A DNA stretch of 64,000 nt. Origin: an uncultured Thermoplasmatales archaeon (lineage in GTDB: Archaea > Thermoplasmatota > E2 > DHVEG-1). The translations under genes were made by a program, and so were the position numbers. The notes under the pieces were generated by a model, which was not told the origin of the DNA, searched no databases, and worked only from the letters and a program-made list of their open reading frames with translations. Location: contig CAZQXW010000003.1 in assembly GCA_964597365.1 (NCBI GenBank), positions 15,139 through 79,138 of the forward strand. Reading direction: 5' to 3'. How positions within the stretch are numbered: the first letter of the stretch is position 1; each line of letters starts with the position of its first letter. Shown here in pieces: positions 1 to 64,000 of the stretch.

Positions 1-623
1 CGAGGCGGAGTTCCTTTTAGATAATCAAAAAACTCATAAGTTTCACTAGTAACATCAAATACAGGACCACCAAGCGTTTTGTTGATCAACTTAGAAATTA
101 CTTTTGCAATAGGTCCTTTGCTTCCATACTCACTAGGTTTCTGAAATCGTTGAAAACCATCAATAATTCCATCTTCCAAAAATATCCTTAACAGGTGTAA
201 AAATTGGATTTTAAACATGCCCATAAGAATTGAGTGACTTCCGTTAATATATATTGTCTCTTTGCCTTCTTGCTCTATCTTAGTACTTGCGTTTTCATCG
301 TTATAAACAAGTAAAGTTACAAAATTATCGATCCTAAATGGAAGGAATCTATCATACTGCGGAGTTATAATAGGAACGTTTAGTCTAAAAAGCCTTAGTG
401 GAGCAAGTAAGAATAATCCTTTACCTTTTGTACTTATTTTAAGAAGACCTGTTTCCCAGTGGACTTCATCACTCTCGTTTTCCAGAGATTCTGTAAATAT
501 TTCGTCTGTTTTTGTTGGGTTTTCAATTTTAAGCATTGTACTAGCATTTACAGCACTGGAAAAAAAGGATACTGTCAATAGTATAGTTGTACAAAGCAAA
601 ACAAAGATTTTTTTATTTTTCAT
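1..623 (-). CDS. Secreted hypothetical protein (partial; continues beyond the window start)
   Basis: Reverse strand ATG at 621-623 gives MKNKKIFVLLCTTILLTVSFFSSAVNAST..., a clear N-terminal signal peptide, and the frame stays open to position 1. The start lies in the last 11 nt of the upstream giant gene (AAATGAAAAATAA overlap). It is absent from the ORF track because it runs off the window edge. Confidence 0.45.
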   Translation of the reverse strand, partial: MKNKKIFVLLCTTILLTVSFFSSAVNASTMLKIENPTKTDEIFTESLENESDEVHWETGLLKISTKGKGLFLLAPLRLFRLNVPIITPQYDRFLPFRIDNFVTLLVYNDENASTKIEQEGKETIYINGSHSILMGMFKIQFLHLLRIFLEDGIIDGFQRFQKPSEYGSKGPIAKVISKLINKTLGGPVFDVTSETYEFFDYLKGTPP

Positions 624-3600
624 TTTTTTCCCTCCTTTTTAGTAAATAAACAAGAGAAACTATAACAATTGAAATAATAGCAATAAATACTATTAGGTAA
701 TTTTCTAAAAACGAAATAGGTTGTTTTTCATTTGGATAATTTGTTGCTCCAAAAGGACTATGACCTTTAAGATCAAAAGAACTTTCACTTCCCACAGGAC
801 CTACTTCTTCTTTCTGCCAATAATTATCATTACTGTAGTTTGTACCAGGGACAAAAACTCTTAAATCAGGATCGCCAAAATAAATTGTACTCTGCGATGT
901 ATCCCACCATAATTGAGATTCTGAAGTATCGCCATTTTTACCTCCTAAATAAAGGTTACCAACATGACTTAAGCCTTTAGTATAAGCTTCCCCAACTGTA
1001 TCTCCAAGGACGATGTCTCGTGGTATTGATTGTTGCCAAACAGCGCCATATTGGGAGGTGCCCCAAGGGTTTTGTATCTGGAAAACAGTCCCATGTCTAA
1101 TCAGCATCAAATGTAAGTATGTATTGGCTGTATCACACATTGTTGTAACAAATCCAGCAGAATGAAGATTTCCTAAGTTTTCCTCAATTTCTGCTGATGA
1201 ATATCTGTAGTACTGAAATTTAGAATGAGCAATACTACCAACAACTCCATCTTTTAGGTTTTCGACATCAAATGGGTCGAAAAATGGAGTGATTTTATTT
1301 AAAACTGTTTTAACAGGTTTGTAACTTAAAACCCAATCAAGCGATGGAAATGAAAGCGGAGTTTTTATACCAGTATAAGGCAATGTCCCCGCAATATCTG
1401 CAGACATAGTATCAGGTTCCTCAGTAGAACCATAATACCATTCATATCCTCTCCAAGGGTTTTTTTCTTCAAATACACTTGCAGTAGGTTCTAGGCTATC
1501 AAAAACTTTCCTTAAGTTAAAACTTAGTCTGACTAATAACGAACCTATAAGAGTATTCCTTAAATCTAATATTTTTTTATGACCAAGAGCTATTTTTGCT
1601 GAATAAAAATTACGTTCTTCAAAACCTTTTTCAGGGTTCCAAAATAAAGAAGAGCCGCCATTCATGGTAGAACCATGAGAGCTGTGCACCCACAGAATAA
1701 CTCCTTTGTTAAGATTTTCTACAACCGAATCCATATTTGTTGAAAAAGCACATGAATAACCACCTTTTCTCAAATAAAATGGAACAATACTTGACTCATC
1801 CATATCTGGATAAATATTTATAGCCTCTCCTGATGTTTTATCCATTTCAGTTGGATCGATGTTCTCACCCGTGGCATAAAAACCTGGAATGAGGCCATCA
1901 GCACCAACATATTTTTCATCATAATATTTGCTTGCTCTTTCGTTAAATCTATGCTGATACGAAACAAATGAACATAGAACAGGGAATTCAAACTCTTGCA
2001 TCTCTTCTTTTCTTACCTTTTCATAATTATTCATGTTTATTTCCACAAGAGACTGTTTTGTACTTAAAAAACCCAACAAACTCGCGCGTTTTACGCTAGT
2101 ATCTCTCTTACTTACACTGCCGTTTTCCAGCTCAATTAAACCAGTCAAAGCAGGATTTTGAAAGACCAAAGAAGGATAAAACATATTTCTTGAAATAGAA
2201 TATGCTATGTCAACAGGCGAGCCGCAGAATCTTCCTGAATTAGCAACACCGGGGAAAATACGATCCCAACTAACCCCTATATCAAATTGATCTGCAACCG
2301 TTATTATCGTCTCTTTACCTTCTCTGTCAAAACCCAACTCTTGTAAAGCCTCATATATTTTTTCTCCAGTGCTTATCATCTCAGATGATGATGGATAACG
2401 GTGTTCTCGGTCATCTGAAAAGTGTTTCCAAAATTCATTATGATAAACAGCAGATGAAGAAAGTTTTGGATGATTTTCAAGTATTATCGGGGCCGATCCA
2501 TGGTGTGCTGCAATATATGCAGCAGGTCCAATAAAAAGTGCTCCTTTCTTCTCACCATCAACTTTCAAAGTTTCATGATTCCAATAACTCCAAGGATTAG
2601 TAGTAGTAAAAATTACATCGTTTTGATCTGTTTTGCTTTGTATATATTTATAGATTTGTTCTACTGTCTTATATTCTGATTTTATTTTTGCTATTTCTTT
2701 TATTTTGTTAAAAGTAGAATCTGAAAGATGATTTCCAATATTTACAAGATAAATATTTTCAATACCTAGCTTATATAATACATCTGAAGTTTCTTTTGAT
2801 AAATCGTCCTGTGACGTATAAATGAGGGGAGAGTTTAAAGTACTTGCAAGAATAGCCCCTTCAGTTGCAGAAGTAATAGAATCTAAAAAGCTGACAGAAT
2901 CATATTTATCCCAGCTATATTTTATCTGAAAATTTACAGGTTCTTTAACATCATTCATAGAGAATATGGATATATAATAGCTAGTTTCCGGCGGACATTC
3001 CCCTAGGGAATCCAATGATATGATCTTTGACGTTTGACCCTCATCACAGGCAGCTGTATATATTACCTCCCCGGCTGGCCCAATTATAGAAAAACCAAGA
3101 GCTGCATCGGATGATTGCCATTCTAACTCAAATTGTGCATTTTTACACTCAGACCTGGGCTTTTCTGGTATTTCAATAGTTTCTATACAAGGGTATAAAG
3201 AAAGGTCAATGTTATATGTAAGAGTTTTTGAGAAAAGTGCTTTTAAAGGCTGACCTTGAGTTTTTAGTTTTTCAGTTGGCAAGTCAACTATTCCAACTTT
3301 CCAAGAACCTGGTTTATAAACATATGAATGGGTATATTTATGTCCAAGGGGACCAAAACCAAAGTCAGAAGAAGATTCGCTTTGAATCCATTCGTTATTT
3401 TTATTGTAATACAACTGGACAAGTGGGTCTCCAGAGGGATCTGCGGCTGAAAACATGCCTGCTTTAGACATAAATATTGCATCCCACCATAAATCTGCTT
3501 TAATGTATCCATATCCTTGTGGTATATTAAATTCTTCAAATTGAGGCTTTAAATAGTTTGTTCTATCTATCCTTATTGTATCTAGATACTTGATATCTTT

Positions 3601-4197
3601 TGCTGTAAAAATTCCATCAATTGTTCCAGAAATTGTTTCTTTTTCTCTTTCGTGGCCTATATCATCTATAACGGCAATAACTGCATCATCTGAATAGGAC
3701 CATTCACTTAAAGCAATCTCATTTGCAATTGTACAGGGGTCTGTTGAGTCTATAAAGGTATATTGATCTGCAACCCATCTCTTAATATCCTTTTCGTCTG
3801 TATTAATTGCCACAATTTTATCAAATTCACCGTCGCATGATTCTTGCCAATCAGTCATGAAATAGTTAAGACCTTCACTTGAATCTAAAACAGGATCTTC
3901 AGAGTAACGTTCATCTTGATAAAACAAAAGAGGGTTTGAAAATAAAACGCCGCTTTCTTTAAAAACGGTTGTGGGTACTGCTGCTAAATAGGCATAGTCA
4001 TCCAGATAACTTTCATCATCAAAACCGACAAAAGTTGTTTTCTTCAAAGGGATAACAGGTTTATATGATGGGCAACTGCCAATTCCCGATATATTTGTAC
4101 CTGCAGATACATTTAAAACATTAAAACAGCACAATATAAATAAGAAAACTATCGAAAGAACAAATAATTTGTTTTTAGACACAGACCTGTTGTTCAT
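613..4197 (-). CDS. Giant secreted cell-surface protein (1194 aa) with possible clan-CD (gingipain/clostripain-like) caspase-fold peptidase domain; N-terminal signal peptide, C-terminal TM anchor plus basic tail
   Basis: ATG start verified. N-terminus MNNRSVSKNKLFVLSIVFLFILCCFNVLNVSAG is a signal peptide. C-terminus ...YLIVFIAIISIVIVSLVYLLKRREKNEK is a TM anchor with basic tail. His-Gly motif VILWVHSSHGSTMNGG lies upstream of Cys motif FVTTMCDTANTY, ordered as the catalytic dyad in clan CD peptidases. The domain call is tentative. Confidence 0.8.
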   Translation of the reverse strand: MNNRSVSKNKLFVLSIVFLFILCCFNVLNVSAGTNISGIGSCPSYKPVIPLKKTTFVGFDDESYLDDYAYLAAVPTTVFKESGVLFSNPLLFYQDERYSEDPVLDSSEGLNYFMTDWQESCDGEFDKIVAINTDEKDIKRWVADQYTFIDSTDPCTIANEIALSEWSYSDDAVIAVIDDIGHEREKETISGTIDGIFTAKDIKYLDTIRIDRTNYLKPQFEEFNIPQGYGYIKADLWWDAIFMSKAGMFSAADPSGDPLVQLYYNKNNEWIQSESSSDFGFGPLGHKYTHSYVYKPGSWKVGIVDLPTEKLKTQGQPLKALFSKTLTYNIDLSLYPCIETIEIPEKPRSECKNAQFELEWQSSDAALGFSIIGPAGEVIYTAACDEGQTSKIISLDSLGECPPETSYYISIFSMNDVKEPVNFQIKYSWDKYDSVSFLDSITSATEGAILASTLNSPLIYTSQDDLSKETSDVLYKLGIENIYLVNIGNHLSDSTFNKIKEIAKIKSEYKTVEQIYKYIQSKTDQNDVIFTTTNPWSYWNHETLKVDGEKKGALFIGPAAYIAAHHGSAPIILENHPKLSSSAVYHNEFWKHFSDDREHRYPSSSEMISTGEKIYEALQELGFDREGKETIITVADQFDIGVSWDRIFPGVANSGRFCGSPVDIAYSISRNMFYPSLVFQNPALTGLIELENGSVSKRDTSVKRASLLGFLSTKQSLVEINMNNYEKVRKEEMQEFEFPVLCSFVSYQHRFNERASKYYDEKYVGADGLIPGFYATGENIDPTEMDKTSGEAINIYPDMDESSIVPFYLRKGGYSCAFSTNMDSVVENLNKGVILWVHSSHGSTMNGGSSLFWNPEKGFEERNFYSAKIALGHKKILDLRNTLIGSLLVRLSFNLRKVFDSLEPTASVFEEKNPWRGYEWYYGSTEEPDTMSADIAGTLPYTGIKTPLSFPSLDWVLSYKPVKTVLNKITPFFDPFDVENLKDGVVGSIAHSKFQYYRYSSAEIEENLGNLHSAGFVTTMCDTANTYLHLMLIRHGTVFQIQNPWGTSQYGAVWQQSIPRDIVLGDTVGEAYTKGLSHVGNLYLGGKNGDTSESQLWWDTSQSTIYFGDPDLRVFVPGTNYSNDNYWQKEEVGPVGSESSFDLKGHSPFGATNYPNEKQPISFLENYLIVFIAIISIVIVSLVYLLKRREKNEK

Positions 4198-4300
4198 TGC
4201 TATCTATTTATATATTATTTTATATAATATTAAAAGCTTATAGTACAATTTTCCTCATAAAATGATTTTGAGTTTATTAATAAAGCATGATTAGAGCAGA

Positions 4301-4954
4301 TTATGAACAAAATGGGGGAGGAAATAATTCGCTAAAAACATCTATGGCTTTATCTACACCACGTGCAGTGCTTGAGTATGAATCATCAATATGTACTAAA
4401 AAACGACCGTAGGCCTCTGCAAGCACGCTCTTATCATATTTTATAATTAAGTCTAAAATCTCATCTAAATCATTAATTCTATAAATTACTTCAGAACCTC
4501 TATTCATAGAAATTAAAACATCTTCTTTAAGTAATTTTTTAATATGAAATGCTATAGTCGTACGATGCTTGTTTAAATGATATCCTATTTTAGAAGGGTG
4601 GTCTTTCCATTTTTGTGCAAATTCAATGATTCCTTTCTGAGAAGATGAAAAGTAAAGAATCAAGTATAATATTATACTCCTAGGGACGGGCTCTCTAAGT
4701 ATACTTAATAGTTTTTTTTCATTTGCACTAATTTCTTCAGATATATAAAACCTCAAATAGCCTTTCTCAGATTTTTTTGATATAAATCCTTTTCTTTGAA
4801 GATAATTAAGATGATATTTCAATGTAGAAGAAGGCATATCCAGCTTTCTAGATATCTCTCTAAAGTGATAACCAGGGTTTTCTTTTATAAAATTATAAAT
4901 CTCGTTTCTTGGTTTAATGTCTAATATTTTGTCTACAGTGCTTCTTCTTATCAT
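4301..4954 (-). CDS. Transcriptional regulator with two winged-helix HTH repeats (ArsR/TrmB-like)
   Basis: ATG verified. N-terminal wHTH (IYNFIKENPGYHFREISRKLDMPSSTLKYHLNYLQRKGFI) and a second wHTH (IGYHLNKHRTTIAFHIKKLLKEDVLI). Confidence 0.7.
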   Translation of the reverse strand: MIRRSTVDKILDIKPRNEIYNFIKENPGYHFREISRKLDMPSSTLKYHLNYLQRKGFISKKSEKGYLRFYISEEISANEKKLLSILREPVPRSIILYLILYFSSSQKGIIEFAQKWKDHPSKIGYHLNKHRTTIAFHIKKLLKEDVLISMNRGSEVIYRINDLDEILDLIIKYDKSVLAEAYGRFLVHIDDSYSSTARGVDKAIDVFSELFPPPFCS

Positions 4955-5056
4955 AAATACCTGCTTTTGTTAGTCCACTAATTATAGTGTTGTATTGCAA
5001 ATTATATAAATATATGGATATGTTTTATTCGACAAATAAACAAGAATAAAAAAGTA

Positions 5057-5260
5057 TTATTTAACAGAATTGTTTAACTCTTCAACAAACTTTTTAACAT
5101 CAACACCATGTACACTTGCAATGTCACTGAGTTTTTCATATGATGCTGCAATACAGCCGATACAGCCCATATTATATTTTTGAAAAACTGGGATTACCTC
5201 AGGGTGCTTTTCGATTACTTCGCGTATATTCATATCTTCTGTTATTTTTCCACATGACAT
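5057..5260 (-). CDS. DUF1858 family small redox protein (hybrid-cluster-protein-associated disulfide protein family)
   Basis: MSCGKITEDMNIREVIEKHPEVIPVFQKYNMGCIGCIAASYEKLSDIASVHGVD matches the DUF1858 pattern with its paired Cys. The ORF-track start at 5272 is GTG. I prefer the in-frame ATG at 5258-5260, which is preceded by AAGGTGA. Confidence 0.65.
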   Translation of the reverse strand: MSCGKITEDMNIREVIEKHPEVIPVFQKYNMGCIGCIAASYEKLSDIASVHGVDVKKFVEELNNSVK

Positions 5261-5298
5261 TTCTAATTTCACCTTGATTTAACAATTGTTATTATCCA

Positions 5299-5312
5299 AC
5301 TGTATATAGATA
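5299..5312 (-). promoter_or_regulatory. Candidate TATA box (TTTATCTATATA on minus strand) for the DUF1858 gene
   Basis: AT-rich TATA-like element about 40-50 nt upstream of the 5260 start, followed by the Shine-Dalgarno-like AAGGTGA. Confidence 0.3.
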
Positions 5313-5340
5313 AACTATAAAAAAATATGGTGAGGAGAAA

Positions 5341-5420
5341 ACCGGACGGAAAAGATTTCCGGGAGGAGAGGAAAAACACAGGATCTAAACTTATTTTGTG
5401 AGGGGACCGTCCGGGTGTTT
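5341..5420 (+). ncRNA. Candidate small structured RNA or bidirectional terminator: GC-rich island with a 9-bp closing stem and U-tract
   Basis: ACCGGACGG (5341-5349) pairs perfectly with CCGTCCGGG (5407-5415), enclosing about 57 nt that contain smaller hairpins (TTTCC/GGAAA and CACA/TGTG). GTTTTGG follows on the plus strand and TTTTCTCC on the minus strand. A TATAAAAAAA element sits about 25 nt upstream at 5316-5325. The element lies in a 270-nt intergenic gap and is far more GC-rich than its surroundings. Confidence 0.3.
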
Positions 5421-5542
5421 TGGATACAAATCAACAAATGATAACCTTCATATTTAAACAAAAACAACAGGTTATTGAAAGTATTCATGCATCTGTTTAT
5501 AGCGTTTTACATAAGATAGTAAAGAAAAAAGAGAGATTTGAT

Positions 5543-6226
5543 TTATTGTGCCGGTGGATTACTTGGTGGTTGTGGCATACTAGCCATTGGTATTACTTCT
5601 TTTTCTTTCAAAAACAGCATTATCCCTGCAATAAGGGAGAATATTGCTGCCAATATCATCAAATACCAGGCATAGGATGGACCAGCTGACACTTCCACAC
5701 CACTTTCACTTAAGCTATACCAAAATCCTATTTCCCCTGTTTGAGAACCATAAGAAGCCGCTTGTGACTCTACAAAGCTTGAAAAACCGGTCATAAAAAC
5801 TATAACAGCAAGCAACGAAAAAACAGATACTGCCAATGCTAAAATTCTACCAATTTTCTGGAATTCTTCTTTATACATGCTTAAAACTATAAAAACTAAA
5901 GCAACTATAGCAGAAATAAGAGTAATAATTGTAAGAATAAGAGTATTACTAATAGCATCCAAGAAACTTGTATCCATACCTGCTGTTTCGTATTGTTCTT
6001 TAAGCTCTGATAGATCAATAGTTTGCTTCAAGGAAGCTCCCCCCATACCAGACGAAGATCCTTCCATCTTTGTTAAAAAAACATCTGCATTAGATTCACT
6101 TTCCATACTCATAAAACCCGTACCAGAATATTTCGAATGCACAGAGTACCAAGATCCAACAAGACCAACTGTGATAAACACAAGCGTCAAAACAGTAAAA
6201 ATAGCACTTATCATTTTTTTGTTCAT
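5543..6226 (-). CDS. Hypothetical membrane protein (about 4 TM), Pro-rich C-terminal tail
   Basis: Hydrophobic segments ISAIFTVLTLVFITVGLVG, LILTIITLISAIVALVFIVL, LALAVSVFSLLAVIVFMTGF and WYLMILAAIFSLIAGIMLFL. The ORF-track start is TTG, so I use the ATG three codons downstream (MNKKMISAIF). Confidence 0.55.
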   Translation of the reverse strand: MNKKMISAIFTVLTLVFITVGLVGSWYSVHSKYSGTGFMSMESESNADVFLTKMEGSSSGMGGASLKQTIDLSELKEQYETAGMDTSFLDAISNTLILTIITLISAIVALVFIVLSMYKEEFQKIGRILALAVSVFSLLAVIVFMTGFSSFVESQAASYGSQTGEIGFWYSLSESGVEVSAGPSYAWYLMILAAIFSLIAGIMLFLKEKEVIPMASMPQPPSNPPAQ

Positions 6227-6283
6227 ATGATACAAATAATGTAAGTAATATAAAAAAACGTCGAGAAAATAATCATGAAATAA

Positions 6284-6700
6284 TCATATATCAAAGAGAA
6301 CCTGCACATGACATGGCTTTTTCTTCCTAACTTCAAGTATATGGTAAGTTACAGCTTTAATTTCAGCACCTGCTTTATGCTTAGAAAAATCAAATTTTTC
6401 ACCAAAAACAGTTGCAGTAAGCTTCTTATTATGATTTTTAAGATTTACCTTAAAAAACCCAAAGACTAGGTTTTTTGCACTATTAAGGTACAAAAGTTCT
6501 GAAAGCCAATCAACAAGCAATTGCTCAGAATCATCTGCTTCAAGTTCTATATTATATTGACCTACACTTTCAATTTTAGATTTATCTGTAATAATATCAA
6601 ACATCGCATGGGCTGCATTTTCAAAACATTCTGAAAGACTATTCCCATTTGCTTTAACACCAACATCTGCGGTGTGATCGATTAACTCGTACTTTTGCAT
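6284..6700 (-). CDS. Archease (chaperone/activator of RtcB-type tRNA ligase)
   Basis: MQKYELIDHTADVGVKANG...LEVRKK fits the archease family, including the N-terminal HTAD motif and overall length. The ORF-track start at 6721 is TTG. The ATG at 6698-6700 gives the canonical archease N-terminus. Confidence 0.85.
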   Translation of the reverse strand: MQKYELIDHTADVGVKANGNSLSECFENAAHAMFDIITDKSKIESVGQYNIELEADDSEQLLVDWLSELLYLNSAKNLVFGFFKVNLKNHNKKLTATVFGEKFDFSKHKAGAEIKAVTYHILEVRKKKPCHVQVLFDI

Positions 6701-6816
6701 ATAAATCGCCTTTAATGACAAAGATGTATAAAAGCTTAGATGTTAAAAACAATTTAAAGAGATAAACGATTATTTATTTAAATATATAATTTATACACTA
6801 TAGCAGGAAGATAGGG

Positions 6817-7218
6817 ATGAAGGAGAAAATACTAATAGTAGATGATGAACCAGATGTACTTGACTCTCTTAAAATGGTTTTAGAAGCACAGAATTATGAT
6901 GTGGATATCGCAAGTAACGGTGCAGAATGTTTAGAAAAGCTTGAGAGCGGTTTTAAAGGGATAATACTGCTAGATCTCATGATGCCTGTAATGGATGGAT
7001 GGGATACAATAAAACAAATAATTGAAAAAGGTTACATGAAAGACGTTGCAATAGAGATAATAAGTGCTTTTGGTACAAGAGAGAATAAAAGAATGGGTAC
7101 ACTTGAGCCTTACATATATGACTACCTTTCAAAACCTCTTGACATAAAAGAACTTGTTGAAAGTGTCAAAAAATGTAATGCATATCTTTTTGCAAAAGAT
7201 AAGGAAAAAAGTATTTAG
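6817..7218 (+). CDS. Single-domain response regulator (CheY-like receiver)
   Basis: ILIVDDEPDV...ILLDLMMPVMDGWDTIKQI...IEIISAFGT...YDYLSKP is the canonical REC signature with phospho-acceptor Asp and the T/K residues. ATG verified. Confidence 0.85.
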   Translation: MKEKILIVDDEPDVLDSLKMVLEAQNYDVDIASNGAECLEKLESGFKGIILLDLMMPVMDGWDTIKQIIEKGYMKDVAIEIISAFGTRENKRMGTLEPYIYDYLSKPLDIKELVESVKKCNAYLFAKDKEKSI

Positions 7219-7496
7219 AATTCTAAATAACTAAGACTTCTTAACTGCTGCAAGAATAAAAACAATCTCTGATCAATTTCTTCTTCGTCAGGAAATTCTT
7301 TTTCTACAAGATGAAGTATTTCTTCAACTGTTTTTAAACCGTCGCAGTTCTGCCATACAATACTTCCCAGCTTGTCAAGATTGGCTGTAAAACAGTTATC
7401 TTTTTTTATAACTTTACAAAAAGATTTACCGAAGTCTGTTTTAAACTTCGGCACTTTAATTTCAACTAAACCATCGTCTTTTAACTCCCATTTCAT
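7215..7496 (-). CDS. PqqD-family protein (RiPP-recognition-element-like small peptide-binding protein)
   Basis: ...FTANLDKLGSIVWQNCDGLKTVEEILHLVEKEFPDEEEIDQRLFLFLQQLRSL fits the PqqD/RRE consensus (W..lDG..tv.eI....e.y.vd.e....d...fl..L...gll). The ORF-track start at 7583 is TTG and would overlap the OPT gene. I prefer the ATG at 7494-7496 (MKWELKDDGLVEI..., 93 aa). Confidence 0.55.
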   Translation of the reverse strand: MKWELKDDGLVEIKVPKFKTDFGKSFCKVIKKDNCFTANLDKLGSIVWQNCDGLKTVEEILHLVEKEFPDEEEIDQRLFLFLQQLRSLSYLEF

Positions 7497-7566
7497 ATCA
7501 GCCCTTTTAGGCCGATATGTTAGGAATTCTTCAACTGTTGGAAGTGTTGGTGTCTGCTTCTCTGGT

Positions 7567-9612
7567 TTATTCTTTTTTAGCAAATATCTCCCTCAGTGGG
7601 ATATAAGCCAGCAGCATTGCAATGAATAACCAGACCAAGATGGCTGGTAGTATCGGTGGATATGTGAATATCGAAAGATCTATTCCACCGATAATTAAGA
7701 ATGCAACTACGACACCCATGAGTGCCTCACCGGCTATGAGCCCCGCGGTGAGAAGTAAACCTGTTCTTATAATCTTTTCCTTTGGTTTAACATCAGTCTG
7801 TTTAATCGCAAGCTCCCAATCAGAAATTTCTTCTTCCTTGGCACTTCCATATTTCTTCTCTATAGCTTTATTTGTGAAATGTCTTACAATTCCGCCAGCA
7901 AAAATAGGTATGCTAAGTGTGAAAGGCAGATAAATTCCTATTGCAACTGGAAGTACGGGTAAGTCTATGAGTATTAATACAAATGCAAGGACTGCACCTG
8001 CAAGAACAAATGGCCAAACCATTCCGCCTCCAAGAACACCTTTTACAATTCCTGCCATTAAAAATGACTGAGGTGCTGGAAGGTTTGTGCTTCCTATATG
8101 ATATGCCTGATCCAGTGCTTGAACAACAAGTGCAAGAATTGGTGCTGCTGCAAGAACGCCTATTATCTCTGCTAATTGCTGATTTTTAGGCGTAGCTCCA
8201 ATCATTTGACCACAAGTCATAGATTGCAGCACATCTCCAGAAATTGCTGCAGCACAACAAATGACTGCTGCAATAAGAATTGCAACGCCGTATGCTCCAA
8301 CGTCTCCTGAAAGACCAAATCCAAGTAAAATAAGTGATGTTATTAGTAGTACTGACACAGTTACTCCTGAGATAGGATTGTTGCTGCTACCTAGAAGTCC
8401 TGCCATGTATCCCGCAATAGCACTTGCGATAAAAGCAAAAAGTATTGCAAATACAGCCATTATTCCTGATATTGCCCATTGGCTTGATATATAACCATAT
8501 AATATGAACACGGGTATCGTAAGAGCACCAATTGCAAGGAAAACAAATTTAAAGTTAAGATCTTGGTCGGTACGTTTTTTAGCAGATACTTCTCCACCTT
8601 TAAGACCTACTACTGCCTCACGTATTCCTTCTGCAAGGTTTGATCTAAGTTTGAATATTGTATAAAGACCGCCTACAACCATCGCACCAACTCCAATGTA
8701 TCTTATGTAGTCCCCCCATATTTGGAAGAAACCCCATATCTGAGATCCGAGTTCAAGGTTACCTGCGCCAAGTCCCATCACATCCTTTACTACTTCAGGA
8801 TTTGAAACATCAGGTGTTGGAAGGCCTGTTGCAAGTGCGATAAGAGGTGCTAAGATAACCCATCCAATTAGACCCCCTACTAAAATAAAAGATGCTATTT
8901 TTGGACCTATAATCCATCCTACACCAAGCAGTGCAGGGCTTGTTGCAGTACCTCCATATAATACTGCGTCTTTTTCTCCACCGCCGATGTTATATTTACC
9001 GATGTTTATTAGGCCATGTACTTGACCTGCGAAAGTTTTAACTCCTACTTGTCCAAATTTAAAAAGTGCTGCTGCGACAACACCAATCATAAGCCAAATT
9101 CCGCTTACACCACTTCCGCCTTTTGAGTCTGTTGCTTTTGCTCCACCAACTGTTGTAGTAAGTACTGCAGCAACTGCAACACCTTCAGGGAAGGGTAAAT
9201 CAGTTTTTGTTATAAGCGCACGTCTGAGAGGTATCATCCACAAAACGCCTAAAATACCACCCAATAGTGCAATGATAGTAGTCTCTAAATATTGAATCTC
9301 TGACCAAGTTCCAAGAAGAACAAGTGCAGGGATTGTAAATATTACTCCTGCTGCAAGAGCTTCTCCTGCGGCAGCTCCCATCATTCCTATATTTACTTCG
9401 AGAATTGTTCCTTTAAATGGCTTTAGAAGTGCGAAAGCCATAACTGCCCCAGGAATAACAGCTGAGACTGTCATACCTGCGTAAAGCCCAAGATATGCAT
9501 TTGCAGATCCAAGGATTACAGCAAGTATTGCTCCTACTAAAACTGCTTTTAGTGTAAGTTCAGGTATTTTCTTTGATTCGGGTATAAATGATTTAAAATT
9601 TTCACGTGACAT
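7567..9612 (-). CDS. OPT-family oligopeptide transporter
   Basis: 681-aa polytopic membrane protein with 14 or more hydrophobic segments and OPT-like blocks (GLYAGMTVSAVIPGAVM, NPISGVTVSVLLITSLI). ATG verified. Confidence 0.85.
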   Translation of the reverse strand: MSRENFKSFIPESKKIPELTLKAVLVGAILAVILGSANAYLGLYAGMTVSAVIPGAVMAFALLKPFKGTILEVNIGMMGAAAGEALAAGVIFTIPALVLLGTWSEIQYLETTIIALLGGILGVLWMIPLRRALITKTDLPFPEGVAVAAVLTTTVGGAKATDSKGGSGVSGIWLMIGVVAAALFKFGQVGVKTFAGQVHGLINIGKYNIGGGEKDAVLYGGTATSPALLGVGWIIGPKIASFILVGGLIGWVILAPLIALATGLPTPDVSNPEVVKDVMGLGAGNLELGSQIWGFFQIWGDYIRYIGVGAMVVGGLYTIFKLRSNLAEGIREAVVGLKGGEVSAKKRTDQDLNFKFVFLAIGALTIPVFILYGYISSQWAISGIMAVFAILFAFIASAIAGYMAGLLGSSNNPISGVTVSVLLITSLILLGFGLSGDVGAYGVAILIAAVICCAAAISGDVLQSMTCGQMIGATPKNQQLAEIIGVLAAAPILALVVQALDQAYHIGSTNLPAPQSFLMAGIVKGVLGGGMVWPFVLAGAVLAFVLILIDLPVLPVAIGIYLPFTLSIPIFAGGIVRHFTNKAIEKKYGSAKEEEISDWELAIKQTDVKPKEKIIRTGLLLTAGLIAGEALMGVVVAFLIIGGIDLSIFTYPPILPAILVWLFIAMLLAYIPLREIFAKKE

Positions 9613-9729
9613 ATTGCTTAACTCCCTAGTTTATTAATATATTTCATTATTTATATATTATTCGGTTTAAATAACCGTATATACTTGTGTTTTATTAAAA
9701 TTCCAATATAAAATAATTGTATATTAATA

Positions 9730-10980
9730 TTACTGAAGGTCAACAGAGTATCTTAAAATACCTGCTACACCATTAAAAGCAGAGTATAGAGAGTCGCCTT
9801 CTTCAGAGTCTGTAGAAATAATTTCAACTTTTGCACTAGTGTTTTCAGCCAAATCGGAAAGTTCATCAATGAGATCTGTTTTTTCTTCGATTTCCATTTG
9901 AGTAGGTGTATCACACTTAGAACACTCAGGAGCCTCATACTCCTCTAAGTCATCTTCAGTAACTGTTCTATATTCGCAATAGTCACATGTAGGACATACA
10001 AGCTTGATGCGGTATCTCCTTAAATTCTCTGAAAGAAGAAGTGTATCAATTATACCCATCTCAAGGGCTTTGCGAACTTGAAGTTCCCCATAAACTGCAA
10101 GCCCCCCTTCTGTTTTTGTAACTTCTTTAAGAAAACGCTTCATAAGTTTCTTTTCGGAAGAAACTTTCAAATCAGTCATAGTTTCAGATGCGGCTGAAAC
10201 AAGCTCTCTGAGGCCAAACTCATCTGTATAACCTGTATCAAAAGTATCAACTATCTTGTCTTGAACTTCATAGTGAAGATAGTTCTCCTCAACAAAATAC
10301 TGCTTTGTAGGACCAGGACCTCCAACAAGAATACCTTGAATATTTTCCTCCTGTTGAAAAATTTCACTTGCCTCTTCACCACACTTGACAAACCATTCGT
10401 GAGCGGCGATTTCAGTAAGCCTCTCAAAACGTCGTTGACTCTGACCACCACGCCCATGTTTTCCAGGAACCTGAGAAGTCATATACTTGAGCATATCTAC
10501 GCGATTTCCCTTAAGTATCCCAATTGTACATTCGCGTCTATCAATAAGCAACAAGCCGTATATCTCTTTCTCAGAAAGCATAGATTCGAGCTGGTCAAGA
10601 TAAAACTCAGAGTCACATCTATACAAGAAGGTATTTATCTTTTGAGGTGGCTCTATAACATAGGCAACCATTTCAGTCTGATCTGCGCCAACACTCTTGT
10701 GACCCACAAAAAATACTAGGCCATTTTCAGGCGGCTGTTTAAAGTTTTTAAGCCGACTCATAATAGACTCAATTGCAGAAAGAACATTTTTACGAGTCTG
10801 TTTAGATTTTATATTCTGGGATTGAGAAAGCTCATTTTTAAGATAAGAGTTAACATCATGAATTTGTTTGTCGGATGGAATATAAAGAGATATAAGCTCA
10901 GTGTGACGACCTCTACATGCTTTAAGCTCTTCAAGCTTTCGTTTAAGATCGTATTTCTGTCTCTGAGTCATCTCAGCCAT
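9730..10980 (-). CDS. prf1: Peptide chain release factor aRF1
   Basis: 416 aa with GGQ motif (KHGRGGQSQRRFERL) and NIKS-like region (QSQNIKSKQTRKNV). ATG verified. Confidence 0.95.
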   Translation of the reverse strand: MAEMTQRQKYDLKRKLEELKACRGRHTELISLYIPSDKQIHDVNSYLKNELSQSQNIKSKQTRKNVLSAIESIMSRLKNFKQPPENGLVFFVGHKSVGADQTEMVAYVIEPPQKINTFLYRCDSEFYLDQLESMLSEKEIYGLLLIDRRECTIGILKGNRVDMLKYMTSQVPGKHGRGGQSQRRFERLTEIAAHEWFVKCGEEASEIFQQEENIQGILVGGPGPTKQYFVEENYLHYEVQDKIVDTFDTGYTDEFGLRELVSAASETMTDLKVSSEKKLMKRFLKEVTKTEGGLAVYGELQVRKALEMGIIDTLLLSENLRRYRIKLVCPTCDYCEYRTVTEDDLEEYEAPECSKCDTPTQMEIEEKTDLIDELSDLAENTSAKVEIISTDSEEGDSLYSAFNGVAGILRYSVDLQ

Positions 10981-11049
10981 ATATTTTTTTCACCTTTTTC
11001 AAATCACAATAATATCAAACATATAAGCAAAAACCTTTATAAGCATTCG

Positions 11050-12300
11050 TCAAAGTTGTACGTTTTCACCAGTTGTGGGAGTGAAAACCTCTGCAAATTC
11101 TTTAAGAGGATCTACAAGTGCCTCGCGATTATCACTATGCATTAAAACTATTTTCTCAGGGTTACATTTTTTTGCAAAATCAATGAGTTCGCTATGGCCT
11201 GCATGAGCTGAGAAATCAAAATAATCTACTTCACATACTACTTTTTCTTTGACACCATAAAAATCCAGCATGCCTTTATCAACAAGAAGTCTTGCATTAC
11301 TGTCAGGCACCTGATAGCCTGTAAGAATTACAGCGCTTTTTTTGTCATCTTTTAACTTGTTCATATAATGAAGAACGGGACCTCCATCCATCATACCGCT
11401 TGATGTAAGTATTACATCTGCCTTGTCTACAGCAAGTTTTCTACCGTGATCTGAGTGAATAAAGTTTAGTTTGTTTACTGCTTTTTTAAGGTTTTCAGGG
11501 GATTTTAAAAATCTAGGGTATTTCAAAAATATCTTTGAAACTTTTCTACCCATACCATCAAACCAAATGTTGTATCCAGATTTTCTAAGTACGAGTGCAA
11601 GTTCTTGAGAACGAGATACAGCAAAAGCAGGCATAATGGCTTTTCCGCCCCTTGTAACTACCTCATCAATTCTATCGAGAAGCTCTCGCTCTATTTCCTC
11701 TCTTTTCTTTGGATGATCTCTACCTGCATATGTTCCCTCAAGAAATAATATATCACAATCAACAGGTTTGTTACCCTTTACAATCCTTGTATCATTTGTG
11801 TTGAAGTCGCCTGTGAAAAGAATTTTTTTGTCACCTACTATTTCAAACATGAGTGAGCCGGGTATGTGTCCTGCATCATGAAATTTAATCTCGTGATTTT
11901 TGCCAATGTTTTTTGTTTGTTTGGGTGCAACAGGAATTACGCTGTGTTTTGCTTCTTTTATATTTCCATTTGTATACGGTGTAGCATATCCTTCGCTTTT
12001 TGCAATTTTGATAGAGTCTTTATGTAAAAGATTCGAAATTTCTCCAGTAAGCTTTGTAGTCATTATATTCTGATCCGAGTTTTGAAACAACCATGGAATC
12101 ATCCCAGAATGATCTAGATGAGAATGAGTAAGTAAAACCATGTCTACTGGTGGTGGCTGCATTGGATAGCTTGGTGGTTTTCCGGGACTCATGCCATACT
12201 CAAACAAGAGTTTGATATCACCTGTTTCAAGCACCATTGCAAGACGTCCGACTTCTTCTACGCCTCCAAGAAATTGAAAGTTTATCGAATTGTTCATCAT
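11050..12300 (-). CDS. beta-CASP family metallo-beta-lactamase ribonuclease (aCPSF2-like)
   Basis: MBL motif LLTHSHLDHSGMIP, downstream beta-CASP His/Asp motifs, 416 aa. Confidence 0.85.
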   Translation of the reverse strand: MMNNSINFQFLGGVEEVGRLAMVLETGDIKLLFEYGMSPGKPPSYPMQPPPVDMVLLTHSHLDHSGMIPWLFQNSDQNIMTTKLTGEISNLLHKDSIKIAKSEGYATPYTNGNIKEAKHSVIPVAPKQTKNIGKNHEIKFHDAGHIPGSLMFEIVGDKKILFTGDFNTNDTRIVKGNKPVDCDILFLEGTYAGRDHPKKREEIERELLDRIDEVVTRGGKAIMPAFAVSRSQELALVLRKSGYNIWFDGMGRKVSKIFLKYPRFLKSPENLKKAVNKLNFIHSDHGRKLAVDKADVILTSSGMMDGGPVLHYMNKLKDDKKSAVILTGYQVPDSNARLLVDKGMLDFYGVKEKVVCEVDYFDFSAHAGHSELIDFAKKCNPEKIVLMHSDNREALVDPLKEFAEVFTPTTGENVQL

Positions 12301-12400
12301 TGACCTTACCGTCTGGGAAAAGAATGTCTATTGTTAAATCTTTGGGAAAAAGCCTGTTTAAAACAATTTTATTATATAATGAAATTATATAGGGGGATGA

Positions 12401-13705
<1,305 letters not shown>

Positions 13706-13751
13706 ACATTATTATACCTTTTTTTATACCAATCTCGTGGGGTTTTAGTTT

Positions 13752-14705
13752 ATGAAAGTATTAATTTCAGATAAAATGGCAGAAGAAGCAATTCAGGTTT
13801 TAAAAGATGCAGGTCATGAAATAACATATGAAGAATACGATGCAGAGGCTCTTCTAAAAGAAATTCCAAAATATGATGCTCTTATGGTTAGAAGTAGAAC
13901 CAAGGCTATAAAGGAAGTAGTAGAAGCAGGTGCAAAAGGAAACTTGAAAGTAATCGGTCGTGCAGGAATCGGAGTTGACAACATAGATATTCAAACAGCT
14001 GGAAAACTAGGCATTCCTGTCGTAAACAGCCCAACAGGTGCGACCGCAAGCGTTGCAGAACTGGCCATAGGACATATGCTTGCTCTTTCACGTCATATAT
14101 CACGTGCCGATAAAACAATGAAAAAAGGTGAATGGGCAAAAAAGAAGCTCAAAGGCGTAGAACTTGGAGGGAAAACACTAGGTCTAATTGGCACAGGAAA
14201 TATCGGAAAACATACTGCAAAACTTGCACAATGCTTTGGAATGAAAGTAATAGGTTATGACCCATTTATTTCAAAAGAAGATATGGCAAAAGACAACATA
14301 GAAAAAGTTGAAGGAATAGCAGATATAATGGAGAAATCAGACTACATTAGTCTTCATATACCTCATATCGATGCAACACACCATATTGTCAACAAAGAAA
14401 TGATTTCAAAGATGAAAACATCAGCATATATCATTAATTGTGCCCGTGGTGGGACAGTTGACGAAAAAGCACTTTATGATGCATTGAAGGAGGGTGACAT
14501 TGCAGGTGCCGCTCTTGACGTATTTGAATCAGAACCACCAAAAGAAAACTTATTTTCAGAGCTTGATAATGTTGTAATGACGCCACATATTGGTGCAAAC
14601 ACAAAAGAAGGGCAAATAAAAGCAGGGACAGTCTGCGCCGCACAAATAAATAAGGTTTTAAATGGAGAAAAACCAGATTATTGCGTAAACAAGAAGTTTC
14701 TGTAA
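13752..14705 (+). CDS. D-isomer-specific 2-hydroxyacid dehydrogenase, D-3-phosphoglycerate dehydrogenase-like (no ACT domain)
   Basis: NAD-binding GLIGTGNIGKHTAKL. Catalytic region NCARGGTVDE...TPHIGANT matches the SerA-type core. 317 aa. Confidence 0.85.
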   Translation: MKVLISDKMAEEAIQVLKDAGHEITYEEYDAEALLKEIPKYDALMVRSRTKAIKEVVEAGAKGNLKVIGRAGIGVDNIDIQTAGKLGIPVVNSPTGATASVAELAIGHMLALSRHISRADKTMKKGEWAKKKLKGVELGGKTLGLIGTGNIGKHTAKLAQCFGMKVIGYDPFISKEDMAKDNIEKVEGIADIMEKSDYISLHIPHIDATHHIVNKEMISKMKTSAYIINCARGGTVDEKALYDALKEGDIAGAALDVFESEPPKENLFSELDNVVMTPHIGANTKEGQIKAGTVCAAQINKVLNGEKPDYCVNKKFL

Positions 14706-14718
14706 ACTTCTTATCTAA

Positions 14719-16272
14719 TTATTTTTTAGAAAAAGATTTTAAACCTAGTTTAGAGCCTATTGTTCTAAACAGATCAGTGTCTTCTTTATCTAAACTTTTT
14801 GTGGCTATCAAAGATAAAAATATAAAAACATAGCAGAGTCCAAAAAAAACTACTACTAAAGGAATACTGTAATCAATAAATCTTGATGTTAGAGCATAAA
14901 AAGGTATCATTATTAGTAAAAGTAGAAAAGTAGGTTTTAACAAATTTTTACTTAAAGGCTGCAGTTTTATCTCAGAATAAATCTTAGCACTCATAACAAG
15001 ATAAGCAATTAAAAATGAAATGAAACTTGCGAAAACTGCACCAAAAACACCATATTGTGGTATCAACAAAAAATCCAAAGCAACATTTACCGATATTGCA
15101 ACTATATAAGAGTAAAATATGAATTTTGTTTTTCCAATGACAAGTAGATTTTGATTGTTTAAACCTAATAGGTTAAGAAGTATTGCACCAAGACATGATA
15201 ATTTAAATGCATTTGCTACAGTAAGGTAAGAAGCACCAAAAAGAAACAATATAATTTCCTCTGAGAAAAGGAAGAATATCAAGAAAATAGGCAAGGTAAT
15301 TAAAAAAAGCCATTTTACAAGAATTGAGAAATTTCTTCCCATCTCCTGGATTTTTTGTTTAGAATATAAGACAGTTATAACTGGAACATATATAACAACC
15401 ATAGCTCCAAGAGGCGAAGAAATAGCCTGAGATGTTGGTACAATAGCATTATATAATGCTACCTCTGAGACATTTTTTATACCACCCAACAGTAGAGTGT
15501 CAACAAAGTTTGAAACAAAAGCTGTTGCTGCAACTCCAAACAAAGGAAGGGAAAAAATAACTAAGGTCTTTATTGTTGTTTTATCAAAATATTTAAGCTT
15601 AGAAATTCGGCTTAAATCTAATTTTTTGTTAATCGAACAGATAAGAAGAATACAAGCAACTACTATAGAAATCACATATGCATAAAATACAGTTAAAAAT
15701 GAAAAACCGAGATAGATTATGAAAAGAAGGAAAGCAAAAAACAAAAGATCTCTCAGAATACTATAGAATATGCCCGGACTTACCATGTCATATCCTTGAA
15801 AAATAGTTACAACAAAATTATTAATCTTTAAAGCAGGTATAGAAATAGAAATAATCTTAATAGGCATTATTAGAAGAGGTTCATTGAATATTTCTAATGA
15901 AATAAACTCTGATAAAAAAAACAAAGCTATACTTGCAATTATACCTAAAAAAACAAAAACAAAGCTTGTGGAAGTAATTATTTTCGATATTTCTTTAACA
16001 TCTTTCTTACCCCTGTTATAAGCAATATTTCGAACAATACCTTTTCTCAAACCAAGAGAGCTAAGAGTAAGAAATAAGGCAGGGATGGTCAAAGACAAAA
16101 CATAAGTTCCATATTCAGCTTGCGTCCAGTTTCTTATAAGAAGCAATCGTGTCAGGTAGAGCAATATAGAACCGATACTTGTGCCTAAAAAAACAATTAC
16201 TGTGCTTTTTGCTACTTTTTTTAAAGGGCTATTGAATCCGGAAAAATTATTTGTTGTAGTATCAATAGCCAT
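14719..16272 (-). CDS. Polysaccharide biosynthesis protein / oligosaccharide flippase (MOP/Wzx-like)
   Basis: 517 aa with about 14 TM helices. Architecture and length are typical of MOP-superfamily flippases. Confidence 0.7.
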   Translation of the reverse strand: MAIDTTTNNFSGFNSPLKKVAKSTVIVFLGTSIGSILLYLTRLLLIRNWTQAEYGTYVLSLTIPALFLTLSSLGLRKGIVRNIAYNRGKKDVKEISKIITSTSFVFVFLGIIASIALFFLSEFISLEIFNEPLLIMPIKIISISIPALKINNFVVTIFQGYDMVSPGIFYSILRDLLFFAFLLFIIYLGFSFLTVFYAYVISIVVACILLICSINKKLDLSRISKLKYFDKTTIKTLVIFSLPLFGVAATAFVSNFVDTLLLGGIKNVSEVALYNAIVPTSQAISSPLGAMVVIYVPVITVLYSKQKIQEMGRNFSILVKWLFLITLPIFLIFFLFSEEIILFLFGASYLTVANAFKLSCLGAILLNLLGLNNQNLLVIGKTKFIFYSYIVAISVNVALDFLLIPQYGVFGAVFASFISFLIAYLVMSAKIYSEIKLQPLSKNLLKPTFLLLLIMIPFYALTSRFIDYSIPLVVVFFGLCYVFIFLSLIATKSLDKEDTDLFRTIGSKLGLKSFSKK

Positions 16273-16451
16273 TCATTCTCACCTTAAGTAAATATTACAA
16301 TGCATCCATATCACACTAAATATTAACACACCACTTTAACTGATTTGTATTAAATAATAGTTCTTCAATGTTTTTAAAATAGAAAAGTTGGCTTAAAGAA
16401 AAGAGACCTCATAAAAAACTTTAACAATACATATTGCTTATTATTACATGA

Positions 16452-17156
16452 ATGAAGAATCTTAACAAAATCGTAGATAAAATCGAAAAAAGCATAGATG
16501 ACAAAGATAAAACACGAGAAAAAGCACTGAGAAATTCCAGAGAAATAATCATTAACTGTCGAAAAGCAATACAAAGCATACATCAAGAGCAAATGAAAAA
16601 AGCAAAAAACAACATTGATACAGCATCAGAAACGCTAAAGGAATTATACAAAGTTACAAAGAACTACCCGGAACTTTATCATGCAGGTTTTGTTGAAAAC
16701 GCAGCACAAGAACTTGTAGAGGCAAACTGTTTTTTAAATATAACAAAAGGAGAGGATTTACCAGACCCAGATGATATGAACACAACATACAGTTCATATC
16801 TTATGGGACTTTGCGATCTTGTAGGAGAACTACGCAGAACGGCACTCGACTCAATTAGAAAAGGAAAATCAAAAAAAGCAGATACATGTCTTGATATGAT
16901 GGAAGAAATATATGATGTGATAATACGATTTGATTATCCCGCTGGCCTCATACCAATCAAAAAGAAACAAGACATGGTAAGAGGAATGATAGAAAAAACT
17001 AGAGGAGAGCTTGCTGTTGCAAGCTGCGAGAGAAGAATTGAATACAGAACAAATGAGTTTCAAGGTATGCTAGATACTGTAGGTAATTCAAACAAAAAGA
17101 GTCAAAAAAATAAAAAAAATGATAAAGAAGATTTAGACATAGACAAAATTTGGTAA
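16452..17156 (+). CDS. Translin-family protein
   Basis: 234 aa, alpha-helical. The block YLMGLCDLVGELRRTALDSIRKG matches the conserved translin motif (ladltGELmR.ain). Lys-rich disordered C-terminal tail. Confidence 0.6.
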   Translation: MKNLNKIVDKIEKSIDDKDKTREKALRNSREIIINCRKAIQSIHQEQMKKAKNNIDTASETLKELYKVTKNYPELYHAGFVENAAQELVEANCFLNITKGEDLPDPDDMNTTYSSYLMGLCDLVGELRRTALDSIRKGKSKKADTCLDMMEEIYDVIIRFDYPAGLIPIKKKQDMVRGMIEKTRGELAVASCERRIEYRTNEFQGMLDTVGNSNKKSQKNKKNDKEDLDIDKIW

Positions 17157-17221
17157 AAAACCAAAAAGGCTGGATTTTTTAGATTTTCTCCAATAAACAA
17201 ACGATATGTTTATAAAAGCCC

Positions 17222-17229
17222 TTTATATA
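17222..17229 (+). promoter_or_regulatory. TATA box (TTTATATA) about 27 nt upstream of the first TBP gene; likely leaderless transcript
   Basis: Consensus archaeal TATA at 17222-17229, ATG at 17256, no Shine-Dalgarno motif between them. Confidence 0.45.
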
Positions 17230-17255
17230 CTGCAGCCTGGACAGGCTAGTATAAT

Positions 17256-17801
17256 ATGACAACAATAAAAATTGAAAACATTGTTGCGTATGCAAAAATT
17301 TCTGAGTTACTTGACATAGAACTTATAGCAGAAAAGATACCTAACTCAAGCTACAACCCAGATGAATACAATGGCGTATCAATAAAATTCGATGATTTAA
17401 AGATAGCAGTGATAGTACTTTCGAACGGAAAAGTAGTATGCACAGGTGCAAAAAAATTACAAGACGCTGAATCAACACTTAAAAAAGTAATAAAACAAAT
17501 AAAAGACATCGGATTTGAACTGCAAAAAGGCTACAAGATAGAAATAGAAAATGTCATCGCATCAACCGATCTTAAAAAAGAACTGCATCTAGCAAGCATA
17601 GCAAATGCATTAGTACTACAAAATGTTAAATATGAACCAGAAGAATTTCCTGGCTTGATATACAAAATGGAAGAACTTTGCACCATGGTTCTCCTATTTA
17701 GCTCAGGTAAAATAGTCTGTACAGGTGCAAAAAGTATAGATGATGCTAAAAAGTCAATGAAGACGATGGACGAAAAACTAGCATCAATAGGAGTCTTATA
17801 A
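17256..17801 (+). CDS. tbp: TATA-box binding protein (TBP), copy 1
   Basis: 181 aa with two internal TBP repeats (IENIVAYAKISELLDIELIA...VCTGAKKL and IENVIASTDLKKELHLASIA...VCTGAKSI). Confidence 0.95.
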   Translation: MTTIKIENIVAYAKISELLDIELIAEKIPNSSYNPDEYNGVSIKFDDLKIAVIVLSNGKVVCTGAKKLQDAESTLKKVIKQIKDIGFELQKGYKIEIENVIASTDLKKELHLASIANALVLQNVKYEPEEFPGLIYKMEELCTMVLLFSSGKIVCTGAKSIDDAKKSMKTMDEKLASIGVL

Positions 17802-17810
17802 AAAATAATA

Positions 17811-17816
17811 GGGAGG
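17811..17816 (+). promoter_or_regulatory. Shine-Dalgarno (GGGAGG) for the second TBP gene
   Basis: GGGAGG lies 10 nt upstream of ATG 17827. The 25-nt intergenic gap suggests tbp1-tbp2 co-transcription. Confidence 0.5.
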
Positions 17817-17826
17817 AAAAAATATT

Positions 17827-18378
17827 ATGCCAGAAGTAATAGTAGAAAATATTGTTGCATCTACATCTTTTGCAGATAAGCTAGATTTAGATGTAATAGC
17901 TCAATCACTTGAGGAAGCAGAGTACGAACCAGAACAATTTCCAGGTTTAGTCTACAGGCTAAGCGATCCAAAGACTGCAACCCTTCTTTTCAGAAGTGGA
18001 AAAGCAAATTGTACTGGTGCAAAAAACGTTGAAGATGTAAAAAGAACAGTAGACATTATTGCAGAAAAACTCAGAAAACTTAACGTAGAAGTCTACAAAG
18101 ACTTAAAAATTGTTATACAAAACATTGTAGCAATAAGTGACCTTGGAACAGAATTAAACTTAAATGAGGTTGCAATGGGTCTTGGTCTGGAAAACGTTGA
18201 ATATGAACCAGAACAATTCCCTGGACTTGTATACAGAATCCGCGAGCCAAAAGTTGCAATGCTGCTGTTTGGTTCAGGAAAAATAGTATGCACCGGCGCT
18301 CGTCAAACAGAGGATGTTTCAAAAGCAGTAAAGAAACTCTCTGAAGAGCTTGACTCGCTTGATCTTATCAAAAAATAA
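17827..18378 (+). CDS. tbp: TATA-box binding protein (TBP), copy 2 (tandem paralog)
   Basis: 183 aa with two TBP repeats (IENIVASTSFADKLDLDVIA...NCTGAKNV and IQNIVAISDLGTELNLNEVA...VCTGARQT). Acidic C-terminus. Confidence 0.95.
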   Translation: MPEVIVENIVASTSFADKLDLDVIAQSLEEAEYEPEQFPGLVYRLSDPKTATLLFRSGKANCTGAKNVEDVKRTVDIIAEKLRKLNVEVYKDLKIVIQNIVAISDLGTELNLNEVAMGLGLENVEYEPEQFPGLVYRIREPKVAMLLFGSGKIVCTGARQTEDVSKAVKKLSEELDSLDLIKK

Positions 18379-18387
18379 GGTCAAAAA

Positions 18388-18407
18388 TTTCTTTTTTTTA
18401 TTTTTTA
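18388..18407 (+). terminator. Oligo-T tract downstream of tbp2 (archaeal-type terminator)
   Basis: TTTCTTTTTTTTATTTTTT sits immediately after the tbp2 stop, between convergent genes. Confidence 0.35.
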
Positions 18408-19855
18408 GAATTATTTGAAGCCATAATAACAGCCTGTACAGCAGCCATCGCAGCTGCAGTTTTAGGTGTTGATGATTGAGCTTTTGAATTTTTTACATGC
18501 TCAACCACCTGATCAAGTATTTTGTATCTCGGAATAAAACTTGTATCATATTTTCCTTGCACAAATTCTTTGTTATCCATTACAACTTGATGGAAAGGAA
18601 TATTATGTCTAACGCCACCTATTTGAAATTCCCAAAGAGCTCTTTTAGTCCTATCAATGCATCTTTTCCTGTCCTCTGCATAAACAATTAGCTTTGCAAT
18701 CATTGAATCATAGAATGGAGGGATTGTAAATCCTTGATAAACACCAGAATCTATTCTAATACCCGGCCCACTTGGCTCTGCGTAGCGTATGATTTTGCTT
18801 GGTGCGGGCATAAAGTTATTTAGCGGGTCCTCTGCATTTATTCTGCATTCAATTGCATGCCCTCTAGGATGAATATCCTCTTGGCTATATTGTAGATCCT
18901 CACCGGATGCTACATGAAGCATTTCACGTGCGAGATCTACACCAGTTGTAGCTTCAGTTATCGGATGCTCTACTTGCAGACGAGTATTCATCTCTAAAAA
19001 GTAGTAGTTTCCATCTTTAAACATAAACTCACAAGTACCAGCATTATAGTATCCTGCAGTTTTTGCCGCAAGAACTGCTTGTTCTCCTATTTCTTCACGA
19101 AGCTCTGGTGTGAGTGCACATGAAGGTGTTTCTTCAATCAGTTTCTGATGACGCCTCTGAACGCTACACTCGCGCTCATATAGATGAATTATATGTCCAT
19201 TCTTGTCTCCTATCACTTGGTACTCTATATGACGTGGATCAGGAATGAATTTTTCAATGAAAACTGCGTCATCACCGAAGCTATTTTTTGCAAGTTGCTT
19301 TACAGATGCAAGTGCTTTTTCCATCTGTTTTTCATCTTCGACCATTTGAATTCCTATACCGCCACCGCCAGCGCTTGCTTTAAGCATAACTGGATAACCT
19401 ATTTCATGGGCGATATCTTTTGCTTTCTCATGATCAGAGATTGCTTCAGTAACACCGGGAACAACGCTTACTCCTGCTTTAATCATTGATTTTTTAGAGT
19501 CGATTTTTGAACACATCAACTCCATTGATTTTACAGGAGGGCCTATGAACTCTATTCCGTTCTTATGGCACATACTTGCAAATTCTGCATTTTCTGCCAT
19601 AAAACCATAACCCGGATGAATTCCCTCAGCCTTTGCCTTTAATGCTACATCAATTATTTTTTCTTTATTTAGATAACTCTGACTTGCAGGTCCTGGCCCG
19701 ATGTTGTATTTTTCATCTGCATATTTTACAAAAAGTGCTTTGGCATCTGCATCAGAGTACACTGCAACGGTTGAAACGCCTAGTTCTTTGCAGGCTCTCA
19801 TTATACGAACCGCGATTTCTCCACGGTTTGCTATGAGTACTTTATTAAGCATCAT
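18398..19855 (-). CDS. pycA: Pyruvate carboxylase subunit A (biotin carboxylase)
   Basis: 485 aa ATP-grasp biotin carboxylase (KVLIANRGEIAVRIMRAC, EMNTRLQVEHPITE). Directly upstream of the carboxyltransferase/biotinyl subunit. Confidence 0.95.
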   Translation of the reverse strand: MMLNKVLIANRGEIAVRIMRACKELGVSTVAVYSDADAKALFVKYADEKYNIGPGPASQSYLNKEKIIDVALKAKAEGIHPGYGFMAENAEFASMCHKNGIEFIGPPVKSMELMCSKIDSKKSMIKAGVSVVPGVTEAISDHEKAKDIAHEIGYPVMLKASAGGGGIGIQMVEDEKQMEKALASVKQLAKNSFGDDAVFIEKFIPDPRHIEYQVIGDKNGHIIHLYERECSVQRRHQKLIEETPSCALTPELREEIGEQAVLAAKTAGYYNAGTCEFMFKDGNYYFLEMNTRLQVEHPITEATTGVDLAREMLHVASGEDLQYSQEDIHPRGHAIECRINAEDPLNNFMPAPSKIIRYAEPSGPGIRIDSGVYQGFTIPPFYDSMIAKLIVYAEDRKRCIDRTKRALWEFQIGGVRHNIPFHQVVMDNKEFVQGKYDTSFIPRYKILDQVVEHVKNSKAQSSTPKTAAAMAAVQAVIMASNNSKK

Positions 19856-19874
19856 TATACCTCAAATATCTCTT

Positions 19875-21692
19875 TTATAGTACTTGCATTATAAGGTCGC
19901 CGCTTGCAACTGCGTCGCCTTCCTTTATAAATATATCTTTTACTTCGCCTTCAGATTCTGACTTGATCTCTTGTTCCATCTTCATTGCTTCGATGGTTGC
20001 AATTACATCACCTGATTTTACCTTGTCACCAACTTTGACTTTTAAGGAGAGAATAGTTCCTTGCATGTTTGATTTGACTCCGCCTTCGACATCTTTTGGT
20101 TTTCCACCAGCAGAGCTGTCTCCTGCACCTGCTACTAAAAACCCACCAGTTGGGTTTACTTTGACTTCGAAAGGTTCACCGTCGACTTCTACTTCAAACT
20201 CGGTTGGAATTTGTGCAGGGCCACTACGTTCCTCTGGTGGTTGTGTTTCAAGCCACATTTCTTTTACGTCAGGGAAACTCTGTTTTACCATACCACGTGT
20301 TAATTTATGATCAAGTGGAAGTGGCAATTCATCAGATGTGAATTCTGCTTGTGCTTGTCCTTTTAAGAACTTAAGACCTACTTGTGGGTAGATTGCATAA
20401 GTCATAATGTTTTCATCAGTGATTTTTACATCGCTGTGTTCTTTAAGCTCTGATTTTCTCTTCTCCCACATTGGTTTGAGAAGATCTGCTGGTCTGCAGT
20501 CAATTACTTCATCTTTCCATTTTGGCCCTAATACCGTTTTCATGATTTCAGGTTTGATTGGTGCTGGTGGTTTTCCATACATTCCTTTACAGTAATCCTT
20601 GGTTTCTTTGGTAATTACTTTGTATCTGCCATGAAGAACGTTCATTACAGCTTGAACTCCCACAACTTGACTGGTTGGTGTTACAAGTGGAGGATATCCA
20701 AGTTCCTCTCTGACTTTTGCTGTTTCTGCCAGTATTTCTTGGTATTTGTCTCCTGCACCTTGCTCTTCTAATTGGAAAATAAGGTTTGAAAGCATTCCAC
20801 CAGGCACTTGATGAAGTGTTACCGCTGGATCTACTTTGAGTGCATTGAATCTGTGAAGATGTCTGTATTTATCCCATATTTCTAGGAAGTATTTGCGAAT
20901 CTCAATAAGAAGCTCCAAGTCATATCCTGTGTCATATTTTGTATCCTTTAAAGCTGCAACAACGCTTTCTGTTGCAGGGGCTGCCGTTCCACCAGATATT
21001 GGGGACATTGCAGTATCAAGAATATCTACCCCAGCATCAGCTGCTGCCTGGTATGCCATGCCAGTCATACCACTTGTGCAGTGGCTGTGAAGATCTATTG
21101 GTTGTTTTATTCCTGCATCTTTTACTCCTTTGATGATATCATATGCACGTTTTGGAGAGATCATACCTGCCATATCTTTGATACAAAGACTGTCTGCACC
21201 CATTTTTGAAAGTGTTTTGAATTTTTCAACGAAATAATCTACGGTGTGAACAGGTGAAATAGTATAGCTTAAACATGCTTGTACATGTCCACCGTTTTCT
21301 TTTACTGCTTTCATTGGTACTTCCATATTACGAATATCATTTAATGCATCGAAAATTCTGAAATTATCAACACCATTCTTTTTGGCGAGGAATATAAATC
21401 TTTTAACGATGTCGTCTGGAAAATTCCAGTATGCGACAATGTTCATCGCACGCTCAAGCATCTGCATTGGCGTGTTTGGCATTGCTTTTTTAAGTTCTCT
21501 AATCCTTTCCCATGGGCATTGATTAAGGTATCTGATTGGAACATCAAATGTTGCTCCGCCCCATACTTCCATTGAAAAATATCCTACTTCATCTAATTTT
21601 GAAGCGATTGGAAGCATGTCTTCTGTTCTCATTCTTGTTGCAAGCATAGACTGGTGTGCATCTCTAAATATCATCTCGTGCAGTTGTACCAT
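19875..21692 (-). CDS. pycB: Pyruvate carboxylase subunit B (carboxyltransferase plus C-terminal biotinyl domain)
   Basis: HMGL-like carboxyltransferase TIM barrel (DAHQS..., CIKDMAGM) and C-terminal biotin-attachment motif IEAMKMEQEI. The ORF-track start is TTG. The ATG at 21690-21692 follows GGAGG. Confidence 0.9.
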   Translation of the reverse strand: MVQLHEMIFRDAHQSMLATRMRTEDMLPIASKLDEVGYFSMEVWGGATFDVPIRYLNQCPWERIRELKKAMPNTPMQMLERAMNIVAYWNFPDDIVKRFIFLAKKNGVDNFRIFDALNDIRNMEVPMKAVKENGGHVQACLSYTISPVHTVDYFVEKFKTLSKMGADSLCIKDMAGMISPKRAYDIIKGVKDAGIKQPIDLHSHCTSGMTGMAYQAAADAGVDILDTAMSPISGGTAAPATESVVAALKDTKYDTGYDLELLIEIRKYFLEIWDKYRHLHRFNALKVDPAVTLHQVPGGMLSNLIFQLEEQGAGDKYQEILAETAKVREELGYPPLVTPTSQVVGVQAVMNVLHGRYKVITKETKDYCKGMYGKPPAPIKPEIMKTVLGPKWKDEVIDCRPADLLKPMWEKRKSELKEHSDVKITDENIMTYAIYPQVGLKFLKGQAQAEFTSDELPLPLDHKLTRGMVKQSFPDVKEMWLETQPPEERSGPAQIPTEFEVEVDGEPFEVKVNPTGGFLVAGAGDSSAGGKPKDVEGGVKSNMQGTILSLKVKVGDKVKSGDVIATIEAMKMEQEIKSESEGEVKDIFIKEGDAVASGDLIMQVL

Positions 21693-21856
21693 ATATCTTT
21701 CCTCCAATTCCTTTGGATTCTTTTTTTATTTTTAAGTTAAATTATTATATCTTAAGATGTGGAATGGTATCTGGTTCTCCTATTTAAGAATATAGCATAA
21801 ATGTCGTATGTTCTCTCAAAAATTTTTTAAACAAGTTCCTCTTTATTAGGCTAAGT

Positions 21857-24019
21857 TTGACAGAGGTGTCTGTAAAATTGAAAGTTGACGGAAAAATCAT
21901 TTTAATTGTGTCTTTGATACTGTTAGTTTCACCAATAGCATCGACACAAGTAACCGCAGAGATTATTGCGGGAGAAATTTACGAAAATATTGATCCTGTG
22001 TTGTATCGCAATGTAACAGTCTATGCTCCAGCTGTCGCAAGTACCAGTGAAGGTTATGTAGGAGTAATATCAACCATCACTGTTACTATACAAAACAAGG
22101 GTAGTGGACGAGTATTTGTAGATACTCTCCCACTTACACAAGTAGATATGCAGGGGTCAGCTAGACTTGCTGTAAAGGTTGCAAGTGCTCTTGTTCAGAA
22201 CGACAATAATTCAAATGTTGATCCTTCATCTTATGATTATTTCTTTGTGGTAAGAACTGATGCACCTATAATTGGAGGACCTAGTGCTGGTGCTATTATG
22301 ACTGTTGCAACAGTTGGACTGCTCATGAATAGATCTTTAGACACGCAGACAGTCATGACCGGCATGATTAATCCCGATGGTAGTATCGGTCCTGTCGGAG
22401 GTATACCTCAAAAAATCGATGCAGCGTGGAGTGTCGGGGCCAAACGTTTTCTTATACCAAATGGCCAAGGAACATATACAGAAATGGAAACTACAACTGA
22501 AACAACCAGTGGAGGGTGGGTTAAAACTGTTACAAAACCTGTTGTTAAAACAGTTGAAGACTATGTCATCGAACAAGGATATGAAATTGAAGTTTTAGAA
22601 GTAGCAGACATATATGAGGCTTTAGAAAATTATACCGGTTTTGAATATACTTTTGAAGGAGAAAATGGAGAAATAACTACTGAAAAATATTTAGAATCTA
22701 TGCATCCTCTTGCAAGCAGGCTCCTTACAAATGCTTCTGAGATGTACAGTCTTGCCCAGAGCAAATTCAATGAATCCAACATACCAAATTATTTTCCAGA
22801 TTATACTAAGGAAGATGTTTCAGTGGAGCTGGAAAATGCTAAAGATTCATTTGAAGATTCAGAAAAATGGTACGATGATGACTTGTATTATACCACTACA
22901 AGCAAATCATTTCAGTCTCTTATTCACTCAAGATTTGTAATCTATGCATGTGAATATTTTGACTCAGGAGAAGATTCTTATGATTATCTTGAAAGTTTGT
23001 TATCTAACGCTGAAACAAAATATGAAAATGCAAGTGATTTGGCAGGAAACGCCGACATAAATGGTTTTATAAGTTTACAAAGCGTTGGTGCTGCCCAGAG
23101 GAGAGCATCAGAGGCAAAGATTTATCTTGATGTTGTAAAAGAAGAAATTAATTCTTTAGGAAGCCCTTCAGCAGTCCTTAGTTTTCTTGATAAAATAGCT
23201 TTTATAGTTGAAAGGAGCAATAGTGTTTATTGGTGGATTGATATAGGGACAAAATTTAATGATATTGGAGATTTTTCCAATGAAACAATAGAAAACCTCG
23301 CATTAGAATACATAGAAGAGGCACAACAGTCATTTACTTACTCAGAGGTATTAGTAGAAGAGATGGGTTCATCATATTCAGACTCTTTGAGCTATCTGAA
23401 CAACGCTGAGGTTTTAATTGAAAGCGCACGTGATGATCAAGACCAAGGTTTTCATGCATCTGCACTTTTTCAAGCACTTGAAGCAGGTGTAAAAGCAAAT
23501 CTTGCAATAGAACTGTATGGCATAAGCCCTGAAGATAAAATAGATTATTCAAAGAATGCAGCAAGCAATAACATCGCAAAAAATAGAAAACAAGGAATTG
23601 AACCAATACTTGCCGTTAGTTACTACGAGTTTGCCGAGAGCCTAAATGAAGAAGAGTCATATGATTCTGCATTGGTATACTACAAGTACAGTGGTATGAT
23701 AGCAGGTGCCCTTAGTTTTACAAATGTATCCATAGGATCGTCATCATCCAAGTATATAGGCGTGCCTGAATATAATCCTCCACAAAGCAGTGTGAATATA
23801 TTCGAATACTTGAGTACAATTTCATTCATAGTCTTTATGCTAATAAGCCTAATTGCAGGACTTGGAATTGGTTTGATAATTGCAGGTTTATTTCCAAAAG
23901 AAAATAAAAAACAAAACAAAAATCAGATGTATAATAGGCAATTCTCAGGAAGAAACTATAACTACCCTGAGGATCAGACTCCGAAAAGTATTAGAGATTA
24001 TTACAGGGAAAACAAATAA
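21857..24019 (+). CDS. Membrane-anchored extracytoplasmic Lon-type (S16) serine peptidase lacking AAA+ module, with about 470-aa acidic helical extension and C-terminal TM
   Basis: Lon proteolytic-domain signature IIGGPSAGAIMTVATVGLLMNRSLDTQTVMTGMINPDGSIGPVGGIPQKIDAA, with Ser codon at 22283-22285 and Lys dyad in QKIDAA. N-terminal signal anchor IILIVSLILLVSPIAS. C-terminal TM ISFIVFMLISLIAGLGIGLIIAGLF. There is no in-frame ATG before the signal peptide; candidate starts are TTG 21857, GTG 21866 or TTG 21878 (the last follows GAGGTG). Confidence 0.8.
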   Translation: MTEVSVKLKVDGKIILIVSLILLVSPIASTQVTAEIIAGEIYENIDPVLYRNVTVYAPAVASTSEGYVGVISTITVTIQNKGSGRVFVDTLPLTQVDMQGSARLAVKVASALVQNDNNSNVDPSSYDYFFVVRTDAPIIGGPSAGAIMTVATVGLLMNRSLDTQTVMTGMINPDGSIGPVGGIPQKIDAAWSVGAKRFLIPNGQGTYTEMETTTETTSGGWVKTVTKPVVKTVEDYVIEQGYEIEVLEVADIYEALENYTGFEYTFEGENGEITTEKYLESMHPLASRLLTNASEMYSLAQSKFNESNIPNYFPDYTKEDVSVELENAKDSFEDSEKWYDDDLYYTTTSKSFQSLIHSRFVIYACEYFDSGEDSYDYLESLLSNAETKYENASDLAGNADINGFISLQSVGAAQRRASEAKIYLDVVKEEINSLGSPSAVLSFLDKIAFIVERSNSVYWWIDIGTKFNDIGDFSNETIENLALEYIEEAQQSFTYSEVLVEEMGSSYSDSLSYLNNAEVLIESARDDQDQGFHASALFQALEAGVKANLAIELYGISPEDKIDYSKNAASNNIAKNRKQGIEPILAVSYYEFAESLNEEESYDSALVYYKYSGMIAGALSFTNVSIGSSSSKYIGVPEYNPPQSSVNIFEYLSTISFIVFMLISLIAGLGIGLIIAGLFPKENKKQNKNQMYNRQFSGRNYNYPEDQTPKSIRDYYRENK

Positions 24020-24048
24020 TACTGTTATTTATTAACGTCTTTTGAACG

Positions 24049-25083
24049 ATGAAAATAAAAGGCAAACTTATCGATGGAAAAATAATAGTAGAAAGGCCCA
24101 AAGACGTTGGAAGGCTTTACAACAAAAGCCGTTTAGGAAATATGGCTAGCAACAATAAACTTGAGCTTGATCTCATAGAGGGCTGTTTCCTATTAGATGA
24201 GGGGAAAATAGAGATAAAAAAGGAAAAAAGCATTGTTGGTTTTGAAAGTATTTCTAATATTGCTTGTAAAAAAATTAACGATTTTGATGCAAAGTATCTG
24301 GCTTTTAAAGATCTTAGAAAAAGAGGTTGCATAATAAGACCAGCTGATAAAATCAAAGGAATAACTTTTTCAGATTATAAAAAGGAGTTTTTCGTTTGCG
24401 TTTTTTCAGAAGGAAGTTATTTTAATTTTAAAGAAGTTTTTACTCTTATAAAAAACGCAGAAGAAACAGATGTTAAATTATATTTTGCAGTAGTTGACTT
24501 TGAAGGTGATGTAACATATTATGATGTTTCAAAATTAGATTTAAAAGGACTCAATAAAACAGAGAAATATCCAAAAAGCAAGGGCCTCTTATCTGATAAT
24601 GGAGTCATGATTTATGATAGAAAAATAAAAGACCTTCTTTTTAAAAACGAGTTTTTTGGAAAATATTTTGGTGAAGGACTAAGAATATCTTTTGTAGAAG
24701 CACTGTATCTAATTGAGAAAAAGATAATAGAAGTAAAGGATGCCGATGGAAAAAGTATCTCTTATGATAATCTTATTAAAATATCTAAGCAAAAGATGCC
24801 TAATTTTGAGAATATATACTCGATATACAAAGACTTAAAGCAAAAAGGACTTATTGTTAAAACAGGGTTTAAATTTGGTAGTGATTTTCGTGTTTATACC
24901 AAAAACCCTGATGAGGTACATGCAGAATATTTAGTTCAGACAGTTGAAAGAAAATATATTGTTTCCTGGTCTGAAATGAGTAGGATTATTAGACTTGCTC
25001 ATTCGGTAAACAAAGAAATTGTTTTTGCCTGTGTAGATAAGGATAAAAATCATTATGTTAGATTTGGGCGTCTAAGGCCATAA
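24049..25083 (+). CDS. endA: tRNA-splicing endonuclease (two-unit, 344-aa homodimer-type EndA)
   Basis: C-terminal catalytic unit (...HAEYLVQTVERKYIVSWSEMSRIIRLAHSVNKEIVFACVD) carries the conserved His and Lys. The N-terminal half is a degenerate repeat, as in alpha-prime-2 type enzymes. Confidence 0.85.
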   Translation: MKIKGKLIDGKIIVERPKDVGRLYNKSRLGNMASNNKLELDLIEGCFLLDEGKIEIKKEKSIVGFESISNIACKKINDFDAKYLAFKDLRKRGCIIRPADKIKGITFSDYKKEFFVCVFSEGSYFNFKEVFTLIKNAEETDVKLYFAVVDFEGDVTYYDVSKLDLKGLNKTEKYPKSKGLLSDNGVMIYDRKIKDLLFKNEFFGKYFGEGLRISFVEALYLIEKKIIEVKDADGKSISYDNLIKISKQKMPNFENIYSIYKDLKQKGLIVKTGFKFGSDFRVYTKNPDEVHAEYLVQTVERKYIVSWSEMSRIIRLAHSVNKEIVFACVDKDKNHYVRFGRLRP

Positions 25084-25133
25084 TTTTTAATACTTAATTT
25101 TTGTTTAATCTTGCTTACAAGGAAGTAAAAAAT

Positions 25134-25772
25134 ATGCTAAAAATAAGATGGCACGGGCATGCCTGTTGGGAGGTTACAAACGAAAAAACAATTGTAACCG
25201 ACCCACATGATGGTAAATCAATAGGAATACCTGAGCCAAATGTACACGCAGATATCATTCTCGTCTCGCATGACCATTATGACCACAATAGTGTAAAATC
25301 AGTCGAAAAGGAAGGATCCAAAGTAATCAAGGATGAGAGGAAAAGAAATGTTTTTGACATAGAAATCAAAGGATTTGAGTCCTTTCATGATGAAGCAGGC
25401 GGTACAAAAAGAGGAAAAAATATAATATACAAATTCAACACAGGAGACATTGTATTCTGCCATCTTGGTGATTTAGGTCATGACCTTGACGAGGGATTAG
25501 TGGAAAGGCTTGGTAAAATTGATGTTTTGTTTATACCTATAGGTGGAACTTTTACAGTTGACGATAAAAAAGCATGGGATATAATTAGAAAAATAGAACC
25601 AAAAATAGTTATTCCTATGCATTACAAAGTAGGTGGCCTTAGTCTGCCGATTGCAGGCATTGATGCTTTTCTTGAGCAGAATCCTTACAAAGTTTTACAT
25701 GTAGGAAATGAAATAGAAATAGATAAGGAAGAGTTACCGGAAGAGCCTGAAGTTTGGACTTTTGCCTTGTAA
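25134..25772 (+). CDS. MBL-fold metal-dependent hydrolase (UPF0173 family)
   Basis: MLKIRWHGHACWEV...ILVSHDHYDHN. The ORF-track start at 25101 is TTG. The ATG at 25134 follows GGAAG and gives the canonical family N-terminus. Confidence 0.85.
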   Translation: MLKIRWHGHACWEVTNEKTIVTDPHDGKSIGIPEPNVHADIILVSHDHYDHNSVKSVEKEGSKVIKDERKRNVFDIEIKGFESFHDEAGGTKRGKNIIYKFNTGDIVFCHLGDLGHDLDEGLVERLGKIDVLFIPIGGTFTVDDKKAWDIIRKIEPKIVIPMHYKVGGLSLPIAGIDAFLEQNPYKVLHVGNEIEIDKEELPEEPEVWTFAL

Positions 25773-26618
25773 TTAATTTTTGTATTCAACTAAAGGTATA
25801 TCTCCTGCACATCTATCGTACATATATGGTACCTGCGGACCGATACCTGTTTTAAAAGGGAATTGTTTGAAGAAGGAGAAAATAAAAGTTGGTACTCTTG
25901 CGTATCTAAATGCTTCTTCGGCTGTAACTATATTGTCGTTATTGAGATCTGCGACGCCTTTGAATCCTTGCAGAAGGAAATATGTAAAAATTCCATTATC
26001 TAAGTTTTTATCCCCGTCAACAGGACATAAAAGATATTTTCCACTTGCAGCAAGCACCACTCTATTTTTTTGACGGAGTTTTAGCATTCTACCAGAGTAG
26101 CAAGAATCCAATATAACTACCATTTTGCCATATGCTAATGAATCTAGCCACGAGTCCAATTCTTTGTCGGATATATCCTCATCTTCTCCAAAACGCGGTT
26201 CTGAGCTATTGTATGAAAAGATATATGCATTGCCGTAATTTATTTTGTTAATTGGCATTTTCCAGCCATGACCTGAGTAATAAAATAAAACAATATCATT
26301 TTCGTCAGTTTTATTTTTTAACCAATCAGTTACTGCTGATTTAATTGAATTCTTAGATGCGTTCTCGTTTATAAGCAGTTTAATGTTTTCTTCATCCCAG
26401 TTTTCTTTTGAAATGAGCATGTCATACATATCTTGTGCATCTTCATCAATACATACTGTGTCATTATAACTAAGGTTTCCTTCAAATCTTTCTACAGCTA
26501 TTATAACTGCATAATAGTTTACATCATTCGATAAAGTTTCTGATTTAACAGATATGTTTGTTATGCTGCAAAATATAAAAACTAAAGATAATGCCAAAGC
26601 AATTCTTTTCTTATTCAT
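25773..26618 (-). CDS. Secreted metacaspase-like (peptidase C14 / clan CD) cysteine peptidase, copy 1
   Basis: Signal peptide MNKKRIALALSLVFIFCSITNISVKSE. His motif FYYSGHGW (His codon revcomp at 26268-26270). Cys motif VILDSCYSG. These give the His-Cys dyad order and spacing of metacaspases/orthocaspases. Confidence 0.8.
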   Translation of the reverse strand: MNKKRIALALSLVFIFCSITNISVKSETLSNDVNYYAVIIAVERFEGNLSYNDTVCIDEDAQDMYDMLISKENWDEENIKLLINENASKNSIKSAVTDWLKNKTDENDIVLFYYSGHGWKMPINKINYGNAYIFSYNSSEPRFGEDEDISDKELDSWLDSLAYGKMVVILDSCYSGRMLKLRQKNRVVLAASGKYLLCPVDGDKNLDNGIFTYFLLQGFKGVADLNNDNIVTAEEAFRYARVPTFIFSFFKQFPFKTGIGPQVPYMYDRCAGDIPLVEYKN

Positions 26619-26633
26619 ATCAAATCCTCTAAA

Positions 26634-27527
26634 TCAAACTTTAACAAGCGGTATATCGCCAACATGTCTGTCATACAAGTAAGGTATCTGAGGGCCAACA
26701 AAATGTTTACCTCTAAAAGTATCCCATACATATGGAAAATGATAGAACGTAGAATGCCAAATAACAGGAATGCGGAGATAATAATAAGCTTCTTTTACAG
26801 TAACCCACCCATCGTTATTGATATCCGCAACACCATCAAGTGCTTGTCTGAAGAAAAAACCAAAAATTGAGTCTTCAAGATAAACACTCCAATTGCATGG
26901 ACAGAATATATACTTGCCACCAGCTGCAAGGATTATTCTACCAGATTGCCTTAAACCAAGCCATCTTCCTGAATAACAATTTTCAAGGATTACAGCAATA
27001 TTTTTTGAATCAAGTTCATCAAGCCAACTATCATATTCTTTATCTGTTATCTTATCGGGCCCATAACCTACACCTGATGAGTTATGTGTAAAGATGTATG
27101 CATTGCCGTACATACGGTTTTTAGGTTTTGTTTTCCAACCATGGCCTGCGTGATATATAACAACAATATCATTTTCATTTTCTTTATCTGCAAGCCAAAC
27201 AGTAATTGCATCATGGATGTTTTCTTTTGTAGCATTCTCGTTTAATAAAAATTTAATGTTTTCTTCTTTCCAATTATCGCTTTGTAACAAAGTTTCATAG
27301 AAAGCAGTAGCAGTTTCATCAAGATATTCTTGAGTAGGCGTATCAAATCCCTTATATTCTTCTATGCCGACGATTACGGCATAATATTCAGTTTCATTTT
27401 CATCAGATGTTGTGATAAGATTTTCTTCTGGTTTTTCTGTTGTTTGAATAGTTATTGCATTTGTCTGTGCTGTAAAAAATAGCGTAATTAAAAATATTGA
27501 CAAGCAAAAATGTATATATTTTTTCAT
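26634..27527 (-). CDS. Secreted metacaspase-like (peptidase C14 / clan CD) cysteine peptidase, copy 2 (tandem paralog)
   Basis: Signal peptide MKKYIHFCLSIFLITLFFTAQTNA. IYHAGHGWK and VILENCYSG motifs. It is collinear with copy 1, but the DNA is diverged, so this is not a recent duplication. Confidence 0.8.
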   Translation of the reverse strand: MKKYIHFCLSIFLITLFFTAQTNAITIQTTEKPEENLITTSDENETEYYAVIVGIEEYKGFDTPTQEYLDETATAFYETLLQSDNWKEENIKFLLNENATKENIHDAITVWLADKENENDIVVIYHAGHGWKTKPKNRMYGNAYIFTHNSSGVGYGPDKITDKEYDSWLDELDSKNIAVILENCYSGRWLGLRQSGRIILAAGGKYIFCPCNWSVYLEDSIFGFFFRQALDGVADINNDGWVTVKEAYYYLRIPVIWHSTFYHFPYVWDTFRGKHFVGPQIPYLYDRHVGDIPLVKV

Positions 27528-27646
27528 TTTTAATCACATTAGCTACATGTAAGACATAATTAAATATATTTGTGTCAATAATATAACAAGGAACATCAAA
27601 TAATATCAAAAAAGAGCAGAGGATGTTATTATAGAAACATATCAAA

Positions 27647-28615
27647 CTATTGTGAAAATATTTCTTTATTTACACAATTTGAAGGTTTTTCCCCTCTTAA
27701 TGCTTGAATCATGTTTTCAGCAGCCATAATAGACATTTTATTTCGGGTTTCTGTGGTAGCTGATGCAGAATGAGGCTGTAAAATAACGTTATCAAGTTTC
27801 AGTAAATCAGGATATATCTCTGGTTCTTTTTCATAAACATCCAAACCTGCGCCATAAATCCATCTTTCTTTCAGAGCTTTTGAAAGTGCTTTTTCATCAA
27901 TTACAGGGCCACGCGATGTATTTATTAATACTGCTGTTTTTTTCATATTCTTCAGTTCGTTTTCACCGATTAAATGTTTTGTAGAATCAATTAGAGGCAC
28001 ATGTAAAGATATAAAATCAGATTTTTTGAGTAAAGCATCAAGTTCGACTTTTTCTGCATCTAACTCTTTTTCTAATTTATCATTTGTTTTTACATCATAG
28101 TATAAAACTTTCATATCAAATCCTTTGGATTTAAGAGCAAATGCAGCACCTATTCTACCAGTACCAATTATGCCGAGTGTCTTCCCTTTCACATCTTGCC
28201 CATGCATAAGCATTGGCGCCCATCCTTTGAATTTACCTGCTCTTGTAAACTTATCTGCTTCAACGATTCTTCTTGCCACTGAAAAAAGTAGAGCCCATGC
28301 CATTTCTGCTGTTGTGTCTGTAAGAACATCAGGGGTGTTGCTAATAGGAATTTTATTCTTTGTTGCAGCTTTAACGTCTATATTGTTATATCCTACAGCA
28401 TAGTTTGCAATCATCTTCAAGTTTGGCTCTGATTCTATTACTTCTGCATCGATTTTGTCGGTTAGAAGACATAAAAGACCGCTTTTTCCTTTGAGATTTT
28501 CTATTATTTCTTTTTTTGAAAGTACTCTTTCTTCAGGGTTTACATATACTTCATGGTGTTTTCTTAGTAAATCTAGCCCGGGTTCAGGTATTTTTCTTGT
28601 GACAAATATCTTCAT
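27647..28615 (-). CDS. Glyoxylate/hydroxypyruvate reductase (D-2-hydroxyacid dehydrogenase, GyaR-like)
   Basis: 322 aa. GIIGTGRIGAAFA NAD-binding motif and NTSRGPVIDE...QPHSASAT catalytic region. Confidence 0.9.
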   Translation of the reverse strand: MKIFVTRKIPEPGLDLLRKHHEVYVNPEERVLSKKEIIENLKGKSGLLCLLTDKIDAEVIESEPNLKMIANYAVGYNNIDVKAATKNKIPISNTPDVLTDTTAEMAWALLFSVARRIVEADKFTRAGKFKGWAPMLMHGQDVKGKTLGIIGTGRIGAAFALKSKGFDMKVLYYDVKTNDKLEKELDAEKVELDALLKKSDFISLHVPLIDSTKHLIGENELKNMKKTAVLINTSRGPVIDEKALSKALKERWIYGAGLDVYEKEPEIYPDLLKLDNVILQPHSASATTETRNKMSIMAAENMIQALRGEKPSNCVNKEIFSQ

Positions 28616-28617
28616 TT

Positions 28618-29070
28618 TTATACCTCTTCTTTTACTGTTTCAAAGCAAGCAAAAGTCAAAGTTCTTCCCACCCCTTTAAGTTTTCTAAGCTTGTCTACAA
28701 CTAGTTTTCCAATTTGCTCAAGTGATTCACCCCTAGCTTTTATTAAAAGATCGTATTCTCCTGAGATGATATGTACCTCACTTATCGATTTTATTTTTGA
28801 TATTCGTTTTGCAAGTTCTCTTTGTGAGATATCTGTATTTGGAAGAAAAGATACGAAAATGAATACTTCTGTAGAAAGTCCTATTTTTTTGTAGTTAATT
28901 GATGTGCTGAATTTTTTAATTATTCCTTTTTCTTTTAGTTTTTGTATCCTATCATGAACTGTTACTCTTGGAATTTGAATGTTTTTTGCGATATTTTTTG
29001 TTGAATTTCTAGAGTTTTTCTTAAGCTCATTAAGTATCATCTGATCTTTTTTATCAATCATAATTAACAT
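28618..29070 (-). CDS. Lrp/AsnC-family transcriptional regulator
   Basis: 150 aa. N-terminal HTH (LDKKDQMILNELKKNSRNSTKNIAKNIQIPRVTVHDRIQKL) plus C-terminal RAM domain. Confidence 0.9.
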   Translation of the reverse strand: MLIMIDKKDQMILNELKKNSRNSTKNIAKNIQIPRVTVHDRIQKLKEKGIIKKFSTSINYKKIGLSTEVFIFVSFLPNTDISQRELAKRISKIKSISEVHIISGEYDLLIKARGESLEQIGKLVVDKLRKLKGVGRTLTFACFETVKEEV

Positions 29071-29166
29071 AATGTCGGTTTTTATATTAATATTTTATCA
29101 TTTTTCGAATATATGACAATTATTTTAACAATATGTTTATATATGATTTTTGACAAATAACAGGTT
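29071..29166. promoter_or_regulatory. Divergent intergenic control region between Lrp/AsnC regulator and asnA-like gene
   Basis: 96-nt AT-rich spacer between divergently transcribed genes. The arrangement mirrors the bacterial asnC-asnA divergon. Confidence 0.3.
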
Positions 29167-30060
29167 ATGAAAAGTAAAAAAGTCGCTGTATTAAAAATCC
29201 AAAGTAAAATAAGAAGAATACTTGCAGATTATTTAGAGTCAAAAGATTTTATCGAAATATCTCCTGTAATACTATCACCTATGACCGATCCCTTGAATCA
29301 TCCAACAGCGCCAGGGGACGTTGAATGTTATGGTAGAAAATATCACCTTACCCAAAGTATGATCTTTCACAAACAAGTAGCACTAAAAACACTTGATAAA
29401 ATCTTTGTTTTCTCACCAAATGTAAGACTTGAAGGAAAAGAAAGAAAAGATACAGGAAGGCACCTTTTTGAGTTTACACAACTTGATTTAGAAATAAAAG
29501 GAGCAAAAAGAGAAGATGTAATAAGACTATGCGAAGAGATGATTAAAGATTTAATAACGTCGATAAAGGAGAGCTGTAAGGATGAATTAGAGCAACTCCA
29601 AAGAGAGATAAAAGTTCCAAAAACTCCTTTCAAAAGGATTTCCTATAAAGAAGCATATGAAAAATATGGTGAAGACTTTGAAACAATTATTTCAAAGAAA
29701 AATAAAGAACCCGTATGGATCATAGATATGCCAATCATGCAACGAGAATTCTATGATAAAGAACACAAAGACAAAAAAGGCTATCTTGCAGATATGGACC
29801 TAATTTATCCAGAAGGATATGGCGAGGCACTTTCTGGAGGAGAAAGAGAATTTGAATATGAAAGAATCAAAAAACGCATGAAGATTAAAGGTAAAAAATA
29901 TTCAGAATTCAAAGAGTACTTAAAAATCGCAGAAAAAGGACTCCCCCCTTCTGCAGGTTTTGGTATAGGAATAGAAAGACTTACAAGGTTTATATGTGGG
30001 CTTAAGAAAATAGAAGAAGCAACATTGTTTCCAAAGATACCTGGGAAAAAATGTGTTTAA
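29167..30060 (+). CDS. asnA: Archaeal asparagine synthetase A-like (AsnRS-paralog, aspartate-ammonia ligase)
   Basis: 297 aa class-II aaRS catalytic core without anticodon-binding domain. Motif 2 FEFTQLDLEI and motif 3 GFGIGIERL. Confidence 0.8.
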   Translation: MKSKKVAVLKIQSKIRRILADYLESKDFIEISPVILSPMTDPLNHPTAPGDVECYGRKYHLTQSMIFHKQVALKTLDKIFVFSPNVRLEGKERKDTGRHLFEFTQLDLEIKGAKREDVIRLCEEMIKDLITSIKESCKDELEQLQREIKVPKTPFKRISYKEAYEKYGEDFETIISKKNKEPVWIIDMPIMQREFYDKEHKDKKGYLADMDLIYPEGYGEALSGGEREFEYERIKKRMKIKGKKYSEFKEYLKIAEKGLPPSAGFGIGIERLTRFICGLKKIEEATLFPKIPGKKCV

Positions 30061-30956
30061 AGCTTTAAATCCTTAACAAGATGGATTAATAATTTGTTTA
30101 GATTTGCATCAATATTGTTTTCCCGTGCTTTCTTAAAGATTATTCCATTGATTGAATCTATTTCTGTTTTTTTGTTATTTTGAACGCTTTGAAGCATAGA
30201 TGAAAAATTTTCTTTTGTATCTTCTATTACTTCGACAGTTTTATTTAAAGTATAACCTTTTTCCAATGAATATCCACAAGAATTTGCAACAGTAGTCGAC
30301 TCATAACATATTTTTTCAACTATATCTTTAAGTACAGGGTTTTCTAACAAATAACCATTCTTACAGTTGAAGATAGTGGTAAGCGGGTTAATACTAGAAT
30401 TAACAACTGCTTTTATCCACATTTCTTTTAAGATATCATGGCTTACAGTTGTTTTTATACCAACCTTATCAAATAGTTTTGCAATAGAAGATATATTATT
30501 ACATTTATCCTGAAAAGAGCCTATAACAGTTTTACCAACACCAGTATGCTTAATATAACCAGATTCTAAAAAAACAGAACCATGTGTTGTTATACAAACA
30601 ACAATTTGTTCTTTTTTAACATGCTTTTTTATTTTTTCAATATTGTCAAGACCATTTTGCAAAGAAATTATAATAGTTTTTTTCCCGACGATTTTTTTAA
30701 TACTTTCAGCAGCTTTTCCAGTGTCATATGATTTTACAGATAGGATTATAATATCTGGAGTGAAATCAATATTTTTAACATTTTCAACTGCTGATACATT
30801 TGCATCGAGATTTGTCTTACCTTTTATTGTAAGCCCTTTTTTGTTTATCGAATCAATGTGATCCTTACGACCCACTAAAACAACTTTGTTATTTTTTGAA
30901 AGAAGACCTCCGAAAAGAGAGCCGATTGCCCCAGCACCAAAAACAACTATGTTCAT
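30057..30956 (-). CDS. panE: 2-dehydropantoate 2-reductase (ketopantoate reductase)
   Basis: MNIVVFGAGAIGSLFGGLL Rossmann N-terminus, ApbA C-terminal domain, 299 aa. Confidence 0.8.
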   Translation of the reverse strand: MNIVVFGAGAIGSLFGGLLSKNNKVVLVGRKDHIDSINKKGLTIKGKTNLDANVSAVENVKNIDFTPDIIILSVKSYDTGKAAESIKKIVGKKTIIISLQNGLDNIEKIKKHVKKEQIVVCITTHGSVFLESGYIKHTGVGKTVIGSFQDKCNNISSIAKLFDKVGIKTTVSHDILKEMWIKAVVNSSINPLTTIFNCKNGYLLENPVLKDIVEKICYESTTVANSCGYSLEKGYTLNKTVEVIEDTKENFSSMLQSVQNNKKTEIDSINGIIFKKARENNIDANLNKLLIHLVKDLKL

Positions 30957-30961
30957 AATTT

Positions 30962-31843
30962 TTACAAACCTATGTATCTCTTTTTGTTATTAATCTCTGA
31001 TTCTTCTAAGCCAATAAGTGGGTGAAGGGTCGGCGTTTTAACTTTGTTTTTAAAGAGCTTTATTTTTTCCAAATCTTTTATTGTAAATCCTGTAACCATT
31101 GCATCACATTTTCTTTCTTTTGCAATTTCATCAAGATCTTTTTCGGTTTTTTCACAGAGGAAAATACAGTACCAGTTTTTGGAAAAAGATTCAGCCTTGT
31201 TTTGTAAAGCTTCGTCTTTTATGAAAAATACAGGCATGCACCCTCTTCTCATAAGATACCATGATGCAAGTATGGACTGCTCGGAATCAATATATGAAAG
31301 AACCCGGCCTTGAGTTCCTAAAGGAAGCCCTCCTTCAGAGGGTTTTTTTTCAAAGAACAAAAAGGATTCATTTTCAATTATTTCAACAAATAACGTTATA
31401 TCAGGATAGGATAAATTTACCGGTGCTTTCGTTTCTTCTTGTATAACTTTTCCCAAAAAAACTGCAATATCTTGGCTTGTAAAATCATGATTTCCGGTTC
31501 TATTAACTTTTAATGCAAAACTTGTTTTTTCTGTTATTTTGTTTTTTATTATGTTAAGTGCGAGTTGTTTTAGTTCTTTTTTGGATGTTTTTGTTTTAAA
31601 AGCAGGACTAAAAGAGGTTATTCCAAATATTTTTTTAAGAACTTTTGAACATTCTTCTATCTGATATGAAAGGACATATATTCTTGCCCTTTTTCTTTCT
31701 ATTTCAAATTCTATGCCTTGTTTTTCTAAAGATTTTTTAATGTTTTTTACAAGAGAGTTCTCAAAAATTCTTCGCGTAATGTTTTGTTTTAGGCCAATTT
31801 CACCATATCTTACTATAATTAGTTCTGGTTTCACATAGGCCAT
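30962..31843 (-). CDS. ThiI-like THUMP-domain protein with degenerate PP-loop (probably not a canonical tRNA 4-thiouridine synthase)
   Basis: Canonical ThiI start LIIVRYGEIGLKQNITRRIFE and THUMP region (GGLPLGTQGRVLSY). The PP-loop SGGIDS is replaced by SYIDSEQS, and the downstream SQT-like block by TIKD. The C-terminal PLIGLEESEI block is retained. Confidence 0.65.
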   Translation of the reverse strand: MAYVKPELIIVRYGEIGLKQNITRRIFENSLVKNIKKSLEKQGIEFEIERKRARIYVLSYQIEECSKVLKKIFGITSFSPAFKTKTSKKELKQLALNIIKNKITEKTSFALKVNRTGNHDFTSQDIAVFLGKVIQEETKAPVNLSYPDITLFVEIIENESFLFFEKKPSEGGLPLGTQGRVLSYIDSEQSILASWYLMRRGCMPVFFIKDEALQNKAESFSKNWYCIFLCEKTEKDLDEIAKERKCDAMVTGFTIKDLEKIKLFKNKVKTPTLHPLIGLEESEINNKKRYIGL

Positions 31844-31885
31844 ATTTGTGCTTTGTTACATTAATATTTCTAGAAAATAACACTT

Positions 31886-32560
31886 TTATGAGATGGTTTT
31901 TAATTTGTCTCCGTTGTTTTCTGCAAAACGACCAAGGCATTTATAGCATCTCATAAGGTCTTTGTTTGAGATTATAATGCTAATTTCTGTTTTTGTAAGA
32001 ATTAAGTCAAGTACGTTTATATTTTCCCATGCAAGAAAACGGGTTACATCATATATTACTCCCGAGGTGAATAAGAATTCTTCTGAGAAGGTCAAAGAGA
32101 TAGATACCAAGTCATCTACGGTTTCAAGTATGCTTTTTTCATATAGCAGGTCCAATAATTTTTCTTTGTAACGCATGTTTGTTATAATTGAAACTTCAAA
32201 GTTGCCTTGTATTATATTCAGGATTCCTCCTCTTTTAAAATCGACTATTGAGTAAAAATCTTTCAATTTGTGTAAAAGATCGGGTGATTCTTCCAATACA
32301 ACATAGCATATCTCTGTTTTTATGGTCTCAATTGCATATCTAAATGAGGGTAACGAATGCGATTGTTTAACATCATCCGCATGTCTTCTCAATGCCATCA
32401 CTATAGCAGAATCTTTGACTTTTTTTCCGATTTCTTGCTCTATTTCAGGTTTTAGATACTTTGCTAGAAGACTATAAGATATAATGTTTCTGTTCAAAGA
32501 CTCTTGAATTAGGACCTCCCGCTCCAATAATTTCTTTACTATGTTGCTAATAGTTACCAT
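31886..32560 (-). CDS. Hypothetical protein, probable ACT-domain regulator of amino-acid metabolism (COG2150-like)
   Basis: 224 aa. C-terminal beta-alpha-beta-beta-alpha-beta ACT-like segments (ICYVVLEE..., LVSISLTF...). The N-terminal helical region could be an HTH. Weak call. Confidence 0.4.
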   Translation of the reverse strand: MVTISNIVKKLLEREVLIQESLNRNIISYSLLAKYLKPEIEQEIGKKVKDSAIVMALRRHADDVKQSHSLPSFRYAIETIKTEICYVVLEESPDLLHKLKDFYSIVDFKRGGILNIIQGNFEVSIITNMRYKEKLLDLLYEKSILETVDDLVSISLTFSEEFLFTSGVIYDVTRFLAWENINVLDLILTKTEISIIISNKDLMRCYKCLGRFAENNGDKLKTIS

Positions 32561-32804
32561 TTTAACACCTTTTTAGATATTTAACATAGTTATAACAATA
32601 ACGTTAATCGGGATGCGCATACTTATACTTTTTGTTATTATGCTTACACCATATATAAAAACCATAAGTATAAATGTTGTAATTAGAGCAATAAAAAGTC
32701 GTTATTATAATAACGTGAAAATATATAAAAAGGGAATAAAGAAAATAATGGAACATAATGAAAAGTATTTATACTAATCAAACAAACCAATATTATAAAG
32801 AAAA

Positions 32805-35168
32805 ATGAATAATAAAATAAAACTATCGCTGGCTTTCATAGTAGTCCTCAGTCTGACTTTTAATTATTTTGTAATAGATCCAGTGAGATCCCTAGAAAAC
32901 TCAGAAGAAAGCAACAGGTTTGGAGCAGGATACAGATACAACATACAAGGATGGGTCTATCTGCATATAGAGGGTGAACCTTACGAAAGAGGTTATCAAT
33001 ATGGTTATCTCTGTTCAGATGAAATTTTAGATTTAATGAGCAGATGGGGAGATTTTGGATCCGATGTAAAAATTGCAAATATATTCAAAGTTAAAACATC
33101 TGAAAGATGGTGGGATCTTTGTAAATCAATTACTCTAAAACATTCCTTAAAAGAATACCCTGAAGAGTATAAGCAAGAGATAAGAGGAATAGCAGATGGT
33201 GTAAGAGCAAAAGGGGGAACACTACACGGAAACCCAATTGAATTTGAAGATATATTGACACTCAACGAAATGCAGGGATGCTGGTATCGTTTAAAGTACT
33301 TATTCAATGTGTTTCATCCATTTAGAGACATATATCATGGTGTAAAAAATCTATTCAAACAAGAATCTACTGAAGAAGGTTTTTGTAGCGTATTTCTAGC
33401 AACAGGAGATGCTACAACTAATGGAGAAATGATTGCGGTTCATTCCACACAACCATTATACTGTCTTGACGAGCGTTTCAATTTTGTAGTAGACGTAACA
33501 CCAAGCGAAGGGAACAGATTTATTATGGCTGGAACACCGCCTGGATTCATATGGAGTCTTGTGAATTTCTATCAAAATGAGCAGGGAATTATACTAATGG
33601 AATCAACTCTACCTCAGGGGCCATGGAAAAATAAAGGTATACCCATTGCTGTGCGTTCTAGAAAAGCTATACAATACTCGGATTGTATAGACGAGGTAAT
33701 TGACACTCTTAAAACTGGAAATAACGGACTATATGAATGTGAATGGCTGATAGGGGATACAAAGACAGGTGAGATAGCATCCATAGAATTAGCATTGTAT
33801 AACACACCCGTAAAAAGAACGTATAACGGTTTTTATTGGTCTTGCAATTATCCTCACAATCCCGCAGTTAAAAGAGAGGTTTCTGGGGGAATACCCACAC
33901 CAGTTACAAATATGATTACGAATGTATTTGAAAATTCAAAAAACATAAGAGCAGAAAAATTCCAAGAAATAGAACAAGACTACTACGGAAAAATTGATAT
34001 TGAAAAAACTAAAGAAATAATCTCAATAGATCCTATTTGTAGGAATAGTTGTGATGCTAAAATTACATCAAGCAACCTAATCAGAGATATGGGGCTAGTG
34101 CTTCATATGGGCAATCCAAACGGAAAAGAATGGATCCCCTCATCAGAAGAAAAAGAAAAAATTCAGGGAGTTACAACTCTCCCAGCAAGCGGTTGGGTAG
34201 AGATATACCCACCAAACAATAAAACAAATATCCCTTACAAAAAAGAAGTGAACAACCACTACAAAAATAGCAAAGTTTTATGGACATGTAAAATAGAAGA
34301 GGACAAATATAAGAAAACAGGTCTTTCTTCATACGAAGTATCACAGGATTCAATCTACGTTTTTACTGATTCAAATAACGCATATGTACTGGATAAAAAA
34401 ACAGGACAGAGAAAATCGATTAAGTCAATAGAGGAAATGAAATCAGAAGTTCTAAAAGAAGAAGGAGATATAGTAAAAACAAGCATATCTGAAGAAACAT
34501 TATCTGTCTTTGGTAGTAAAGACAATAAAAAATTATGGGAATTCAAAGCTAATGCAAAAATAACATCCCTTCCATCAGTAAAAGAAGATACGCTGTGTTT
34601 TGGGTCATGGGATGGTAAAATTTATTCACTTGACCCTCTCACGGGAGAAAAAAAATGGGATTTTGAAACAGGATGGGGTGTTGTTACAAAACCCGCAGTA
34701 ACAGAGAATCTTGTTTTATTCGGATCACTTGACAATAATTTCTATGCTGTTGACAGGAACAATGGAGAAATAGAGTGGTCTTTTACATGTAATGCAGGAA
34801 TTCAATCAAGCCCTGCCGTATACGGAGAATATGTGTTCTTTGGTTGTGATGATGGAGTGCTTTATGCACTAAATCAAAAAACTGGAAATCTTGGCTGGAA
34901 GTTTAAACCAAAATATTCAATAGAAGAAAATATGGTGCAAAACTACCTTACAACGCCTATAAATTCAGATCCAGTGATAGATAATGGAACAATTTACATC
35001 TCTGTAGAAGACACCCTTTATGCGCTTGATACGCAAACAACAGAATCTGAAAAAAGTGTTGATCAAAAACAAGTAAGCACAGAGAGTTATGCAATCACAA
35101 CAATTGTTATCTCTTGCTTAGTAGCTTTACTTTTATTAATGCTTTATATAAGAAAATATAGAAAATAA
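32805..35168 (+). CDS. Secreted, C-terminally membrane-anchored fusion of an Ntn-hydrolase (peptidase C69/C45-like) domain and a PQQ-repeat beta-propeller
   Basis: Signal peptide MNNKIKLSLAFIVVLSLTFN. Putative Ntn nucleophile block EGFCSVFLATGDATTNGEMIAVHSTQ resembles C69 dipeptidase N-termini. The C-terminal half has PQQ-like blades (NNAYVLDKKTG, GKIYSLDPLTGEKKWDF, NNFYAVDRNNGEIEWSF, GVLYALNQKTGNLGWKF, TLYALD). C-terminal TM IVISCLVALLLLMLYIRKYRK. Confidence 0.75.
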   Translation: MNNKIKLSLAFIVVLSLTFNYFVIDPVRSLENSEESNRFGAGYRYNIQGWVYLHIEGEPYERGYQYGYLCSDEILDLMSRWGDFGSDVKIANIFKVKTSERWWDLCKSITLKHSLKEYPEEYKQEIRGIADGVRAKGGTLHGNPIEFEDILTLNEMQGCWYRLKYLFNVFHPFRDIYHGVKNLFKQESTEEGFCSVFLATGDATTNGEMIAVHSTQPLYCLDERFNFVVDVTPSEGNRFIMAGTPPGFIWSLVNFYQNEQGIILMESTLPQGPWKNKGIPIAVRSRKAIQYSDCIDEVIDTLKTGNNGLYECEWLIGDTKTGEIASIELALYNTPVKRTYNGFYWSCNYPHNPAVKREVSGGIPTPVTNMITNVFENSKNIRAEKFQEIEQDYYGKIDIEKTKEIISIDPICRNSCDAKITSSNLIRDMGLVLHMGNPNGKEWIPSSEEKEKIQGVTTLPASGWVEIYPPNNKTNIPYKKEVNNHYKNSKVLWTCKIEEDKYKKTGLSSYEVSQDSIYVFTDSNNAYVLDKKTGQRKSIKSIEEMKSEVLKEEGDIVKTSISEETLSVFGSKDNKKLWEFKANAKITSLPSVKEDTLCFGSWDGKIYSLDPLTGEKKWDFETGWGVVTKPAVTENLVLFGSLDNNFYAVDRNNGEIEWSFTCNAGIQSSPAVYGEYVFFGCDDGVLYALNQKTGNLGWKFKPKYSIEENMVQNYLTTPINSDPVIDNGTIYISVEDTLYALDTQTTESEKSVDQKQVSTESYAITTIVISCLVALLLLMLYIRKYRK

Positions 35169-35261
35169 CTGATATATTTATAAACTATAAAAACAACAAT
35201 TAATGTTTAGAGGTCGATTACAATAGCAAAAGAACTTTGGAATTCACGTTTCATATTCATT

Positions 35262-36698
35262 ATGGCTGCAGTTGGATCAGCCGTAGGTCTTGGAAATGTT
35301 TGGCGATTTCCCTATGTTTGTTATCAAAACGGCGGTGGAGCTTTTTTAATTCCTTATTTTGTAGCCCTTTTTACAGCTGGAATACCTCTAATGATTCTCG
35401 AGTTTTCAGTAGGTCACTGGGCACGTAAAGCCCCACCTGAAGCTTTCAAAAAAATTGGTAAAAGATGGGAATGGGCAGGATGGGCAACTGTTCTAATGCC
35501 CTTTGTCGTAGCGATATATTACGTAGTGATTATGGCATGGTGCTTTTCATACATGATATATGCGGTAGACTTGAGATGGGGTTTAAGTGCAGACTCTTTT
35601 TTTTCAAGTTTTTTGGGAGACACTGGAAGCCCAGTAACTTTAGGTGGACTAAGTATACCAATACTTCTGGGACTCGTTGCTATTTGGTTTACTGTATTTT
35701 TTATACTCTACAAAGGAGTAAAACGTATTGGAAAAGTAGTTGCACTTACTGTACCTATACCAACCATTCTTCTGATTATTTTAACAGTTAGAGGAATGAC
35801 TCTCCCTGGAGCAATTGAAGGCATTAGCTACTATTTGACCCCTAACTTTTCAAGTTTGTTAGATATCAATGTATGGCTTGCAGCATATGCACAAATATTT
35901 TTCTCAATCGGAGTTGCACAAGGAATAATGATTACTTATGCAAGTTTTCTAAAAAAGAAATCAGATATCAACAACAATGCATTCATAATATCTCTTGCTG
36001 ATGCAGGGACAAGTTTTCTTGCAGGATTTACTGTATTTAGTGTCGTAGGTTATCTTGCATCGACTCAAGGAATAAGTATAGCTGCTTTGGGTGAACAAAT
36101 TGCAGGGCCAAATCTTACATTTGTAACATATCCTACAGCAATTTCGCTTCTACCCTTTGCTGCAGCTTTCTTTGGCTTTATCTTTTTTGTTGCACTTCTT
36201 ACTTTTGGGATAGATTCTGCATTTTCAATGATCGAGCCTATATCTGCAAGCATTAATGACAAATTCAAGTTTTCAAAAGCAAAAGCTGTAGGGATACTTT
36301 GCTCTCTAGGTTTTGTTTTCAGCTTAATGTTTATAATGGGAAATGGACTCCATTTGGTAAACATATTTGATCATTTTATAGCAAACTTTGGACTTGTGAT
36401 AATCGGTCTTATAGAATGTATATTGTTTGGGTGGTTGTTTACTGTTAAAAAAATAAGAGATCATGCCAACTCTACTTCAGATATAAAGATTGGTAGATGG
36501 TGGGACATTCTTATAAAATATGTAATACCTCTGGTGTTATCAGTAATTCTAATCCTTTCCATTATTGAAAACATTACAAAACCATATAATGGCCATTCAT
36601 GGAATATACTTGTACCCTTAGGTGTAATACCCATAGTGTTACTGTTTGTCTTTTCATTTATTTTCGCAAAGCTAAGGCCCAAAGGAGGAAAAAGATAA
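35262..36698 (+). CDS. Sodium:neurotransmitter/amino-acid symporter (NSS/SNF family)
   Basis: GSAVGLGNVWRFPY signature and 11-12 TM. The conserved family N-terminal block (ELWNSRFIFIMAAVGS) is encoded in-frame upstream of the first ATG, with no canonical start before the TAG at 35208. Confidence 0.95.
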   Translation: MAAVGSAVGLGNVWRFPYVCYQNGGGAFLIPYFVALFTAGIPLMILEFSVGHWARKAPPEAFKKIGKRWEWAGWATVLMPFVVAIYYVVIMAWCFSYMIYAVDLRWGLSADSFFSSFLGDTGSPVTLGGLSIPILLGLVAIWFTVFFILYKGVKRIGKVVALTVPIPTILLIILTVRGMTLPGAIEGISYYLTPNFSSLLDINVWLAAYAQIFFSIGVAQGIMITYASFLKKKSDINNNAFIISLADAGTSFLAGFTVFSVVGYLASTQGISIAALGEQIAGPNLTFVTYPTAISLLPFAAAFFGFIFFVALLTFGIDSAFSMIEPISASINDKFKFSKAKAVGILCSLGFVFSLMFIMGNGLHLVNIFDHFIANFGLVIIGLIECILFGWLFTVKKIRDHANSTSDIKIGRWWDILIKYVIPLVLSVILILSIIENITKPYNGHSWNILVPLGVIPIVLLFVFSFIFAKLRPKGGKR

Positions 36699-36799
36699 TG
36701 CTTCCATTGTCTGCAATTATAATGTTTATATTTGGTGCAACGGTAATCTACGGGGGGCTTGCATATTTTATCTATAGAGCCGTGAAAAAGAACAAATAG
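36698..36799 (+). CDS. Small single-TM protein (33 aa), putative accessory subunit of the NSS transporter
   Basis: ATG overlaps the NSS stop (TAATG). MLPLSAIIMFIFGATVIYGGLAYFIYRAVKKNK is one TM plus a basic tail. Small subunits paired with NSS-type transporters are known in bacteria (MetPS). Confidence 0.5.
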   Translation: MLPLSAIIMFIFGATVIYGGLAYFIYRAVKKNK

Positions 36800-36825
36800 A
36801 GATATAATTTAGATTAAGGTTATAA

Positions 36826-38817
36826 ATGAATAATAGAAAACGTGTTATGATCACAATTGTCCTTGTTATAGCATTAGTTTCGATACTTTTTCTAACTGAA
36901 CAAAGAACTCAAAAAGTAGAGGAAATAGAACACAATGACCTAAGCATTCAGGAGCTAATAGACTATGCATCACCCGGAGATACAATACAGATTAATAATG
37001 GAGTGCACTATGAAAATATTGCCATTGATAAACCGATAAAAATTATTGGTGAAGACAAAAAAAATACAATAATTGATGGGAAAAACACAGAAACAGTCAT
37101 TGTTATACAAAGTGACAATGTAGAATTAAGTAATCTCACAATAAGAAACTCAGGAGGATATAAAGACGATTCAGGGATAAGAATAGAATCGAATTATAAT
37201 CAAATATACAACTGTGAAATATACAGGACAAAGACTGGGTTAAATGTAATAAGTTCTAAGGCAAATACAATAGATAAATGTTTATTCCACACAAATGCGG
37301 AAGGCATATTTTCATCAAATTCAGAAGGAAATACAATTAAAAACTGTCATTTTACACATAATTCTTTTGCTATAAATATGAAAGATTCAAAATCAGAGAT
37401 AGTTGAGGATTCATACATTTATACAAATGGAATAGGAATATATGCAAGAAACTGCAGGGATATAAGAATAATTGAGTCGGCAATATGTGACAATAATCAG
37501 GATGGGGGAGGAATATGGTGTTTTGATTGCGAGAATTTGAACGTCAACAATTGCAATATAAATCATAATGGTCTAGCAATAAAGCTTAAAAGTTCTGATT
37601 CAAAAATATCAAACTCCACTCTTGATTACAACATGTATAATACCATAAAACTGGAAAACGTTGAAAAAACTTTTATTGAAAAATGTAACATACAAAATAG
37701 CTACCGTACAGCAATATTCATATCAAATAGCAAATGTGACATATATAACAACAATATTTTGAACAGCGGGCTTAACGCATTGGATGTAGATAAAGAGTCT
37801 TTTATTAAAGCAAATAACAATTATTGGGAATCTAAATACGGGACATCTTATTTTGCCTTTGGGCCTGGAGAGAAAATTACATTTAGACCCTTTAGGGTAA
37901 AAATTTTACCTTACAAAAAAAGCCCAATAGAAGATATTGGATGTAATTGGGATGTAGAGAGACGTTTTTCAAAACTAAAAATCGAAAGAGACTTTGTTAA
38001 AAATATAACATTCCTGCAAAAAGATTCCGATACTGACGGTGCACCTGATTTTTGGGAAGAAAAATGGGGATATGATCCTTTTAACGCTGAGAACCATAAT
38101 TATTTAGACCCAGATGAGGACGGTTTAACCAATATAGAAGAGTGTTATACAGATGAATATGGTTCAAATCCTTTTTACAAAGATGTGTTTATTGAGGTTG
38201 ATTACTCTGAGGGAAATAAACCTTCAGATGAGTTTATAGATAATGCAAAAGAAATTTTCAAAGAACACAAAATAACTCTTCATATAGACATAGGGAATTT
38301 AGACGGCGGAGAAGAAATACCTATAAAAAACGTTGAATCCTGTGAAGAATTTAGAGACATTTATTGGGATTATTTTTTACATAATGATATGGATAATCCC
38401 AGAAAAGGGATATTTCATTATGCAATAGTAGCTGATACAATAGATGAAATATGGGCAGGTTTTGTTTTTGTTGGTTGGGATCAACTAGACACAATTGGTC
38501 TTGCAATCCAACCGATAGAAAAAAAGCGTATTTTAAAGGATAAAAGCCAGCTCATAATAGGCGGGATTACCCATGAATTGGGGCATTTAATGGGCCTCAT
38601 AATAGATGATCATGATGGTATCGATAATATAGGAGCTAGTACGCCTTTAACATTTGAATGGTTAAAATATAAAGATTACAAAAGTTGTCTAAACTACAGA
38701 TACGTCTATGATCTTATAGGTTATTCTGATGGAAGCCACGGCAAAGATGATTTTAATGATTGGGGAAATCTTGATTTTGGTTTTTTTAAAGATACCGATT
38801 TCAATCAAAAAGAGTGA
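36826..38817 (+). CDS. Secreted right-handed beta-helix (NosD/pectate-lyase-like repeats) protein with C-terminal HExxH zinc-metallopeptidase-like domain and calcium-binding Asp-rich motifs
   Basis: N-terminal TM/signal ITIVLVIALVSILFL. Parallel beta-helix repeats over aa 40-330 (NNGVHYENIAIDKPIKIIG..., many N/I/G-rich approximately 22-residue repeats). DTDGAPDFWEEKWGYDPFNAENHNYLDPDEDGLTNIEE is thrombospondin-type-3/dockerin-like. Zinc motif IGGITHELGHLMGLIIDDHDG. Confidence 0.75.
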   Translation: MNNRKRVMITIVLVIALVSILFLTEQRTQKVEEIEHNDLSIQELIDYASPGDTIQINNGVHYENIAIDKPIKIIGEDKKNTIIDGKNTETVIVIQSDNVELSNLTIRNSGGYKDDSGIRIESNYNQIYNCEIYRTKTGLNVISSKANTIDKCLFHTNAEGIFSSNSEGNTIKNCHFTHNSFAINMKDSKSEIVEDSYIYTNGIGIYARNCRDIRIIESAICDNNQDGGGIWCFDCENLNVNNCNINHNGLAIKLKSSDSKISNSTLDYNMYNTIKLENVEKTFIEKCNIQNSYRTAIFISNSKCDIYNNNILNSGLNALDVDKESFIKANNNYWESKYGTSYFAFGPGEKITFRPFRVKILPYKKSPIEDIGCNWDVERRFSKLKIERDFVKNITFLQKDSDTDGAPDFWEEKWGYDPFNAENHNYLDPDEDGLTNIEECYTDEYGSNPFYKDVFIEVDYSEGNKPSDEFIDNAKEIFKEHKITLHIDIGNLDGGEEIPIKNVESCEEFRDIYWDYFLHNDMDNPRKGIFHYAIVADTIDEIWAGFVFVGWDQLDTIGLAIQPIEKKRILKDKSQLIIGGITHELGHLMGLIIDDHDGIDNIGASTPLTFEWLKYKDYKSCLNYRYVYDLIGYSDGSHGKDDFNDWGNLDFGFFKDTDFNQKE

Positions 38818-38819
38818 AA

Positions 38820-39575
38820 TTATAGGCTAGATAAAACCTTATTTTCTAATTTAGATAACTCATTCAAATAACTAGGTTTATATCCAAAGTCAAAATCATA
38901 AGTTATGTCTTTTAAAATAAGAGGATCCGCAGGTGCTACATTAAAATCAAAGTTTTTATCCGGATTGGAAAGTGCCTCTGCTACTTCTTCTTTATCTATT
39001 TTACAAGCACCTACTTTTTGAACGGCAGAAATTATTCTTCTTATTTGATTCCATAAAAAATTAGGCGCATAAAAATCGATAATTAAAAAATCATCTAATT
39101 CAGAAATAACTATATTGTCTATTTTTCTAACAGGGTTTTTAAATTTTTCTAATCTAGCAAAATTGCTAAAATCATGAATTCCGGTAAATAATGAAAGCGT
39201 CTTTGTTACTCTATCCAAATCAAGATTAGTGTGGCGTAGATAGTATCTATAAATTCTTGATTTAGCATACCGCGGGTTGAAACCATCATGTACTTCAGTC
39301 GACGCGTAAAACGCTATTTCATCTGACTCTAAAATCAAATCATCAAGTATTTTTTTACTTGTAAAGGAAGTGTTGAAAGCTACTAAATTACAGAGTGCGG
39401 AAACCTTTTTATCCGTTCTACTTGCTGAAAGAAATCTTGATTCTTTTGTATCTTCTATAAAACCGTGTTTTATCAACGTTTTAATTACTTCTCCTTCAAC
39501 TGTTCTTAGGTTGGGCTGTCTTGCATATCCGTAAAAACTTTGTCCATCATATGCAAATTTTACGGCTATTCTCAT
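38820..39575 (-). CDS. truA: tRNA pseudouridine synthase A (TruA/Pus1 family)
   Basis: MRIAVKFAYDGQSFYGYARQP...SASRTDKKVSA gives the TruA catalytic Asp motif. 251 aa. Confidence 0.9.
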   Translation of the reverse strand: MRIAVKFAYDGQSFYGYARQPNLRTVEGEVIKTLIKHGFIEDTKESRFLSASRTDKKVSALCNLVAFNTSFTSKKILDDLILESDEIAFYASTEVHDGFNPRYAKSRIYRYYLRHTNLDLDRVTKTLSLFTGIHDFSNFARLEKFKNPVRKIDNIVISELDDFLIIDFYAPNFLWNQIRRIISAVQKVGACKIDKEEVAEALSNPDKNFDFNVAPADPLILKDITYDFDFGYKPSYLNELSKLENKVLSSL

Positions 39576-39587
39576 AATAACACTTTT

Positions 39588-40901
39588 TTATAAAAAAACG
39601 TCGCTACGGGTACGATCGGTCATTTCGCCTGAAATATTTGTTTTCATAATATCTTCAACTTCATCTCTTTTTGTGCTATGACCAAGCGCCCACATGAGTT
39701 TTACATAAGCTGTTTCAGGAAGCATATCTTCACAAGGAATTATGCCTGTCTTTAATAAATCTCGACCGGTGGAATAAACTTTCATATTTACACGGCCAAA
39801 GAGACATTGTGAGGTCATTGCAAAAATTGTTCCTTTGGCTCTTAGCTCCTTTATTCTTGGAATGATTTTTTTTGGTACATGGCCAAGACCCGTTCCGATA
39901 AGTAATACTCCTTTCTTTTCAGGGATGTCTTCAGGCTTTAACCCAGGATAAGAATATATCATTGCAACATCTGTTTCTATTTTATCATCAACTGTTACTT
40001 TTTTCTTGGTTTTTTTCTGGTATTCTTTGTTAAATTTTATATCTGTTTTGTCAACAGCCCCTATTGGAATATCATTTACTGATTTGAATGCGTCTCGTCT
40101 GCTTGTATGAAACTTGCGAATTTTTGTACCCCTATGAATCGAGCTAGTCGTATCGGATATTTCTTCATGCATTACTGCTACTACTTCTCCAAGATCTGTT
40201 TTAGAGGCAACAGTTGCCGCTGCAATAAGGTTTTGTGCTGCATCTGAGCTTGGTCTATCACTGCTTCTTTGAGCGCCTACCAAAACCACAGGACCAGACA
40301 AGTTTTTTAACATAAAAGAAAGAGCAGCACCAGTATACCCCATTGTATCTGTTCCATGTGGAATGATTACTCCAACGGATCCTGAGTTTAGCTCTTTTGC
40401 AACTTCTTTTGCAAGTTCTTTCCAATGAGAAACTTCTATGTTTTCGCTAAGAATTTGAAAAGCAACCTGGGTTTTAAAATTACATATATCAAAAGCTTCA
40501 GGTACAGAAAACGCAAGGTCTTTTGCAGAGCTTGCAGGATGAACTGCACCTGTTCTATAATCTACATAACAAGCAATAGTTCCACCTGTTCCTATGACTG
40601 ATACCGTCGGCTTAGACTTGTCAAAAGGTATTTCTTTTGGTTTTTTAACAACTGTTTCATGTTTTTTAACCAATTTTATTTTTGCATCTTTATCGAGTGA
40701 AATCCCAATATTATAGCCATTATCAAGCTTTATATTGATTACATCAGCGTCACTGAACTGATGATGAGGCATGAGAACTCCTTGCTTTTTTGTATATTTT
40801 GTTTCAATTAGAATTCTGTCTCCTGTTTCAGCACCGATTTTATCTAATTTTTCTTTTATGAACTTTTTTCGAGTCATAGGATTATCAAAGCTATAATACA
40901 T
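39588..40901 (-). CDS. gatD: Glutamyl-tRNA(Gln) amidotransferase subunit D
   Basis: 437 aa. L-asparaginase-like domain (VIGTGGTIACYVDYRTGAV..., HGTDTMGYTGAALSF) with the archaea-specific N-terminal extension. Confidence 0.9.
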   Translation of the reverse strand: MYYSFDNPMTRKKFIKEKLDKIGAETGDRILIETKYTKKQGVLMPHHQFSDADVINIKLDNGYNIGISLDKDAKIKLVKKHETVVKKPKEIPFDKSKPTVSVIGTGGTIACYVDYRTGAVHPASSAKDLAFSVPEAFDICNFKTQVAFQILSENIEVSHWKELAKEVAKELNSGSVGVIIPHGTDTMGYTGAALSFMLKNLSGPVVLVGAQRSSDRPSSDAAQNLIAAATVASKTDLGEVVAVMHEEISDTTSSIHRGTKIRKFHTSRRDAFKSVNDIPIGAVDKTDIKFNKEYQKKTKKKVTVDDKIETDVAMIYSYPGLKPEDIPEKKGVLLIGTGLGHVPKKIIPRIKELRAKGTIFAMTSQCLFGRVNMKVYSTGRDLLKTGIIPCEDMLPETAYVKLMWALGHSTKRDEVEDIMKTNISGEMTDRTRSDVFL

Positions 40902-40957
40902 AACATATTCTTAAAAGATAGGCTTAAAAAGATAAATAAAAAAAGAAAGATGTTTGT

Positions 40958-41338
40958 TTATTTTTGAGCTTGTTTTTCGGCTATGTCGCCTATGACGGGT
41001 AATTTGAATTTTTCTCCTTGGTACGCTTTTATAACAAATATCAACCAAAGGATACCAATCATAGCATAAATGATCCACGATAACCATATAAGCGCTGGAA
41101 TACCTGGATCATAACTATAAGAATAATAACCCCAACTAAGTTTTGGAGCTCCAAGCCATCCAACTATTGGTGCAAGTATTGTCAACGGCAGAAACGTTAG
41201 AATAGATTGCCACGCATGAAACTTGACTGTTTTGTTTTCTTTTTCCATGACTAAAAATATTATTCCTGTAACCCAAGTAGCTATATAACATAGCATACTT
41301 GCCATATTTTCTTCTAAATTCATAGATGTTTTGGCCAT
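40958..41338 (-). CDS. Small membrane protein (DUF4870-like)
   Basis: 126 aa. MASMLCYIATWVTGIIFLVMEKENKTVKFHAWQSIL matches the DUF4870 signature. 3 TM. Confidence 0.55.
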   Translation of the reverse strand: MAKTSMNLEENMASMLCYIATWVTGIIFLVMEKENKTVKFHAWQSILTFLPLTILAPIVGWLGAPKLSWGYYSYSYDPGIPALIWLSWIIYAMIGILWLIFVIKAYQGEKFKLPVIGDIAEKQAQK

Positions 41339-41383
41339 AATCTTACCTCCCTTATCAGTGGCTTAATAAATACTCTCTATTTA

Positions 41384-42424
41384 TTAGTTTTGCAATATTT
41401 TAGGTGTGAGAAATAAAAAGTCATCTTTTTTTAATACTTTGATTTTTTCTTTGTCGTATTCGAATTCTTTTGGTTTTTTAACAATTTTTATTTTGTATGT
41501 CCGTTCATCCATTAGTTGAAGTTCTTTTTTTGTTTGACTTACAACTATCATCTCTTTTAGTAGTTCTTCTCCACCAAGAATATTTGCATTTTTGAGGCTT
41601 TTAATATCTGTTGTTATTTCCTCCCAGTTCGATAATTTGATTAGTTTTACTGTTTTTGCTTTAAGGCCTTTTACTTGATAATATTGACTGTCAAGTTTTA
41701 TAAAATCATCTTTTTTTACAGAAGGGACTCTTAGAAGATTTGTAACACGATATAATTGTTTCCCATCTTTCATTCCTATATTTTTTGAAGACTGTGTTAT
41801 GCTACCGCCATAATCTTGTTGTATCTTTTTAACAATACTTTGGGCAGCTGTTTTATCGCTTAAGTAAAAATCTATTCCGCCGTGTTCTTCTGCAAGATCG
41901 GTTACAAAAACAGTTCTGTTCCCTTTTGCTTGCATGTTTTGAACATATGTTTCTACAATTAGCGATATATTATCCATTTCTTCTTCTGTAAGGTCTCGTT
42001 TATCCGCTCTAATCTGAATTATTGCCTCATGATAGCCACCAAACCGCTTTGAACATACATCACAAACTGTTTTTTTAAGATGAACTAATAAATCATGCTC
42101 CTCTGTTATTTCTTGTTTTCCAACAAATCCTGAAATGTATACTTTGCATTCCATGTTTGTCTCTTTGTCATCACATACTGGGTTTATATCGATTTTTTTA
42201 AGCTCGGGGCTTATTTTAAACGTGCTTTTTATAATTCTTCTAAGAACATCTTTCAGTAATTCAGATGTCCAGAGGCTTTTGTATTTGTAAGAGCTGCAAT
42301 GTGAACATACTGGCAGGTCTATTTCATCTGGTCCTTCTGTAAACTTGTTTTCTTTTAAGAAGCACTCAAGGCATACTCCGTTTTTGTATATTTCTTTTTC
42401 TTCTCCACATTCAACGCAAAACAT
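41384..42424 (-). CDS. NMD3-family protein (archaeal homolog of 60S export adaptor)
   Basis: Four Cys-pair zinc-ribbon N-terminus (CVECGEE...CLEC...CSHCSSY...CDVCSKRF) and NMD3 central domain. 346 aa. Confidence 0.8.
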   Translation of the reverse strand: MFCVECGEEKEIYKNGVCLECFLKENKFTEGPDEIDLPVCSHCSSYKYKSLWTSELLKDVLRRIIKSTFKISPELKKIDINPVCDDKETNMECKVYISGFVGKQEITEEHDLLVHLKKTVCDVCSKRFGGYHEAIIQIRADKRDLTEEEMDNISLIVETYVQNMQAKGNRTVFVTDLAEEHGGIDFYLSDKTAAQSIVKKIQQDYGGSITQSSKNIGMKDGKQLYRVTNLLRVPSVKKDDFIKLDSQYYQVKGLKAKTVKLIKLSNWEEITTDIKSLKNANILGGEELLKEMIVVSQTKKELQLMDERTYKIKIVKKPKEFEYDKEKIKVLKKDDFLFLTPKILQN

Positions 42425-42484
42425 GACTTTTTTCTCGTAATACTGCGTATATTATAAGTATATAGGTTGTTTTTACATGTTTTT

Positions 42485-42979
42485 GTGTACAAGATTAGAA
42501 AAGCAGAAGAAAAAGATATCCCAAGCATAAAAGAAATTTACAACAAAGAGGTTAGAGGAGGGATTGCTACTTTTGATACCCAAGAAAAATCATTGGAAGA
42601 TATGAAAAAATGGTTTAGCTCTCATGACACTAAAAATCCGATCATTGTCGCCGAGCTTAATAGCAAAATAATCGGTTGGGCAAGTCTAAGCAAGTACGAC
42701 AGTAAAAAAGCATATTCAAACACTGCTGAAGCTTCACTTTATATCTCAGAAGATCATCAGGGCAAAGGCATAGGTAAAAAGATAATGAAACATCTTTTAG
42801 ACGAGGGCAAAAAAAGGGGTTTGCATACAGTTATTGCAAGGATTACAGACGGAAATGAAGTAAGTGTTACTCTTCATAAAAAATTTGGATTTGAATATGT
42901 GGGCATTTACAAAGAAGTGGGAAAGAAATTTGGAAAGTTTCTTGATGTACACCTGATGCAAAAAATATTCAAAAATTAA
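42485..42979 (+). CDS. GNAT-family N-acetyltransferase
   Basis: Acetyl-CoA binding motif HQGKGIGKKIMKHLL. There is no in-frame ATG; GTG at 42485 gives the typical start MYKIRKAEEKDIPSIKEIY. The ORF-track TTG at 42467 is possible but less likely. Confidence 0.8.
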   Translation: MYKIRKAEEKDIPSIKEIYNKEVRGGIATFDTQEKSLEDMKKWFSSHDTKNPIIVAELNSKIIGWASLSKYDSKKAYSNTAEASLYISEDHQGKGIGKKIMKHLLDEGKKRGLHTVIARITDGNEVSVTLHKKFGFEYVGIYKEVGKKFGKFLDVHLMQKIFKN

Positions 42980-43566
42980 TTTTTAATTGATTTGAAACCT
43001 AATTCAAATGCTTTTTTGTTAATTTCTTGAAATTTTTTAGGTACATTTTCAAGGATTGTGTCGATTAAAACTTCTTTTTTGAATGGCAGGACATCTGCAC
43101 CTGCAAGAGCTCCGAGCATTACAACGTTTTTTGTAATAATCGCACCGGCCTCTTTTGCAAGTTTTGTAGCATCAATTTTGTAGAGTTTTCCGTATGTTTC
43201 TAGCTCACCAAATACCTTTTCAAGCTTAGGATATTCCTCGTCGCCTGTTGAAACCGTGAAGGGTATTACCGGGGTGATATCAGTTATGATTTTTGTATCC
43301 TTATTTGTATATTGAGCATAGCGTAATGCTTCAGAGGGTTCCATGCTTAGAAATGCTTTTGCAGAACCATTTGGAACGAGAGGGCCTGATACATCACCTA
43401 GTCTTACGGTACAGTTTACACTACCGCCACGTTGTGCCATACCATGTACTTCTGAAACAAATACATTTACCCCTGCCTTAACTGCTGCTTTGCCAAGTAT
43501 GTTTGAGGCAGTGATTACTCCTTGGCCGCCTACTCCTGTGAGAACTATACTTATTTTCTCTTTCAT
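42976..43566 (-). CDS. iorB: Indolepyruvate:ferredoxin oxidoreductase subunit beta
   Basis: 196 aa gamma-type domain (ISIVLTGVGGQGVITASNILGKAA). Translationally coupled downstream of iorA. Confidence 0.9.
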   Translation of the reverse strand: MKEKISIVLTGVGGQGVITASNILGKAAVKAGVNVFVSEVHGMAQRGGSVNCTVRLGDVSGPLVPNGSAKAFLSMEPSEALRYAQYTNKDTKIITDITPVIPFTVSTGDEEYPKLEKVFGELETYGKLYKIDATKLAKEAGAIITKNVVMLGALAGADVLPFKKEVLIDTILENVPKKFQEINKKAFELGFKSIKN

Positions 43567-45450
43567 TTATTTCTCCTCCTTTACATGAATTGCACCAAAA
43601 GGACAAATCGTTGCACAGTTTCCACAACCATTACACTGCTGTTCATCAATTAAGATACTTCCATCTTCACCATAATAAATTGCTGGACAGCCGAATCTCC
43701 CTATACATGTTTTACATTTCTTGCATTTTTCTTGATCGATTGTATAAACCGGAATTGCTTCTCCATGTTTTCTTTTGTCTCTGTTTTCTAAAAGAATGCA
43801 GGGTGATTTGGAAACAACTACTGCAGGCCCCTTAAAGTCAAGTGCACGTTTGTATGCTTCAGTTGTTGCTTTTATGTCATTGGGGTCTGTTATTTCAATT
43901 AGTTCTGCACCACAGCCTTTACAAACATCTTCTACAAGAATCTTTTTTGCAGGTCTGCCCATTCCATCGAATTCGGTTCCAGGATGTGGTTGATGGCCTG
44001 TCATAGCAGTTGTTCTATTGTCAAGAACAGTGATTACCAAATCATGGTTGTGATGAACTGCGTTTACAAGGGGCGGTATTCCGCTATGGAAAAATGTTGA
44101 ATCTCCCATGAAACTGATTATTTTTTTATCGGTTGCCACTGCAAGACCACATGCCGTTCCTGCGTTACTGCCCATACAAAGAAGCAGGTCTGCCATTTCA
44201 AGTGGTTTTTCACGACCAAGTGTATAACAGCCGATATCTGTTGGATAAATCACACCTTTGGGTTGTGCTTTTTTTGCCGCATAATAAGTTGCTCTATGCG
44301 GACAACCTGGACAAAGGGCCGGTGGTCTGCTGGGAAGCTTTATATCTGATTTTTTTGGGTTTTTGTATGTTTTGTTTACTTTGAATATTTTACAAAATGC
44401 ATCTGAAACTATATCTGGATTGTATTCGAATAGCCTTGAGAAATGCCCTGTTGATTTGCCTAGTATTTTTACATCAACACCCAGATCATAAGCTAATGTT
44501 TTGAATTGATTTTCAAGAATTGGTTCAAGTTCTTCTACAATTACTATATTTTTACATGATTTCATGAACTTTTCACACATTTTTCGAGGAAGTGGGTTGC
44601 TCATTCCAAGTTTTAAAATTCTAACATCAAGATTTAGATCCTCAGCTACTTCTTTTACATAGTTATACGCAACGCCAGATGTAACAATACCCCAGTCTTT
44701 CGGTTTTCCTACTTCGATTATCTTGTTAAAAGGCGATTTTTCTGCAATTTGCTCTGCTTTAACTAGCATTTTTAAAAGCTCTGGATGACGTGCTCTTGCT
44801 ATCGCAGGAGTTGTCACCCACATTGGGCTTTTTTCAAAGTTACCTTTCTTTCTAGGTGCTTTAATTTTTTCTAAATCAATTGGGCCTCTTACATGGTTAA
44901 GTCTAGTTGTAGTTCTAAGAAGTATGGGTGACTTTAGTTCTTCAGATATTTCAAAACCAAGCCGAGTCATTTCTTTTGCTTCATTTGGTGTTGAAGGCTC
45001 AAACATTGGAGCTCCACTAAAAAGTGCATAGTATCTGTTATCTTGTTCATTTTGAGATGAATGACATGATGGGTCATCTGCAGAAATTATTACATGCCCC
45101 CCAACGCAACCAATATACATGTATGTCATGAATGTATCAGCTGCGACATTAAGGCCAACATGTTTCATGCAAGTAAGAGCGCGAAGTCCAGATATAGCTG
45201 CTGCTCCTGCTACTTCAAGTGCTACTTTTTCGTTTGTTGAGTATTCGAAATAATAGCTTGGCTCTTTTTTTTGTTTTGTAAAATGTTTTGCTATATGTGA
45301 AAAAGTATCTGCAATCTCTGAAGAAGGTGTCCCTGGATAAGTTGTTGCAACGTCAACTCCTGCCTCTATTGCACCTCTTGTAATTGCTTCGTTTCCAAGT
45401 AAAAGTATCTTTTTTTTAGGTTTGTCTTCTAATATTTCCATTTTTATCAT
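43567..45450 (-). CDS. iorA: Indolepyruvate:ferredoxin oxidoreductase subunit alpha
   Basis: 627 aa. TPP-binding region (GCPHRATYYA, DIGCYTLG, GDSTFFHSG) and C-terminal 2x[4Fe-4S] (CKKCKTCIGRFGCPAI, CNGCGNCATICPFGAI). Confidence 0.95.
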   Translation of the reverse strand: MIKMEILEDKPKKKILLLGNEAITRGAIEAGVDVATTYPGTPSSEIADTFSHIAKHFTKQKKEPSYYFEYSTNEKVALEVAGAAAISGLRALTCMKHVGLNVAADTFMTYMYIGCVGGHVIISADDPSCHSSQNEQDNRYYALFSGAPMFEPSTPNEAKEMTRLGFEISEELKSPILLRTTTRLNHVRGPIDLEKIKAPRKKGNFEKSPMWVTTPAIARARHPELLKMLVKAEQIAEKSPFNKIIEVGKPKDWGIVTSGVAYNYVKEVAEDLNLDVRILKLGMSNPLPRKMCEKFMKSCKNIVIVEELEPILENQFKTLAYDLGVDVKILGKSTGHFSRLFEYNPDIVSDAFCKIFKVNKTYKNPKKSDIKLPSRPPALCPGCPHRATYYAAKKAQPKGVIYPTDIGCYTLGREKPLEMADLLLCMGSNAGTACGLAVATDKKIISFMGDSTFFHSGIPPLVNAVHHNHDLVITVLDNRTTAMTGHQPHPGTEFDGMGRPAKKILVEDVCKGCGAELIEITDPNDIKATTEAYKRALDFKGPAVVVSKSPCILLENRDKRKHGEAIPVYTIDQEKCKKCKTCIGRFGCPAIYYGEDGSILIDEQQCNGCGNCATICPFGAIHVKEEK

Positions 45451-45656
45451 CCTTATTCATGTTCTTTTTAGAAATAGTATTTAGCTTTCCCCATTGAGGG
45501 TAAATAAGAAGTAAATATAAAATTAACTAATGAGGCATAGCAACCAATTAAACCATGTATATCGAGCTAAAATAAAAAGAGAAAGCTTTATAAATAAAAA
45601 CTTGGTTATTAGGAGAGAAAAAACAATACAGTAGTAAATACAGGGAGGAAAAATTT

Positions 45657-45953
45657 ATGGCAGAAAAAGAAGTAGATCCTAATGAGAACACAATATACGT
45701 CGGAAACAAACCACCAATGAGCTATGTACTTGCAGTAGTAACACAGTTCAACGGAGGCTCTGATGAAGTAGTAATAAAAGCACGTGGTAGAGCAATCAGC
45801 CGTGCAGTTGATACTGCAGAAATCGTCAGAAACAGGTTTGTTCAAGACGCAAAAGTAAAAGCCATCGAAATTGGAACAGAGAGTATCACAAACGAAGAAG
45901 GAAGAAACTCAAACGTATCTTCAATAGAGATATCTCTGACTACAAAGAAATAA
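45657..45953 (+). CDS. albA: Chromatin protein Alba (DNA/RNA-binding)
   Basis: 98 aa. [51 protein letters not shown] matches the Alba core. GGGAGG lies 7 nt upstream of the ATG. Confidence 0.9.
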
Positions 45954-46142
45954 AGAGTTCGTTTAAAGACAAGAGTGGACAATTACTGTCAGCTCTGGTT
46001 TAGAGTATGGTAGTAATTTAAATTTTCTTTTATTTTTATATACTTATAATAATATTGCCAATTAAATTAATGTTTTTAGAATAATTAGATAAAGCAAAAT
46101 AATTTAAATCAAGTAATATATTCACCTTGCCTGTTGATAGGG

Positions 46143-47765
46143 ATGGTAAATTATATAATTGTAACAGGCGGGGTTATTTCTGGTCTAGGCAAAGGAATTA
46201 CTACCGCCAGTATAGGAAAGATTCTGCAACTTCATGGATACAATGTAACAGCGATGAAAATCGACCCATATATGAATTTTGATGCAGGGACTCTAAGACC
46301 TACAGAACATGGTGAAGTATGGGTCACAGAAGACGGTGGCGAAATAGACCAAGACCTTGGTCATTATGAAAGGTTTTTAGATGTAAATATTCCAAAATAT
46401 CACAATATTACAACAGGGCAAGTCTATAGCGCTGTAATTGAAAAAGAAAGAAAGGGAAAATATCTTGGAAAGACCGTGCAGCCTATCCCACATGTAACAG
46501 ACGAGATAAAAAGAAGAATAAGAAGGCCTGCTGAAGAAAAAAACTGGGATTTTGTCCTTGTTGAAATTGGCGGCACTGTAGGAGACTATGAAAATCAATT
46601 GTTTTTGGAAGCAGTCCGTCAGATGAAACAAGAGGGTGAAAAAGTAGCTTATGTGCATGTAACATATGTCCCAAAGCTAAATGCCCTTGGCGAAGCAAAA
46701 ACTAAGCCTACACAGCATTCTGTAAAACTTCTAAGGGAAATAGGCATTCAACCTGATTTTATTGTAACACGCTCTGAAGACCCGCTTGATAATATACGCC
46801 GTGATAAAATTGCTTTGTTTTGTAACGTTCATCCTGACGATGTTATAAGCAATGAAGATGTCGACAACATCTATGCAGTATCACTTACTTTTGAAAAACA
46901 AGACTTATGTAAAAAAGTCCTTCGTAAATTAAACCTTAGAAAAGATCATAACGATCTGGAAGGTTGGGAAAAATTCATTAAGAAAATCAGGAGAATTCAA
47001 AATACTGTAAAAATAGGCATTGTAGGAAAATACTTTGATATTGGAACAAGTCAGTTATCAGATAGTTACATAAGTGTCATAGAAGCGGTAAAACACGCTT
47101 CTTGGAATAATAGTGTGATGCCTGAGGTACATTGGCTTGATTCAAAAGAGTTTGAAAAAGATCCGGGTAAACTTTCAAAATTAGATGATCTTGATGGTGT
47201 TATCGTTCCTGGTGGCTTTGGAAAATCAGGGATTGATGGGAAAATTTCAACAATTAGATATTGTAGAGAAAATGCAATTCCATTCCTAGGTCTTTGTCTT
47301 GGAATGCAACTTGCAGTCGTAGAATTTTCAAGAAATAAATGCGGTCTTACAAAAGCTCATTCTACAGAATTTGAAAAAAATGCACCGCATCCTGTTGTTG
47401 ATTTTATTCCTGATCAAGTAAAAATACTGCAGGATTCAAGATATGGTGCAACAATGCGTCTTGGTGCATATCCTGCAGAAATTAAAAAAGGAACGATTAT
47501 ACATAAATTATACGAATCAGGAAAAGTCTCTGAGAGGCATCGCCACAGGTACGAAGTAAACCCAGAATATGTAGAAAAACTTGAGAGATGTGGTTTGGTA
47601 TTCTCAGGAAAGAGCCCTGATGGTGTGCTTATGGAGTTTATGGAACTTCCAAATCATCCTTATTATGTTGCAACACAAGCTCATCCTGAATTTAAAAGTA
47701 GACCAATGAAACCCGCACCAATGTTTAATGGTCTTATCAAAGCTGCTAAAAAAAGAAGGAGATAG
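46143..47765 (+). CDS. pyrG: CTP synthase
   Basis: YIIVTGGVISGLGKG N-terminus and C-terminal class-I glutamine amidotransferase (GLCLGMQ, His/Glu). The ORF-track TTG start at 46134 is replaced by the ATG at 46143. Confidence 0.97.
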   Translation: MVNYIIVTGGVISGLGKGITTASIGKILQLHGYNVTAMKIDPYMNFDAGTLRPTEHGEVWVTEDGGEIDQDLGHYERFLDVNIPKYHNITTGQVYSAVIEKERKGKYLGKTVQPIPHVTDEIKRRIRRPAEEKNWDFVLVEIGGTVGDYENQLFLEAVRQMKQEGEKVAYVHVTYVPKLNALGEAKTKPTQHSVKLLREIGIQPDFIVTRSEDPLDNIRRDKIALFCNVHPDDVISNEDVDNIYAVSLTFEKQDLCKKVLRKLNLRKDHNDLEGWEKFIKKIRRIQNTVKIGIVGKYFDIGTSQLSDSYISVIEAVKHASWNNSVMPEVHWLDSKEFEKDPGKLSKLDDLDGVIVPGGFGKSGIDGKISTIRYCRENAIPFLGLCLGMQLAVVEFSRNKCGLTKAHSTEFEKNAPHPVVDFIPDQVKILQDSRYGATMRLGAYPAEIKKGTIIHKLYESGKVSERHRHRYEVNPEYVEKLERCGLVFSGKSPDGVLMEFMELPNHPYYVATQAHPEFKSRPMKPAPMFNGLIKAAKKRRR

Positions 47766-47770
47766 GAAGT

Positions 47771-49858
47771 TTATTTTTTCTTTTTTTCTGGCGGTAGCGG
47801 TGGTTTTTTAATCTGAAGTCTTAGTTGGCATTTAAGACATCTTTGTGCTTCTTTTGCTGCCTCATCTTCACAAAGACATTGTTCTACTTGTTTGAAACCA
47901 GGTACTCTTTCTTTTACAGAAATTTTCGTAATCTCTGCTCTTTTTCTATCTGGAAATCCTTCATCACGGCCTATACATGGATCTGCTTCATCGTCTGGGT
48001 AAAGCTGCTGATCGATTATTCCATCTCCACCAAGATATTTGTCAATTGATTTTGCGGCAAGTCTTCCTCCTTGAACTGCCCATATTACTGTTTGTGGGCC
48101 GGTTACAAGGTCCCCACCTGCAAAAACACCTTTCTTCGAGGTTTCTTGGGTTTCTTCCTCTGCTAAAACTCGGCCTCTCTTATTTAGTTCAACGCCAAAT
48201 CCTTCAGCATCGCATCTCTGGCCGATACCAAATATAAGTCTGTCAAGATCTAAAATAAATTCAGATCCTTCTATTGGAACCGGCCTTCTTCTACCACTTG
48301 AATCAGGTTTTCCAAGTTCCATTTTAATGCATTCAACTTTTAATTTATCTTTGTCTTTAATGATTTTAGTAGGATTTGTAAGAAATAGCATCTCAACGCC
48401 TTCATCTATTGCATCTTCTACTTCGTGTGCATATGCTGGCATTTCTTTTTTGGTTCGTCTGTAGATTATTTTTACAGATTTTGCTCCTTTCCTAAGCGAA
48501 CATCTTGCGATATCTATTGCAACGTTTCCTCCGCCTACAACACCTATATCTCCTTTTAAATCAACGTTTTTTCCAAAGTTTATTTGCCTTAGTGTTTTTA
48601 TTCCATCTAGAACTCTTGGATCATCTTCTCCTTCAATGCCCATTGACCATCCTTCTGGTGCCCCCATCGCAAGATAGGTTGCGTCAAATCCTTGCTTGAA
48701 AAGTTCGTCGGTTGATTCTATCTTTGTATTGCATTTGATTTTTACACCAATGTCTTCTATTTCTTTTATCTCGCTTTCAAGTGCCTCTGGAGGTAGGCGA
48801 TAATCTGGTATTCCTGCCTTAAGCATTCCACCAGGTTTTTCTAGCATGTCAAATACTGTTACATCGTGTCCTTTAAGTTTTAAAAACCATGCTGCTGTAA
48901 GTCCCGATGGGCCTGCTCCTACAATTGCTACTTTTTTACCTGTAGGCTTTGCAATTTTAAGTTTTTCTTTCCAGGATTTATCATCGTTTTCTGCTACAAA
49001 ACGCTTTAGTTCTCTGATAGAGATTGGTTTGTTTATCTCAGTTCGTGAGCATTCATCTTCACAGGGATGATTGCAAACTAAACCGAGTGAATGAGGAAAT
49101 GGAAACTTTGATCTAATTACAGCAAGAGAGTCTTGATGTCTTCCTTCTGCAATGTATCTAACATATCTTGGAATGTCTGTTTTTGCAGGGCAGCCATGTT
49201 TGCATGGTATGAGCTTTTCTTCTCTTGTTTTTTCTTCGGTTTCTTCTTTGTCTACAAGTGCTCCCGATGGACATACCTCTACACATGCTCTGCAGAATTT
49301 GCAACCTGAGTCTTTTAATTCTGAGTCTCTTGTAGTTCCTACAACTGTGTCTATGCCTCGGTTGATAAGCCCTATTGCACCTACCCCTCGCACTTCCTGA
49401 CACATTCTTACGCATCGTCCGCAGAGAATGCATTTGTCAAGATCTCTTATGAATAGTGGGTCTTCTGAATAAATCGGCAACTCTCTTTTCTCAGGAGTGT
49501 AATTTGATAATATTTCGTTTACACCAACATAATCCACGACTTTTTTTAGATCAGAAGAAGGAGGTACATCCTTTGGATAATTTGAAAGAATAAGCCAAAT
49601 CAGGTTCTTCCTTAATTTCTGTAATTCTTTAGTATCTGTTTTTACAAACATTCCTTCAGATACTTTAGTAGTGCAAGATGTTGGAAAGCCCCTCATCTTT
49701 TCTATTTCTACAACACAAAGCCTACACGCAGCAATCGGCTTTAAGTTAGGATGATAACAAAGATTCGGAATGTATATTCCATTATCTGTTGCTGCCTCTA
49801 GGACGGTTTGGCCTTCTTTTGCATTTATTTTTTTTCCATCAATGGTTAATTTGATCAT
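47771..49858 (-). CDS. Iron-sulfur flavoprotein: N-terminal [2Fe-2S] and [4Fe-4S] (HydA/NuoG-N-terminus-like) domains fused to a glutamate-synthase-small-subunit (GltD)-like NAD(P)H:FAD oxidoreductase
   Basis: 2Fe-2S CYHPNLKPIAACRLCVVEI. 4Fe-4S CILCGRCVRMC and CKFCRACVEVCP. GltD-type Fe-S CKHGCPAKTDIP...CNHPCEDEC. FAD/NADPH Rossmann folds KKVAIVGAGPSGLTAA and DIGVVGGGNVAIDIA. Confidence 0.9.
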   Translation of the reverse strand: MIKLTIDGKKINAKEGQTVLEAATDNGIYIPNLCYHPNLKPIAACRLCVVEIEKMRGFPTSCTTKVSEGMFVKTDTKELQKLRKNLIWLILSNYPKDVPPSSDLKKVVDYVGVNEILSNYTPEKRELPIYSEDPLFIRDLDKCILCGRCVRMCQEVRGVGAIGLINRGIDTVVGTTRDSELKDSGCKFCRACVEVCPSGALVDKEETEEKTREEKLIPCKHGCPAKTDIPRYVRYIAEGRHQDSLAVIRSKFPFPHSLGLVCNHPCEDECSRTEINKPISIRELKRFVAENDDKSWKEKLKIAKPTGKKVAIVGAGPSGLTAAWFLKLKGHDVTVFDMLEKPGGMLKAGIPDYRLPPEALESEIKEIEDIGVKIKCNTKIESTDELFKQGFDATYLAMGAPEGWSMGIEGEDDPRVLDGIKTLRQINFGKNVDLKGDIGVVGGGNVAIDIARCSLRKGAKSVKIIYRRTKKEMPAYAHEVEDAIDEGVEMLFLTNPTKIIKDKDKLKVECIKMELGKPDSSGRRRPVPIEGSEFILDLDRLIFGIGQRCDAEGFGVELNKRGRVLAEEETQETSKKGVFAGGDLVTGPQTVIWAVQGGRLAAKSIDKYLGGDGIIDQQLYPDDEADPCIGRDEGFPDRKRAEITKISVKERVPGFKQVEQCLCEDEAAKEAQRCLKCQLRLQIKKPPLPPEKKKK

Positions 49859-51597
49859 TCTATCGCCATAAATTTACATGCATTTATACAGGATTTACAT
49901 TTGATGCATTTATCCTTGTCAATTTTTGCGTATTCTTTCTTTTTCCATTCGATTGCATCAACTGGGCATGCTTTGAAGCATACTCCACATTTTACACATT
50001 TATCTTCATTGACTTCAAATTTTATGAGATTTGTACAAACTGTAGCAGGGCAGTTTTTGTCTTTAATATGTGACTCGTATTCATTTGAATAGTATTTCAT
50101 GGTTGTAAGAACGGGGTTTGGTGCTGTATTTCCAAGACCACATAATGCTGTTTTTTTTATCGTATCACTCATCTCTTTTAGAAAAATGAGGTGCTCCTCT
50201 GTACCATTTCCTTCTGTAATTGTCTCAAGAATCTCATACATTCTTTTAAGACCTATTCGGCATGGAACGCATTTGCCACAGGATTCTGCAACTGTAAAGC
50301 TTAAAAAGTATCTAGCAACGTCAACCATACAGGTTTTCTGATCCATTACAACCATTCCACCAGAGCCCATTATTGCTCCAGTTTCATTTATGGATTCATA
50401 ATCAATGGGCGTATCAAATAACTTTTCAGGAAGACATCCTCCTGAGGGGCCTCCAAGTTGTACTGCTTTTATTGGTATTTTTTTGTCAAGTGCTCCTCCA
50501 CCTGCGCCTTCAAGAAGGTTTCTTATTTTTGTACCCATTGGAACTTCTACAAGCCCGGTATTTTTGATTTTTCCTGCAAGTGCAAAAACCTTTGTTCCCT
50601 TGGATTTTTTGTATCCTATGGATGAAAACCAGTCTGCACCTTTGAGTATGATATGTCTTACATTTGCAAGGGTTTCAACATTGTTTATGTTTGAAGGTTT
50701 TTCCCAAAGCCCTTTTTGTGCTGGAAACGGTGGCCTTGGATTTGGCATACCTCTCCTTCCTTCAATTGAAGCCATCAGAGCAGTTTCCTCACCGCAGACA
50801 AATGCCCCTGCTCCTTCTTTTACAATCATGTCAAAGTCAAAGCCTGAATTTTGTATGTTTTTTCCTAAGTAGCCTTTCTTTCTTGCCTGCTGCATTGCAA
50901 TATTTAATCTTTTAACTGCAAGAGGATACTCTGCACGACAATATATGTAGCCATGTGTTGCACCAATTGCATATGCTCCTATGACCATTCCTTCGATTAC
51001 TGCATGAGGGTCTCCTTCGAGGATGCTTCTATCCATAAAAGCACCGGGATCACCTTCATCAGCATTACAGATTATGTATTTTTCATCTGCCTTCGCGTCT
51101 TTTGCAAACTGCCATTTAAGCCCTGTTGAAAAACCAGCCCCGCCTCTACCACGAAGTCCTGAGTTTTTCATCTCATCGATTATCTCTTGTGGCTTCATTT
51201 TAAACGCTTTTTCAAGTGCTTTATAACCTTCCGTCTCAATGTATTCTTTAATATCCTCAGGATTGATTTCTCCGCAGTTTTTTAGAACTATTCTTTGCTG
51301 GTTTTTAAAAAAGTTTTTGTAATCTTCTCCTGCAAGTAGTTTTTCAACTGGTTTGTTTTCTATGAGGTGCTCTTTTACTATTTGTTCTACGTTTTCTGGT
51401 TTTACAAATTCATAGGTTGTTCTTTTGCCATCGATTATAATATCAACTAAAACATCTCTGAAAAGTCCTCGATCACCTACTCGTACTACTTCAAAATCGA
51501 GTTTGTTTTTCTTGACCTGGTTTTCAAAGTTATCTGCGACTTTTTCTGCTCCTGCTGAAACCCCGCTTGTACCAACGCATACTAGAACTTTGTTCAT
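49855..51597 (-). CDS. NuoF-like NAD(H)-binding FMN flavoprotein (HydB/bifurcating-type, with C-terminal 2x[4Fe-4S])
   Basis: NuoF core (GLRGRGGAGFSTGLKW, NADEGDPGAF, SCGKCVPCR). Thioredoxin-like N-terminal extension. C-terminal ferredoxin motifs CVKCGVCFKACP and CIKCKSCINAC. 4-nt overlap with the downstream gene. Confidence 0.95.
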   Translation of the reverse strand: MNKVLVCVGTSGVSAGAEKVADNFENQVKKNKLDFEVVRVGDRGLFRDVLVDIIIDGKRTTYEFVKPENVEQIVKEHLIENKPVEKLLAGEDYKNFFKNQQRIVLKNCGEINPEDIKEYIETEGYKALEKAFKMKPQEIIDEMKNSGLRGRGGAGFSTGLKWQFAKDAKADEKYIICNADEGDPGAFMDRSILEGDPHAVIEGMVIGAYAIGATHGYIYCRAEYPLAVKRLNIAMQQARKKGYLGKNIQNSGFDFDMIVKEGAGAFVCGEETALMASIEGRRGMPNPRPPFPAQKGLWEKPSNINNVETLANVRHIILKGADWFSSIGYKKSKGTKVFALAGKIKNTGLVEVPMGTKIRNLLEGAGGGALDKKIPIKAVQLGGPSGGCLPEKLFDTPIDYESINETGAIMGSGGMVVMDQKTCMVDVARYFLSFTVAESCGKCVPCRIGLKRMYEILETITEGNGTEEHLIFLKEMSDTIKKTALCGLGNTAPNPVLTTMKYYSNEYESHIKDKNCPATVCTNLIKFEVNEDKCVKCGVCFKACPVDAIEWKKKEYAKIDKDKCIKCKSCINACKFMAIE

Positions 51598-52068
51598 CTA
51601 TTTGTCCTCCTTTTTGTATTTCTTGAGCATCTCATCCATCATCTGAATTGTACAGTTTCCATAGAAATCGTCATCTACTTGGACTACGGGTGCCATCCCA
51701 CAACATCCAAGACACGCTACTCGTTCTAGTGAAAACATTCCATCCTCTGTTGTTTCACCATCTTTTATTCTAAGCTTTGTTGAAAGATAATCTAGTATTT
51801 CTTTTCCACCCATGACATGACACGCGGTTCCCTGGCAGACACGTATTGTATGTTTTCCTCTGGGCGTTAGGTAAAATTGTGTGTAAAAAGTAAGGACTCC
51901 ATAGATATCTACTGGGAAAATGTTTAATTCTTTTGCAACAAGGTCTACTGCTTCTTCAGGAACGTAACCATATTCTTCCTGAATGTCTTGCAGAAGAGGT
52001 ATTAGTACTCCTTTCTTTTTACCATGTTTTTTTATCAGCTTTTTTGTTTTAGAAAGGTCGACAGACAT
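51598..52068 (-). CDS. NuoE-like [2Fe-2S] thioredoxin-fold subunit (HydC-type)
   Basis: CQGTACHVMGG...CLGCCGMAPVV gives the NuoE 2Fe-2S ligands. 156 aa. It abuts the NuoF-like gene. Confidence 0.9.
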   Translation of the reverse strand: MSVDLSKTKKLIKKHGKKKGVLIPLLQDIQEEYGYVPEEAVDLVAKELNIFPVDIYGVLTFYTQFYLTPRGKHTIRVCQGTACHVMGGKEILDYLSTKLRIKDGETTEDGMFSLERVACLGCCGMAPVVQVDDDFYGNCTIQMMDEMLKKYKKEDK

Positions 52069-52170
52069 TTTAAATTCCTTCTGTAAATTGTAATTTTAAG
52101 GTGCTGGTTGCGTTTAACCGTTATCTTGAAATGTTTATAATAGTTTACTATCATAAAATTAGGTGTTCAA

Positions 52171-53010
52171 TTGAACTGTTTATTTGTCTCAGATTTGCAT
52201 GGTAATAAAAAAAGATACAAAAAGTTGTTTGGAATAGTTGATGAGAAAAAGCCTGATGCGGTTTTTTTTGGCGGGGATCTTTTACCAAATTCCTTTAGAA
52301 TAGATTGTGATATTGACAAGTTTTTAGAAGAGGAGTTTTTTTCAAAAGTTAAAAAATACAACGAGAAAACTCGTTTTTTCGTAATAATGGGAAATGATGA
52401 CCCACGGGTTTTCGAAAAGCATTTCATAGATGCTGATAAAAAGGGTTTAATTGAGTATGTTTCAGAAAAAACAGTAAAATTTAATGATTTATTTGTAACT
52501 GGTTATCCTTTTGTCCCTCCCACTCCTTTTCAGCTGAAAGACTGGGAAAGATATGATGTTTCTCGTTTCGTTGATGTTGGCGGAATTTCTCCTGAGGAAG
52601 GTATAAGAACAGTTGATGTTGATAAAGACCTGGTTCGTTTTTCCACTATTTCAGATGATTTGAAAAATATTGTGAAAAATGCACCTGCTGAAAAAACCAT
52701 TTTTTTATTTCATTCGCCGCCGTATAATTCAAACCTTGATCGTGCAGGTCTTGATGGGAAAATGGTGGATAGTGCTCCAATGGATGTTCATGTAGGAAGT
52801 ATTGCAATTCAGAGGTTTATTGAAAAATACCAGCCATTTTTAACTTTACATGGACATATACATGAAACTGTTAGTTTGACGGGTCAGTGGAGAGAAAAAT
52901 TTGGAAAAACAATTTCATTCACGGGCTCTTCATATGATTCAGAATTAGTAATAATTGATTTTGATACGAATAATTTAGAAAAAACAGAAAGAATGGTATT
53001 TACAATCTAG
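52171..53010 (+). CDS. Calcineurin-like metallophosphoesterase
   Basis: LFVSDLHGN, GGDLL, GNDD, and C-terminal GHIHE motifs. TTG start preceded by AGGTG. The 3' end overlaps the convergent giant gene by 4 nt. Confidence 0.8.
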   Translation: MNCLFVSDLHGNKKRYKKLFGIVDEKKPDAVFFGGDLLPNSFRIDCDIDKFLEEEFFSKVKKYNEKTRFFVIMGNDDPRVFEKHFIDADKKGLIEYVSEKTVKFNDLFVTGYPFVPPTPFQLKDWERYDVSRFVDVGGISPEEGIRTVDVDKDLVRFSTISDDLKNIVKNAPAEKTIFLFHSPPYNSNLDRAGLDGKMVDSAPMDVHVGSIAIQRFIEKYQPFLTLHGHIHETVSLTGQWREKFGKTISFTGSSYDSELVIIDFDTNNLEKTERMVFTI

Positions 53011-56000
53011 TTTTTCTTAATTTTTAACTTTTCAATTCTTGAATAAGGACTTGTTAAGTGTGTGGCCCAGCTGGTCTTGTTTTTGATGTCTTTATCTGTT
53101 ATAATGTGCACGTCGAGCAAGTTTTCTGTTTCCACGCCCGTCCTTTCTTCGTTTTCCCTTGAAAGTTTTTTCCCTTCTTCTTCAAACCACTCTAGGAGTA
53201 AGTCTTTTTCTTCATCTGTCCCTTTGAAATGAACTATTAAATCTATGTCGCTTGCCGGTCCTGCTTCGCCTGTTTTTGTACTGCCTATCAGATAAATTTC
53301 CTCTATTCCGTATGCTTCTGGATCTATTTTTTCTGCTATTTCTTCTGCTTTTTGCATTCTCCAGCTCCAGTGATCCGGGGGTTTAAGATAACCAAGTGCT
53401 TCGTTTGCATCTCCATCCATTATAATTGATAGTGTTCCTCCCTCCTCTAAATCAGATGTTTTTACAAGTTTTACCACATTTTGATATTTCTGGTATTTTG
53501 GAACTTTTTTGGGTAAGTGGTTTTTTGCATCCAAAATTTTCTTTTCGTTGAAAATTATTCCTGATTCATCAGGATAAAGTGGCAAATATTGGATATCTGC
53601 TTCCACAAGATCCTGGAAGAAATGAGTTCCAAAGGAAAGCTCTGGAGTGTATTCTCCTTTTTTCTTTGCAATTTCTACTAAAAGCGATGTGTTGTTAATA
53701 TCTCCATATTTTACTGGCACACCTAATTTCATATCTCCTCTACTACCCCATCGACCAGGACCCATAAGGATGAATCTTCTTCTCGGCAGTTCCTGGTTTA
53801 GATGGTTTATTATTTTGGCAATTTTTTGCATTTCTTCACGTGATTCTAATTTTGAGTATTCTTCTGGTGAGACGTATACGATGTAGCATATGTTTTCTAT
53901 CTGACTTGTTGTAACATATTTGTTTGATGAAAATATTTTTCTCTGATTAGGTATATTTTTTGGAACTGGTTTTCTCTCTATTCCTCTACCTTGACTCTGT
54001 GGTCTGCATTGTAGGAAATATAGTTCTTTTCCGTCTGATGCGAATTCTACATCTACAGGTGTTCCTATTTTTTGTTCCAAAATATTTAGAATTTTTTTCA
54101 TTTTCTTGAGAAAATCTGTTTTAGAAAAAAGATTTTCAAATGTTATTACAAAATCTTCGTTGCTAATATCTGTTAAAATATTTGGCTGTGATAATGTACC
54201 ATCTTTGTAGATTGAAATTATTCTATCTATTTTTGGGATTTCGTCTGAGTGTTTTTTGAAAAAATCAATTGCATCAACTGTTTCTATTGCTCTTGTTTTT
54301 AGGTTTATTAAATCCATATAACGTGGGGAGTATTGTACTCTTTCAGCTGCAAGTGTATTTACTCTAAGATTTGGCCTCATCGGGGATATTAGTATAGGAT
54401 AATCATTTCCAACCCGATCTACTGCACGTGTGCCAAGACCTGGAACTAGCCTTATTATTCCATCTTCTCTTCTTACCCTTGGGGACCAGCGAAATTCGCT
54501 TCTACTGAATGCAACGCCTGCGTATGCTGGTAGATAATAATGACCGATTTTTCTCCCTACTACTTGCTGAATTAGAATGCCCATTTCTTCACTGAAGTCA
54601 AGGAGCCCTCTTTCTCTTCTGTATTCAATAGGATCTGGGCCAAAAGTAGAAGCATATACTTCAGATATTGCATCCATGAGACTATAAAGTCTTTCATCTT
54701 CGCTTCCTGTATTTGGAACGAAAAGGCTTTTATATTTTCCCGAGAAGGCTGCTCCAAAACTATCTTCTAAAAGGCTTGATGATCTTATAATTATGGGGCT
54801 TCCTTCCAAATCTCTTATTATTCTTCTAAAACCTTCTACTATCTCATGTGGAAATGTCGCATTTTTAAAGACTTGTTCTAAAAATGGCTGATCTTTGCTT
54901 ATCTGATCTGGTTCTAAATATTTTATATGAAATGCTTCATCAAGATCGTTATAATGAATGAATTCGCGTAGTGTATCTGATGTTACATACCAGCTCTTTG
55001 GAACGGTTATGTCTTTTAATGTATCATCACTTTCTTTTGCTTCTTCAAGTATTTTTTCAGCAAGAAATACTCCGCTTGTTTTTCCTCCAAATTTACCTGG
55101 GCCTTGAGTTGGGCCTACAACATTACCTAAAAGACTTACAAAATCAGATAGTTTTATGAAGTGTTTTGCAACATTTACATATTCAAGTCTGTCTGTGAAA
55201 AATCTTCTGATAAGCGCAGTTCTAATTGTTGTTTTATCCTCAGGAGATAGTGTTTTTTCTACATCTTCATTTTCAAAGAATCTATTTAGTTCCTCTGTTA
55301 TTTCTGAGAGAGGCATCCCTGGTTTCTGAGATGTTAAAAGAAGTGGTCTTGCTTTGTCTTGTTTGAGCCAGACCTGAAACATTTTTGAGATTTCTTCATC
55401 TGTAAGGGTTTCCTTGGCCATTTCAAATATTTGTTTTTGAATGTGTTTGAGCGATTCTAAATCCTGACGTGGATTGGGCATGTTAATTCCACACCATTGG
55501 CTGTCTGCTGCATTTCTATCAACAGGGCATATGCTCCCCAATAGCATTGTTATTCTTTCATTTTCATACCTGTATAGATAATAAACCATTTTACGAGTTA
55601 TTCTCAGAAGGGTTCTAGGATCTGTTTTTAATAAAAGATCTATTATTACTTCCCAGTCTTTTTTTGTTTCTTCTAAAATGGGTTCGCCAGTAAGTGTTTT
55701 CTGAAATTTAGTGAGTTTTTTCCTCTGTGCTTCAAGTTCTTGTTTTATCGCGCTTTCACTTACATAATTTCCAAGTAGATCTGCTATTGCATCTATGAGT
55801 CGTCTTTCATCTATCAAGAAAGGCCCTTCATCAATCTCAGGTTTTTCTTCCAGGTAAAAAACTTCCAGACTTCCTACTTTTTTGTCATCTGAGATTATGT
55901 TGCTTACCTGACTCCATTTGGTGATTTTGAAATTTTTAGTCCTATGTTCCTTGCCATCTATCGTAATTCTAGCACATGTGATTTCAGGATACTGCCATGC

Positions 56001-56153
56001 CGGAGGGATTAATTCGAGTATTTTTTGTATTGAATCCTGGAAAGAAATAGACTTATCCTTTACTATATCTGTTAAATTGTATAGACAATTTAGCTCCTTT
56101 ACTCGCTCTTTTAAGGCATCTATACCTTGGTTGCCATTCTTTGCTTTTGTCAT
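53007..56153 (-). CDS. Giant multidomain protein (1048 aa): GAF-like N-terminus, PPDK_N-type ATP-grasp nucleotide-binding domain (PEP synthase/PPDK N-terminal family), His-less swivel-like segment, C-terminal minimal nucleotidyltransferase (MNT)
   Basis: PPDK_N hallmarks KFGGKTSGVFLAEKIL...ITVPKSWYVTSDTLREF, IIIRSSSLLEDSFGAAFSGKYKSLFVPN and EFASDGKELYFLQCRPQ. Downstream block FILMGPGRWGSRGDMKLGVPV...FGTHFFQDL is shared with the neighbouring protein. C-terminal NTase motif IYLIGSTKTGEAGPASDIDLIVHF (GS-x9-DxD). N-terminal LKERVKELNCLYNLTDIV is a GAF-type preface. Confidence 0.85.
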   Translation of the reverse strand: MTKAKNGNQGIDALKERVKELNCLYNLTDIVKDKSISFQDSIQKILELIPPAWQYPEITCARITIDGKEHRTKNFKITKWSQVSNIISDDKKVGSLEVFYLEEKPEIDEGPFLIDERRLIDAIADLLGNYVSESAIKQELEAQRKKLTKFQKTLTGEPILEETKKDWEVIIDLLLKTDPRTLLRITRKMVYYLYRYENERITMLLGSICPVDRNAADSQWCGINMPNPRQDLESLKHIQKQIFEMAKETLTDEEISKMFQVWLKQDKARPLLLTSQKPGMPLSEITEELNRFFENEDVEKTLSPEDKTTIRTALIRRFFTDRLEYVNVAKHFIKLSDFVSLLGNVVGPTQGPGKFGGKTSGVFLAEKILEEAKESDDTLKDITVPKSWYVTSDTLREFIHYNDLDEAFHIKYLEPDQISKDQPFLEQVFKNATFPHEIVEGFRRIIRDLEGSPIIIRSSSLLEDSFGAAFSGKYKSLFVPNTGSEDERLYSLMDAISEVYASTFGPDPIEYRRERGLLDFSEEMGILIQQVVGRKIGHYYLPAYAGVAFSRSEFRWSPRVRREDGIIRLVPGLGTRAVDRVGNDYPILISPMRPNLRVNTLAAERVQYSPRYMDLINLKTRAIETVDAIDFFKKHSDEIPKIDRIISIYKDGTLSQPNILTDISNEDFVITFENLFSKTDFLKKMKKILNILEQKIGTPVDVEFASDGKELYFLQCRPQSQGRGIERKPVPKNIPNQRKIFSSNKYVTTSQIENICYIVYVSPEEYSKLESREEMQKIAKIINHLNQELPRRRFILMGPGRWGSRGDMKLGVPVKYGDINNTSLLVEIAKKKGEYTPELSFGTHFFQDLVEADIQYLPLYPDESGIIFNEKKILDAKNHLPKKVPKYQKYQNVVKLVKTSDLEEGGTLSIIMDGDANEALGYLKPPDHWSWRMQKAEEIAEKIDPEAYGIEEIYLIGSTKTGEAGPASDIDLIVHFKGTDEEKDLLLEWFEEEGKKLSRENEERTGVETENLLDVHIITDKDIKNKTSWATHLTSPYSRIEKLKIKKN

Positions 56154-59134
56154 TTCTCACCTTTTTTAATTATTGCTTTTCCCTTTTTAGCATCAATTAT
56201 TGCTTCAAGAGGTTTATTGGTTTTGATATGTTTAATAAATTCGGTTTCTTTCAATGTTTCTTGTTTTTTAAGCCAATTGTGGTTTATATCCTCTGGTTTT
56301 TTTGTAATCAGGTATCCAACCTGTGATGCTATCATGTCATGGAAGAAGTGTGAGCCTTGTGATGGGTCTATATGTCTTTCTTTGTAGGGTGTTTCAACTA
56401 TTACTTTTGCACCTGCAATATCACTCCAGACAACTGGTATACCAAGCCAGGGATCTGAAGAGCCCCATCGGCCAGGTCCTATCAATATATATGGTCTGTT
56501 TTCATCCATTAATTCGAGGTTTATTTTCTTGATTTCATTTACAACCTTTGCAGAGTTGGACATATCAAATTTACTTGGATCAATGTATAATATATCTGAT
56601 AAGTCTTTTATAACTCCGTTTCCAAGACAGTTTTCACTGTAAAACAATATTTCTTTACGAGGGATTTTGTCTATATCGATGTTTATCTTTTCATCTGGAG
56701 GGACCATGTTTCTTATCTGAAGTATTATCAGCTCTGATGGTTCGCCTCCCTCTTTAGAGGTGTTTAGCGCGAATTCGATTTCTACGGGATATCCCAATGC
56801 TATCTCGCTGATTGAAAGAATTAATTTTAAAGCCTTTGCAAGTGGGATTGAATCATAGTTTAGAATTGGTGAGAAGTCTACTACTAGATAACCCTTGTCA
56901 TATATACCCGGATAAAGGCTATCATCCTCAGGAATATATGTTGATACTACCTTGTCAAGTATACCGTGTTTTTTGGCGACATCAATTTCTAATTTATCCA
57001 GAGATGTTTCTTCATCATATTCAACGAACTTGTAAATTGACCTGAGGTTTAACGCATAAAAACTTGATTGGGCATATTTCATGTAGTCCTTTGGAGTGCC
57101 AAATAATGGTCTTTTAGGTTTACTTGGGCAGAATGCAAAGCTGCTGCCACCATCCACAATTGCTTTTCCAAGACCGAGTGCAAGATAAGCAATACCCTCC
57201 TCAGGTTTGCATGACCCGGAAGGGTAATAATTATAAGATTTTGCAACTCCTGAGATTGTTGGATAAAAATAATTATCATGACGAGTTCCGGCTACTTCTT
57301 GAATTAGAACCGCCATTTTTTCGTCCCCAATATGTTTTGGAGTGTTTTTAATATATGTTCTTGCCTGCTCAAAATAAGTAGAGGCATAGACATGCTTTAT
57401 AGCATTGCATACCTCCTGAAAACGGAGGTCTGCTTCCCATGACTCATTTGGAAGAAGCATTGATGCATATATTCCTGCAAAAGGTTGCATCAAAGAGTCT
57501 TCAAGAAGACCGGAGGATCGCGCAATAAGTGGTTTACGGGTTTTTTTTATAAAAGAGCGTAAATCGCCTAAAACTGTTGCAGGAAGACTTGCATGCATAA
57601 ATTTTGAAGATATTCTTTCGTTGGATAATGTTGCAAAATCCAGGTCAGTTAGATTGTTGTGATTCATGAACATATCAAAAACATCTGTAGAAAGAACAAT
57701 ACTTCTTGGAACCGTAATCCTAAGCCCTGGAAACATATCTTCTGTAATATATTTAGAAAGAAGTTTTGCAACAAATGCTATACCACGGGCTTTACCGCCA
57801 AGTGCTCCATCACCAATACGACTAATTTTTACATAAGGATCATCTATCTTTTGAGAGAAACTAGCAATTGCTGACTGGTTAACTGAGTATTTGTAGTCTT
57901 CAATTACCTCTATCAGTTTTTTCTTTAACGCTTCTTCATTATCAAAACGTTCTTCTGCTTCAGAGCATTTTTTTGCAAGATCTATTTCCCCTATGCTCTT
58001 AATCCATCGTGATATCTCATGATTCTGTGCACAATTATAAATGAGTTTGCTGTCAATTTTATGTATCTCTTTTTGTAGTTCTTCAATCTGAGAGACCTGT
58101 GAGATTTCTTTTCCGTTTTTATCTTTGAAAATAAGTTTATGCGGGCCAAGGTTTTTTTTAATAAATTTTCTCAGAATGTTCATTAGGTTGTTTGATGTTT
58201 TTGAAATGATTTTGGTATTTTTGTTTTCAAGTTCTTTTTTGTCAATAGGTTCTGAGGATTGGATAATTATTGGTAAATCTGGTTTTTCTTCAGATACTTT
58301 ATTTGCCATTTCAATTCCTATTTGTTTTCTATCACCGTTTGTCTTCAGATAATTGTCTGATATTATAAACAAAAGGTCGTCTTTATATTGATTATAAAGC
58401 CTATTTGCCTGCTCGTAATCTCCGGTATGAATGATAAAAGGACGGTTTTTGAACCTCAGTGTTTTTTGCTCGCAGCCCAGATTGTTTGTTATTATTTGTT
58501 TTAAATAGTTGCAAATTTCTTCGTTTATAAGGGATAGATAACTTGAGTAATGTTGTATTGAATCTTCGATTAATAAAATACAGTTTTTTTTATCAATCTT
58601 TGAAAGCTTTTCCAGGTTTTTTTTATCTTCAAAAATTTGAACGATGCTTAGTATTATTTTCCCGTCTCCGTTCCAGGTAAAATATTTATCGATTTTTACT
58701 TCAGAGTCTTCTAATAATCTTGAGATTTCTGAAATCTTGTTATCTAATAATACTAAAGGCGCGTTTGTTTTTGCTTTTATATTTTTTGTAAGTTGATCTA
58801 TTTTTTTATCAGGCGGCTTGTTGAATAGAATTATCAAATCAAAATACTCATTAGAAATTTTTTCAATTACTTGCTCTTCAGTTTCTACATGGGTAATTAC
58901 TGGATTTTGCCCTTCTTCAAAGTTGCACCATTCTGAAAAAAGAGCGTTGAGCCTTCCTTCTTCTTCTAAAAGAAAATAGTCAAAAGAAGAAGAAAGAAGT
59001 AATATTTTTTTAATTTTGTATTGTCTAAATTCCTTTACAAGGTCGTAGCATGCTTGTTTGTTTATATCTGTATCTGTGCCTGTTATTTCTTGTATTTTTT
59101 CTTTTATCTTTTGTTCTTTATCATTTACAAGCAT
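56150..59134 (-). CDS. Giant multidomain protein (about 994 aa): two N-terminal receiver(REC)-like domains followed by PPDK_N-type ATP-grasp domain and His-less swivel-like segment
   Basis: REC-like 1 is degenerate (KILLLSSSFDYFLLE...FDLIILFNKPPD...APLVLLD). REC-like 2 (CILLIEDSIQ...LLFIISDNYLKTNGDRKQIGIEMANKV...LPIIIQSS). PPDK_N hallmarks GGKARGIAFVAKLL, LIARSSGLLEDSLMQPFAGIYASMLLPN, EFALNTSKEGGEPSELIILQIRNM. Shared block YILIGPGRWGSSDPWLGIPV...QGSHFFHDM. The ORF-track TTG start at 59146 is replaced by ATG 59134. The stop overlaps the downstream gene start by 4 nt. Confidence 0.85.
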   Translation of the reverse strand: MLVNDKEQKIKEKIQEITGTDTDINKQACYDLVKEFRQYKIKKILLLSSSFDYFLLEEEGRLNALFSEWCNFEEGQNPVITHVETEEQVIEKISNEYFDLIILFNKPPDKKIDQLTKNIKAKTNAPLVLLDNKISEISRLLEDSEVKIDKYFTWNGDGKIILSIVQIFEDKKNLEKLSKIDKKNCILLIEDSIQHYSSYLSLINEEICNYLKQIITNNLGCEQKTLRFKNRPFIIHTGDYEQANRLYNQYKDDLLFIISDNYLKTNGDRKQIGIEMANKVSEEKPDLPIIIQSSEPIDKKELENKNTKIISKTSNNLMNILRKFIKKNLGPHKLIFKDKNGKEISQVSQIEELQKEIHKIDSKLIYNCAQNHEISRWIKSIGEIDLAKKCSEAEERFDNEEALKKKLIEVIEDYKYSVNQSAIASFSQKIDDPYVKISRIGDGALGGKARGIAFVAKLLSKYITEDMFPGLRITVPRSIVLSTDVFDMFMNHNNLTDLDFATLSNERISSKFMHASLPATVLGDLRSFIKKTRKPLIARSSGLLEDSLMQPFAGIYASMLLPNESWEADLRFQEVCNAIKHVYASTYFEQARTYIKNTPKHIGDEKMAVLIQEVAGTRHDNYFYPTISGVAKSYNYYPSGSCKPEEGIAYLALGLGKAIVDGGSSFAFCPSKPKRPLFGTPKDYMKYAQSSFYALNLRSIYKFVEYDEETSLDKLEIDVAKKHGILDKVVSTYIPEDDSLYPGIYDKGYLVVDFSPILNYDSIPLAKALKLILSISEIALGYPVEIEFALNTSKEGGEPSELIILQIRNMVPPDEKINIDIDKIPRKEILFYSENCLGNGVIKDLSDILYIDPSKFDMSNSAKVVNEIKKINLELMDENRPYILIGPGRWGSSDPWLGIPVVWSDIAGAKVIVETPYKERHIDPSQGSHFFHDMIASQVGYLITKKPEDINHNWLKKQETLKETEFIKHIKTNKPLEAIIDAKKGKAIIKKGEK

Positions 59135-59167
59135 TATATTCAACAAACCCGTTTAGGGTGTTTGTCT

Positions 59168-60454
59168 CTATATCCATCCTCTGAGTTTGCATGATTCTGC
59201 TACTCTTTGGATTGCGATCATATATGCCGCATCGCTTATTCTAAGTTTCTTTCTCTGTGCAAGCTCCCATACTTTGTAGAAGGCATCTGTCATTTTGTTA
59301 TCCAGTTTTCCAAGGACTTCTTCTTTTGTCCAATAGTAATTTTGGTTTGATTGTACTTGTTCGAAGTAACTGCAGACAACACCGCCTGAGTTTGCAAGAA
59401 AGTCAGGTATTACTACTACATCGTTTTTTGTAAGTGTATCTTCTGCTTCGGGAGTAACTGGGCCATTTGCACCGCATATTACTATTTTGACACTCGGTTT
59501 GATTTCTTTTACATTGTCTTTTGTAATTGAGTTTTCAAGTGCTGCAGGTATAAGAATGTCTACTTCGTGTTTTAGCCAATCTGATCCTGGCAGCCTCTTG
59601 TATCCCATTTTTTCTGCTTTTTGTTTGTCGATTGTTCCAAATCTGTCTGTTATTTTTCTTAGTGCTCCAAGGTCTATTCCATCTTCTTTATAATAAGAGT
59701 ATGCTTTTCCATCTTTTTGATCCCAACATGAGACACTTACTACTTTTCCACCGTAATCGATGAAAAGTTCTGCTGCATATTGGGCGACATTTCCAAAACC
59801 TTCTATTGCAGCTTTTGCTTTTGTTATGTCAATTCCCATTTCTTTTAATGATTCTCTAAGTTGATATACAAGGCCATAACCTGTTGCCTCAGTTCTTCCC
59901 AGTGATCCGCCAAGTGCTACCGGTTTTCCAGTAATAACACCAGGATATTGTCCTCCCTGAATTGCCTGAAATTCATCCATCATCCATAGCATGTGTTGTG
60001 CATTTGTCATAACGTCTGGTGCAGGGACATCACGAACAGGACCTATGTCTCGTGCGATCTGTCTTATCCATCCACGACATATGTTTTCTTGTTCTCTTTC
60101 AGAAAGATCATGTGGATCACATATTACTCCGCCTTTGCCTCCACCAAGAGGAATATCAGCAACTGCACATTTCCAAGTCATCCACATCGAAAGTGCTTTG
60201 ACTGTGTCTGCTGTTTCTTGTGGGTGGAATCTTATTCCTCCTTTACAAGGGCCTCTTGCATCGTTGTGTTGCACTCTAAATCCCCTAAAAACTCGTGTTG
60301 TGCCATCATCCATTTTTACAGGAATTGAGAAATGATATTCTCTGAGAGGATCTCTTAAAAGTTCACGTGTTGGTTCATCTAAATCTAACATATCAGCAAT
60401 TCTATCGAATTGTTGTTGGGCCATTTTAAATGGGTTATATCCTTCTTTTGCCAT
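59168..60454 (-). CDS. gdhA: Glutamate dehydrogenase (archaeal/Pyrococcus-type hexameric GDH)
   Basis: GPCKGGIRFHP, Lys-containing catalytic region, GFGNVAQYAAEL Rossmann fold. The ORF-track TTG start is replaced by the ATG at 60454, 8 nt after GGAGG. Confidence 0.95.
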   Translation of the reverse strand: MAKEGYNPFKMAQQQFDRIADMLDLDEPTRELLRDPLREYHFSIPVKMDDGTTRVFRGFRVQHNDARGPCKGGIRFHPQETADTVKALSMWMTWKCAVADIPLGGGKGGVICDPHDLSEREQENICRGWIRQIARDIGPVRDVPAPDVMTNAQHMLWMMDEFQAIQGGQYPGVITGKPVALGGSLGRTEATGYGLVYQLRESLKEMGIDITKAKAAIEGFGNVAQYAAELFIDYGGKVVSVSCWDQKDGKAYSYYKEDGIDLGALRKITDRFGTIDKQKAEKMGYKRLPGSDWLKHEVDILIPAALENSITKDNVKEIKPSVKIVICGANGPVTPEAEDTLTKNDVVVIPDFLANSGGVVCSYFEQVQSNQNYYWTKEEVLGKLDNKMTDAFYKVWELAQRKKLRISDAAYMIAIQRVAESCKLRGWI

Positions 60455-60587
60455 ATTTTTTTCCTCCAAATATAAGCAATCCGGCGATAAAGGAACACCT
60501 ATATATAATCTCCTAATGAAAAGTTCGACAAAAAGTGTAATTTGCTTCTAAACAATCTAGAAATAAAATAGAGAAAAAATAAAGGTT

Positions 60588-61961
<1,374 letters not shown>

Positions 61962-62167
61962 TTAATGTTATATATTAAAACTTTGCCACCAATAATTGTA
62001 TTAAAGCTCAGATTGGTGTGTTTTTTTCTACAATTATCTAGTTTTTAGTAGAGAAAAGCAAAAAAATGTTCTCTTTTTAATATTTAATTAGCTTTTAATA
62101 ATTAAAGATGCATACTATTTTTTGAGGGAGAAAGTACCGTCCTAGTTTTAATAGAGGTTTGATTTGG

Positions 62168-63505
62168 ATGAAAAGTGTTGTTTATGATAAGGAAAAAGTT
62201 TTAGAAACAGTAGAGAAGGAAAAAGTTTTGTTTATTCGTCTACAGTTCATAGACATTCTTGGCATGCCAAAAAATATTGTTATTCCACCATCCCGGCTTG
62301 GCGATGCTCTAGATAAGGGAATTCCTTTTGATGGTTCTTCAATCGCAGGTTATGCAACTATTGAAGAATCTGATAAGATTGCAAAGCCCGATCCTAAAAG
62401 CTTTGTAATATTACCAGAGGAAATTGATAAAAGGAAAACCGCAAAGCTAAACTGTGATATTTACGAGCCAAGTGGCAAACGCTTTGAGGGTGATACTAAA
62501 TATATCCTTGAAAAAGTTGTAAATAAAGCAAAAAAAATGGGCTATATCTATAATACTGGGCCTGAATGCGAGTTTTTCTTATTCAAAAAAGAAAATGACG
62601 AATATACAACTATTCCAAATGATGCTGCAGGATATTTTGATTTATCTCATAGAGATTTGGCAGAGGGCGTTCGTGCTGATGTTTCACTTGCCCTTAATGC
62701 GTTTGGAATTAGTACATATACTTCACATCATGAGGTCTCAGATGGGCAACATGAAATAAATTTCAAATATGCAGATGCTCTTACCACAGCAGACAGAGTT
62801 ATAACTCTAAAGTATGTCACTAAAGTAATTGCAAGAAAGCATAACCTACATGCAAGTTTCATGCCAAAGCCTTTGTTTCGAAAAGCAGGAAGTGGTATGC
62901 ATACACATCTAAGTCTTTTTACAAAAAATGGCAAAAATGCTTTTTATGACCCTAAAGCCAAGAACCAATTGAGTAAGACCGCGCTTTATTTTATAGGTGG
63001 GCTTTTAAAATATGTAAAAGAGATATGTGCTATTTTAAATCCTACAGTAAACAGTTATAAGAGGCTTGTTCCCGGTTACGAGGCCCCTACATATATATCA
63101 TGGGCAAATCGAAATAGAAGTGCGCTTATCAGAATACCTACAGGGCGAGATGATAGCACCCGTTGTGAGTTACGTAATCCCGATCTTTCGGGAAATCCCT
63201 ACTTGCAGTTTGCAGCTATGCTTGCAGCAGGTTTGAGCGGTATCGAAAATAAGGTTACTCCTCCAGAGCCTGTTGAAAAAAATATTTATTCACTTTCTGA
63301 AAAAGAAAGAGAAAAACATGGCATTCATCATCTACCTGAAAGCTTAGGTCATGCAATAGGACTCATGCAGGATAGTGCTCTTCTAAAAGAAATACTTGGG
63401 GACCATGTTTTTAATAATTTCTTGTATGTTAAAAGAAGTCAGTGGGAAGAATATAGAACTCAAGTTACGCAATGGGAGATTGAAAAATATTTACCTATTC
63501 TATAA
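62168..63505 (+). CDS. glnA: Glutamine synthetase type I
   Basis: FDGSSIAGYATIEESD, ATP-binding KPLFRKAGSGMHTHLSLF and overall GSI-alpha length. There is no adenylylation-loop insertion. The ORF-track TTG start is replaced by the ATG at 62168. Confidence 0.95.
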   Translation: MKSVVYDKEKVLETVEKEKVLFIRLQFIDILGMPKNIVIPPSRLGDALDKGIPFDGSSIAGYATIEESDKIAKPDPKSFVILPEEIDKRKTAKLNCDIYEPSGKRFEGDTKYILEKVVNKAKKMGYIYNTGPECEFFLFKKENDEYTTIPNDAAGYFDLSHRDLAEGVRADVSLALNAFGISTYTSHHEVSDGQHEINFKYADALTTADRVITLKYVTKVIARKHNLHASFMPKPLFRKAGSGMHTHLSLFTKNGKNAFYDPKAKNQLSKTALYFIGGLLKYVKEICAILNPTVNSYKRLVPGYEAPTYISWANRNRSALIRIPTGRDDSTRCELRNPDLSGNPYLQFAAMLAAGLSGIENKVTPPEPVEKNIYSLSEKEREKHGIHHLPESLGHAIGLMQDSALLKEILGDHVFNNFLYVKRSQWEEYRTQVTQWEIEKYLPIL

Positions 63506-63623
63506 AGAGGTTTTTAAGCCTCTTACACTATTTTTTAGTTGATAATGTTTTCAAATTTAAGCAAGTTTTTTAAATAGTTTTGACATACGTTTTTTTGTTG
63601 AGGTGAAGTACTTGAGTTTTGAG

Positions 63624-64000
63624 ATGCAAGTTGTAAGTAATACCCCTTTGATAGGGGAAGAGGATCCTGAGCTTGTTGCAAAAAAATTCTTCGAGCAAAT
63701 TGGGTATCTCTCAAAAGGCAGTGACCCTGATATTCCTTTTAAGATATTTAACGAATATTTTCTCAAACATCCTGATAAAGCATGGTATGTTGAAGAGATT
63801 TCTAATTCTCTGAAGACCTCAAAGCCAACTGTGTATCGCCATCTAAACAAACTCAAAGGATTTGATATTCTAGAGGAAGTTCAAGTTTTTGATGAAAATA
63901 CAAAGCAAAACAAAAAAGCATATAGATTGAGATATGGAAACATTCAAAAAGCCTGGAACTTTGTCGAAGCGCATTTAAAAGTTGCAATTGAAAATTATGG
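63624..64000 (+). CDS. Winged-helix transcriptional regulator (partial, continues past window end)
   Basis: Open frame from ATG 63624 to the window end: MQVVSNTPLIGEEDPELVAKKFFEQIGYL...WYVEEISNSLKTSKPTVYRHLNKLKGFDILEEV. The last stretch is a typical wHTH recognition helix plus wing. It was not in the ORF track because it is unterminated. Confidence 0.55.
   Translation, partial: MQVVSNTPLIGEEDPELVAKKFFEQIGYLSKGSDPDIPFKIFNEYFLKHPDKAWYVEEISNSLKTSKPTVYRHLNKLKGFDILEEVQVFDENTKQNKKAYRLRYGNIQKAWNFVEAHLKVAIENY

Follow-up and report, generated by a model that had tools for sequence, protein, structure and literature searches.

The name orthocaspase is used for prokaryotic p20 homologs without a sequence-recognisable p10, and the archaeal orthocaspases listed include seven proteins with an 'EF-hand motif' (Klemencic et al. 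2019, PMC6426788). Thermoprofundales (MBG-D) are among the most widespread archaea of marine sediments and are thought to remineralise buried protein via secreted peptidases. Zhou et al. (2019, ISME J, PMC6461988) have described this lineage as secreting numerous peptidases for nutritional purposes, have tabulated predicted extracellular C14B peptidases in five of eight Thermoprofundales MAGs (Table S3) and have reported C14B transcripts. Sequence analysis, structures and biochemistry of these peptidases, an EF-hand loop and a tandem arrangement do not feature in their study, which gives per-genome counts and class expression. In the literature searched, no biochemical study of an exported-type archaeal caspase homolog was found.

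The window, which is the whole stretch of 64,000 nucleotides analysed, carries a tandem pair of genes for predicted exported C14 (caspase-family) peptidases on the minus strand, on which all features given below with coordinates also lie. Gene B, the upstream member of the pair (26634..27527), encodes a protein of 297 aa, and gene A, the downstream member (25773..26618), one of 281 aa, in agreement with the coordinates of a first-pass annotation of this DNA. A and B are paralogs that share 46% identity from end to end (E 7e-89). B is 100% identical to a protein (P0062) that is present on several metagenome contigs, and the copy number varies from 1 to 2. The B–A intergenic junction (26619..26633) is 15 nt long, reads TTTAGAGGATTTGAT and contains a Shine–Dalgarno-like GAGGA, suggesting that A and B are co-transcribed as a two-gene operon. 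The 119-nt AT-rich stretch upstream of B (27528..27646), with a TATA-like ATATATTTAA about 35–45 nt before the ATG of B, is a candidate promoter region. The CTP synthase encoded in the window is 84% identical to that of Thermoplasmata archaeon M9B1D and 81% identical to that of SG8-52-1, which places the organism near the MAGs of Thermoprofundales (MBG-D). The first-pass annotation considered exported enzymes of this type to be unusual in an archaeon, which is overstated in view of the C14B peptidases tabulated for Thermoprofundales. The identification of A and B is correct, and because such enzymes have already been listed for the lineage, it adds little as genome annotation.

A and B are confirmed as caspase-family (C14, clan CD) cysteine peptidases. 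The Pfam model Peptidase_C14 (PF00656) matches A with 41.3 bits (E 1.9e-10) and B with 27.7 bits (E 2.7e-6), both above the curated gathering cut-off of 21.4 bits. The same model is already annotated on most of their relatives, for which the NCBI name is "caspase family protein". In the PDB, phmmer and profile searches found metacaspases only, with the dyad motifs aligned. A was modelled with AlphaFold (pLDDT 89.5, pTM 0.86), and all 50 PDB matches that Foldseek listed for the model belong to clan CD (best E 3.9e-9) and include GSU0716, Yca1, Candida metacaspase, MALT1, caspases and legumain, ruling out a papain or transglutaminase fold for A. Pfam for both proteins and the predicted fold of A thus agree with the caspase-fold, clan CD assignment that the first-pass annotation had made from sequence motifs. 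These motifs, YSGHGW and DSCYSG in A and HAGHGW and ENCYSG in B, are present. His117 (codon 26268..26270) and Cys173 (codon 26100..26102) of A align with the His of metacaspase YSGHG and the Cys of metacaspase DSCHSG, respectively, and His129 (codon 27141..27143) and Cys184 (codon 26976..26978) of B occupy the same alignment columns. His117 and Cys173 correspond column for column to the catalytic residues of Arabidopsis metacaspase-4 and are also aligned with those of Yca1. Both are positionally conserved: His117 is kept in 39 of 40 aligned relatives and Cys173 in all 40, and S-G directly follows the catalytic Cys in 39 of 40. In the model of A, His117 comes after strand 109–115 and Cys173, 56 residues further on, after strand 165–171, so that the two residues lie at the C-terminal ends of consecutive strands of the sheet. 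The model suggests that A and B are single-domain proteins with a complete caspase–hemoglobinase fold, whose C-terminal half is present in modelled A. The architecture of a signal peptide followed by a bare caspase domain recurs among the relatives.

Within clan CD, A and B are better called orthocaspase-type than metacaspase, because in sequence alignments the p20 half alone aligns with metacaspases and about one of the four calcium-site Asp residues of metacaspases is kept. A p10 domain was not found by sequence: the profile alignments to all solved metacaspases end at about profile position 190, just past Cys, and no PDB sequence relatives of the C-terminal half were found. In place of a Pro/Gln-rich or zinc-finger prodomain, the N-terminus has a signal peptide and a short polar linker. 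The four-Asp Ca2+ site in the p20 of TbMCA2 (D173, D189, D190 and D220) may be only partly reflected here. In an HMM alignment that is approximate in this loop, D151 alone (40/40) matches the 'DD' pair, the N137 sequon stands where metacaspases have 'P-x-D', and residue 7 after Cys is not acidic. Both proteins are archaeal, have an intact His–Cys dyad and show no p10 alignment, as orthocaspases do. Legumain (C13) has Arg-His in its pocket at the position after strand 1. The residues at this position in the A/B family are acidic (D-D/E), Pfam C13 matches A with 21.3 bits, below its cut-off of 22.8, and B has no match, ruling out a legumain identity.

The acidic cluster D58-E59-D60 of A (26439..26447), at the start of helix 1, is a candidate S1-pocket acid at the C-x-N-D position of metacaspases. 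Residue 58 is Asp in 37 of 40 relatives and position 59 is D/E in 39 of 40, and they are aligned to metacaspase 'ND'. All four S1 positions of metacaspases are represented in A. The acids at the metacaspase S1 position are D58-E59-D60 together with D171 in A, and D-E together with E182 in B, leading to the prediction that both enzymes cleave after Arg or Lys rather than Asp or Asn. Conservation of the S1 acids is uneven, with D/E at position 171 in 31 of 40 relatives and G/S in the other nine, and S115 is variable; specificity may therefore differ among family members. A second cysteine of A, Cys198 (26025..26027), is invariant in 40 of 40 relatives. It lies between strand 186–190 and helix 210–222, in the L3-equivalent loop of the substrate groove, which is the part of the domain modelled with the lowest confidence (a pLDDT block of about 70).

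The C-terminal half of the domain contains a 12-residue segment that fits the canonical EF-hand loop pattern D-x-[DNS]-x-[DNS]-G-x-[ILV]-x-x-x-E, tested with the requirement of a helix on each side. In A, the loop DLNNDNIVTAEE comprises residues 224–235 (D224–E235; 25914..25949), and in B the loop DINNDGWVTVKE comprises residues 235–246 (26790..26825) in the same alignment columns. In the model of A, the loop is flanked by helices 210–222 and 233–252, with a short strand at loop positions 7–9, and these helices are probably α4 and α5 of the caspase fold. Loop positions 1, 3, 5 and 12 (D1, N3, D5 and E12) and V/I8 are conserved in all 40 relatives and G6 in 36 of them. The Pfam EF-hand model has no match to A or B at E ≤ 1, and no solved structure sharing the EF-loop half by sequence was found. 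An EF-type loop is present in relatives from Saprospiraceae and in 79 of the 150 best cluster representatives, and so the loop is not an archaeal novelty. The first-pass annotation makes no mention of this loop. Sequence and model together suggest that the loop most likely binds Ca2+. A more tentative idea is that it acts as a calcium switch, by which the exported protease would be kept off in the low-calcium cytoplasm and turned on outside, unlike the four-Asp control of metacaspases. A 'G-x-IPL' motif is conserved at the C-terminus of the A/B family, and there is the possibility that B and A pair as a heterodimer via the edge strand of this motif.

The N-termini of A and B have the form of Sec signal peptides as judged by an n-h-c pattern heuristic, the n-region being basic, the hydrophobic core 15–17 residues long and the c-region made up of small residues. 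According to the –3/–1 rule, the signal peptide of B (MKKYIHFCLSIFLITLFFTAQTNA, residues 1–24; 27456..27527) is likely cleaved after T-N-A, and that of A (MNKKRIALALSLVFIFCSITNISVKS, residues 1–26; 26541..26618) after V-K-S. In the model of A, the N-terminal segment forms a separate helix (3–19) followed by a low-confidence linker. The 12-residue hydrophobicity of the N-termini is 2.96 and 2.72 for the pair and 2.5–3.4 for other proteins of the window whose N-termini are strongly hydrophobic, and the remaining ORFs of the window score at most 2.1 save for a small two-TM protein at 2.30. An N-terminus shaped like an export signal and followed by a polar/acidic linker is found in essentially all 40 aligned relatives without conservation of its sequence. 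Similarly, the bare relatives (240–340 aa) among the 150 best representatives all have a hydrophobic N-terminus (32/32). N-X-S/T sequons have a density of 1.39 per 100 aa, where 0.64 would be expected, and two sites are conserved. A and B would thus be Sec-exported with cleavage of the signal, and the proposal that each protein is a signal peptide followed by a bare caspase domain is upheld, the n-h-c form being kept across the family. Lipoprotein anchoring is rejected, because a signal-region Cys is not a constant feature of the family.

A surface protein of 1194 aa encoded at 613..4197, with CWB2-like repeats and a C-terminal membrane helix, had been included with the pair in a clan-CD theme. 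The H-G...C arrangement behind this proposal is real: His841-Gly842 (1672..1677) and Cys1021 (1135..1137) are invariant in 39 homologs of a family of more than 300 members, 180 residues apart compared with 56 in A. A relation of this protein to clan CD is only a possibility. The model (pLDDT 79.4) has a strand-HG and a strand-C with clan-CD-like local topology, Foldseek found no significant fold match for it, and the protein has no Pfam, NCBIfam or PDB sequence match. Peptidase_C25 (gingipain) touches five of the 39 homologs below threshold. Homology to the C14 pair was not detected, hhalign showing no profile similarity (probability <3%).

The pair lies in conserved synteny with a tRNA-splicing endonuclease and other housekeeping genes at 8–9 loci, which rules out a mobile or island origin, and no tRNA genes were found in the 64,000-nt window. 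As context for the proposed lifestyle, the window encodes an OPT oligopeptide transporter, an SNF amino-acid symporter, a pair of Glu/Leu/Phe/Val dehydrogenases and an oxidoreductase of IOR type. Our best explanation, to which we assign a probability of roughly 0.6, is that B and A form an operon of Sec-exported single-domain C14 endopeptidases that bind Ca2+ and digest detrital protein. The two genes would be co-expressed, each giving rise to a clan-CD cysteine endopeptidase of family C14 (orthocaspase or C14B-like). Removal of the signal peptide would leave an enzyme of about 29–32 kDa with a predicted pI of about 4.6–4.8 and a complete caspase–hemoglobinase fold carrying the dyad His117/Cys173 in A or His129/Cys184 in B. 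The acidic S1 cluster may direct cleavage after Arg or Lys, and Ca2+ bound by the EF-hand loop between the two C-terminal helices may stabilise the enzyme or switch it on only in the calcium-rich outside medium. Detrital protein would then be broken down outside the cell, and the peptides would be imported and fermented by a Thermoprofundales-like sediment archaeon. Such a nutritional function is most likely, although the genes beside the pair, housekeeping genes whose synteny is conserved, provide no functional link to protein scavenging.

The evidence for export, fold and dyad applies equally to exported processing or maturation enzymes, which would trim or transpeptidate specific surface proteins, such as S-layer proteins or proteins like that of 1194 aa, rather than digest protein in bulk. 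Narrow specificity is typical of clan-CD enzymes, some of which act in this way (PorU sortase, GPI8 and legumain-type ligases), and the conserved position among housekeeping genes at 8–9 loci would suit a constitutive function in the cell envelope. However, no conserved candidate substrate gene adjoins the pair, no sorting-signal partner was found, the copy number varies from 1 to 2, and the secretion of numerous nutritional peptidases is documented for the lineage (PMC6461988), making a processing role unlikely. Digestion could also take place at the cell surface if the N-terminal hydrophobic segment were an uncleaved signal anchor tethering the proteases to the membrane on its outer side. 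In several relatives, the N-terminus carries 20–29 consecutive uncharged residues, and a single N-terminal TM helix and a signal peptide could not be distinguished in 46 prokaryotic metacaspase-only proteins (Asplund-Samuelsson et al., PMC3501461). The strictly hydrophobic cores of A and B, at about 14–15 residues, are nevertheless too short for a typical TM helix, small residues at –3/–1 (AxA, SxS, TNA) stand right behind the core in most members, and a polar linker of 10–30 residues follows it, so that a membrane anchor is rather doubtful.

A function in cell death, defence or conflict has been proposed for many cytoplasmic bacterial caspase homologs (EACC1-associated, PADLOC 'caspase'). For the p20 part of the pair there is a match to PADLOC's generic 'caspase' model (E 4e-11 and 7e-9), and caspase_w_EACC1 (NF047832) is the best NCBIfam match. 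These are domain-level matches only, the scores for NF047832 being 66.8 and 42.6 bits against a cut-off of 140, and no defence partner genes were found in the neighbourhood of the pair. An identity as an EACC1-associated or defence caspase is thereby rejected, and with proteins that appear to be exported and genes set in housekeeping synteny rather than an island, a role in conflict is highly improbable. A small single-domain C14 enzyme that is probably Arg/Lys-specific and Ca-dependent would be a secretome member easy to express and characterise. The EF-hand loop, if functional, would offer a new handle on the regulation of prokaryotic caspase homologs, and the switch, if true, could apply to very many uncharacterised ones, as about half of the closest 150 representatives have the loop.

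A and B resemble the C14B entries of Thermoprofundales (PMC6461988) in lineage, MEROPS-level family and predicted signal peptide, a resemblance at class level; other exported peptidases of clan CD (C25, C11 and C13) also abound in the genomes of that study. The best PDB sequence matches are type I metacaspases (Yca1 4f6o, TbMCA2 4afv, C. glabrata 7qp0/7qp1) and Arabidopsis metacaspase-4 (6w8s). A shares with metacaspases the dyad motifs YSGHG and DSC(H/Y)SG, the S1-lining Cys, Asp, Ser and Asp, kept as C56, D60, S115 and D171, and the fold, with TM values of 0.54–0.60 for the model. Unlike metacaspases, A and B have a signal peptide in place of the N-terminal prodomain, a p10 half that is unalignable by sequence, and an EF-hand loop as the predicted Ca2+ site, D151 alone of the four-Asp site seeming to be kept by alignment. 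With orthocaspases such as Microcystis MaOC1 they share the prokaryotic origin, the His–Cys dyad, the missing sequence p10 and a candidate acidic S1 region from which a preference for Arg/Lys is predicted. The characterised orthocaspases are cytoplasmic and mostly multi-domain, whereas A and B consist of a signal peptide and a bare domain. For this domain, the model of A predicts a full caspase fold, with a C-terminal half equivalent to p10. The top structural match of A is GSU0716 of Geobacter sulfurreducens (PDB 3bij; E 3.9e-9, TM 0.56–0.59), an uncharacterised bacterial caspase homolog that resembles A in size and likewise has a single domain; the alignment has 282 columns over a 262-residue chain. 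GSU0716 is only 15% identical to A, the sequence likeness stays within the p20 part, and the C-terminal half with the EF loop has no match by sequence. The nearest non-archaeal relatives are caspase-domain proteins of Saprospiraceae/Lewinellaceae (Bacteroidota), 25–32% identical. Unlike A and B, these are 500–680 aa long with a region of about 300 aa N-terminal of the caspase domain, but they share the dyad, and many also have an EF-type loop at the same position.

Two C14 caspase-family genes, the only ones in the window, lie in tandem on the minus strand: the upstream gene B (26634-27527, minus strand; 297 aa) and the downstream gene A (25773-26618, minus strand; 281 aa), both at the positions given by the first-pass annotation. 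Pairwise comparison of the two proteins gives 46% identity across their full length (E 7e-89). All of the His-Gly and Cys motifs quoted earlier are present with verified codons, the catalytic dyad being His117 in YSGHGW and Cys173 in DSCYSG in A, and His129 in HAGHGW and Cys184 in ENCYSG in B. The B-A spacer is 15 nt long (TTTAGAGGATTTGAT) and contains a Shine-Dalgarno-like GAGGA, and the 119 nt ahead of B are AT-rich and include a TATA-like ATATATTTAA, suggesting that the pair forms a bicistronic operon. The stop codons of A and of an MBL-fold gene on the plus strand (25101-25772) abut at 25772/25773 with zero spacer, and converging transcripts would have no space for separate terminators.

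Both proteins exceed the gathering score of Pfam Peptidase_C14 (A 41.3 bits, B 27.7 bits; gathering score 21.4). For Pfam Peptidase_C13, the legumain family, A remains under threshold and B gives no match, and the best NCBIfam model, caspase_w_EACC1, is far under its cut-off of 140 bits (A 66.8, B 42.6). In a PDB sequence search with A, the significant and near-significant matches are metacaspases, the top one being Arabidopsis metacaspase-4 (E 8.7e-7 with A alone, 1.7e-11 with the family profile), and a few weak, unrelated chains also appear at E < 1. These alignments pair YSGHG with the metacaspase YSGHG and DSCYSG of A with DSCHSG. A confident AlphaFold2 model of A, built from an alignment of 40 sequences (mean pLDDT 89.5, pTM 0.86), places strand 109-115 before His117 and strand 165-171 before Cys173, which is the clan-CD arrangement. 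All 50 Foldseek matches listed against the PDB are clan-CD enzymes, with no other fold among them; they include GSU0716 (3bij, E 3.9e-9), Yca1, a Candida metacaspase, MALT1, caspases-3/7/9/11, Arabidopsis metacaspases 4 and 9, TbMCA2 and legumain. In the 40-sequence alignment, numbered here as in A, Cys173 is invariant (40/40), and His117 and the Ser-Gly following the Cys are each kept in 39/40. The identification of the pair as metacaspase-like C14 peptidases of clan CD is thus correct in family, fold and dyad.

Among 5.8 billion proteins searched, about 72 are close relatives (45-57% identity, 280-315 aa). Metagenomes are the source of every one, and the handful bearing a name are annotated as 'caspase family protein [Candidatus Thermoplasmatota archaeon]'. 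Every aligned member begins with a basic n-region, a hydrophobic core and a small-residue c-region, from which a polar or acidic linker leads to the first strand, and this segment shows no sequence conservation across the 40 members. It thus behaves as an export signal, and the N-terminal signal peptides proposed for A and B are probably genuine. The N-terminal hydrophobicity of A and B lies in the range of the other strongly hydrophobic N-termini in the window. N-X-S/T sequons occur in the family at 1.39 per 100 aa, compared with 0.64 expected from composition, and N86 (33/40) and N137 (31/40) are conserved sites, which would fit an extracellular, N-glycosylated archaeal protein.

An acidic cluster occupies the metacaspase S1-Asp position (D58 in 37/40; D/E at position 59 in 39/40), and D171, two residues ahead of Cys173, is D/E in 31/40. 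All four metacaspase S1-pocket positions are kept in A as C56, D60, S115 and D171. The Asn-specific pocket of legumain carries Arg-His, and this pair is absent from the family alignment. The acids at the S1 position therefore lead to the prediction that A and B cleave after Arg or Lys. A second Cys, Cys198 of A (26025-26027, minus strand), is invariant (40/40) and is equivalent to Cys209 of B (26901-26903, minus strand). The loop that holds it is the expected floor of the substrate groove, and B-type paralogs have an additional Cys two residues past Cys209 (FCPCNWS). Disulfide formation, metal binding and redox control are possible roles.

The first-pass annotation missed an EF-hand loop that lies within the caspase domain, in its C-terminal half. 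The canonical 12-residue pattern is found at residues 224-235 of A (DLNNDNIVTAEE; 25914-25949, minus strand) and 235-246 of B (DINNDGWVTVKE; 26790-26825, minus strand). Loop positions 1, 3, 5 and 12 and Val/Ile8 are kept in 40/40 and Gly6 in 36/40. In the model of A, helices 210-222 and 233-252 flank the loop, and loop positions 7-9 form a short strand; this modelled helix-loop-helix has textbook EF-hand geometry, and the order of secondary structures suggests that its helices correspond to caspase-fold α4 and α5. No solved structure shares the C-terminal half bearing the loop in the PDB sequence search. Of the four-Asp Ca2+ site of metacaspases, only D151 (40/40) has a counterpart in the family by approximate alignment. 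Any Ca2+ regulation would probably act through the EF-hand loop, the single feature that would repay experiment. Klemencic et al. attributed an 'EF-hand motif' to 7 archaeal orthocaspases with no further analysis (PMC6426788). An archaeal invention of the loop is ruled out, since it is found at the same position in many Saprospiraceae relatives (e.g., DADKDKIVTIEE) and in 79 of the best 150 representatives obtained when 1.84 billion proteins were searched exhaustively.

In a GTDB survey of one genome per species, relatives with at least 42% identity occur only in Thermoplasmatota MAGs, and the next tier (25-32%) is bacterial, mainly Saprospiraceae/Lewinellaceae with some Dehalococcoidales. The bacterial relatives are 500-680 aa long with a C-terminal caspase domain, whereas three other Thermoplasmatales proteins of about 800 aa carry it N-terminally. 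In these three MAG loci (L017, L018 and L019), the caspase gene lies at about 5840-8358 and encodes an N-terminal signal, a caspase domain (31-35% identity) retaining the EF-hand loop and, C-terminal to that domain, about 500 further residues. Two other species (loci L005 and L008) also have B followed by A in tandem; a single copy is present at most loci, and some single copies are clearly B-like. Saprospiraceae loci (L021, L026, L033, L034, L045, L049, L057 and others) often have two caspase-domain genes on the same strand about 1.5-2 kb apart, suggesting that duplication of this gene type recurs independently in bacteria. The order 2-hydroxyacid dehydrogenase, C14 gene(s), convergent MBL-fold gene, tRNA-splicing endonuclease and Lon_C-like 720-aa protein is conserved in 8-9 loci, indicating that the C14 gene is chromosomal and vertically inherited in the lineage and ruling out an island origin. 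A PADLOC scan gave a generic caspase-domain match only and no partner genes. The 720-aa protein (21857-24019, plus strand), three genes from the C14 pair and a conserved neighbour in 8 archaeal loci, combines a Lon_C (S16) proteolytic domain (residues ~81-203, E 6.7e-10) with a hydrophobic N-terminus, a long unannotated middle and a hydrophobic C-terminal segment but has no ATPase domain, and may be a Lon-like protease that is exported or bound to the membrane.

The 1194-aa surface protein (613-4197, minus strand) had been proposed to share the clan-CD theme. It gives no Pfam, NCBIfam or PDB sequence match, and its family comprises more than 300 archaeal surface proteins of about 1150 aa without a Pfam domain, two of which are encoded in tandem in the MBG-D single-cell genome SCGC AB-539-N05 (MBGDN05_00116 and MBGDN05_00117). 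It has CWB2-like repeats together with a membrane helix at the C-terminus (residues 1163-1193), and the sole match of the family profile is a CWB2-type repeat of Cwp6. His841-Gly842 and Cys1021, 180 residues apart, are invariant in 39 homologs, and in a usable model (pLDDT 79.4) the His-Gly follows strand 835-839 and the Cys closes strand 1015-1021, a clan-CD-like local pattern. However, hhalign puts the probability of a match to the C14 family below 3%, and beta-sandwich domains dominate the Foldseek matches to the whole chain, with PorU as the one clan-CD entry (rank 25, probability 0.47). Peptidase_C25 appears sub-threshold in 5/39 homologs (best E 0.014). Clan-CD membership is therefore plausible but undemonstrated, and such a domain would be very divergent and C25-like, not a relative of the C14 pair.

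The CTP synthase of the window shares 84% identity with its counterpart in Thermoplasmata archaeon M9B1D and 81% with that in Thermoplasmatales archaeon SG8-52-1, both MBG-D/Thermoprofundales MAGs. Two adjacent Glu/Leu/Phe/Val dehydrogenase paralogs (59168-60469 and 60588-61928, minus strand) are consistent with amino-acid catabolism and, together with an OPT oligopeptide transporter, an SNF amino-acid symporter and an IOR-type 2-oxoacid:ferredoxin oxidoreductase elsewhere in the window, fit a peptide-fermenting organism. Two adjacent ORFs of ~181-183 aa with similar N-termini (…IENIVA…) at 17256-17801 and 17827-18378 (plus strand) look, on reading of their sequences, like tandem TATA-box-binding-protein paralogs. 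The best explanation of A and B is a co-transcribed pair of Sec-exported, single-domain C14 (orthocaspase-type) cysteine peptidases, and we infer export, specificity, Ca2+ dependence and physiological role alike: the enzymes would be probably Ca2+-binding and probably Arg/Lys-specific, and would help degrade extracellular protein in a Thermoprofundales-like archaeon.

Exported metacaspase-type enzymes had been considered unusual in an archaeon, but Zhou et al. (2019) reported C14B expression in the Thermoprofundales lineage and tabulated C14B ('metacaspase Yca1' type) as predicted extracellular in 5/8 MAGs, M9B1D among them, with 6-15 extracellular C25 genes also listed for each genome (Table S3; PMC6461988). 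A later paper repeats the theme of secreted gingipain and clostripain (PMC9585477), and Asplund-Samuelsson et al. (2012) had earlier pointed to a single N-terminal helix, which 'might be a signal peptide', in 46 metacaspase-only proteins of prokaryotes (PMC3501461). These published predictions place exported archaeal C14 enzymes and the clan-CD-rich secretome of the lineage already on record, and A and B would be further members of an enzyme type known for this lineage.

Follow-up and report, generated by a model that had tools for sequence, protein, structure and literature searches.

In anaerobes, NfnABC and StnABC are known to keep the NADPH, NADH and ferredoxin pools in balance, and NfnABC is used by the peptide fermenter Thermococcus sibiricus. 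[quoted passage not shown] In Tsi NfnA, a His-ligated cluster relays electrons from the GltD clusters, and in Csac NfnABC, the FdhF-like domain helps to clamp NfnC. In the B subunit of NfnABC, the C-terminal B3/B4 domain contributes to the ferredoxin-binding site, and a hinge site of one His and three Cys is kept in virtually all Bfu-family B subunits (PMC12018979), while the B5 site has been termed absolutely conserved in Bfu enzymes (PMC9304861). The three-gene unit described here probably encodes a compact BfuABC (HydABC-like) member of these flavin/iron–sulfur bifurcating enzymes, an NADPH:NAD+/ferredoxin transhydrogenase of the NfnABC/StnABC type being the most likely assignment on sequence grounds.

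The three-gene unit and its surroundings

Within the window, by which we mean the whole 64-kb stretch of DNA analysed, three minus-strand ORFs encode subunits C (51598–52068, 156 aa), B (49855–51597, 580 aa) and A (47771–49858, 695 aa). C and B are joined with 0-nt spacing, a GGAGG Shine–Dalgarno-like motif lying within the 3′ end of C, and B and A overlap by 4 nt (ATGA), exactly the tight coupling claimed in a preliminary description of this DNA. The window is archaeal, since it encodes GatD, NMD3, aRF1 and a tRNA-intron endonuclease, and the loci closest to it belong to 'Thermoplasmatales archaeon' MAGs. The neighbouring genes that matter here are as follows.

46134–47765, plus strand: CTP synthase gene, convergent, one border of the unit
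52171–53010, plus strand: metallophosphoesterase gene, divergent, the other border of the unit
42976–45450: IorB/IorA genes, neighbours within the window
59168–61928: two GDH genes, within the window
62159–63505: glutamine synthetase gene, 10 kb from the unit

Because oppositely oriented genes border both sides, the operon consists of three genes only. The IorAB and GDH genes are present as the preliminary description had placed them, and peptide and amino-acid transporter genes are also encoded in the window. Among the other large ORFs scanned across the 64-kb window, none is a hydrogenase, formate dehydrogenase (FDH) or GltB-domain gene, and the operon itself contains none either.

This arrangement bears on whether the three proteins are instead the electron-input or bifurcation module of a larger enzyme, a formate dehydrogenase, hydrogenase or sulfur/polysulfide reductase, with its catalytic subunit encoded elsewhere. 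GltD-bearing modules do stand beside real FdhA in Chloroflexota, where a similarly ordered A-like protein is directly followed by molybdopterin FdhA (loci L010 and L012), and in Dehalococcoidales, where a NuoF::GltD fusion lies upstream of FdhA; the module can thus serve other end reactions. Moreover, the homologous T. litoralis NsoABC entered the literature as an NADPH sulfur oxidoreductase (PMC7483475). The genes flanking the present unit, however, are unrelated and on the opposite strand, no candidate partner occurs in the 64 kb, and subunit A carries no free docking module such as an FdhF-like domain. Thermoplasmata-like archaea share the compact form with several bacterial candidate phyla, the free-standing three-gene unit recurs in relatives from five phyla, and none of the clade loci with sufficient flank has a conserved fourth gene. 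The phylogeny of the NuoF-like subunit suggested in the preliminary description, built as a neighbour-joining (NJ) tree, makes the compact-form B subunits monophyletic (99/100 bootstraps) and places them beside the characterised Nfn-Bfu B subunits (64/100), whereas the Chloroflexota versions fall outside this clade and retain the B5 cysteines. A role as part of a larger enzyme is thus unlikely.

Subunits C and B and the lost B5 site

51598–52068, minus strand: subunit C, BfuC/NfnC/StnA-like, a NuoE-type thioredoxin-like [2Fe-2S] protein
51313–51597, minus strand: region of B with the degenerate B5 site, aligned to Tsi and Csac NfnB, Amo HydB, FeFe HydB and Sov StnB
50038–51300, minus strand: NuoF/HydB-type core of B, residues 100–520 (Pfam Complex1_51K, SLBB, NADH_4Fe-4S)
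49858–50019, minus strand: C-terminal ferredoxin-like domain of B, residues 527–580 (Pfam Fer4 x2; NfnB/HydB alignment)

Subunit C matches Pfam 2Fe-2S_thioredx (PF01257, E 7e-55), has C78, C83, C119 and C123 as its C1 cluster ligands, and finds bifurcating NiFe-HydC, HydC and NfnC as its top PDB matches. The best solved relatives of subunit B are Tsi NfnB (9n5u_B, E 3.5e-226, motifs identical), NiFe-HydB, Csac NfnB, FeFe-HydB and StnB. The core retains the FMN/NAD(H) site, with GLRGRGGAGF at 147, CNADEGDPGAF at 177 and GAGAFVCGEETAL at 262, and in the alignment these FMN/NADH motifs are the same as those of NfnB; the catalytic residues of the NuoF-like subunit are therefore in place. B1 [4Fe-4S] is ligated by C440, C443, C446 and C486. 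The B2 hinge site comprises C423, H510, C516 and C521 with Thr at the fifth position, as in Zn-type NfnB sites, and H510, C516 and C521 are invariant among 121 homologues. The extra C-terminal 2x[4Fe-4S] domain noted earlier is confirmed by Pfam (Fer4 x2, residues 528–576), with B3/B4 motifs at C534, C537, C540, C544 and C564, C567, C570, C574.

The B5 site, on the other hand, has kept C7 alone of its ligands, the other positions being S12, D42 and a deletion, and the motifs that replace it, CxGTSG and GDRGLF, occur in 119–121 of the 121 homologues. As read from these alignments, the B5 metal site is gone from subunit B across the whole clade. The conservation of GDRGLF (119/121) suggests a structural substitute, not decay.

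It could be argued that coupling was lost along with B5 and other parts, leaving a plain NADPH:NAD+ transhydrogenase or NAD(P)H:ferredoxin oxidoreductase. The B5 ligands are missing throughout the clade, a B5 [2Fe-2S] cluster has been reported essential for bifurcation in an FeFe-HydABC, in a study known here through its citation in PMC12018979, and non-bifurcating HydABC homologues are known (PMC9304861). Those homologues, however, lack all of B2–B5, whereas B2, B3 and B4 are strictly conserved here. Furthermore, B5 lies outside the bifurcation site, because a redox-inert Zn occupies it in the active Tsi and Csac NfnABC, and the replacement motif is itself under strong conservation. We thus regard a non-bifurcating enzyme as improbable, and retain the bifurcating assignment in what follows.

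Subunit A and its permuted GltD module

49559–49858, minus strand: N-terminal [2Fe-2S] domain of A, residues 1–100 (Pfam Fer2_4)
49244–49453, minus strand: 2x[4Fe-4S] ferredoxin-like domain of A, residues 136–205 (Pfam Fer4_Nqo3/Fer4_7)
47825–49210, minus strand: circularly permuted GltD/NfnL-like FAD and NADPH module of A, residues 217–678 (NCBIfam/Pfam)
47771–47824, minus strand: basic, proline-rich C-terminal tail of A, QLRLQIKKPPLPPEKKKK, and stop codon (from the translation; conserved)

Pfam recognises Fer2_4 (1–76), 2x4Fe-4S (138–201), Fer4_20 (218–293) and Pyr_redox_2 (308–598) in subunit A, and no H-cluster, molybdopterin or GltB domain in any of the three proteins, in agreement with the fusion of a ferredoxin module to a GltD-like protein proposed earlier. 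By E-value the closest proteins of solved structure are Csac NfnA (1e-151), Tsi NfnA (2e-140) and StnC (5e-136), followed by NfnL (7e-85) and GltD (about 1e-55). Foldseek searches with an AF2 model (mean pLDDT 84.6; above 90 over most of the GltD module, 32–63 in the ferredoxin domain) likewise return 9bov_A, 9n5u_A and 8oh5_C (NfnA/StnC) first.

The N-terminal domain (aligned to 9bov_A, 9n5u_A and 8oh5_C residues 4–102) has four invariant cysteines, C34, C45, C48 and C62, and ends in LILSNYPKDVPP. Because this stands in place of the H-x3-C that starts the His-ligated [4Fe-4S] motif of StnC, NfnA and HydA, that cluster is missing from A; residues 63–142 contain no Cys, and no Cys or His is conserved there among 77 homologues. 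The ferredoxin-like domain has two conserved sets, C143, C146, C149, C153 and C186, C189, C192, C196. HMMER aligns residues 117–208 to 9bov_A 590–678 and 8oh5_C 599–677; the domain precedes the GltD module in A, whereas it follows it (590–678) in StnC/NfnA.

The GltD module runs from PCKHGCP (C219, C223) to EAQRCLKC (C674, C677), and this tail matches residues 11–43 at the N-terminus of canonical NfnL. Together with C262, C266, C270 and K285, these cysteines point to two [4Fe-4S] sites. The FAD motif is GAGPSG, the NADPH motif GGGNVA with Y466-R467-R468, and R354 lies within YRLP. The module scores 386 bits against 9bov_A 103–567 vs 287 bits against NfnL 4ylf_B, and it shares with NfnA/StnC the circular permutation, Lys285 (Glu in NfnL), R354, and GxGxxA with YRR as derived characters (cf. 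PMC12018979, PMC10482914). The C-terminal tail, whose residues Q678, L679, R680, L681, I683, P687 and P689 show little or no variation across 77 homologues, stands where StnC/NfnA have the CxC-x4-C half-motif of the His cluster and their entire NuoG/FdhF-like domain.

These characters also bear on the earlier alternative, in which A would serve as the GltD-type (beta) subunit feeding electrons into a split glutamate synthase dependent on NAD(P)H or ferredoxin. The best whole-protein NCBIfam names, 'putative NADPH-dependent glutamate synthase small subunit', and the glutamine synthetase gene 10 kb off speak in its favour, but the matches are far under the curated cut-offs (555 vs 916 bits), solved GltD chains reach about 190 bits vs 460–510 bits for NfnA/StnC, the permutation and NfnA/StnC Lys ligand are unlike GOGAT beta subunits, and a GltB-domain gene is found nowhere in the window. 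Such a role is very improbable.

Predicted reaction and comparison with known systems

The hallmarks of a bifurcating B subunit, the derived GltD characters common to NfnA/StnC, the clade and the gene context together favour an Nfn-type transhydrogenase, as the preliminary description had proposed. The reaction would be 2 NADPH + NAD+ + 2 Fd(ox) <-> 2 NADP+ + NADH + H+ + 2 Fd(red), where the reaction, its direction and the electron path are what we infer from the cofactor sites. NADPH would reduce FAD in the permuted GltD module, single electrons would cross its two [4Fe-4S] clusters (seven Cys and Lys285), and would go straight to the preceding 2x[4Fe-4S] ferredoxin domain, then to the N-terminal [2Fe-2S], before reaching B1 and FMN of subunit B. 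Splitting may occur at the FMN/B1/C1 'flavobicluster', one pair passing to NAD+ at FMN and the other electrons leaving for external ferredoxin through C1 and the mobile ferredoxin-like domain that carries B3/B4. In a peptide- or amino-acid-fermenting archaeon, such an enzyme would link the pools of NADPH (GDHs), NADH and ferredoxin (IorAB, other 2-oxoacid oxidoreductases).

First of all, NfnABC has the same three subunits and gene order (NuoE-like, NuoF-like, GltD-bearing), its B subunit aligns to ours end to end (734–755 bits), and FMN/NADH motifs, B1, Zn-type B2 (His and three Cys, Thr fifth), B3/B4 and C1 are shared, as are the GltD permutation, Lys ligand, YRLP Arg and NADPH motif; T. sibiricus is also an archaeal peptide fermenter. 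A, on the other hand, has 695 aa vs 953 (Tsi, native length) and 1178 (Csac), or 953–1241 across canonical Stn/NfnABC, and lacks the His-ligated [4Fe-4S] and the NuoG/FdhF-like domain with its cluster, so assembly and electron path must differ. Its GltD module comes after the ferredoxin domain rather than inserted in the His-cluster motif, both ferredoxin-domain clusters are present whereas Tsi NfnA lacks one, and B5, a Zn with three Cys in Tsi and Csac, has no ligand set.

Second, the reaction predicted here and the logic of its cofactors are those of StnABC (StnB vs B, 717 bits; StnC GltD part vs A, 343 bits), with K170 and R239 conserved as K285 and R354. Among the Stn subunits the NuoF-like one is StnB, although the preliminary description names StnC. 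StnC is longer (1172 aa) and has an FdhF-like domain as well as branching clusters mediating tetramerisation, none of which is in A; the equivalent of its C114 is Ile, and B5, modelled as [2Fe-2S] in Stn, is missing. The earlier statement that the composition matches StnABC thus holds loosely, failing for the NuoG/FdhF-like domain, the His-ligated cluster, the domain order and B5.

Third, HydABC has a homologous BC core, A corresponds to the N-terminus of HydA over its first 210 residues (NCBIfam FeFe_hydrog_A6, E 6e-59), and in both the catalytic module is C-terminal to the 2x[4Fe-4S] domain. The complex described here, however, lacks the H-cluster domain, the HydA His-ligated cluster and the HydB B5 [2Fe-2S], and its third substrate would be NADP(H) via FAD.

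Finally, NfnSL/NfnAB (PDB 4ylf, 5jca) and GltD (2vdc, 6s6s) share the FAD/NADPH fold and the two [4Fe-4S] clusters of the large subunit (Foldseek 29–39% identity, TM-score normalised by target length 0.75–0.79). They are, on the other hand, unpermuted, have Glu (NfnL) or Cys where A has Lys, and are partnered by NfnS/PyrK-like proteins or GltB; the FAD bifurcates in NfnSL, whereas that of StnC/NfnA does not. Set beside these systems, the architecture is neither canonical nor a new kind, but a new variant of the known NfnABC/StnABC kind of enzyme.

Operon structure, neighbourhood and host

The open reading frames (ORFs) called in this region match exactly the three minus-strand genes placed here by the preliminary description, and Pfam and NCBIfam searches return the domain content that it had claimed for each product:

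51598-52068, minus strand: subunit C, 156 aa, a NuoE-type thioredoxin-like [2Fe-2S] protein (Pfam, NCBIfam)
49855-51597, minus strand: subunit B, 580 aa, a NuoF-type flavoprotein with an extra C-terminal Fer4 pair
47771-49858, minus strand: subunit A, 695 aa, a [2Fe-2S]/2x[4Fe-4S]/GltD-like fusion

The tight coupling of the genes likewise holds, with 0-nt spacing between C and B and an ATGA overlap between B and A, and a GGAGG motif lies inside the 3′ end of the C gene, ahead of B. A convergent CTP synthase gene flanks the unit on one side and a divergent metallophosphoesterase gene on the other; C-B-A is thus a self-contained three-gene operon. Hydrogenase, formate dehydrogenase (FDH) or GltB genes beside the operon, which had been named as evidence against a transhydrogenase, were sought and none was found, either in the subunits and flanks or among the remaining large ORFs scanned across the 64-kb window. 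Nor was an H-cluster domain, a NiFe large or small subunit or a molybdopterin catalytic domain detected in A, B, C, the flanks or the window. With unrelated convergent and divergent flanks and no such gene within 64 kb, a hydrogenase or FDH complex extending past the three genes is ruled out here. In GC content the operon (0.384) is like iorAB (0.379) and the gdh genes (0.388), which are also conserved metabolic genes of the window, giving no compositional signal of horizontal transfer, and tRNA and Rfam scans across the window returned no matches.

A bacterial origin, considered from GC and gene content, is ruled out by the archaeal markers encoded in the window (GatD, NMD3, aRF1 and the tRNA-intron endonuclease) and by the nearest loci, which are MAGs labelled 'uncultured Thermoplasmatales archaeon' with 86-94% identity over A; one B homologue carries the database name 'NuoF [Thermoplasmata archaeon]'. 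IorAB and two glutamate dehydrogenase (GDH) genes do lie near the operon, as had been claimed, and together with oligopeptide (OPT) and SNF-type transporters and two 2-hydroxyacid dehydrogenases they suggest that the host is a peptide/amino-acid fermenter. Genes of metabolic interest in the window include the following:

59168-60469 and 60588-61928, minus strand: glutamate dehydrogenase paralogues, in tandem
62159-63505, plus strand: glutamine synthetase gene, adjoining the GDH pair in divergent orientation
13752-14705, plus strand, and 27647-28615, minus strand: D-2-hydroxyacid dehydrogenase paralogues
18398-21707, minus strand: two-subunit pyruvate carboxylase (biotin carboxylase and carboxyltransferase/biotinyl subunit)

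The hydroxyacid dehydrogenases and pyruvate carboxylase, alongside the OPT/SNF transporters, are consistent with such an amino-acid-fermenting lifestyle. Between the operon and the GDH genes sit two very large minus-strand genes (53007-59146; 1048 and 998 aa, 4-nt overlap), syntenic in the related archaeal locus L001, in which a PPDK_N domain (PEP-utilising, ATP-grasp-like) is the only one found apart from a C-terminal nucleotidyltransferase domain in the first. A 1194-aa ORF (613-4197, minus strand) has no Pfam match at E<=1e-6.

Cofactor sites of subunits B and C

We compare the subunits here with the definitions of the BfuABC family (PMC9304861), in which BfuB joins a Nuo51 FMN-binding domain to SLBB, the [4Fe-4S] region of NuoF and, at the C-terminus, a ferredoxin-type 4Fe-4S domain, BfuC is a NuoE-type [2Fe-2S] domain encoded by a gene adjoining BfuB, and BfuA has at minimum 2Fe-2S and 4Fe-4S ferredoxin-type domains. 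All of these domains and the B2 His/Cys site are present, and all but one of the B5 ligands, near the N-terminus of B, are missing. First of all, subunit C (PF01257, E 7e-55), whose gene directly abuts that of B, has all four ligands of the C1 metal site (C78, C83, C119, C123). Second, B contains Complex1_51K (PF01512), SLBB (PF10531), NADH_4Fe-4S (PF10589) and two Fer4 domains at residues 528-576, and keeps the FMN/NADH loops GLRGRGGAGF, CNADEGDPGAF and GAGAFVCGEETAL, so that the FMN- and NADH-binding residues, whose loss would have spoken against the proposal, are in place. Third, the B1 cysteines (C440, C443, C446, C486) are present, the B3/B4 domain has its two CxxCxxCxxxC motifs, and the B2 hinge site (C423, H510, C516, C521) aligns to C437, H524, C529 and C534 of the Thermococcus sibiricus (Tsi) protein; none of 121 homologues varies in the family-specific His of B2 or in its two C-terminal Cys. 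At the fifth B2 position B has Thr, which is also found in the Zn sites of Tsi NfnB and Sporomusa ovata (Sov) StnB, whereas Caldicellulosiruptor saccharolyticus (Csac) NfnB has Cys.

At B5, on the other hand, only C7 is left, the remaining ligand positions being S12, D42 and a deletion, with CxxxxC changed to CxGTSG and GCxGxC to GDRGL-F. Scored by motif and Cys counts, CxGTSG and GD[RK]G[LM]F occur in all 121 of the 121 best database homologues of B, and the loss is thus a fixed character of the clade, that is, of the short collinear C-B-A form, and not decay in one genome. GDRGLF itself (B residues 40-46, about 51460-51480), kept in 119 of the 121, replaces the GCxGxC metal-binding loop, and its conservation suggests an Asp-Arg interaction as a structural stand-in for the lost site. 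Non-bifurcating homologues that lack B2-B5 have been described (Schut et al. 2022, PMC9304861), and a non-bifurcating enzyme has to be weighed here too. We regard it as unlikely, since B2-B4 are kept and B5 holds a redox-inert Zn in active NfnABC; by the same published criteria, B is of the bifurcating type with the single exception of B5. Compared with solved structures, B scores almost equally against a series of bifurcating enzymes, from Tsi NfnB (755 bits) through A. mobile NiFe-HydB, Csac NfnB and FeFe-HydB to Sov StnB (717 bits), and complex-I NuoF lies far below them (about 384 bits).

Subunit A and the distribution of the clade

Subunit A consists of Fer2_4 (residues 1-76), two [4Fe-4S] (138-201; Fer4_Nqo3/Fer4_7), Fer4_20 of the GltD/DPD type (218-293) and Pyr_redox_2 (308-598) in Pfam terms, and 12 of the 12 Cys of its Fer2_4 and 4Fe-4S ferredoxin domains are conserved in homologues. 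The GltD-like module starts with PCKHGCP (residue 218) and ends with EAQRCLKC (674-677). Residues 639-678 align to NfnL 11-47 (4ylf_B, 5jca_L) and to NfnA 555-594; the C-terminal segment of the module thus corresponds to the N-terminus of NfnL/GltD, which amounts to the same circular permutation as in NfnA/StnC. K285, in ELKRF, occupies the position of the Lys ligand of the FAD-proximal cluster, which is K170 in StnC (PMC10482914) and K165 in Tsi NfnA (PMC12018979), and Glu in NfnL. All 77 homologues keep this lysine, R354 (the arginine of YRLP), the FAD motif and the GGGNVA...YRR signature for NADPH. Derived features shared in this way link the module to Nfn-Bfu and not to GOGAT or NfnSL. The similarity scores agree: A matches Csac NfnA (1e-151), Tsi NfnA (2e-140) and StnC (5e-136) well ahead of NfnL (7e-85) and GltD (about 1e-55), and its GltD part matches those of NfnA/StnC at 343-393 bits. 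Foldseek searches with an AlphaFold2 model of A, built from a 77-sequence alignment (pLDDT 84.6, pTM 0.81) and poor in the ferredoxin domain, which is modelled without its clusters, again rank the Csac NfnA, Tsi NfnA and StnC chains first. The alternative role offered in the preliminary description, the input module of a split glutamate synthase, is contradicted by the permuted GltD, the Lys ligand, NCBIfam GOGAT scores below the cut-offs and the lack of GltB in the window, and we reject it as extremely improbable.

In a tblastn comparison of the three proteins with 80 related loci, the same C-B-A unit with a collinear A was found in Thermoplasmata-like archaea (L001-L005) and in Elusimicrobia, Coatesbacteria, WOR-3 and Stahlbacteria (L006-L008, L029); in the loci with long enough flanks, no fourth gene is conserved beside it. 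Further names on database matches are Aerophobetes, Phycisphaerae, KSB1, Dehalococcoidia and Deltaproteobacteria. In a neighbour-joining tree of B cores the clade is monophyletic in 99 of 100 bootstraps and its archaeal subclade in 100 of 100, with a sister group of Tsi, Sov and Csac NfnB/StnB and two NfnA-type loci recovered in only 64 of 100. About 15-20 of the best 150 clusters in a 50%-identity representative library have the collinear architecture (about 700 aa), most of the others being StnC/NfnA-type proteins of 980-1270 aa. The C-terminal tail of A (47771-47824), QLRL.I.K.PLPP, is nearly invariant in the clade although it lies past the last cluster ligand; one possible role is to anchor the permuted GltD module, either to the ferredoxin domain or to subunit B or C.

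Outside the clade, GltD-bearing modules are linked to a true FdhA in more distant relatives from Chloroflexota, which keep the B5 cysteines:

L010:5525-13050 and L012:5560-13009: NuoE, NuoF with B5 cysteines, A-like protein, then molybdopterin FdhA

The A-like protein (746-778 aa) has the domain order of the window A and remnants of the His-cluster motif, and the FdhA gene directly after it shows that the module is also found in FDH contexts. This linkage lends something to the reading of C-B-A as an electron-input module for a partner encoded elsewhere, a reading which finds no support in the loci of the clade and which we think improbable. A further arrangement is seen in Dehalococcoidales and other bacteria (L013-L023, L025, L028, L030, L032; for example L013:481-3549 and L013:3524-6289), where NuoF is fused to a permuted GltD in a protein of about 1020-1045 aa whose C-terminus reads RCLRCD and in which the B3/B4 ferredoxin domain is absent. 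NuoE precedes the fusion, and most of these loci continue with a complete molybdopterin FdhA that has a HydA-like N-terminus of its own; L019 and L032 instead have a shorter, non-FdhA-like protein there. The arrangement seems to be that of a separate type of NAD(P)H-linked formate dehydrogenase.

Proposed reaction and relation to known enzymes

The motifs that bind cofactors, the homology of the subunits and the structure of the operon are directly observed, and from them we infer the reaction and electron path: the C-B-A enzyme probably catalyses the Nfn reaction (2 NADPH + NAD+ + 2 Fd(ox) <-> 2 NADP+ + NADH + H+ + 2 Fd(red)) as a bifurcating transhydrogenase. NADPH would reduce the FAD in A, from which single electrons would move to the two clusters of GltD, then to those of the ferredoxin domain, to the [2Fe-2S] cluster, to B1 and finally to FMN. 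At the FMN/B1/C1 flavobicluster, known from the NfnABC enzymes of Tsi (PMC12018979) and Csac, they would be split between NAD+ and ferredoxin, the latter reached through C1 and the mobile B3/B4 domain. In Tsi NfnA electrons follow the route A7-A6-A3-A2-A1-B1, through the His-ligated cluster (PMC12018979); in A the GltD module presumably hands them to the distal ferredoxin-domain cluster instead. In vivo, the enzyme may make NADPH from Fd(red) and NADH or may dispose of GDH-derived NADPH; the NAD or NADP specificity of the two GDHs bears on the running direction. On balance we lean towards the clade being a natural minimal bifurcating transhydrogenase without B5 metal, His-ligated cluster or FdhF-like scaffold, in which the GltD clusters feed the distal ferredoxin-domain cluster, the entry route of the H-cluster in HydA.

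The kind of enzyme is already known, through work on Stn (2020) and the Bfu family (2022) and through structures of NfnABC and Stn (2023-2025). A non-exhaustive search of the searchable literature found neither a description of the short, rearranged, B5-less form nor a mention of Nfn-Bfu in Thermoplasmata, Nfn-Bfu having previously been listed for Euryarchaeota and Firmicutes only. The clade would extend redox balancing of this type to Thermoplasmata-like sediment archaea and several uncultured bacterial phyla, where the current annotations 'NuoF' and 'FAD-dependent oxidoreductase' can mislead metabolic reconstruction, for example into complex I or GOGAT. Its interest is moderate and lies chiefly in the debate on the minimal cofactor set of Bfu bifurcation, FMN with three clusters including B5 against the FMN/B1/C1 flavobicluster. 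A widespread, conserved form without B5 ligands, His-ligated cluster and the FdhF-like domain of about 400 residues is a natural deletion experiment, and if the minimal-enzyme reading is true, it would be independent evolutionary proof that FMN, B1 and C1 (plus B2-B4) are enough for bifurcation.

The composition had been said to match that of StnABC, which stands for the Nfn-Bfu/StnABC features of A, namely the GltD-like FAD and NADP(H) module, its Lys ligand and its permutation (PCxxxCP to RCLxC), but not for the His-cluster insertion or the NuoG/FdhF-like domain. StnC/NfnA run from a [2Fe-2S] domain (1-100) through GltD (103-567) and 2x[4Fe-4S] (590-678) to the NuoG/FdhF-like domain, and their GltD splits the His-ligated cluster motif HxxxCxxxCxxxCP ... 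CxxCxCxxxxC (PMC7483475). In A, by contrast, GltD follows the ferredoxin domain and does not lie between it and the N-terminal domain, the order being N-terminal domain, 2x[4Fe-4S] domain (117-208), GltD (218-678) and a conserved 17-residue tail. The His-cluster ligands are missing on both sides, with LSNYPKDVPP upstream and no CxC-x4-C after RCLKC, and residues 63-142 hold no Cys or His conserved among 77 homologues. The NuoG/FdhF-like domain and its cluster are also missing: A gives no molybdopterin-type Pfam match and stops 17 residues past the GltD module, at 695 aa compared with 894-1241 aa for published StnC homologues (PMC7483475). The ferredoxin domain still has both of its clusters, one of which is lost in Tsi NfnA. 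The GltD module of A appears to take the sequence position of the H-cluster domain in HydA and, if the reading is true, the same permuted module was inserted at two separate places in the BfuA scaffold. At about 1430 residues per protomer, compared with about 1930 in Stn, the enzyme also offers structural and spectroscopic work a smaller target.

Follow-up and report, generated by a model that had tools for sequence, protein, structure and literature searches.

What could be the function of two adjacent proteins, each of about 1000 amino acids and each containing a PPDK_N ATP-grasp domain, that are encoded next to the glutamate dehydrogenase (GDH) genes of an archaeon? Within the window, i.e., the whole stretch of 64,000 nucleotides analysed, gene A (53007..56153) encodes 1048 amino acids and gene B (56150..59146) is an open reading frame of 998 codons, both being on the minus strand, as are all the domains of A and B described below. 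The stop of B and the start of A share 4 nt (ATGA) and GGTGA precedes the A start, an overlap already pointed out in the initial annotation, which had however called “giant” two proteins that are large, not giant. Judging from the sequences of the homologs, the most likely start of B is the ATG at 59134, which yields the 994 amino acids found in those proteins and leaves a gap of 33 nt to the gdh stop. The flanking genes are also those previously recognized. On one side lies the gene of a calcineurin-like metallophosphoesterase (52171..53010, plus strand, 279 amino acids), convergent with A and sharing with it 4 nt at the 3′ ends; on the other side lie gdh1 (59168..60469, minus strand), encoding a 433-amino acid hexameric-type GDH of the Pyrococcus/Thermococcus/RocG type, gdh2 (60588..61928, minus strand), whose 446-amino acid product is a GdhA-type GDH according to Pfam, and, divergent from the latter, the Pfam-identified glutamine synthetase gene glnA (62159..63505, plus strand). 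No mobile-element context was seen around the A/B region.

A and B are paralogs, 30% identical over ~530 amino acids. The Pfam family PF01326 (PPDK_N) is matched by residues 356–732 of A (53958..55088, E = 1.5e-55) and by residues 448–816 of B (56699..57805, E = 5.5e-33), and the site motifs are intact in each, namely GGK358, R457-S-S..E463-D464, D701-x-E703-F and Q715-x-R717 in A and GGK, RSS..ED, ExEF and QxR in B, so that the presence of this domain in both proteins can be considered established. Indeed, GGK, RSS..ED, [DE]xEF and QxR are conserved in 78/78 A-type and 56/56 B-type sequences and we take them to correspond to K22, R92, D321, E323, Q335 and R337 of PPDK; from their sequence, the ATP-grasp sites of A and B are both predicted to be catalytically intact.

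In all family members PPDK_N is directly followed by a second conserved region, the C-block, which occupies residues 735–885 of A (53499..53951; GPGRWGS and SFGTHFFQD) and residues 822–970 of B (56237..56683; GPGRWGS and SQGSHFFHD). It had been maintained that this shared block lacks a histidine and that a dikinase reaction is for this reason unlikely; the argument fails because an invariant histidine does exist, the G[ST]HFF motif itself containing His844 in A (codon 53622..53624) and His933 in B (codon 56348..56350). This residue is present in 631/632 unique family sequences and, taken together with the GxGRWG[ST] motif, the conservation amounts to 631–632 of 632; furthermore, the alignment reveals many other invariant polar residues, the series being R, S, D, E, S, H, D and Y. 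In the AF2 model of the C-block of A (pLDDT 81), built like the other models on a shallow alignment (16–22 sequences), the histidine is located at the N-terminus of a helix, after a low-confidence loop. A sequence-profile search of the PDB gave no match, and neither a fold match nor a sequence match to known domains was obtained for the C-block, a family of 1861 cluster representatives at 50% identity having no Pfam entry. The C-block is an undescribed alpha/beta domain, not homologous to known phospho-His carriers, and its histidine could instead be catalytic or ligand-binding.

On the other hand, the swivel phospho-histidine domain (PF00391, GG-x-T-S/C-H) is absent in A and B, and neither the PEP/pyruvate TIM barrel (PF02896) nor a RIF-binding domain has a Pfam match in A, in B or in 92 homologs. 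The NCBIfam PEPS models score at most 58 bits on A and B, vis-à-vis cut-offs of 600–1000, and these models, like those of RPH, remain far below their cut-offs and cover only the N-terminal ATP-grasp part of the proteins. Lacking both PEP-utilizers and PEP-utilizers_C, A and B are not ordinary PEP synthases, and on this point the initial annotation was right.

In A the N-terminus is occupied by a sensor domain with the GAF fold (~residues 8–135; 55749..56132), followed by a domain (~residues 166–343; 55125..55658) that is all-alpha according to the secondary structure of the AF2 model. The latter matches no Pfam family and is strongly conserved, W167, N224, P226, W262, D266 and RRFF316–319 being invariant among archaeal and bacterial homologs. 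At the other end of the protein, residues 925–1048 (53010..53381) constitute a minimal Pol-beta-type nucleotidyltransferase (NTase), an assignment already made from the sequence motif and now supported by several lines of evidence: NTP_transf_2 (PF01909) matches residues 942–996 with 40.7 bits (cut-off 21), matches to NTP_transf_2 and Polbeta occur in 44/44 homologs, and a profile search of the PDB leads to 2rff, to kanamycin NTase and to MntA structures. The residues G957-S958, D969-I-D971 and the third carboxylate D1014 are invariant and conform to the signature of the minimal MNT/KNT type (hG[GS]-x9-13-Dh[DE]h plus a third carboxylate).

In B the common core is preceded by two receiver-like domains and a linker, and the impression that the first of these is non-phosphorylatable agrees with the homologs. 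In REC1 (~residues 45–175; 58622..59014) an invariant phenylalanine, Phe108, occupies the acceptor position, and a profile search leads to response-regulator structures (E ~7e-4) with the Phe aligned with the acceptor Asp. REC2 (~residues 188–330; 58157..58585) is instead a putative canonical receiver, possessing the acidic pair, the acceptor Asp, the Ser and the Lys that are not found together in REC1: across 48 homologs D264 (codon 58355..58357), S297/S298 and K316 are invariant and E194 and D195 are at least 90% conserved. The matches of the Pfam Response_reg model to the two domains are just sub-threshold (~28 bits vs 30.2) in 31/48 B homologs and extend over ~73–154 in the REC1 region and, for REC2, over 235–302 in the homolog P0140 and 243–299 in the B of the window. 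As to the linker, weak and partial matches to DUF5752, for which no literature was found, occur in 23/48 homologs (best E = 4.6e-4).

The convergent gene encodes a genuine member of the calcineurin-like family (PF00149, Metallophos; 58 bits vs a cut-off of 21.5, E = 2.2e-15) whose sequence contains the metal-binding motifs DLHG, GD, GNDD, H and GHIH. The third of these has Asp where the usual GNH[DE] has His. Orthologs are found downstream of A in 35/61 loci, convergent in 32 of them, so that the anticipated pairing with the phosphoesterase is real but not constant. Where it occurs, it follows the NTase: the phosphoesterase is present in 35/55 loci whose A has the NTase and in 0/6 of those whose A lacks it (Fisher p = 0.004), suggesting from the distribution of the sequences that the two are co-inherited, whereas the gdh linkage is kept also by the NTase-less A variants. 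This pairing and the GAF and REC modules fit the signalling- or modification-type system envisaged at the outset.

The neighbourhood survey concerned 80 genomes, each representing one species, of Thermoplasmatota and of over 10 phyla of bacteria. Upstream of A, at a distance of no more than 3.6 kb, a gdh1-type gene is located in 55/62 informative loci, a count that, as all those of this survey, is inflated by the phylogenetic non-independence of the loci and by possible horizontal transfer of the whole cluster; in archaeal loci the gaps amount to 8–57 nt. The gdh1 product matches PDB structure 1euz (E = 1.8e-124) and the Pfam families ELFV_dehydrog_N and ELFV_dehydrog, while the A-linked GDHs, of 428 amino acids, are its orthologs (61–87% identical) and belong to a subfamily having its own surface insertion, a short W-D-Q-x-D...Y signature. 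In other genomes gdh1 is the gene most constantly tied to A. The gdh2-type gene is often found directly upstream of REC-type B in bacteria (loci L025, L038, L045 and L063). With gdh1 preceding A and gdh2 preceding REC-type B, the two paralog classes are each attached to a GDH gene, a circumstance that points to GDH itself as the partner.

The linkage of A and B is likewise found in other genomes, B being placed directly upstream of A, between gdh and A, in 36/64 loci; in addition, B and A are naturally fused in at least 10 proteins of ~1630 amino acids, where the B core and its C-block precede the A portion from GAF to NTase, so that the gene order is kept. Pseudo-receivers and tandem GAF arrays also occur among the family proteins. 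The constant core of the cluster is gdh plus A, B and the phosphoesterase being each present in ~57% of the loci and missing beside A in the remaining ~43%. The region under study represents, in an archaeon, an uncharacterised cluster of wide distribution consisting of gdh, optional B, A and optional metallophosphoesterase. The linkage to nitrogen genes suggested earlier holds for GDH, across many phyla, but not for glnA, which adjoins the cluster only in the Thermoplasmatota relatives (L003 and L004) and is rejected as a conserved partner; PII/Amt, adjoining the cluster in one locus, is rejected as well. AMPylation, a second messenger and a role of GS as target, all suggested earlier, are conjectures. 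No other pathway gene was found to be conserved in the neighbourhoods examined. The domain combination had been described as unrecognised and, indeed, no curated family corresponds to it, nor did searches for PPDK_N, the annotation phrase, GDH adenylylation/NTase, DUF5752 and Thermoprofundales GDH retrieve any paper describing the family.

Characterised PPDK_N enzymes make use of a His relay whose parts are sometimes found in two separate proteins (PMC4844700, PMC12167813). The interpretation that we prefer, with a probability of roughly 0.4, is that A and B represent a system that, under sensor control and at the expense of ATP, covalently modifies the co-encoded GDH, the latter being proposed as the target from the gene neighbourhood. 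A and B would associate, as suggested by their adjacency and natural fusions, and each ATP-grasp site would transfer a pyrophosphoryl or phosphoryl group to a carrier histidine, as in the characterised members, this histidine being presumably that of the C-block (His844 in A and His933 in B), which would replace the swivel domain. GDH might then receive the phosphoryl group or, in B, this group would perhaps be exchanged, in one direction or the other, with Asp264 of the protein's receiver, while the MNT-type NTase of A, where present, may add an AMP-type nucleotide mark and the co-inherited metallophosphoesterase may remove this mark or the phosphate. The activity would be set by the GAF of A, whose candidate effectors are of the 2-oxoglutarate or glutamine type, and by the receiver of B. 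Since B and the phosphoesterase are often absent, the full writer/eraser scheme is not universal. In its most specific form the hypothesis, which we advance as tentative and rather doubtful, sees in A and B a post-translational control system dedicated to GDH, in which the first protein-directed PPDK_N dikinases would employ the C-block as a new, non-swivel phospho-His carrier, with the MNT-type AMPylase and the metallophosphoesterase de-modifier as a second layer and with gating by GAF and receiver. To our knowledge, no PPDK_N-family enzyme phosphorylates a protein.

Several known systems offer partial parallels. PEPS, PPDK and rifampin phosphotransferase are large multidomain proteins sharing with A and B a homologous PPDK_N with its nucleotide/Mg-site motifs and, in the case of PEPS and PPDK, a conserved His-bearing domain immediately after the ATP-grasp. 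HpeHI, AcvAB and phenylphosphate synthase, like A and B, distribute PPDK_N chemistry over two co-encoded proteins (PMC12167813), but in those enzymes one subunit has the ATP-grasp and the other the swivel His and the substrate site, whereas A and B carry each both the ATP-grasp and a His domain of their own; moreover, the A/B locus has no aromatic-catabolism context. Enzyme I-Ntr (PtsP) takes the phosphate from PEP and, through a swivel His domain and a TIM barrel, delivers it to NPr, whereas the putative donor for A and B is ATP via the ATP-grasp, the carrier domain is different and there is no HPr-like partner. GlnE–GS and GlnD–PII resemble A in that a Pol-beta-superfamily NTase is tied to a central nitrogen enzyme and a writer/eraser logic is plausible; the NTase of A, however, is of the minimal MNT/KNT type, the linked enzyme is GDH rather than GS/PII, the putative eraser is a metallophosphoesterase and not a second NTase or HD domain, and A and B have no Pfam or NCBIfam match to GlnE or GlnD family domains. 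AceK, a dedicated modifier encoded beside the central dehydrogenase that it controls (isocitrate dehydrogenase), is a conceptual analogue whose fold is unrelated and whose analogy lies in the proposed function only.

An explanation that we consider unlikely is that A and B form a small-molecule dikinase of the RPH, HpeHI or phenylphosphate-synthase kind acting on a glutamate- or 2-oxoglutarate-linked metabolite; substrate binding would then fall to the C-block, the helical domain or both, the NTase would perhaps nucleotidylate the metabolite and the phosphoesterase would operate later in the pathway. Indeed, the PPDK_N enzymes characterised so far all have small molecules or glucans as substrates. 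Dikinases made of two components are known (PMC12167813), and the RPH-like enzymes have been presented as a large group still to be explored (PMC4844700). The invariant polar residues of the C-block are such as an active site would have, close association in an operon with a gene of catabolism, here gdh, is typical of pathways, and the carrier organisms are amino-acid fermenters. However, the GAF, receiver and pseudo-receiver domains and the tandem GAF arrays are typical of signalling proteins and not of pathway enzymes, no PEPS-, PPDK- or RPH-type substrate-binding domain is recognisable, the surroundings of the cluster lack further conserved pathway genes and the NTase is of the minimal type. 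That A and B are just ordinary PEP synthases or pyruvate,phosphate dikinases, as would follow from the PPDK_N domain and from the names “pyruvate, phosphate dikinase” and “pyruvate, water dikinase” given in many database records to members of the family, has a negligible probability: as far as domain content is concerned, the missing swivel and TIM-barrel domains refute it, and the additional domains (GAF, REC and NTase) do not fit.

Less likely than a small-molecule dikinase is a signal-transduction module whose output is other than GDH modification, either an unorthodox His–Asp phosphorelay, with an ATP-grasp for the HATPase kinase, or an allosteric or scaffolding regulator, merely co-expressed with gdh or controlling transcription or other enzymes. 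B does unite an invariant-His domain and a putative canonical receiver in a single chain, the two proteins also possess a pseudo-receiver and a GAF domain, and two Ignavibacteriota loci (L084 and L085) have histidine-kinase genes in the vicinity of the cluster, none adjoining it in the window; yet 27/36 B-type partners have no receiver at all, neither A nor B has an output domain (DNA-binding, cyclase, etc.) and the association with two GDH families argues for GDH as the partner. A nucleotide second messenger made by the NTase or the ATP-grasp, degraded by the metallophosphoesterase and sensed allosterically by GDH or other proteins would account for the co-inheritance of NTase and phosphoesterase, and class-III phosphodiesterases are members of the Metallophos superfamily; such a circuit, already offered as an alternative in the initial annotation, is nevertheless improbable, given that the NTase is neither of the cyclase nor of the CD-NTase type, that PADLOC yields only generic small-NTase and Metallophos domain matches, that no receptor or effector gene is conserved and that the NTase-less variants are still gdh-linked. 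As to toxin–antitoxin or anti-phage defence, the NTase of A shares the minimal fold family and the GS...DxD motif with that of the type VII system MntA/HepT, there is a weak match to the NCBIfam MntA antitoxin (E = 1.7e-4, 21 bits vs a cut-off of 60) and PADLOC reports domain-level matches to PDC-S09 and PDC-S10. This function is very unlikely, since these generic matches span only 35–80 residues, the NTase accounts for the C-terminal 12% of the 1048 amino acids of A and is fused to a 900-amino acid enzyme, no HEPN toxin or domain is found in A, B or the neighbouring genes, and the chromosomal gdh synteny, in a housekeeping-metabolism context, is stable across phyla.

GDH stands at the branch point between carbon and nitrogen metabolism and its control in prokaryotes is seen mainly as transcriptional and allosteric. 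If the modification of GDH by A and B were true, a dedicated machine would add a new layer to the way in which nitrogen and amino-acid catabolism is controlled in organisms of Thermoplasmatota, Acidobacteriota, Ignavibacteriota, Planctomycetota and further phyla, which are anaerobic microbes of sediments and soils living on proteins; likewise, PPDK_N “dikinase” chemistry would come to include a new carrier domain and perhaps a protein as substrate, and the C-block family would define an undescribed domain. The widespread automatic annotation of these proteins as pyruvate,phosphate dikinase or PEP synthase may furthermore lead to gluconeogenesis being wrongly inferred when metabolism is reconstructed from MAGs. 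Among the carriers there are cultured organisms, namely Rosettibacter firmus and Stygiobacter electus, the latter carrying gdh–A only, so that the hypothesis lends itself to direct testing.

The paralogous genes A (53007..56153, −) and B (ORF 56150..59146, −) follow two glutamate dehydrogenase genes, gdh2 (60588..61928, −) and gdh1 (59168..60469, −), with glnA (62159..63505, +) lying divergent and a calcineurin-like metallophosphoesterase gene (52171..53010, +) convergent with A. An ATGA overlap joins B and A, a GGTGA motif is present 5′ of the A start, and the stop codons of A and of the phosphoesterase gene share 4 nt. Since the B homologs are 994 aa long and open with MxxNDKE, the start of B is most likely ATG 59134, 33 nt past the gdh1 stop, which yields a protein of 994 rather than 998 residues. 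The G+C content is 30–39% over the whole window and the cluster displays no compositional break.

Protein A (1048 aa) contains, behind an N-terminal GAF module, a strongly conserved all-alpha domain without match to any family (residues 166–343), a PPDK_N domain (residues 356–732, E 1.5e-55), a domain common to A and B, hereafter the C-block (residues 735–885), and a minimal Pol-beta nucleotidyltransferase (NTase; residues 925–1048). The presence of the latter, proposed in the initial annotation, is upheld by an NTP_transf_2 score of 40.7 bits (cut-off 21) and by the invariance of the catalytic motif (G957-S958, D969-I-D971, D1014), the nearest structures in a profile search being 2rff, kanamycin NTase and MntA.

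In protein B, PPDK_N (residues 448–816, E 5.5e-33) and the C-block (residues 822–970) are preceded by two receiver-like domains, the Pfam matches of which are just sub-threshold and recur in 31 of 48 homologs; a profile search with this region matches response-regulator structures. The second receiver, REC2, has a complete set of acidic pair, Asp264, Ser297-298 and Lys316, with D264, S297/S298 and K316 invariant, whereas the acceptor-Asp position of the first, REC1, is occupied by an invariant Phe108, so that its earlier description as non-phosphorylatable was right. The linker of ~100 aa between REC2 and PPDK_N (residues about 335–440) gives partial and weak matches to DUF5752 (PF19027), seen in 23 of the 48 homologs with a best E of 4.6e-4; a literature search returned no paper mentioning DUF5752. 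Two longer homologs, P0307 (1524 aa) and P0327 (1557 aa), are REC-type B proteins with 3–4 tandem GAF modules at the N-terminus, of the type found at the N-terminus of A; to judge from these tandem copies, the GAF sensor is a mobile input module among the A/B relatives.

A and B are 30% identical across ~530 residues. The elements GGK, RSS..ED, [DE]xEF and QxR, which we take to be the ATP/Mg-site residues of the PPDK-family ATP-grasp, are kept in 78/78 A-type and 56/56 B-type sequences, and the ATP-grasp sites of both proteins are predicted to be intact.

The C-block, marked by the motifs GPGRWGS and G[ST]HFF, had been held to lack a phospho-histidine, a claim that must be abandoned because G[ST]HFF itself contains a His (His844 in A, His933 in B). 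This residue occurs in 631 of the 632 unique sequences compared, which cover archaeal as well as bacterial A, short-B and REC-B proteins and in which GxGRWG[ST] is also essentially invariant. PPDK_N always precedes the C-block, the family of which amounts to 1861 cluster representatives at 50% identity, and neither Pfam nor NCBIfam contains a model for the domain. Its identification as a PEP-utilizer swivel domain was ruled out by profile, PDB-sequence and hhalign comparisons. PF00391 gave no match to the C-block at E up to 1, nor did a search of PDB sequences give any; furthermore, from 111 canonical swivel segments collected by DNA pattern, 39 non-redundant ones were aligned and compared by hhalign with the C-block alignment, yielding a probability of 1.3% over 19 columns (LGVPV ~ ELGxxAIVG) with the His not aligned, vis-à-vis 0.5–1.0% when, as negative controls, the C-block was aligned with REC and with NTase.

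Thermoplasmatota MAGs are rich in close homologs of A and B (full length, 52–99% identity), at the loci of which the order gdh2-gdh1-B-A-phosphoesterase is kept. When one genome for each GTDB species was scanned by pattern, at least 600 C-block stretches were detected; at the best 80 loci ORFs were called and classed by BLAST with the window proteins as queries. These loci belong to Thermoplasmatota, Acidobacteriota, Aminicenantes, Ignavibacteriota, Bacteroidota, Zixibacteria, Planctomycetota, Calditrichota, Chloroflexota, Bacillota (Syntrophomonas), Krumholzibacteria, Bradymonadales and others. A gdh1-type GDH (428 aa, 61–87% identity to the window gdh1) is found ≤3.6 kb upstream of A at 55 of the 62 loci with sufficient upstream DNA, and at 16 loci gdh1 adjoins A without an intervening B. 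A B-type gene is immediately upstream of A at 36/64 loci, being in 27 cases a ~585-aa form (PPDK_N and C-block alone) and in 9 receiver-bearing, while a phosphoesterase is located downstream of A at 35/61 loci (32 convergent). The B–A linkage described in the initial annotation recurs in other genomes; of the other neighbours that it named, gdh and the phosphoesterase recur as well, and glnA adjacency is confined to Thermoplasmatota.

At three loci (L025, L038, L063) the order is gdh1>Bs>A>MPE<Br<gdh2<, where Bs and Br are the short and the receiver-bearing B and MPE is the phosphoesterase. In several bacteria a receiver-type B comes after a gdh2-type gene, so that each of the two paralog classes is attached to GDH genes. 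Moreover, at least 10 proteins of ~1630 aa consist of the B core and C-block joined to the GAF...NTase of A in the same order as the genes, natural fusions that argue, by Rosetta-stone reasoning, that A and B function together. Six A variants devoid of the NTase (L024, L028, L040, L064, L077, L081) stop ~40 residues past the C-block, and a phosphoesterase neighbours none of these six, as opposed to 35 of 55 NTase-bearing A (Fisher p = 0.004, uncorrected for phylogeny); at L024 and L064 the NTase-less A is paired with a REC-type B and both gdh types are close by. The constant unit is gdh plus A, whereas B, NTase plus phosphoesterase, and the receivers are add-ons.

The 61 cluster-linked GDHs constitute a subfamily of their own, with signature residues in common and with a short insertion at gdh1 residues about 249–257 (W249-D-Q-x-D...Y257) that is absent in the GDHs of Thermococcus (1euz) and Pyrococcus (1gtm) and in 7mfm GDHs; this insertion is a candidate loop for docking or modification. 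The metallophosphoesterase superfamily motif is usually GNH[DE], its His being catalytic; the window protein reads GNDD, so that this His is replaced by Asp. Among PDB sequences the phosphoesterase had a single faint similarity, to Aquifex aq_1956 (2yvt, E 0.45).

In characterised PPDK_N enzymes ATP charges a carrier His and the phosphate is then handed over at a second site, the enzyme parts being sometimes split between two proteins (PMC4844700, PMC12167813). A and B may represent an ATP-dependent His-relay phosphotransfer system in which the C-block His, in carrier-domain position, would be the carrier, the co-encoded GDH would be the most probable target, and the co-inherited NTase and phosphoesterase would add a further layer as writer and eraser. 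We infer this chemistry and this target, tentatively and with a probability of about 0.4, from the intact ATP-grasp sites of A and B, from the domain with an invariant His in carrier-domain position, from the signalling-type inputs (GAF, REC, pseudo-REC and the tandem GAF arrays of P0307 and P0327) and from the near-obligate linkage to two families of GDH genes.

It is unlikely that the pair is instead a small-molecule dikinase or metabolic enzyme, somewhat more unlikely that it is a signalling module acting on something else than GDH, and improbable that it is a nucleotide-messenger circuit; a TA or defence module would be very surprising. An ordinary PEPS or PPDK, as names of homologs in public records suggest ("pyruvate, phosphate dikinase", "pyruvate, water dikinase", "PEP/pyruvate-binding domain-containing protein"), is the least credible of all. 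A and B have the ATP-grasp domain in common with PEPS, PPDK and RPH, but two of the three domain features that define this family are missing from them; they should not be classed with it, in agreement with the initial view that they are not ordinary PEP synthases.

The closest analogues are EI-Ntr, which combines GAF and His transfer in nitrogen signalling, GlnE/GS, where an NTase controls an assimilation enzyme, the split dikinase HpeHI, and AceK/ICDH, a dedicated modifier of a branch-point dehydrogenase; all differ from A/B in architecture. In the literature that could be searched, no paper on the A/B family or the GDH-linked cluster was found. By domain content A/B would qualify as a new architecture within the PPDK_N phosphotransferases, bearing an undescribed domain (the C-block), and the GDH-linked cluster as widely conserved and undescribed; a GDH modification system of a categorically new kind is a conceivable, if doubtful, reading.

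Some loci have additional genes. In some Thermoplasmatota a second, divergent REC-type B (core identity 36–38%) lies just past the phosphoesterase, at L009 (13387..16344, adjoining gdh2), L011 (11872..14835) and L012 (17111..20065); none was seen among the window ORFs ≥100 aa beyond the phosphoesterase. On an Ignavibacteriota-like contig (L085, 12473..14597) glnK (P-II) and amtB are directly 3′ of gdh-Bs-A, a PII-Amt association absent from the other 80 loci and the window, and at L084 and L085 a PAS-HisKA-HATPase_c kinase is encoded two genes 5′ of gdh.

No tRNA genes and, at the gathering threshold, no Rfam families were detected across the full 64-kb window. By its neighbour genes (GatD, NMD3, IOR-like, CTP synthase) and by the named organisms that have homologs, the window is assigned to an uncultured Thermoplasmatota archaeon of the SG8-52 / MBG-D kind; an IorA/IorB-like 2-oxoacid:ferredoxin oxidoreductase pair (42976..45450, −), GatD (39588..40901, −) and an SNF-family Na+:amino-acid symporter (35262..36698, +) are consistent with an amino-acid-fermenting archaeon. 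Three co-directional genes (47771..52068, −), encoding a NuoE-like 2Fe-2S protein (51598..52068, −), a NuoF-like FMN/Fe-S protein (49855..51597, −) and a fused Fer2_4 + Fer4 + Fer4_20 + Pyr_redox_2 GltD-like protein (47771..49858, −), resemble an Stn/Nfn-type electron-bifurcating NAD(P)H:ferredoxin transhydrogenase, which could be a source or sink of NAD(P)H for the GDHs; the equivalent place in the related loci L001 and L003 is taken by a two-gene SudBA/NfnAB-like pair.
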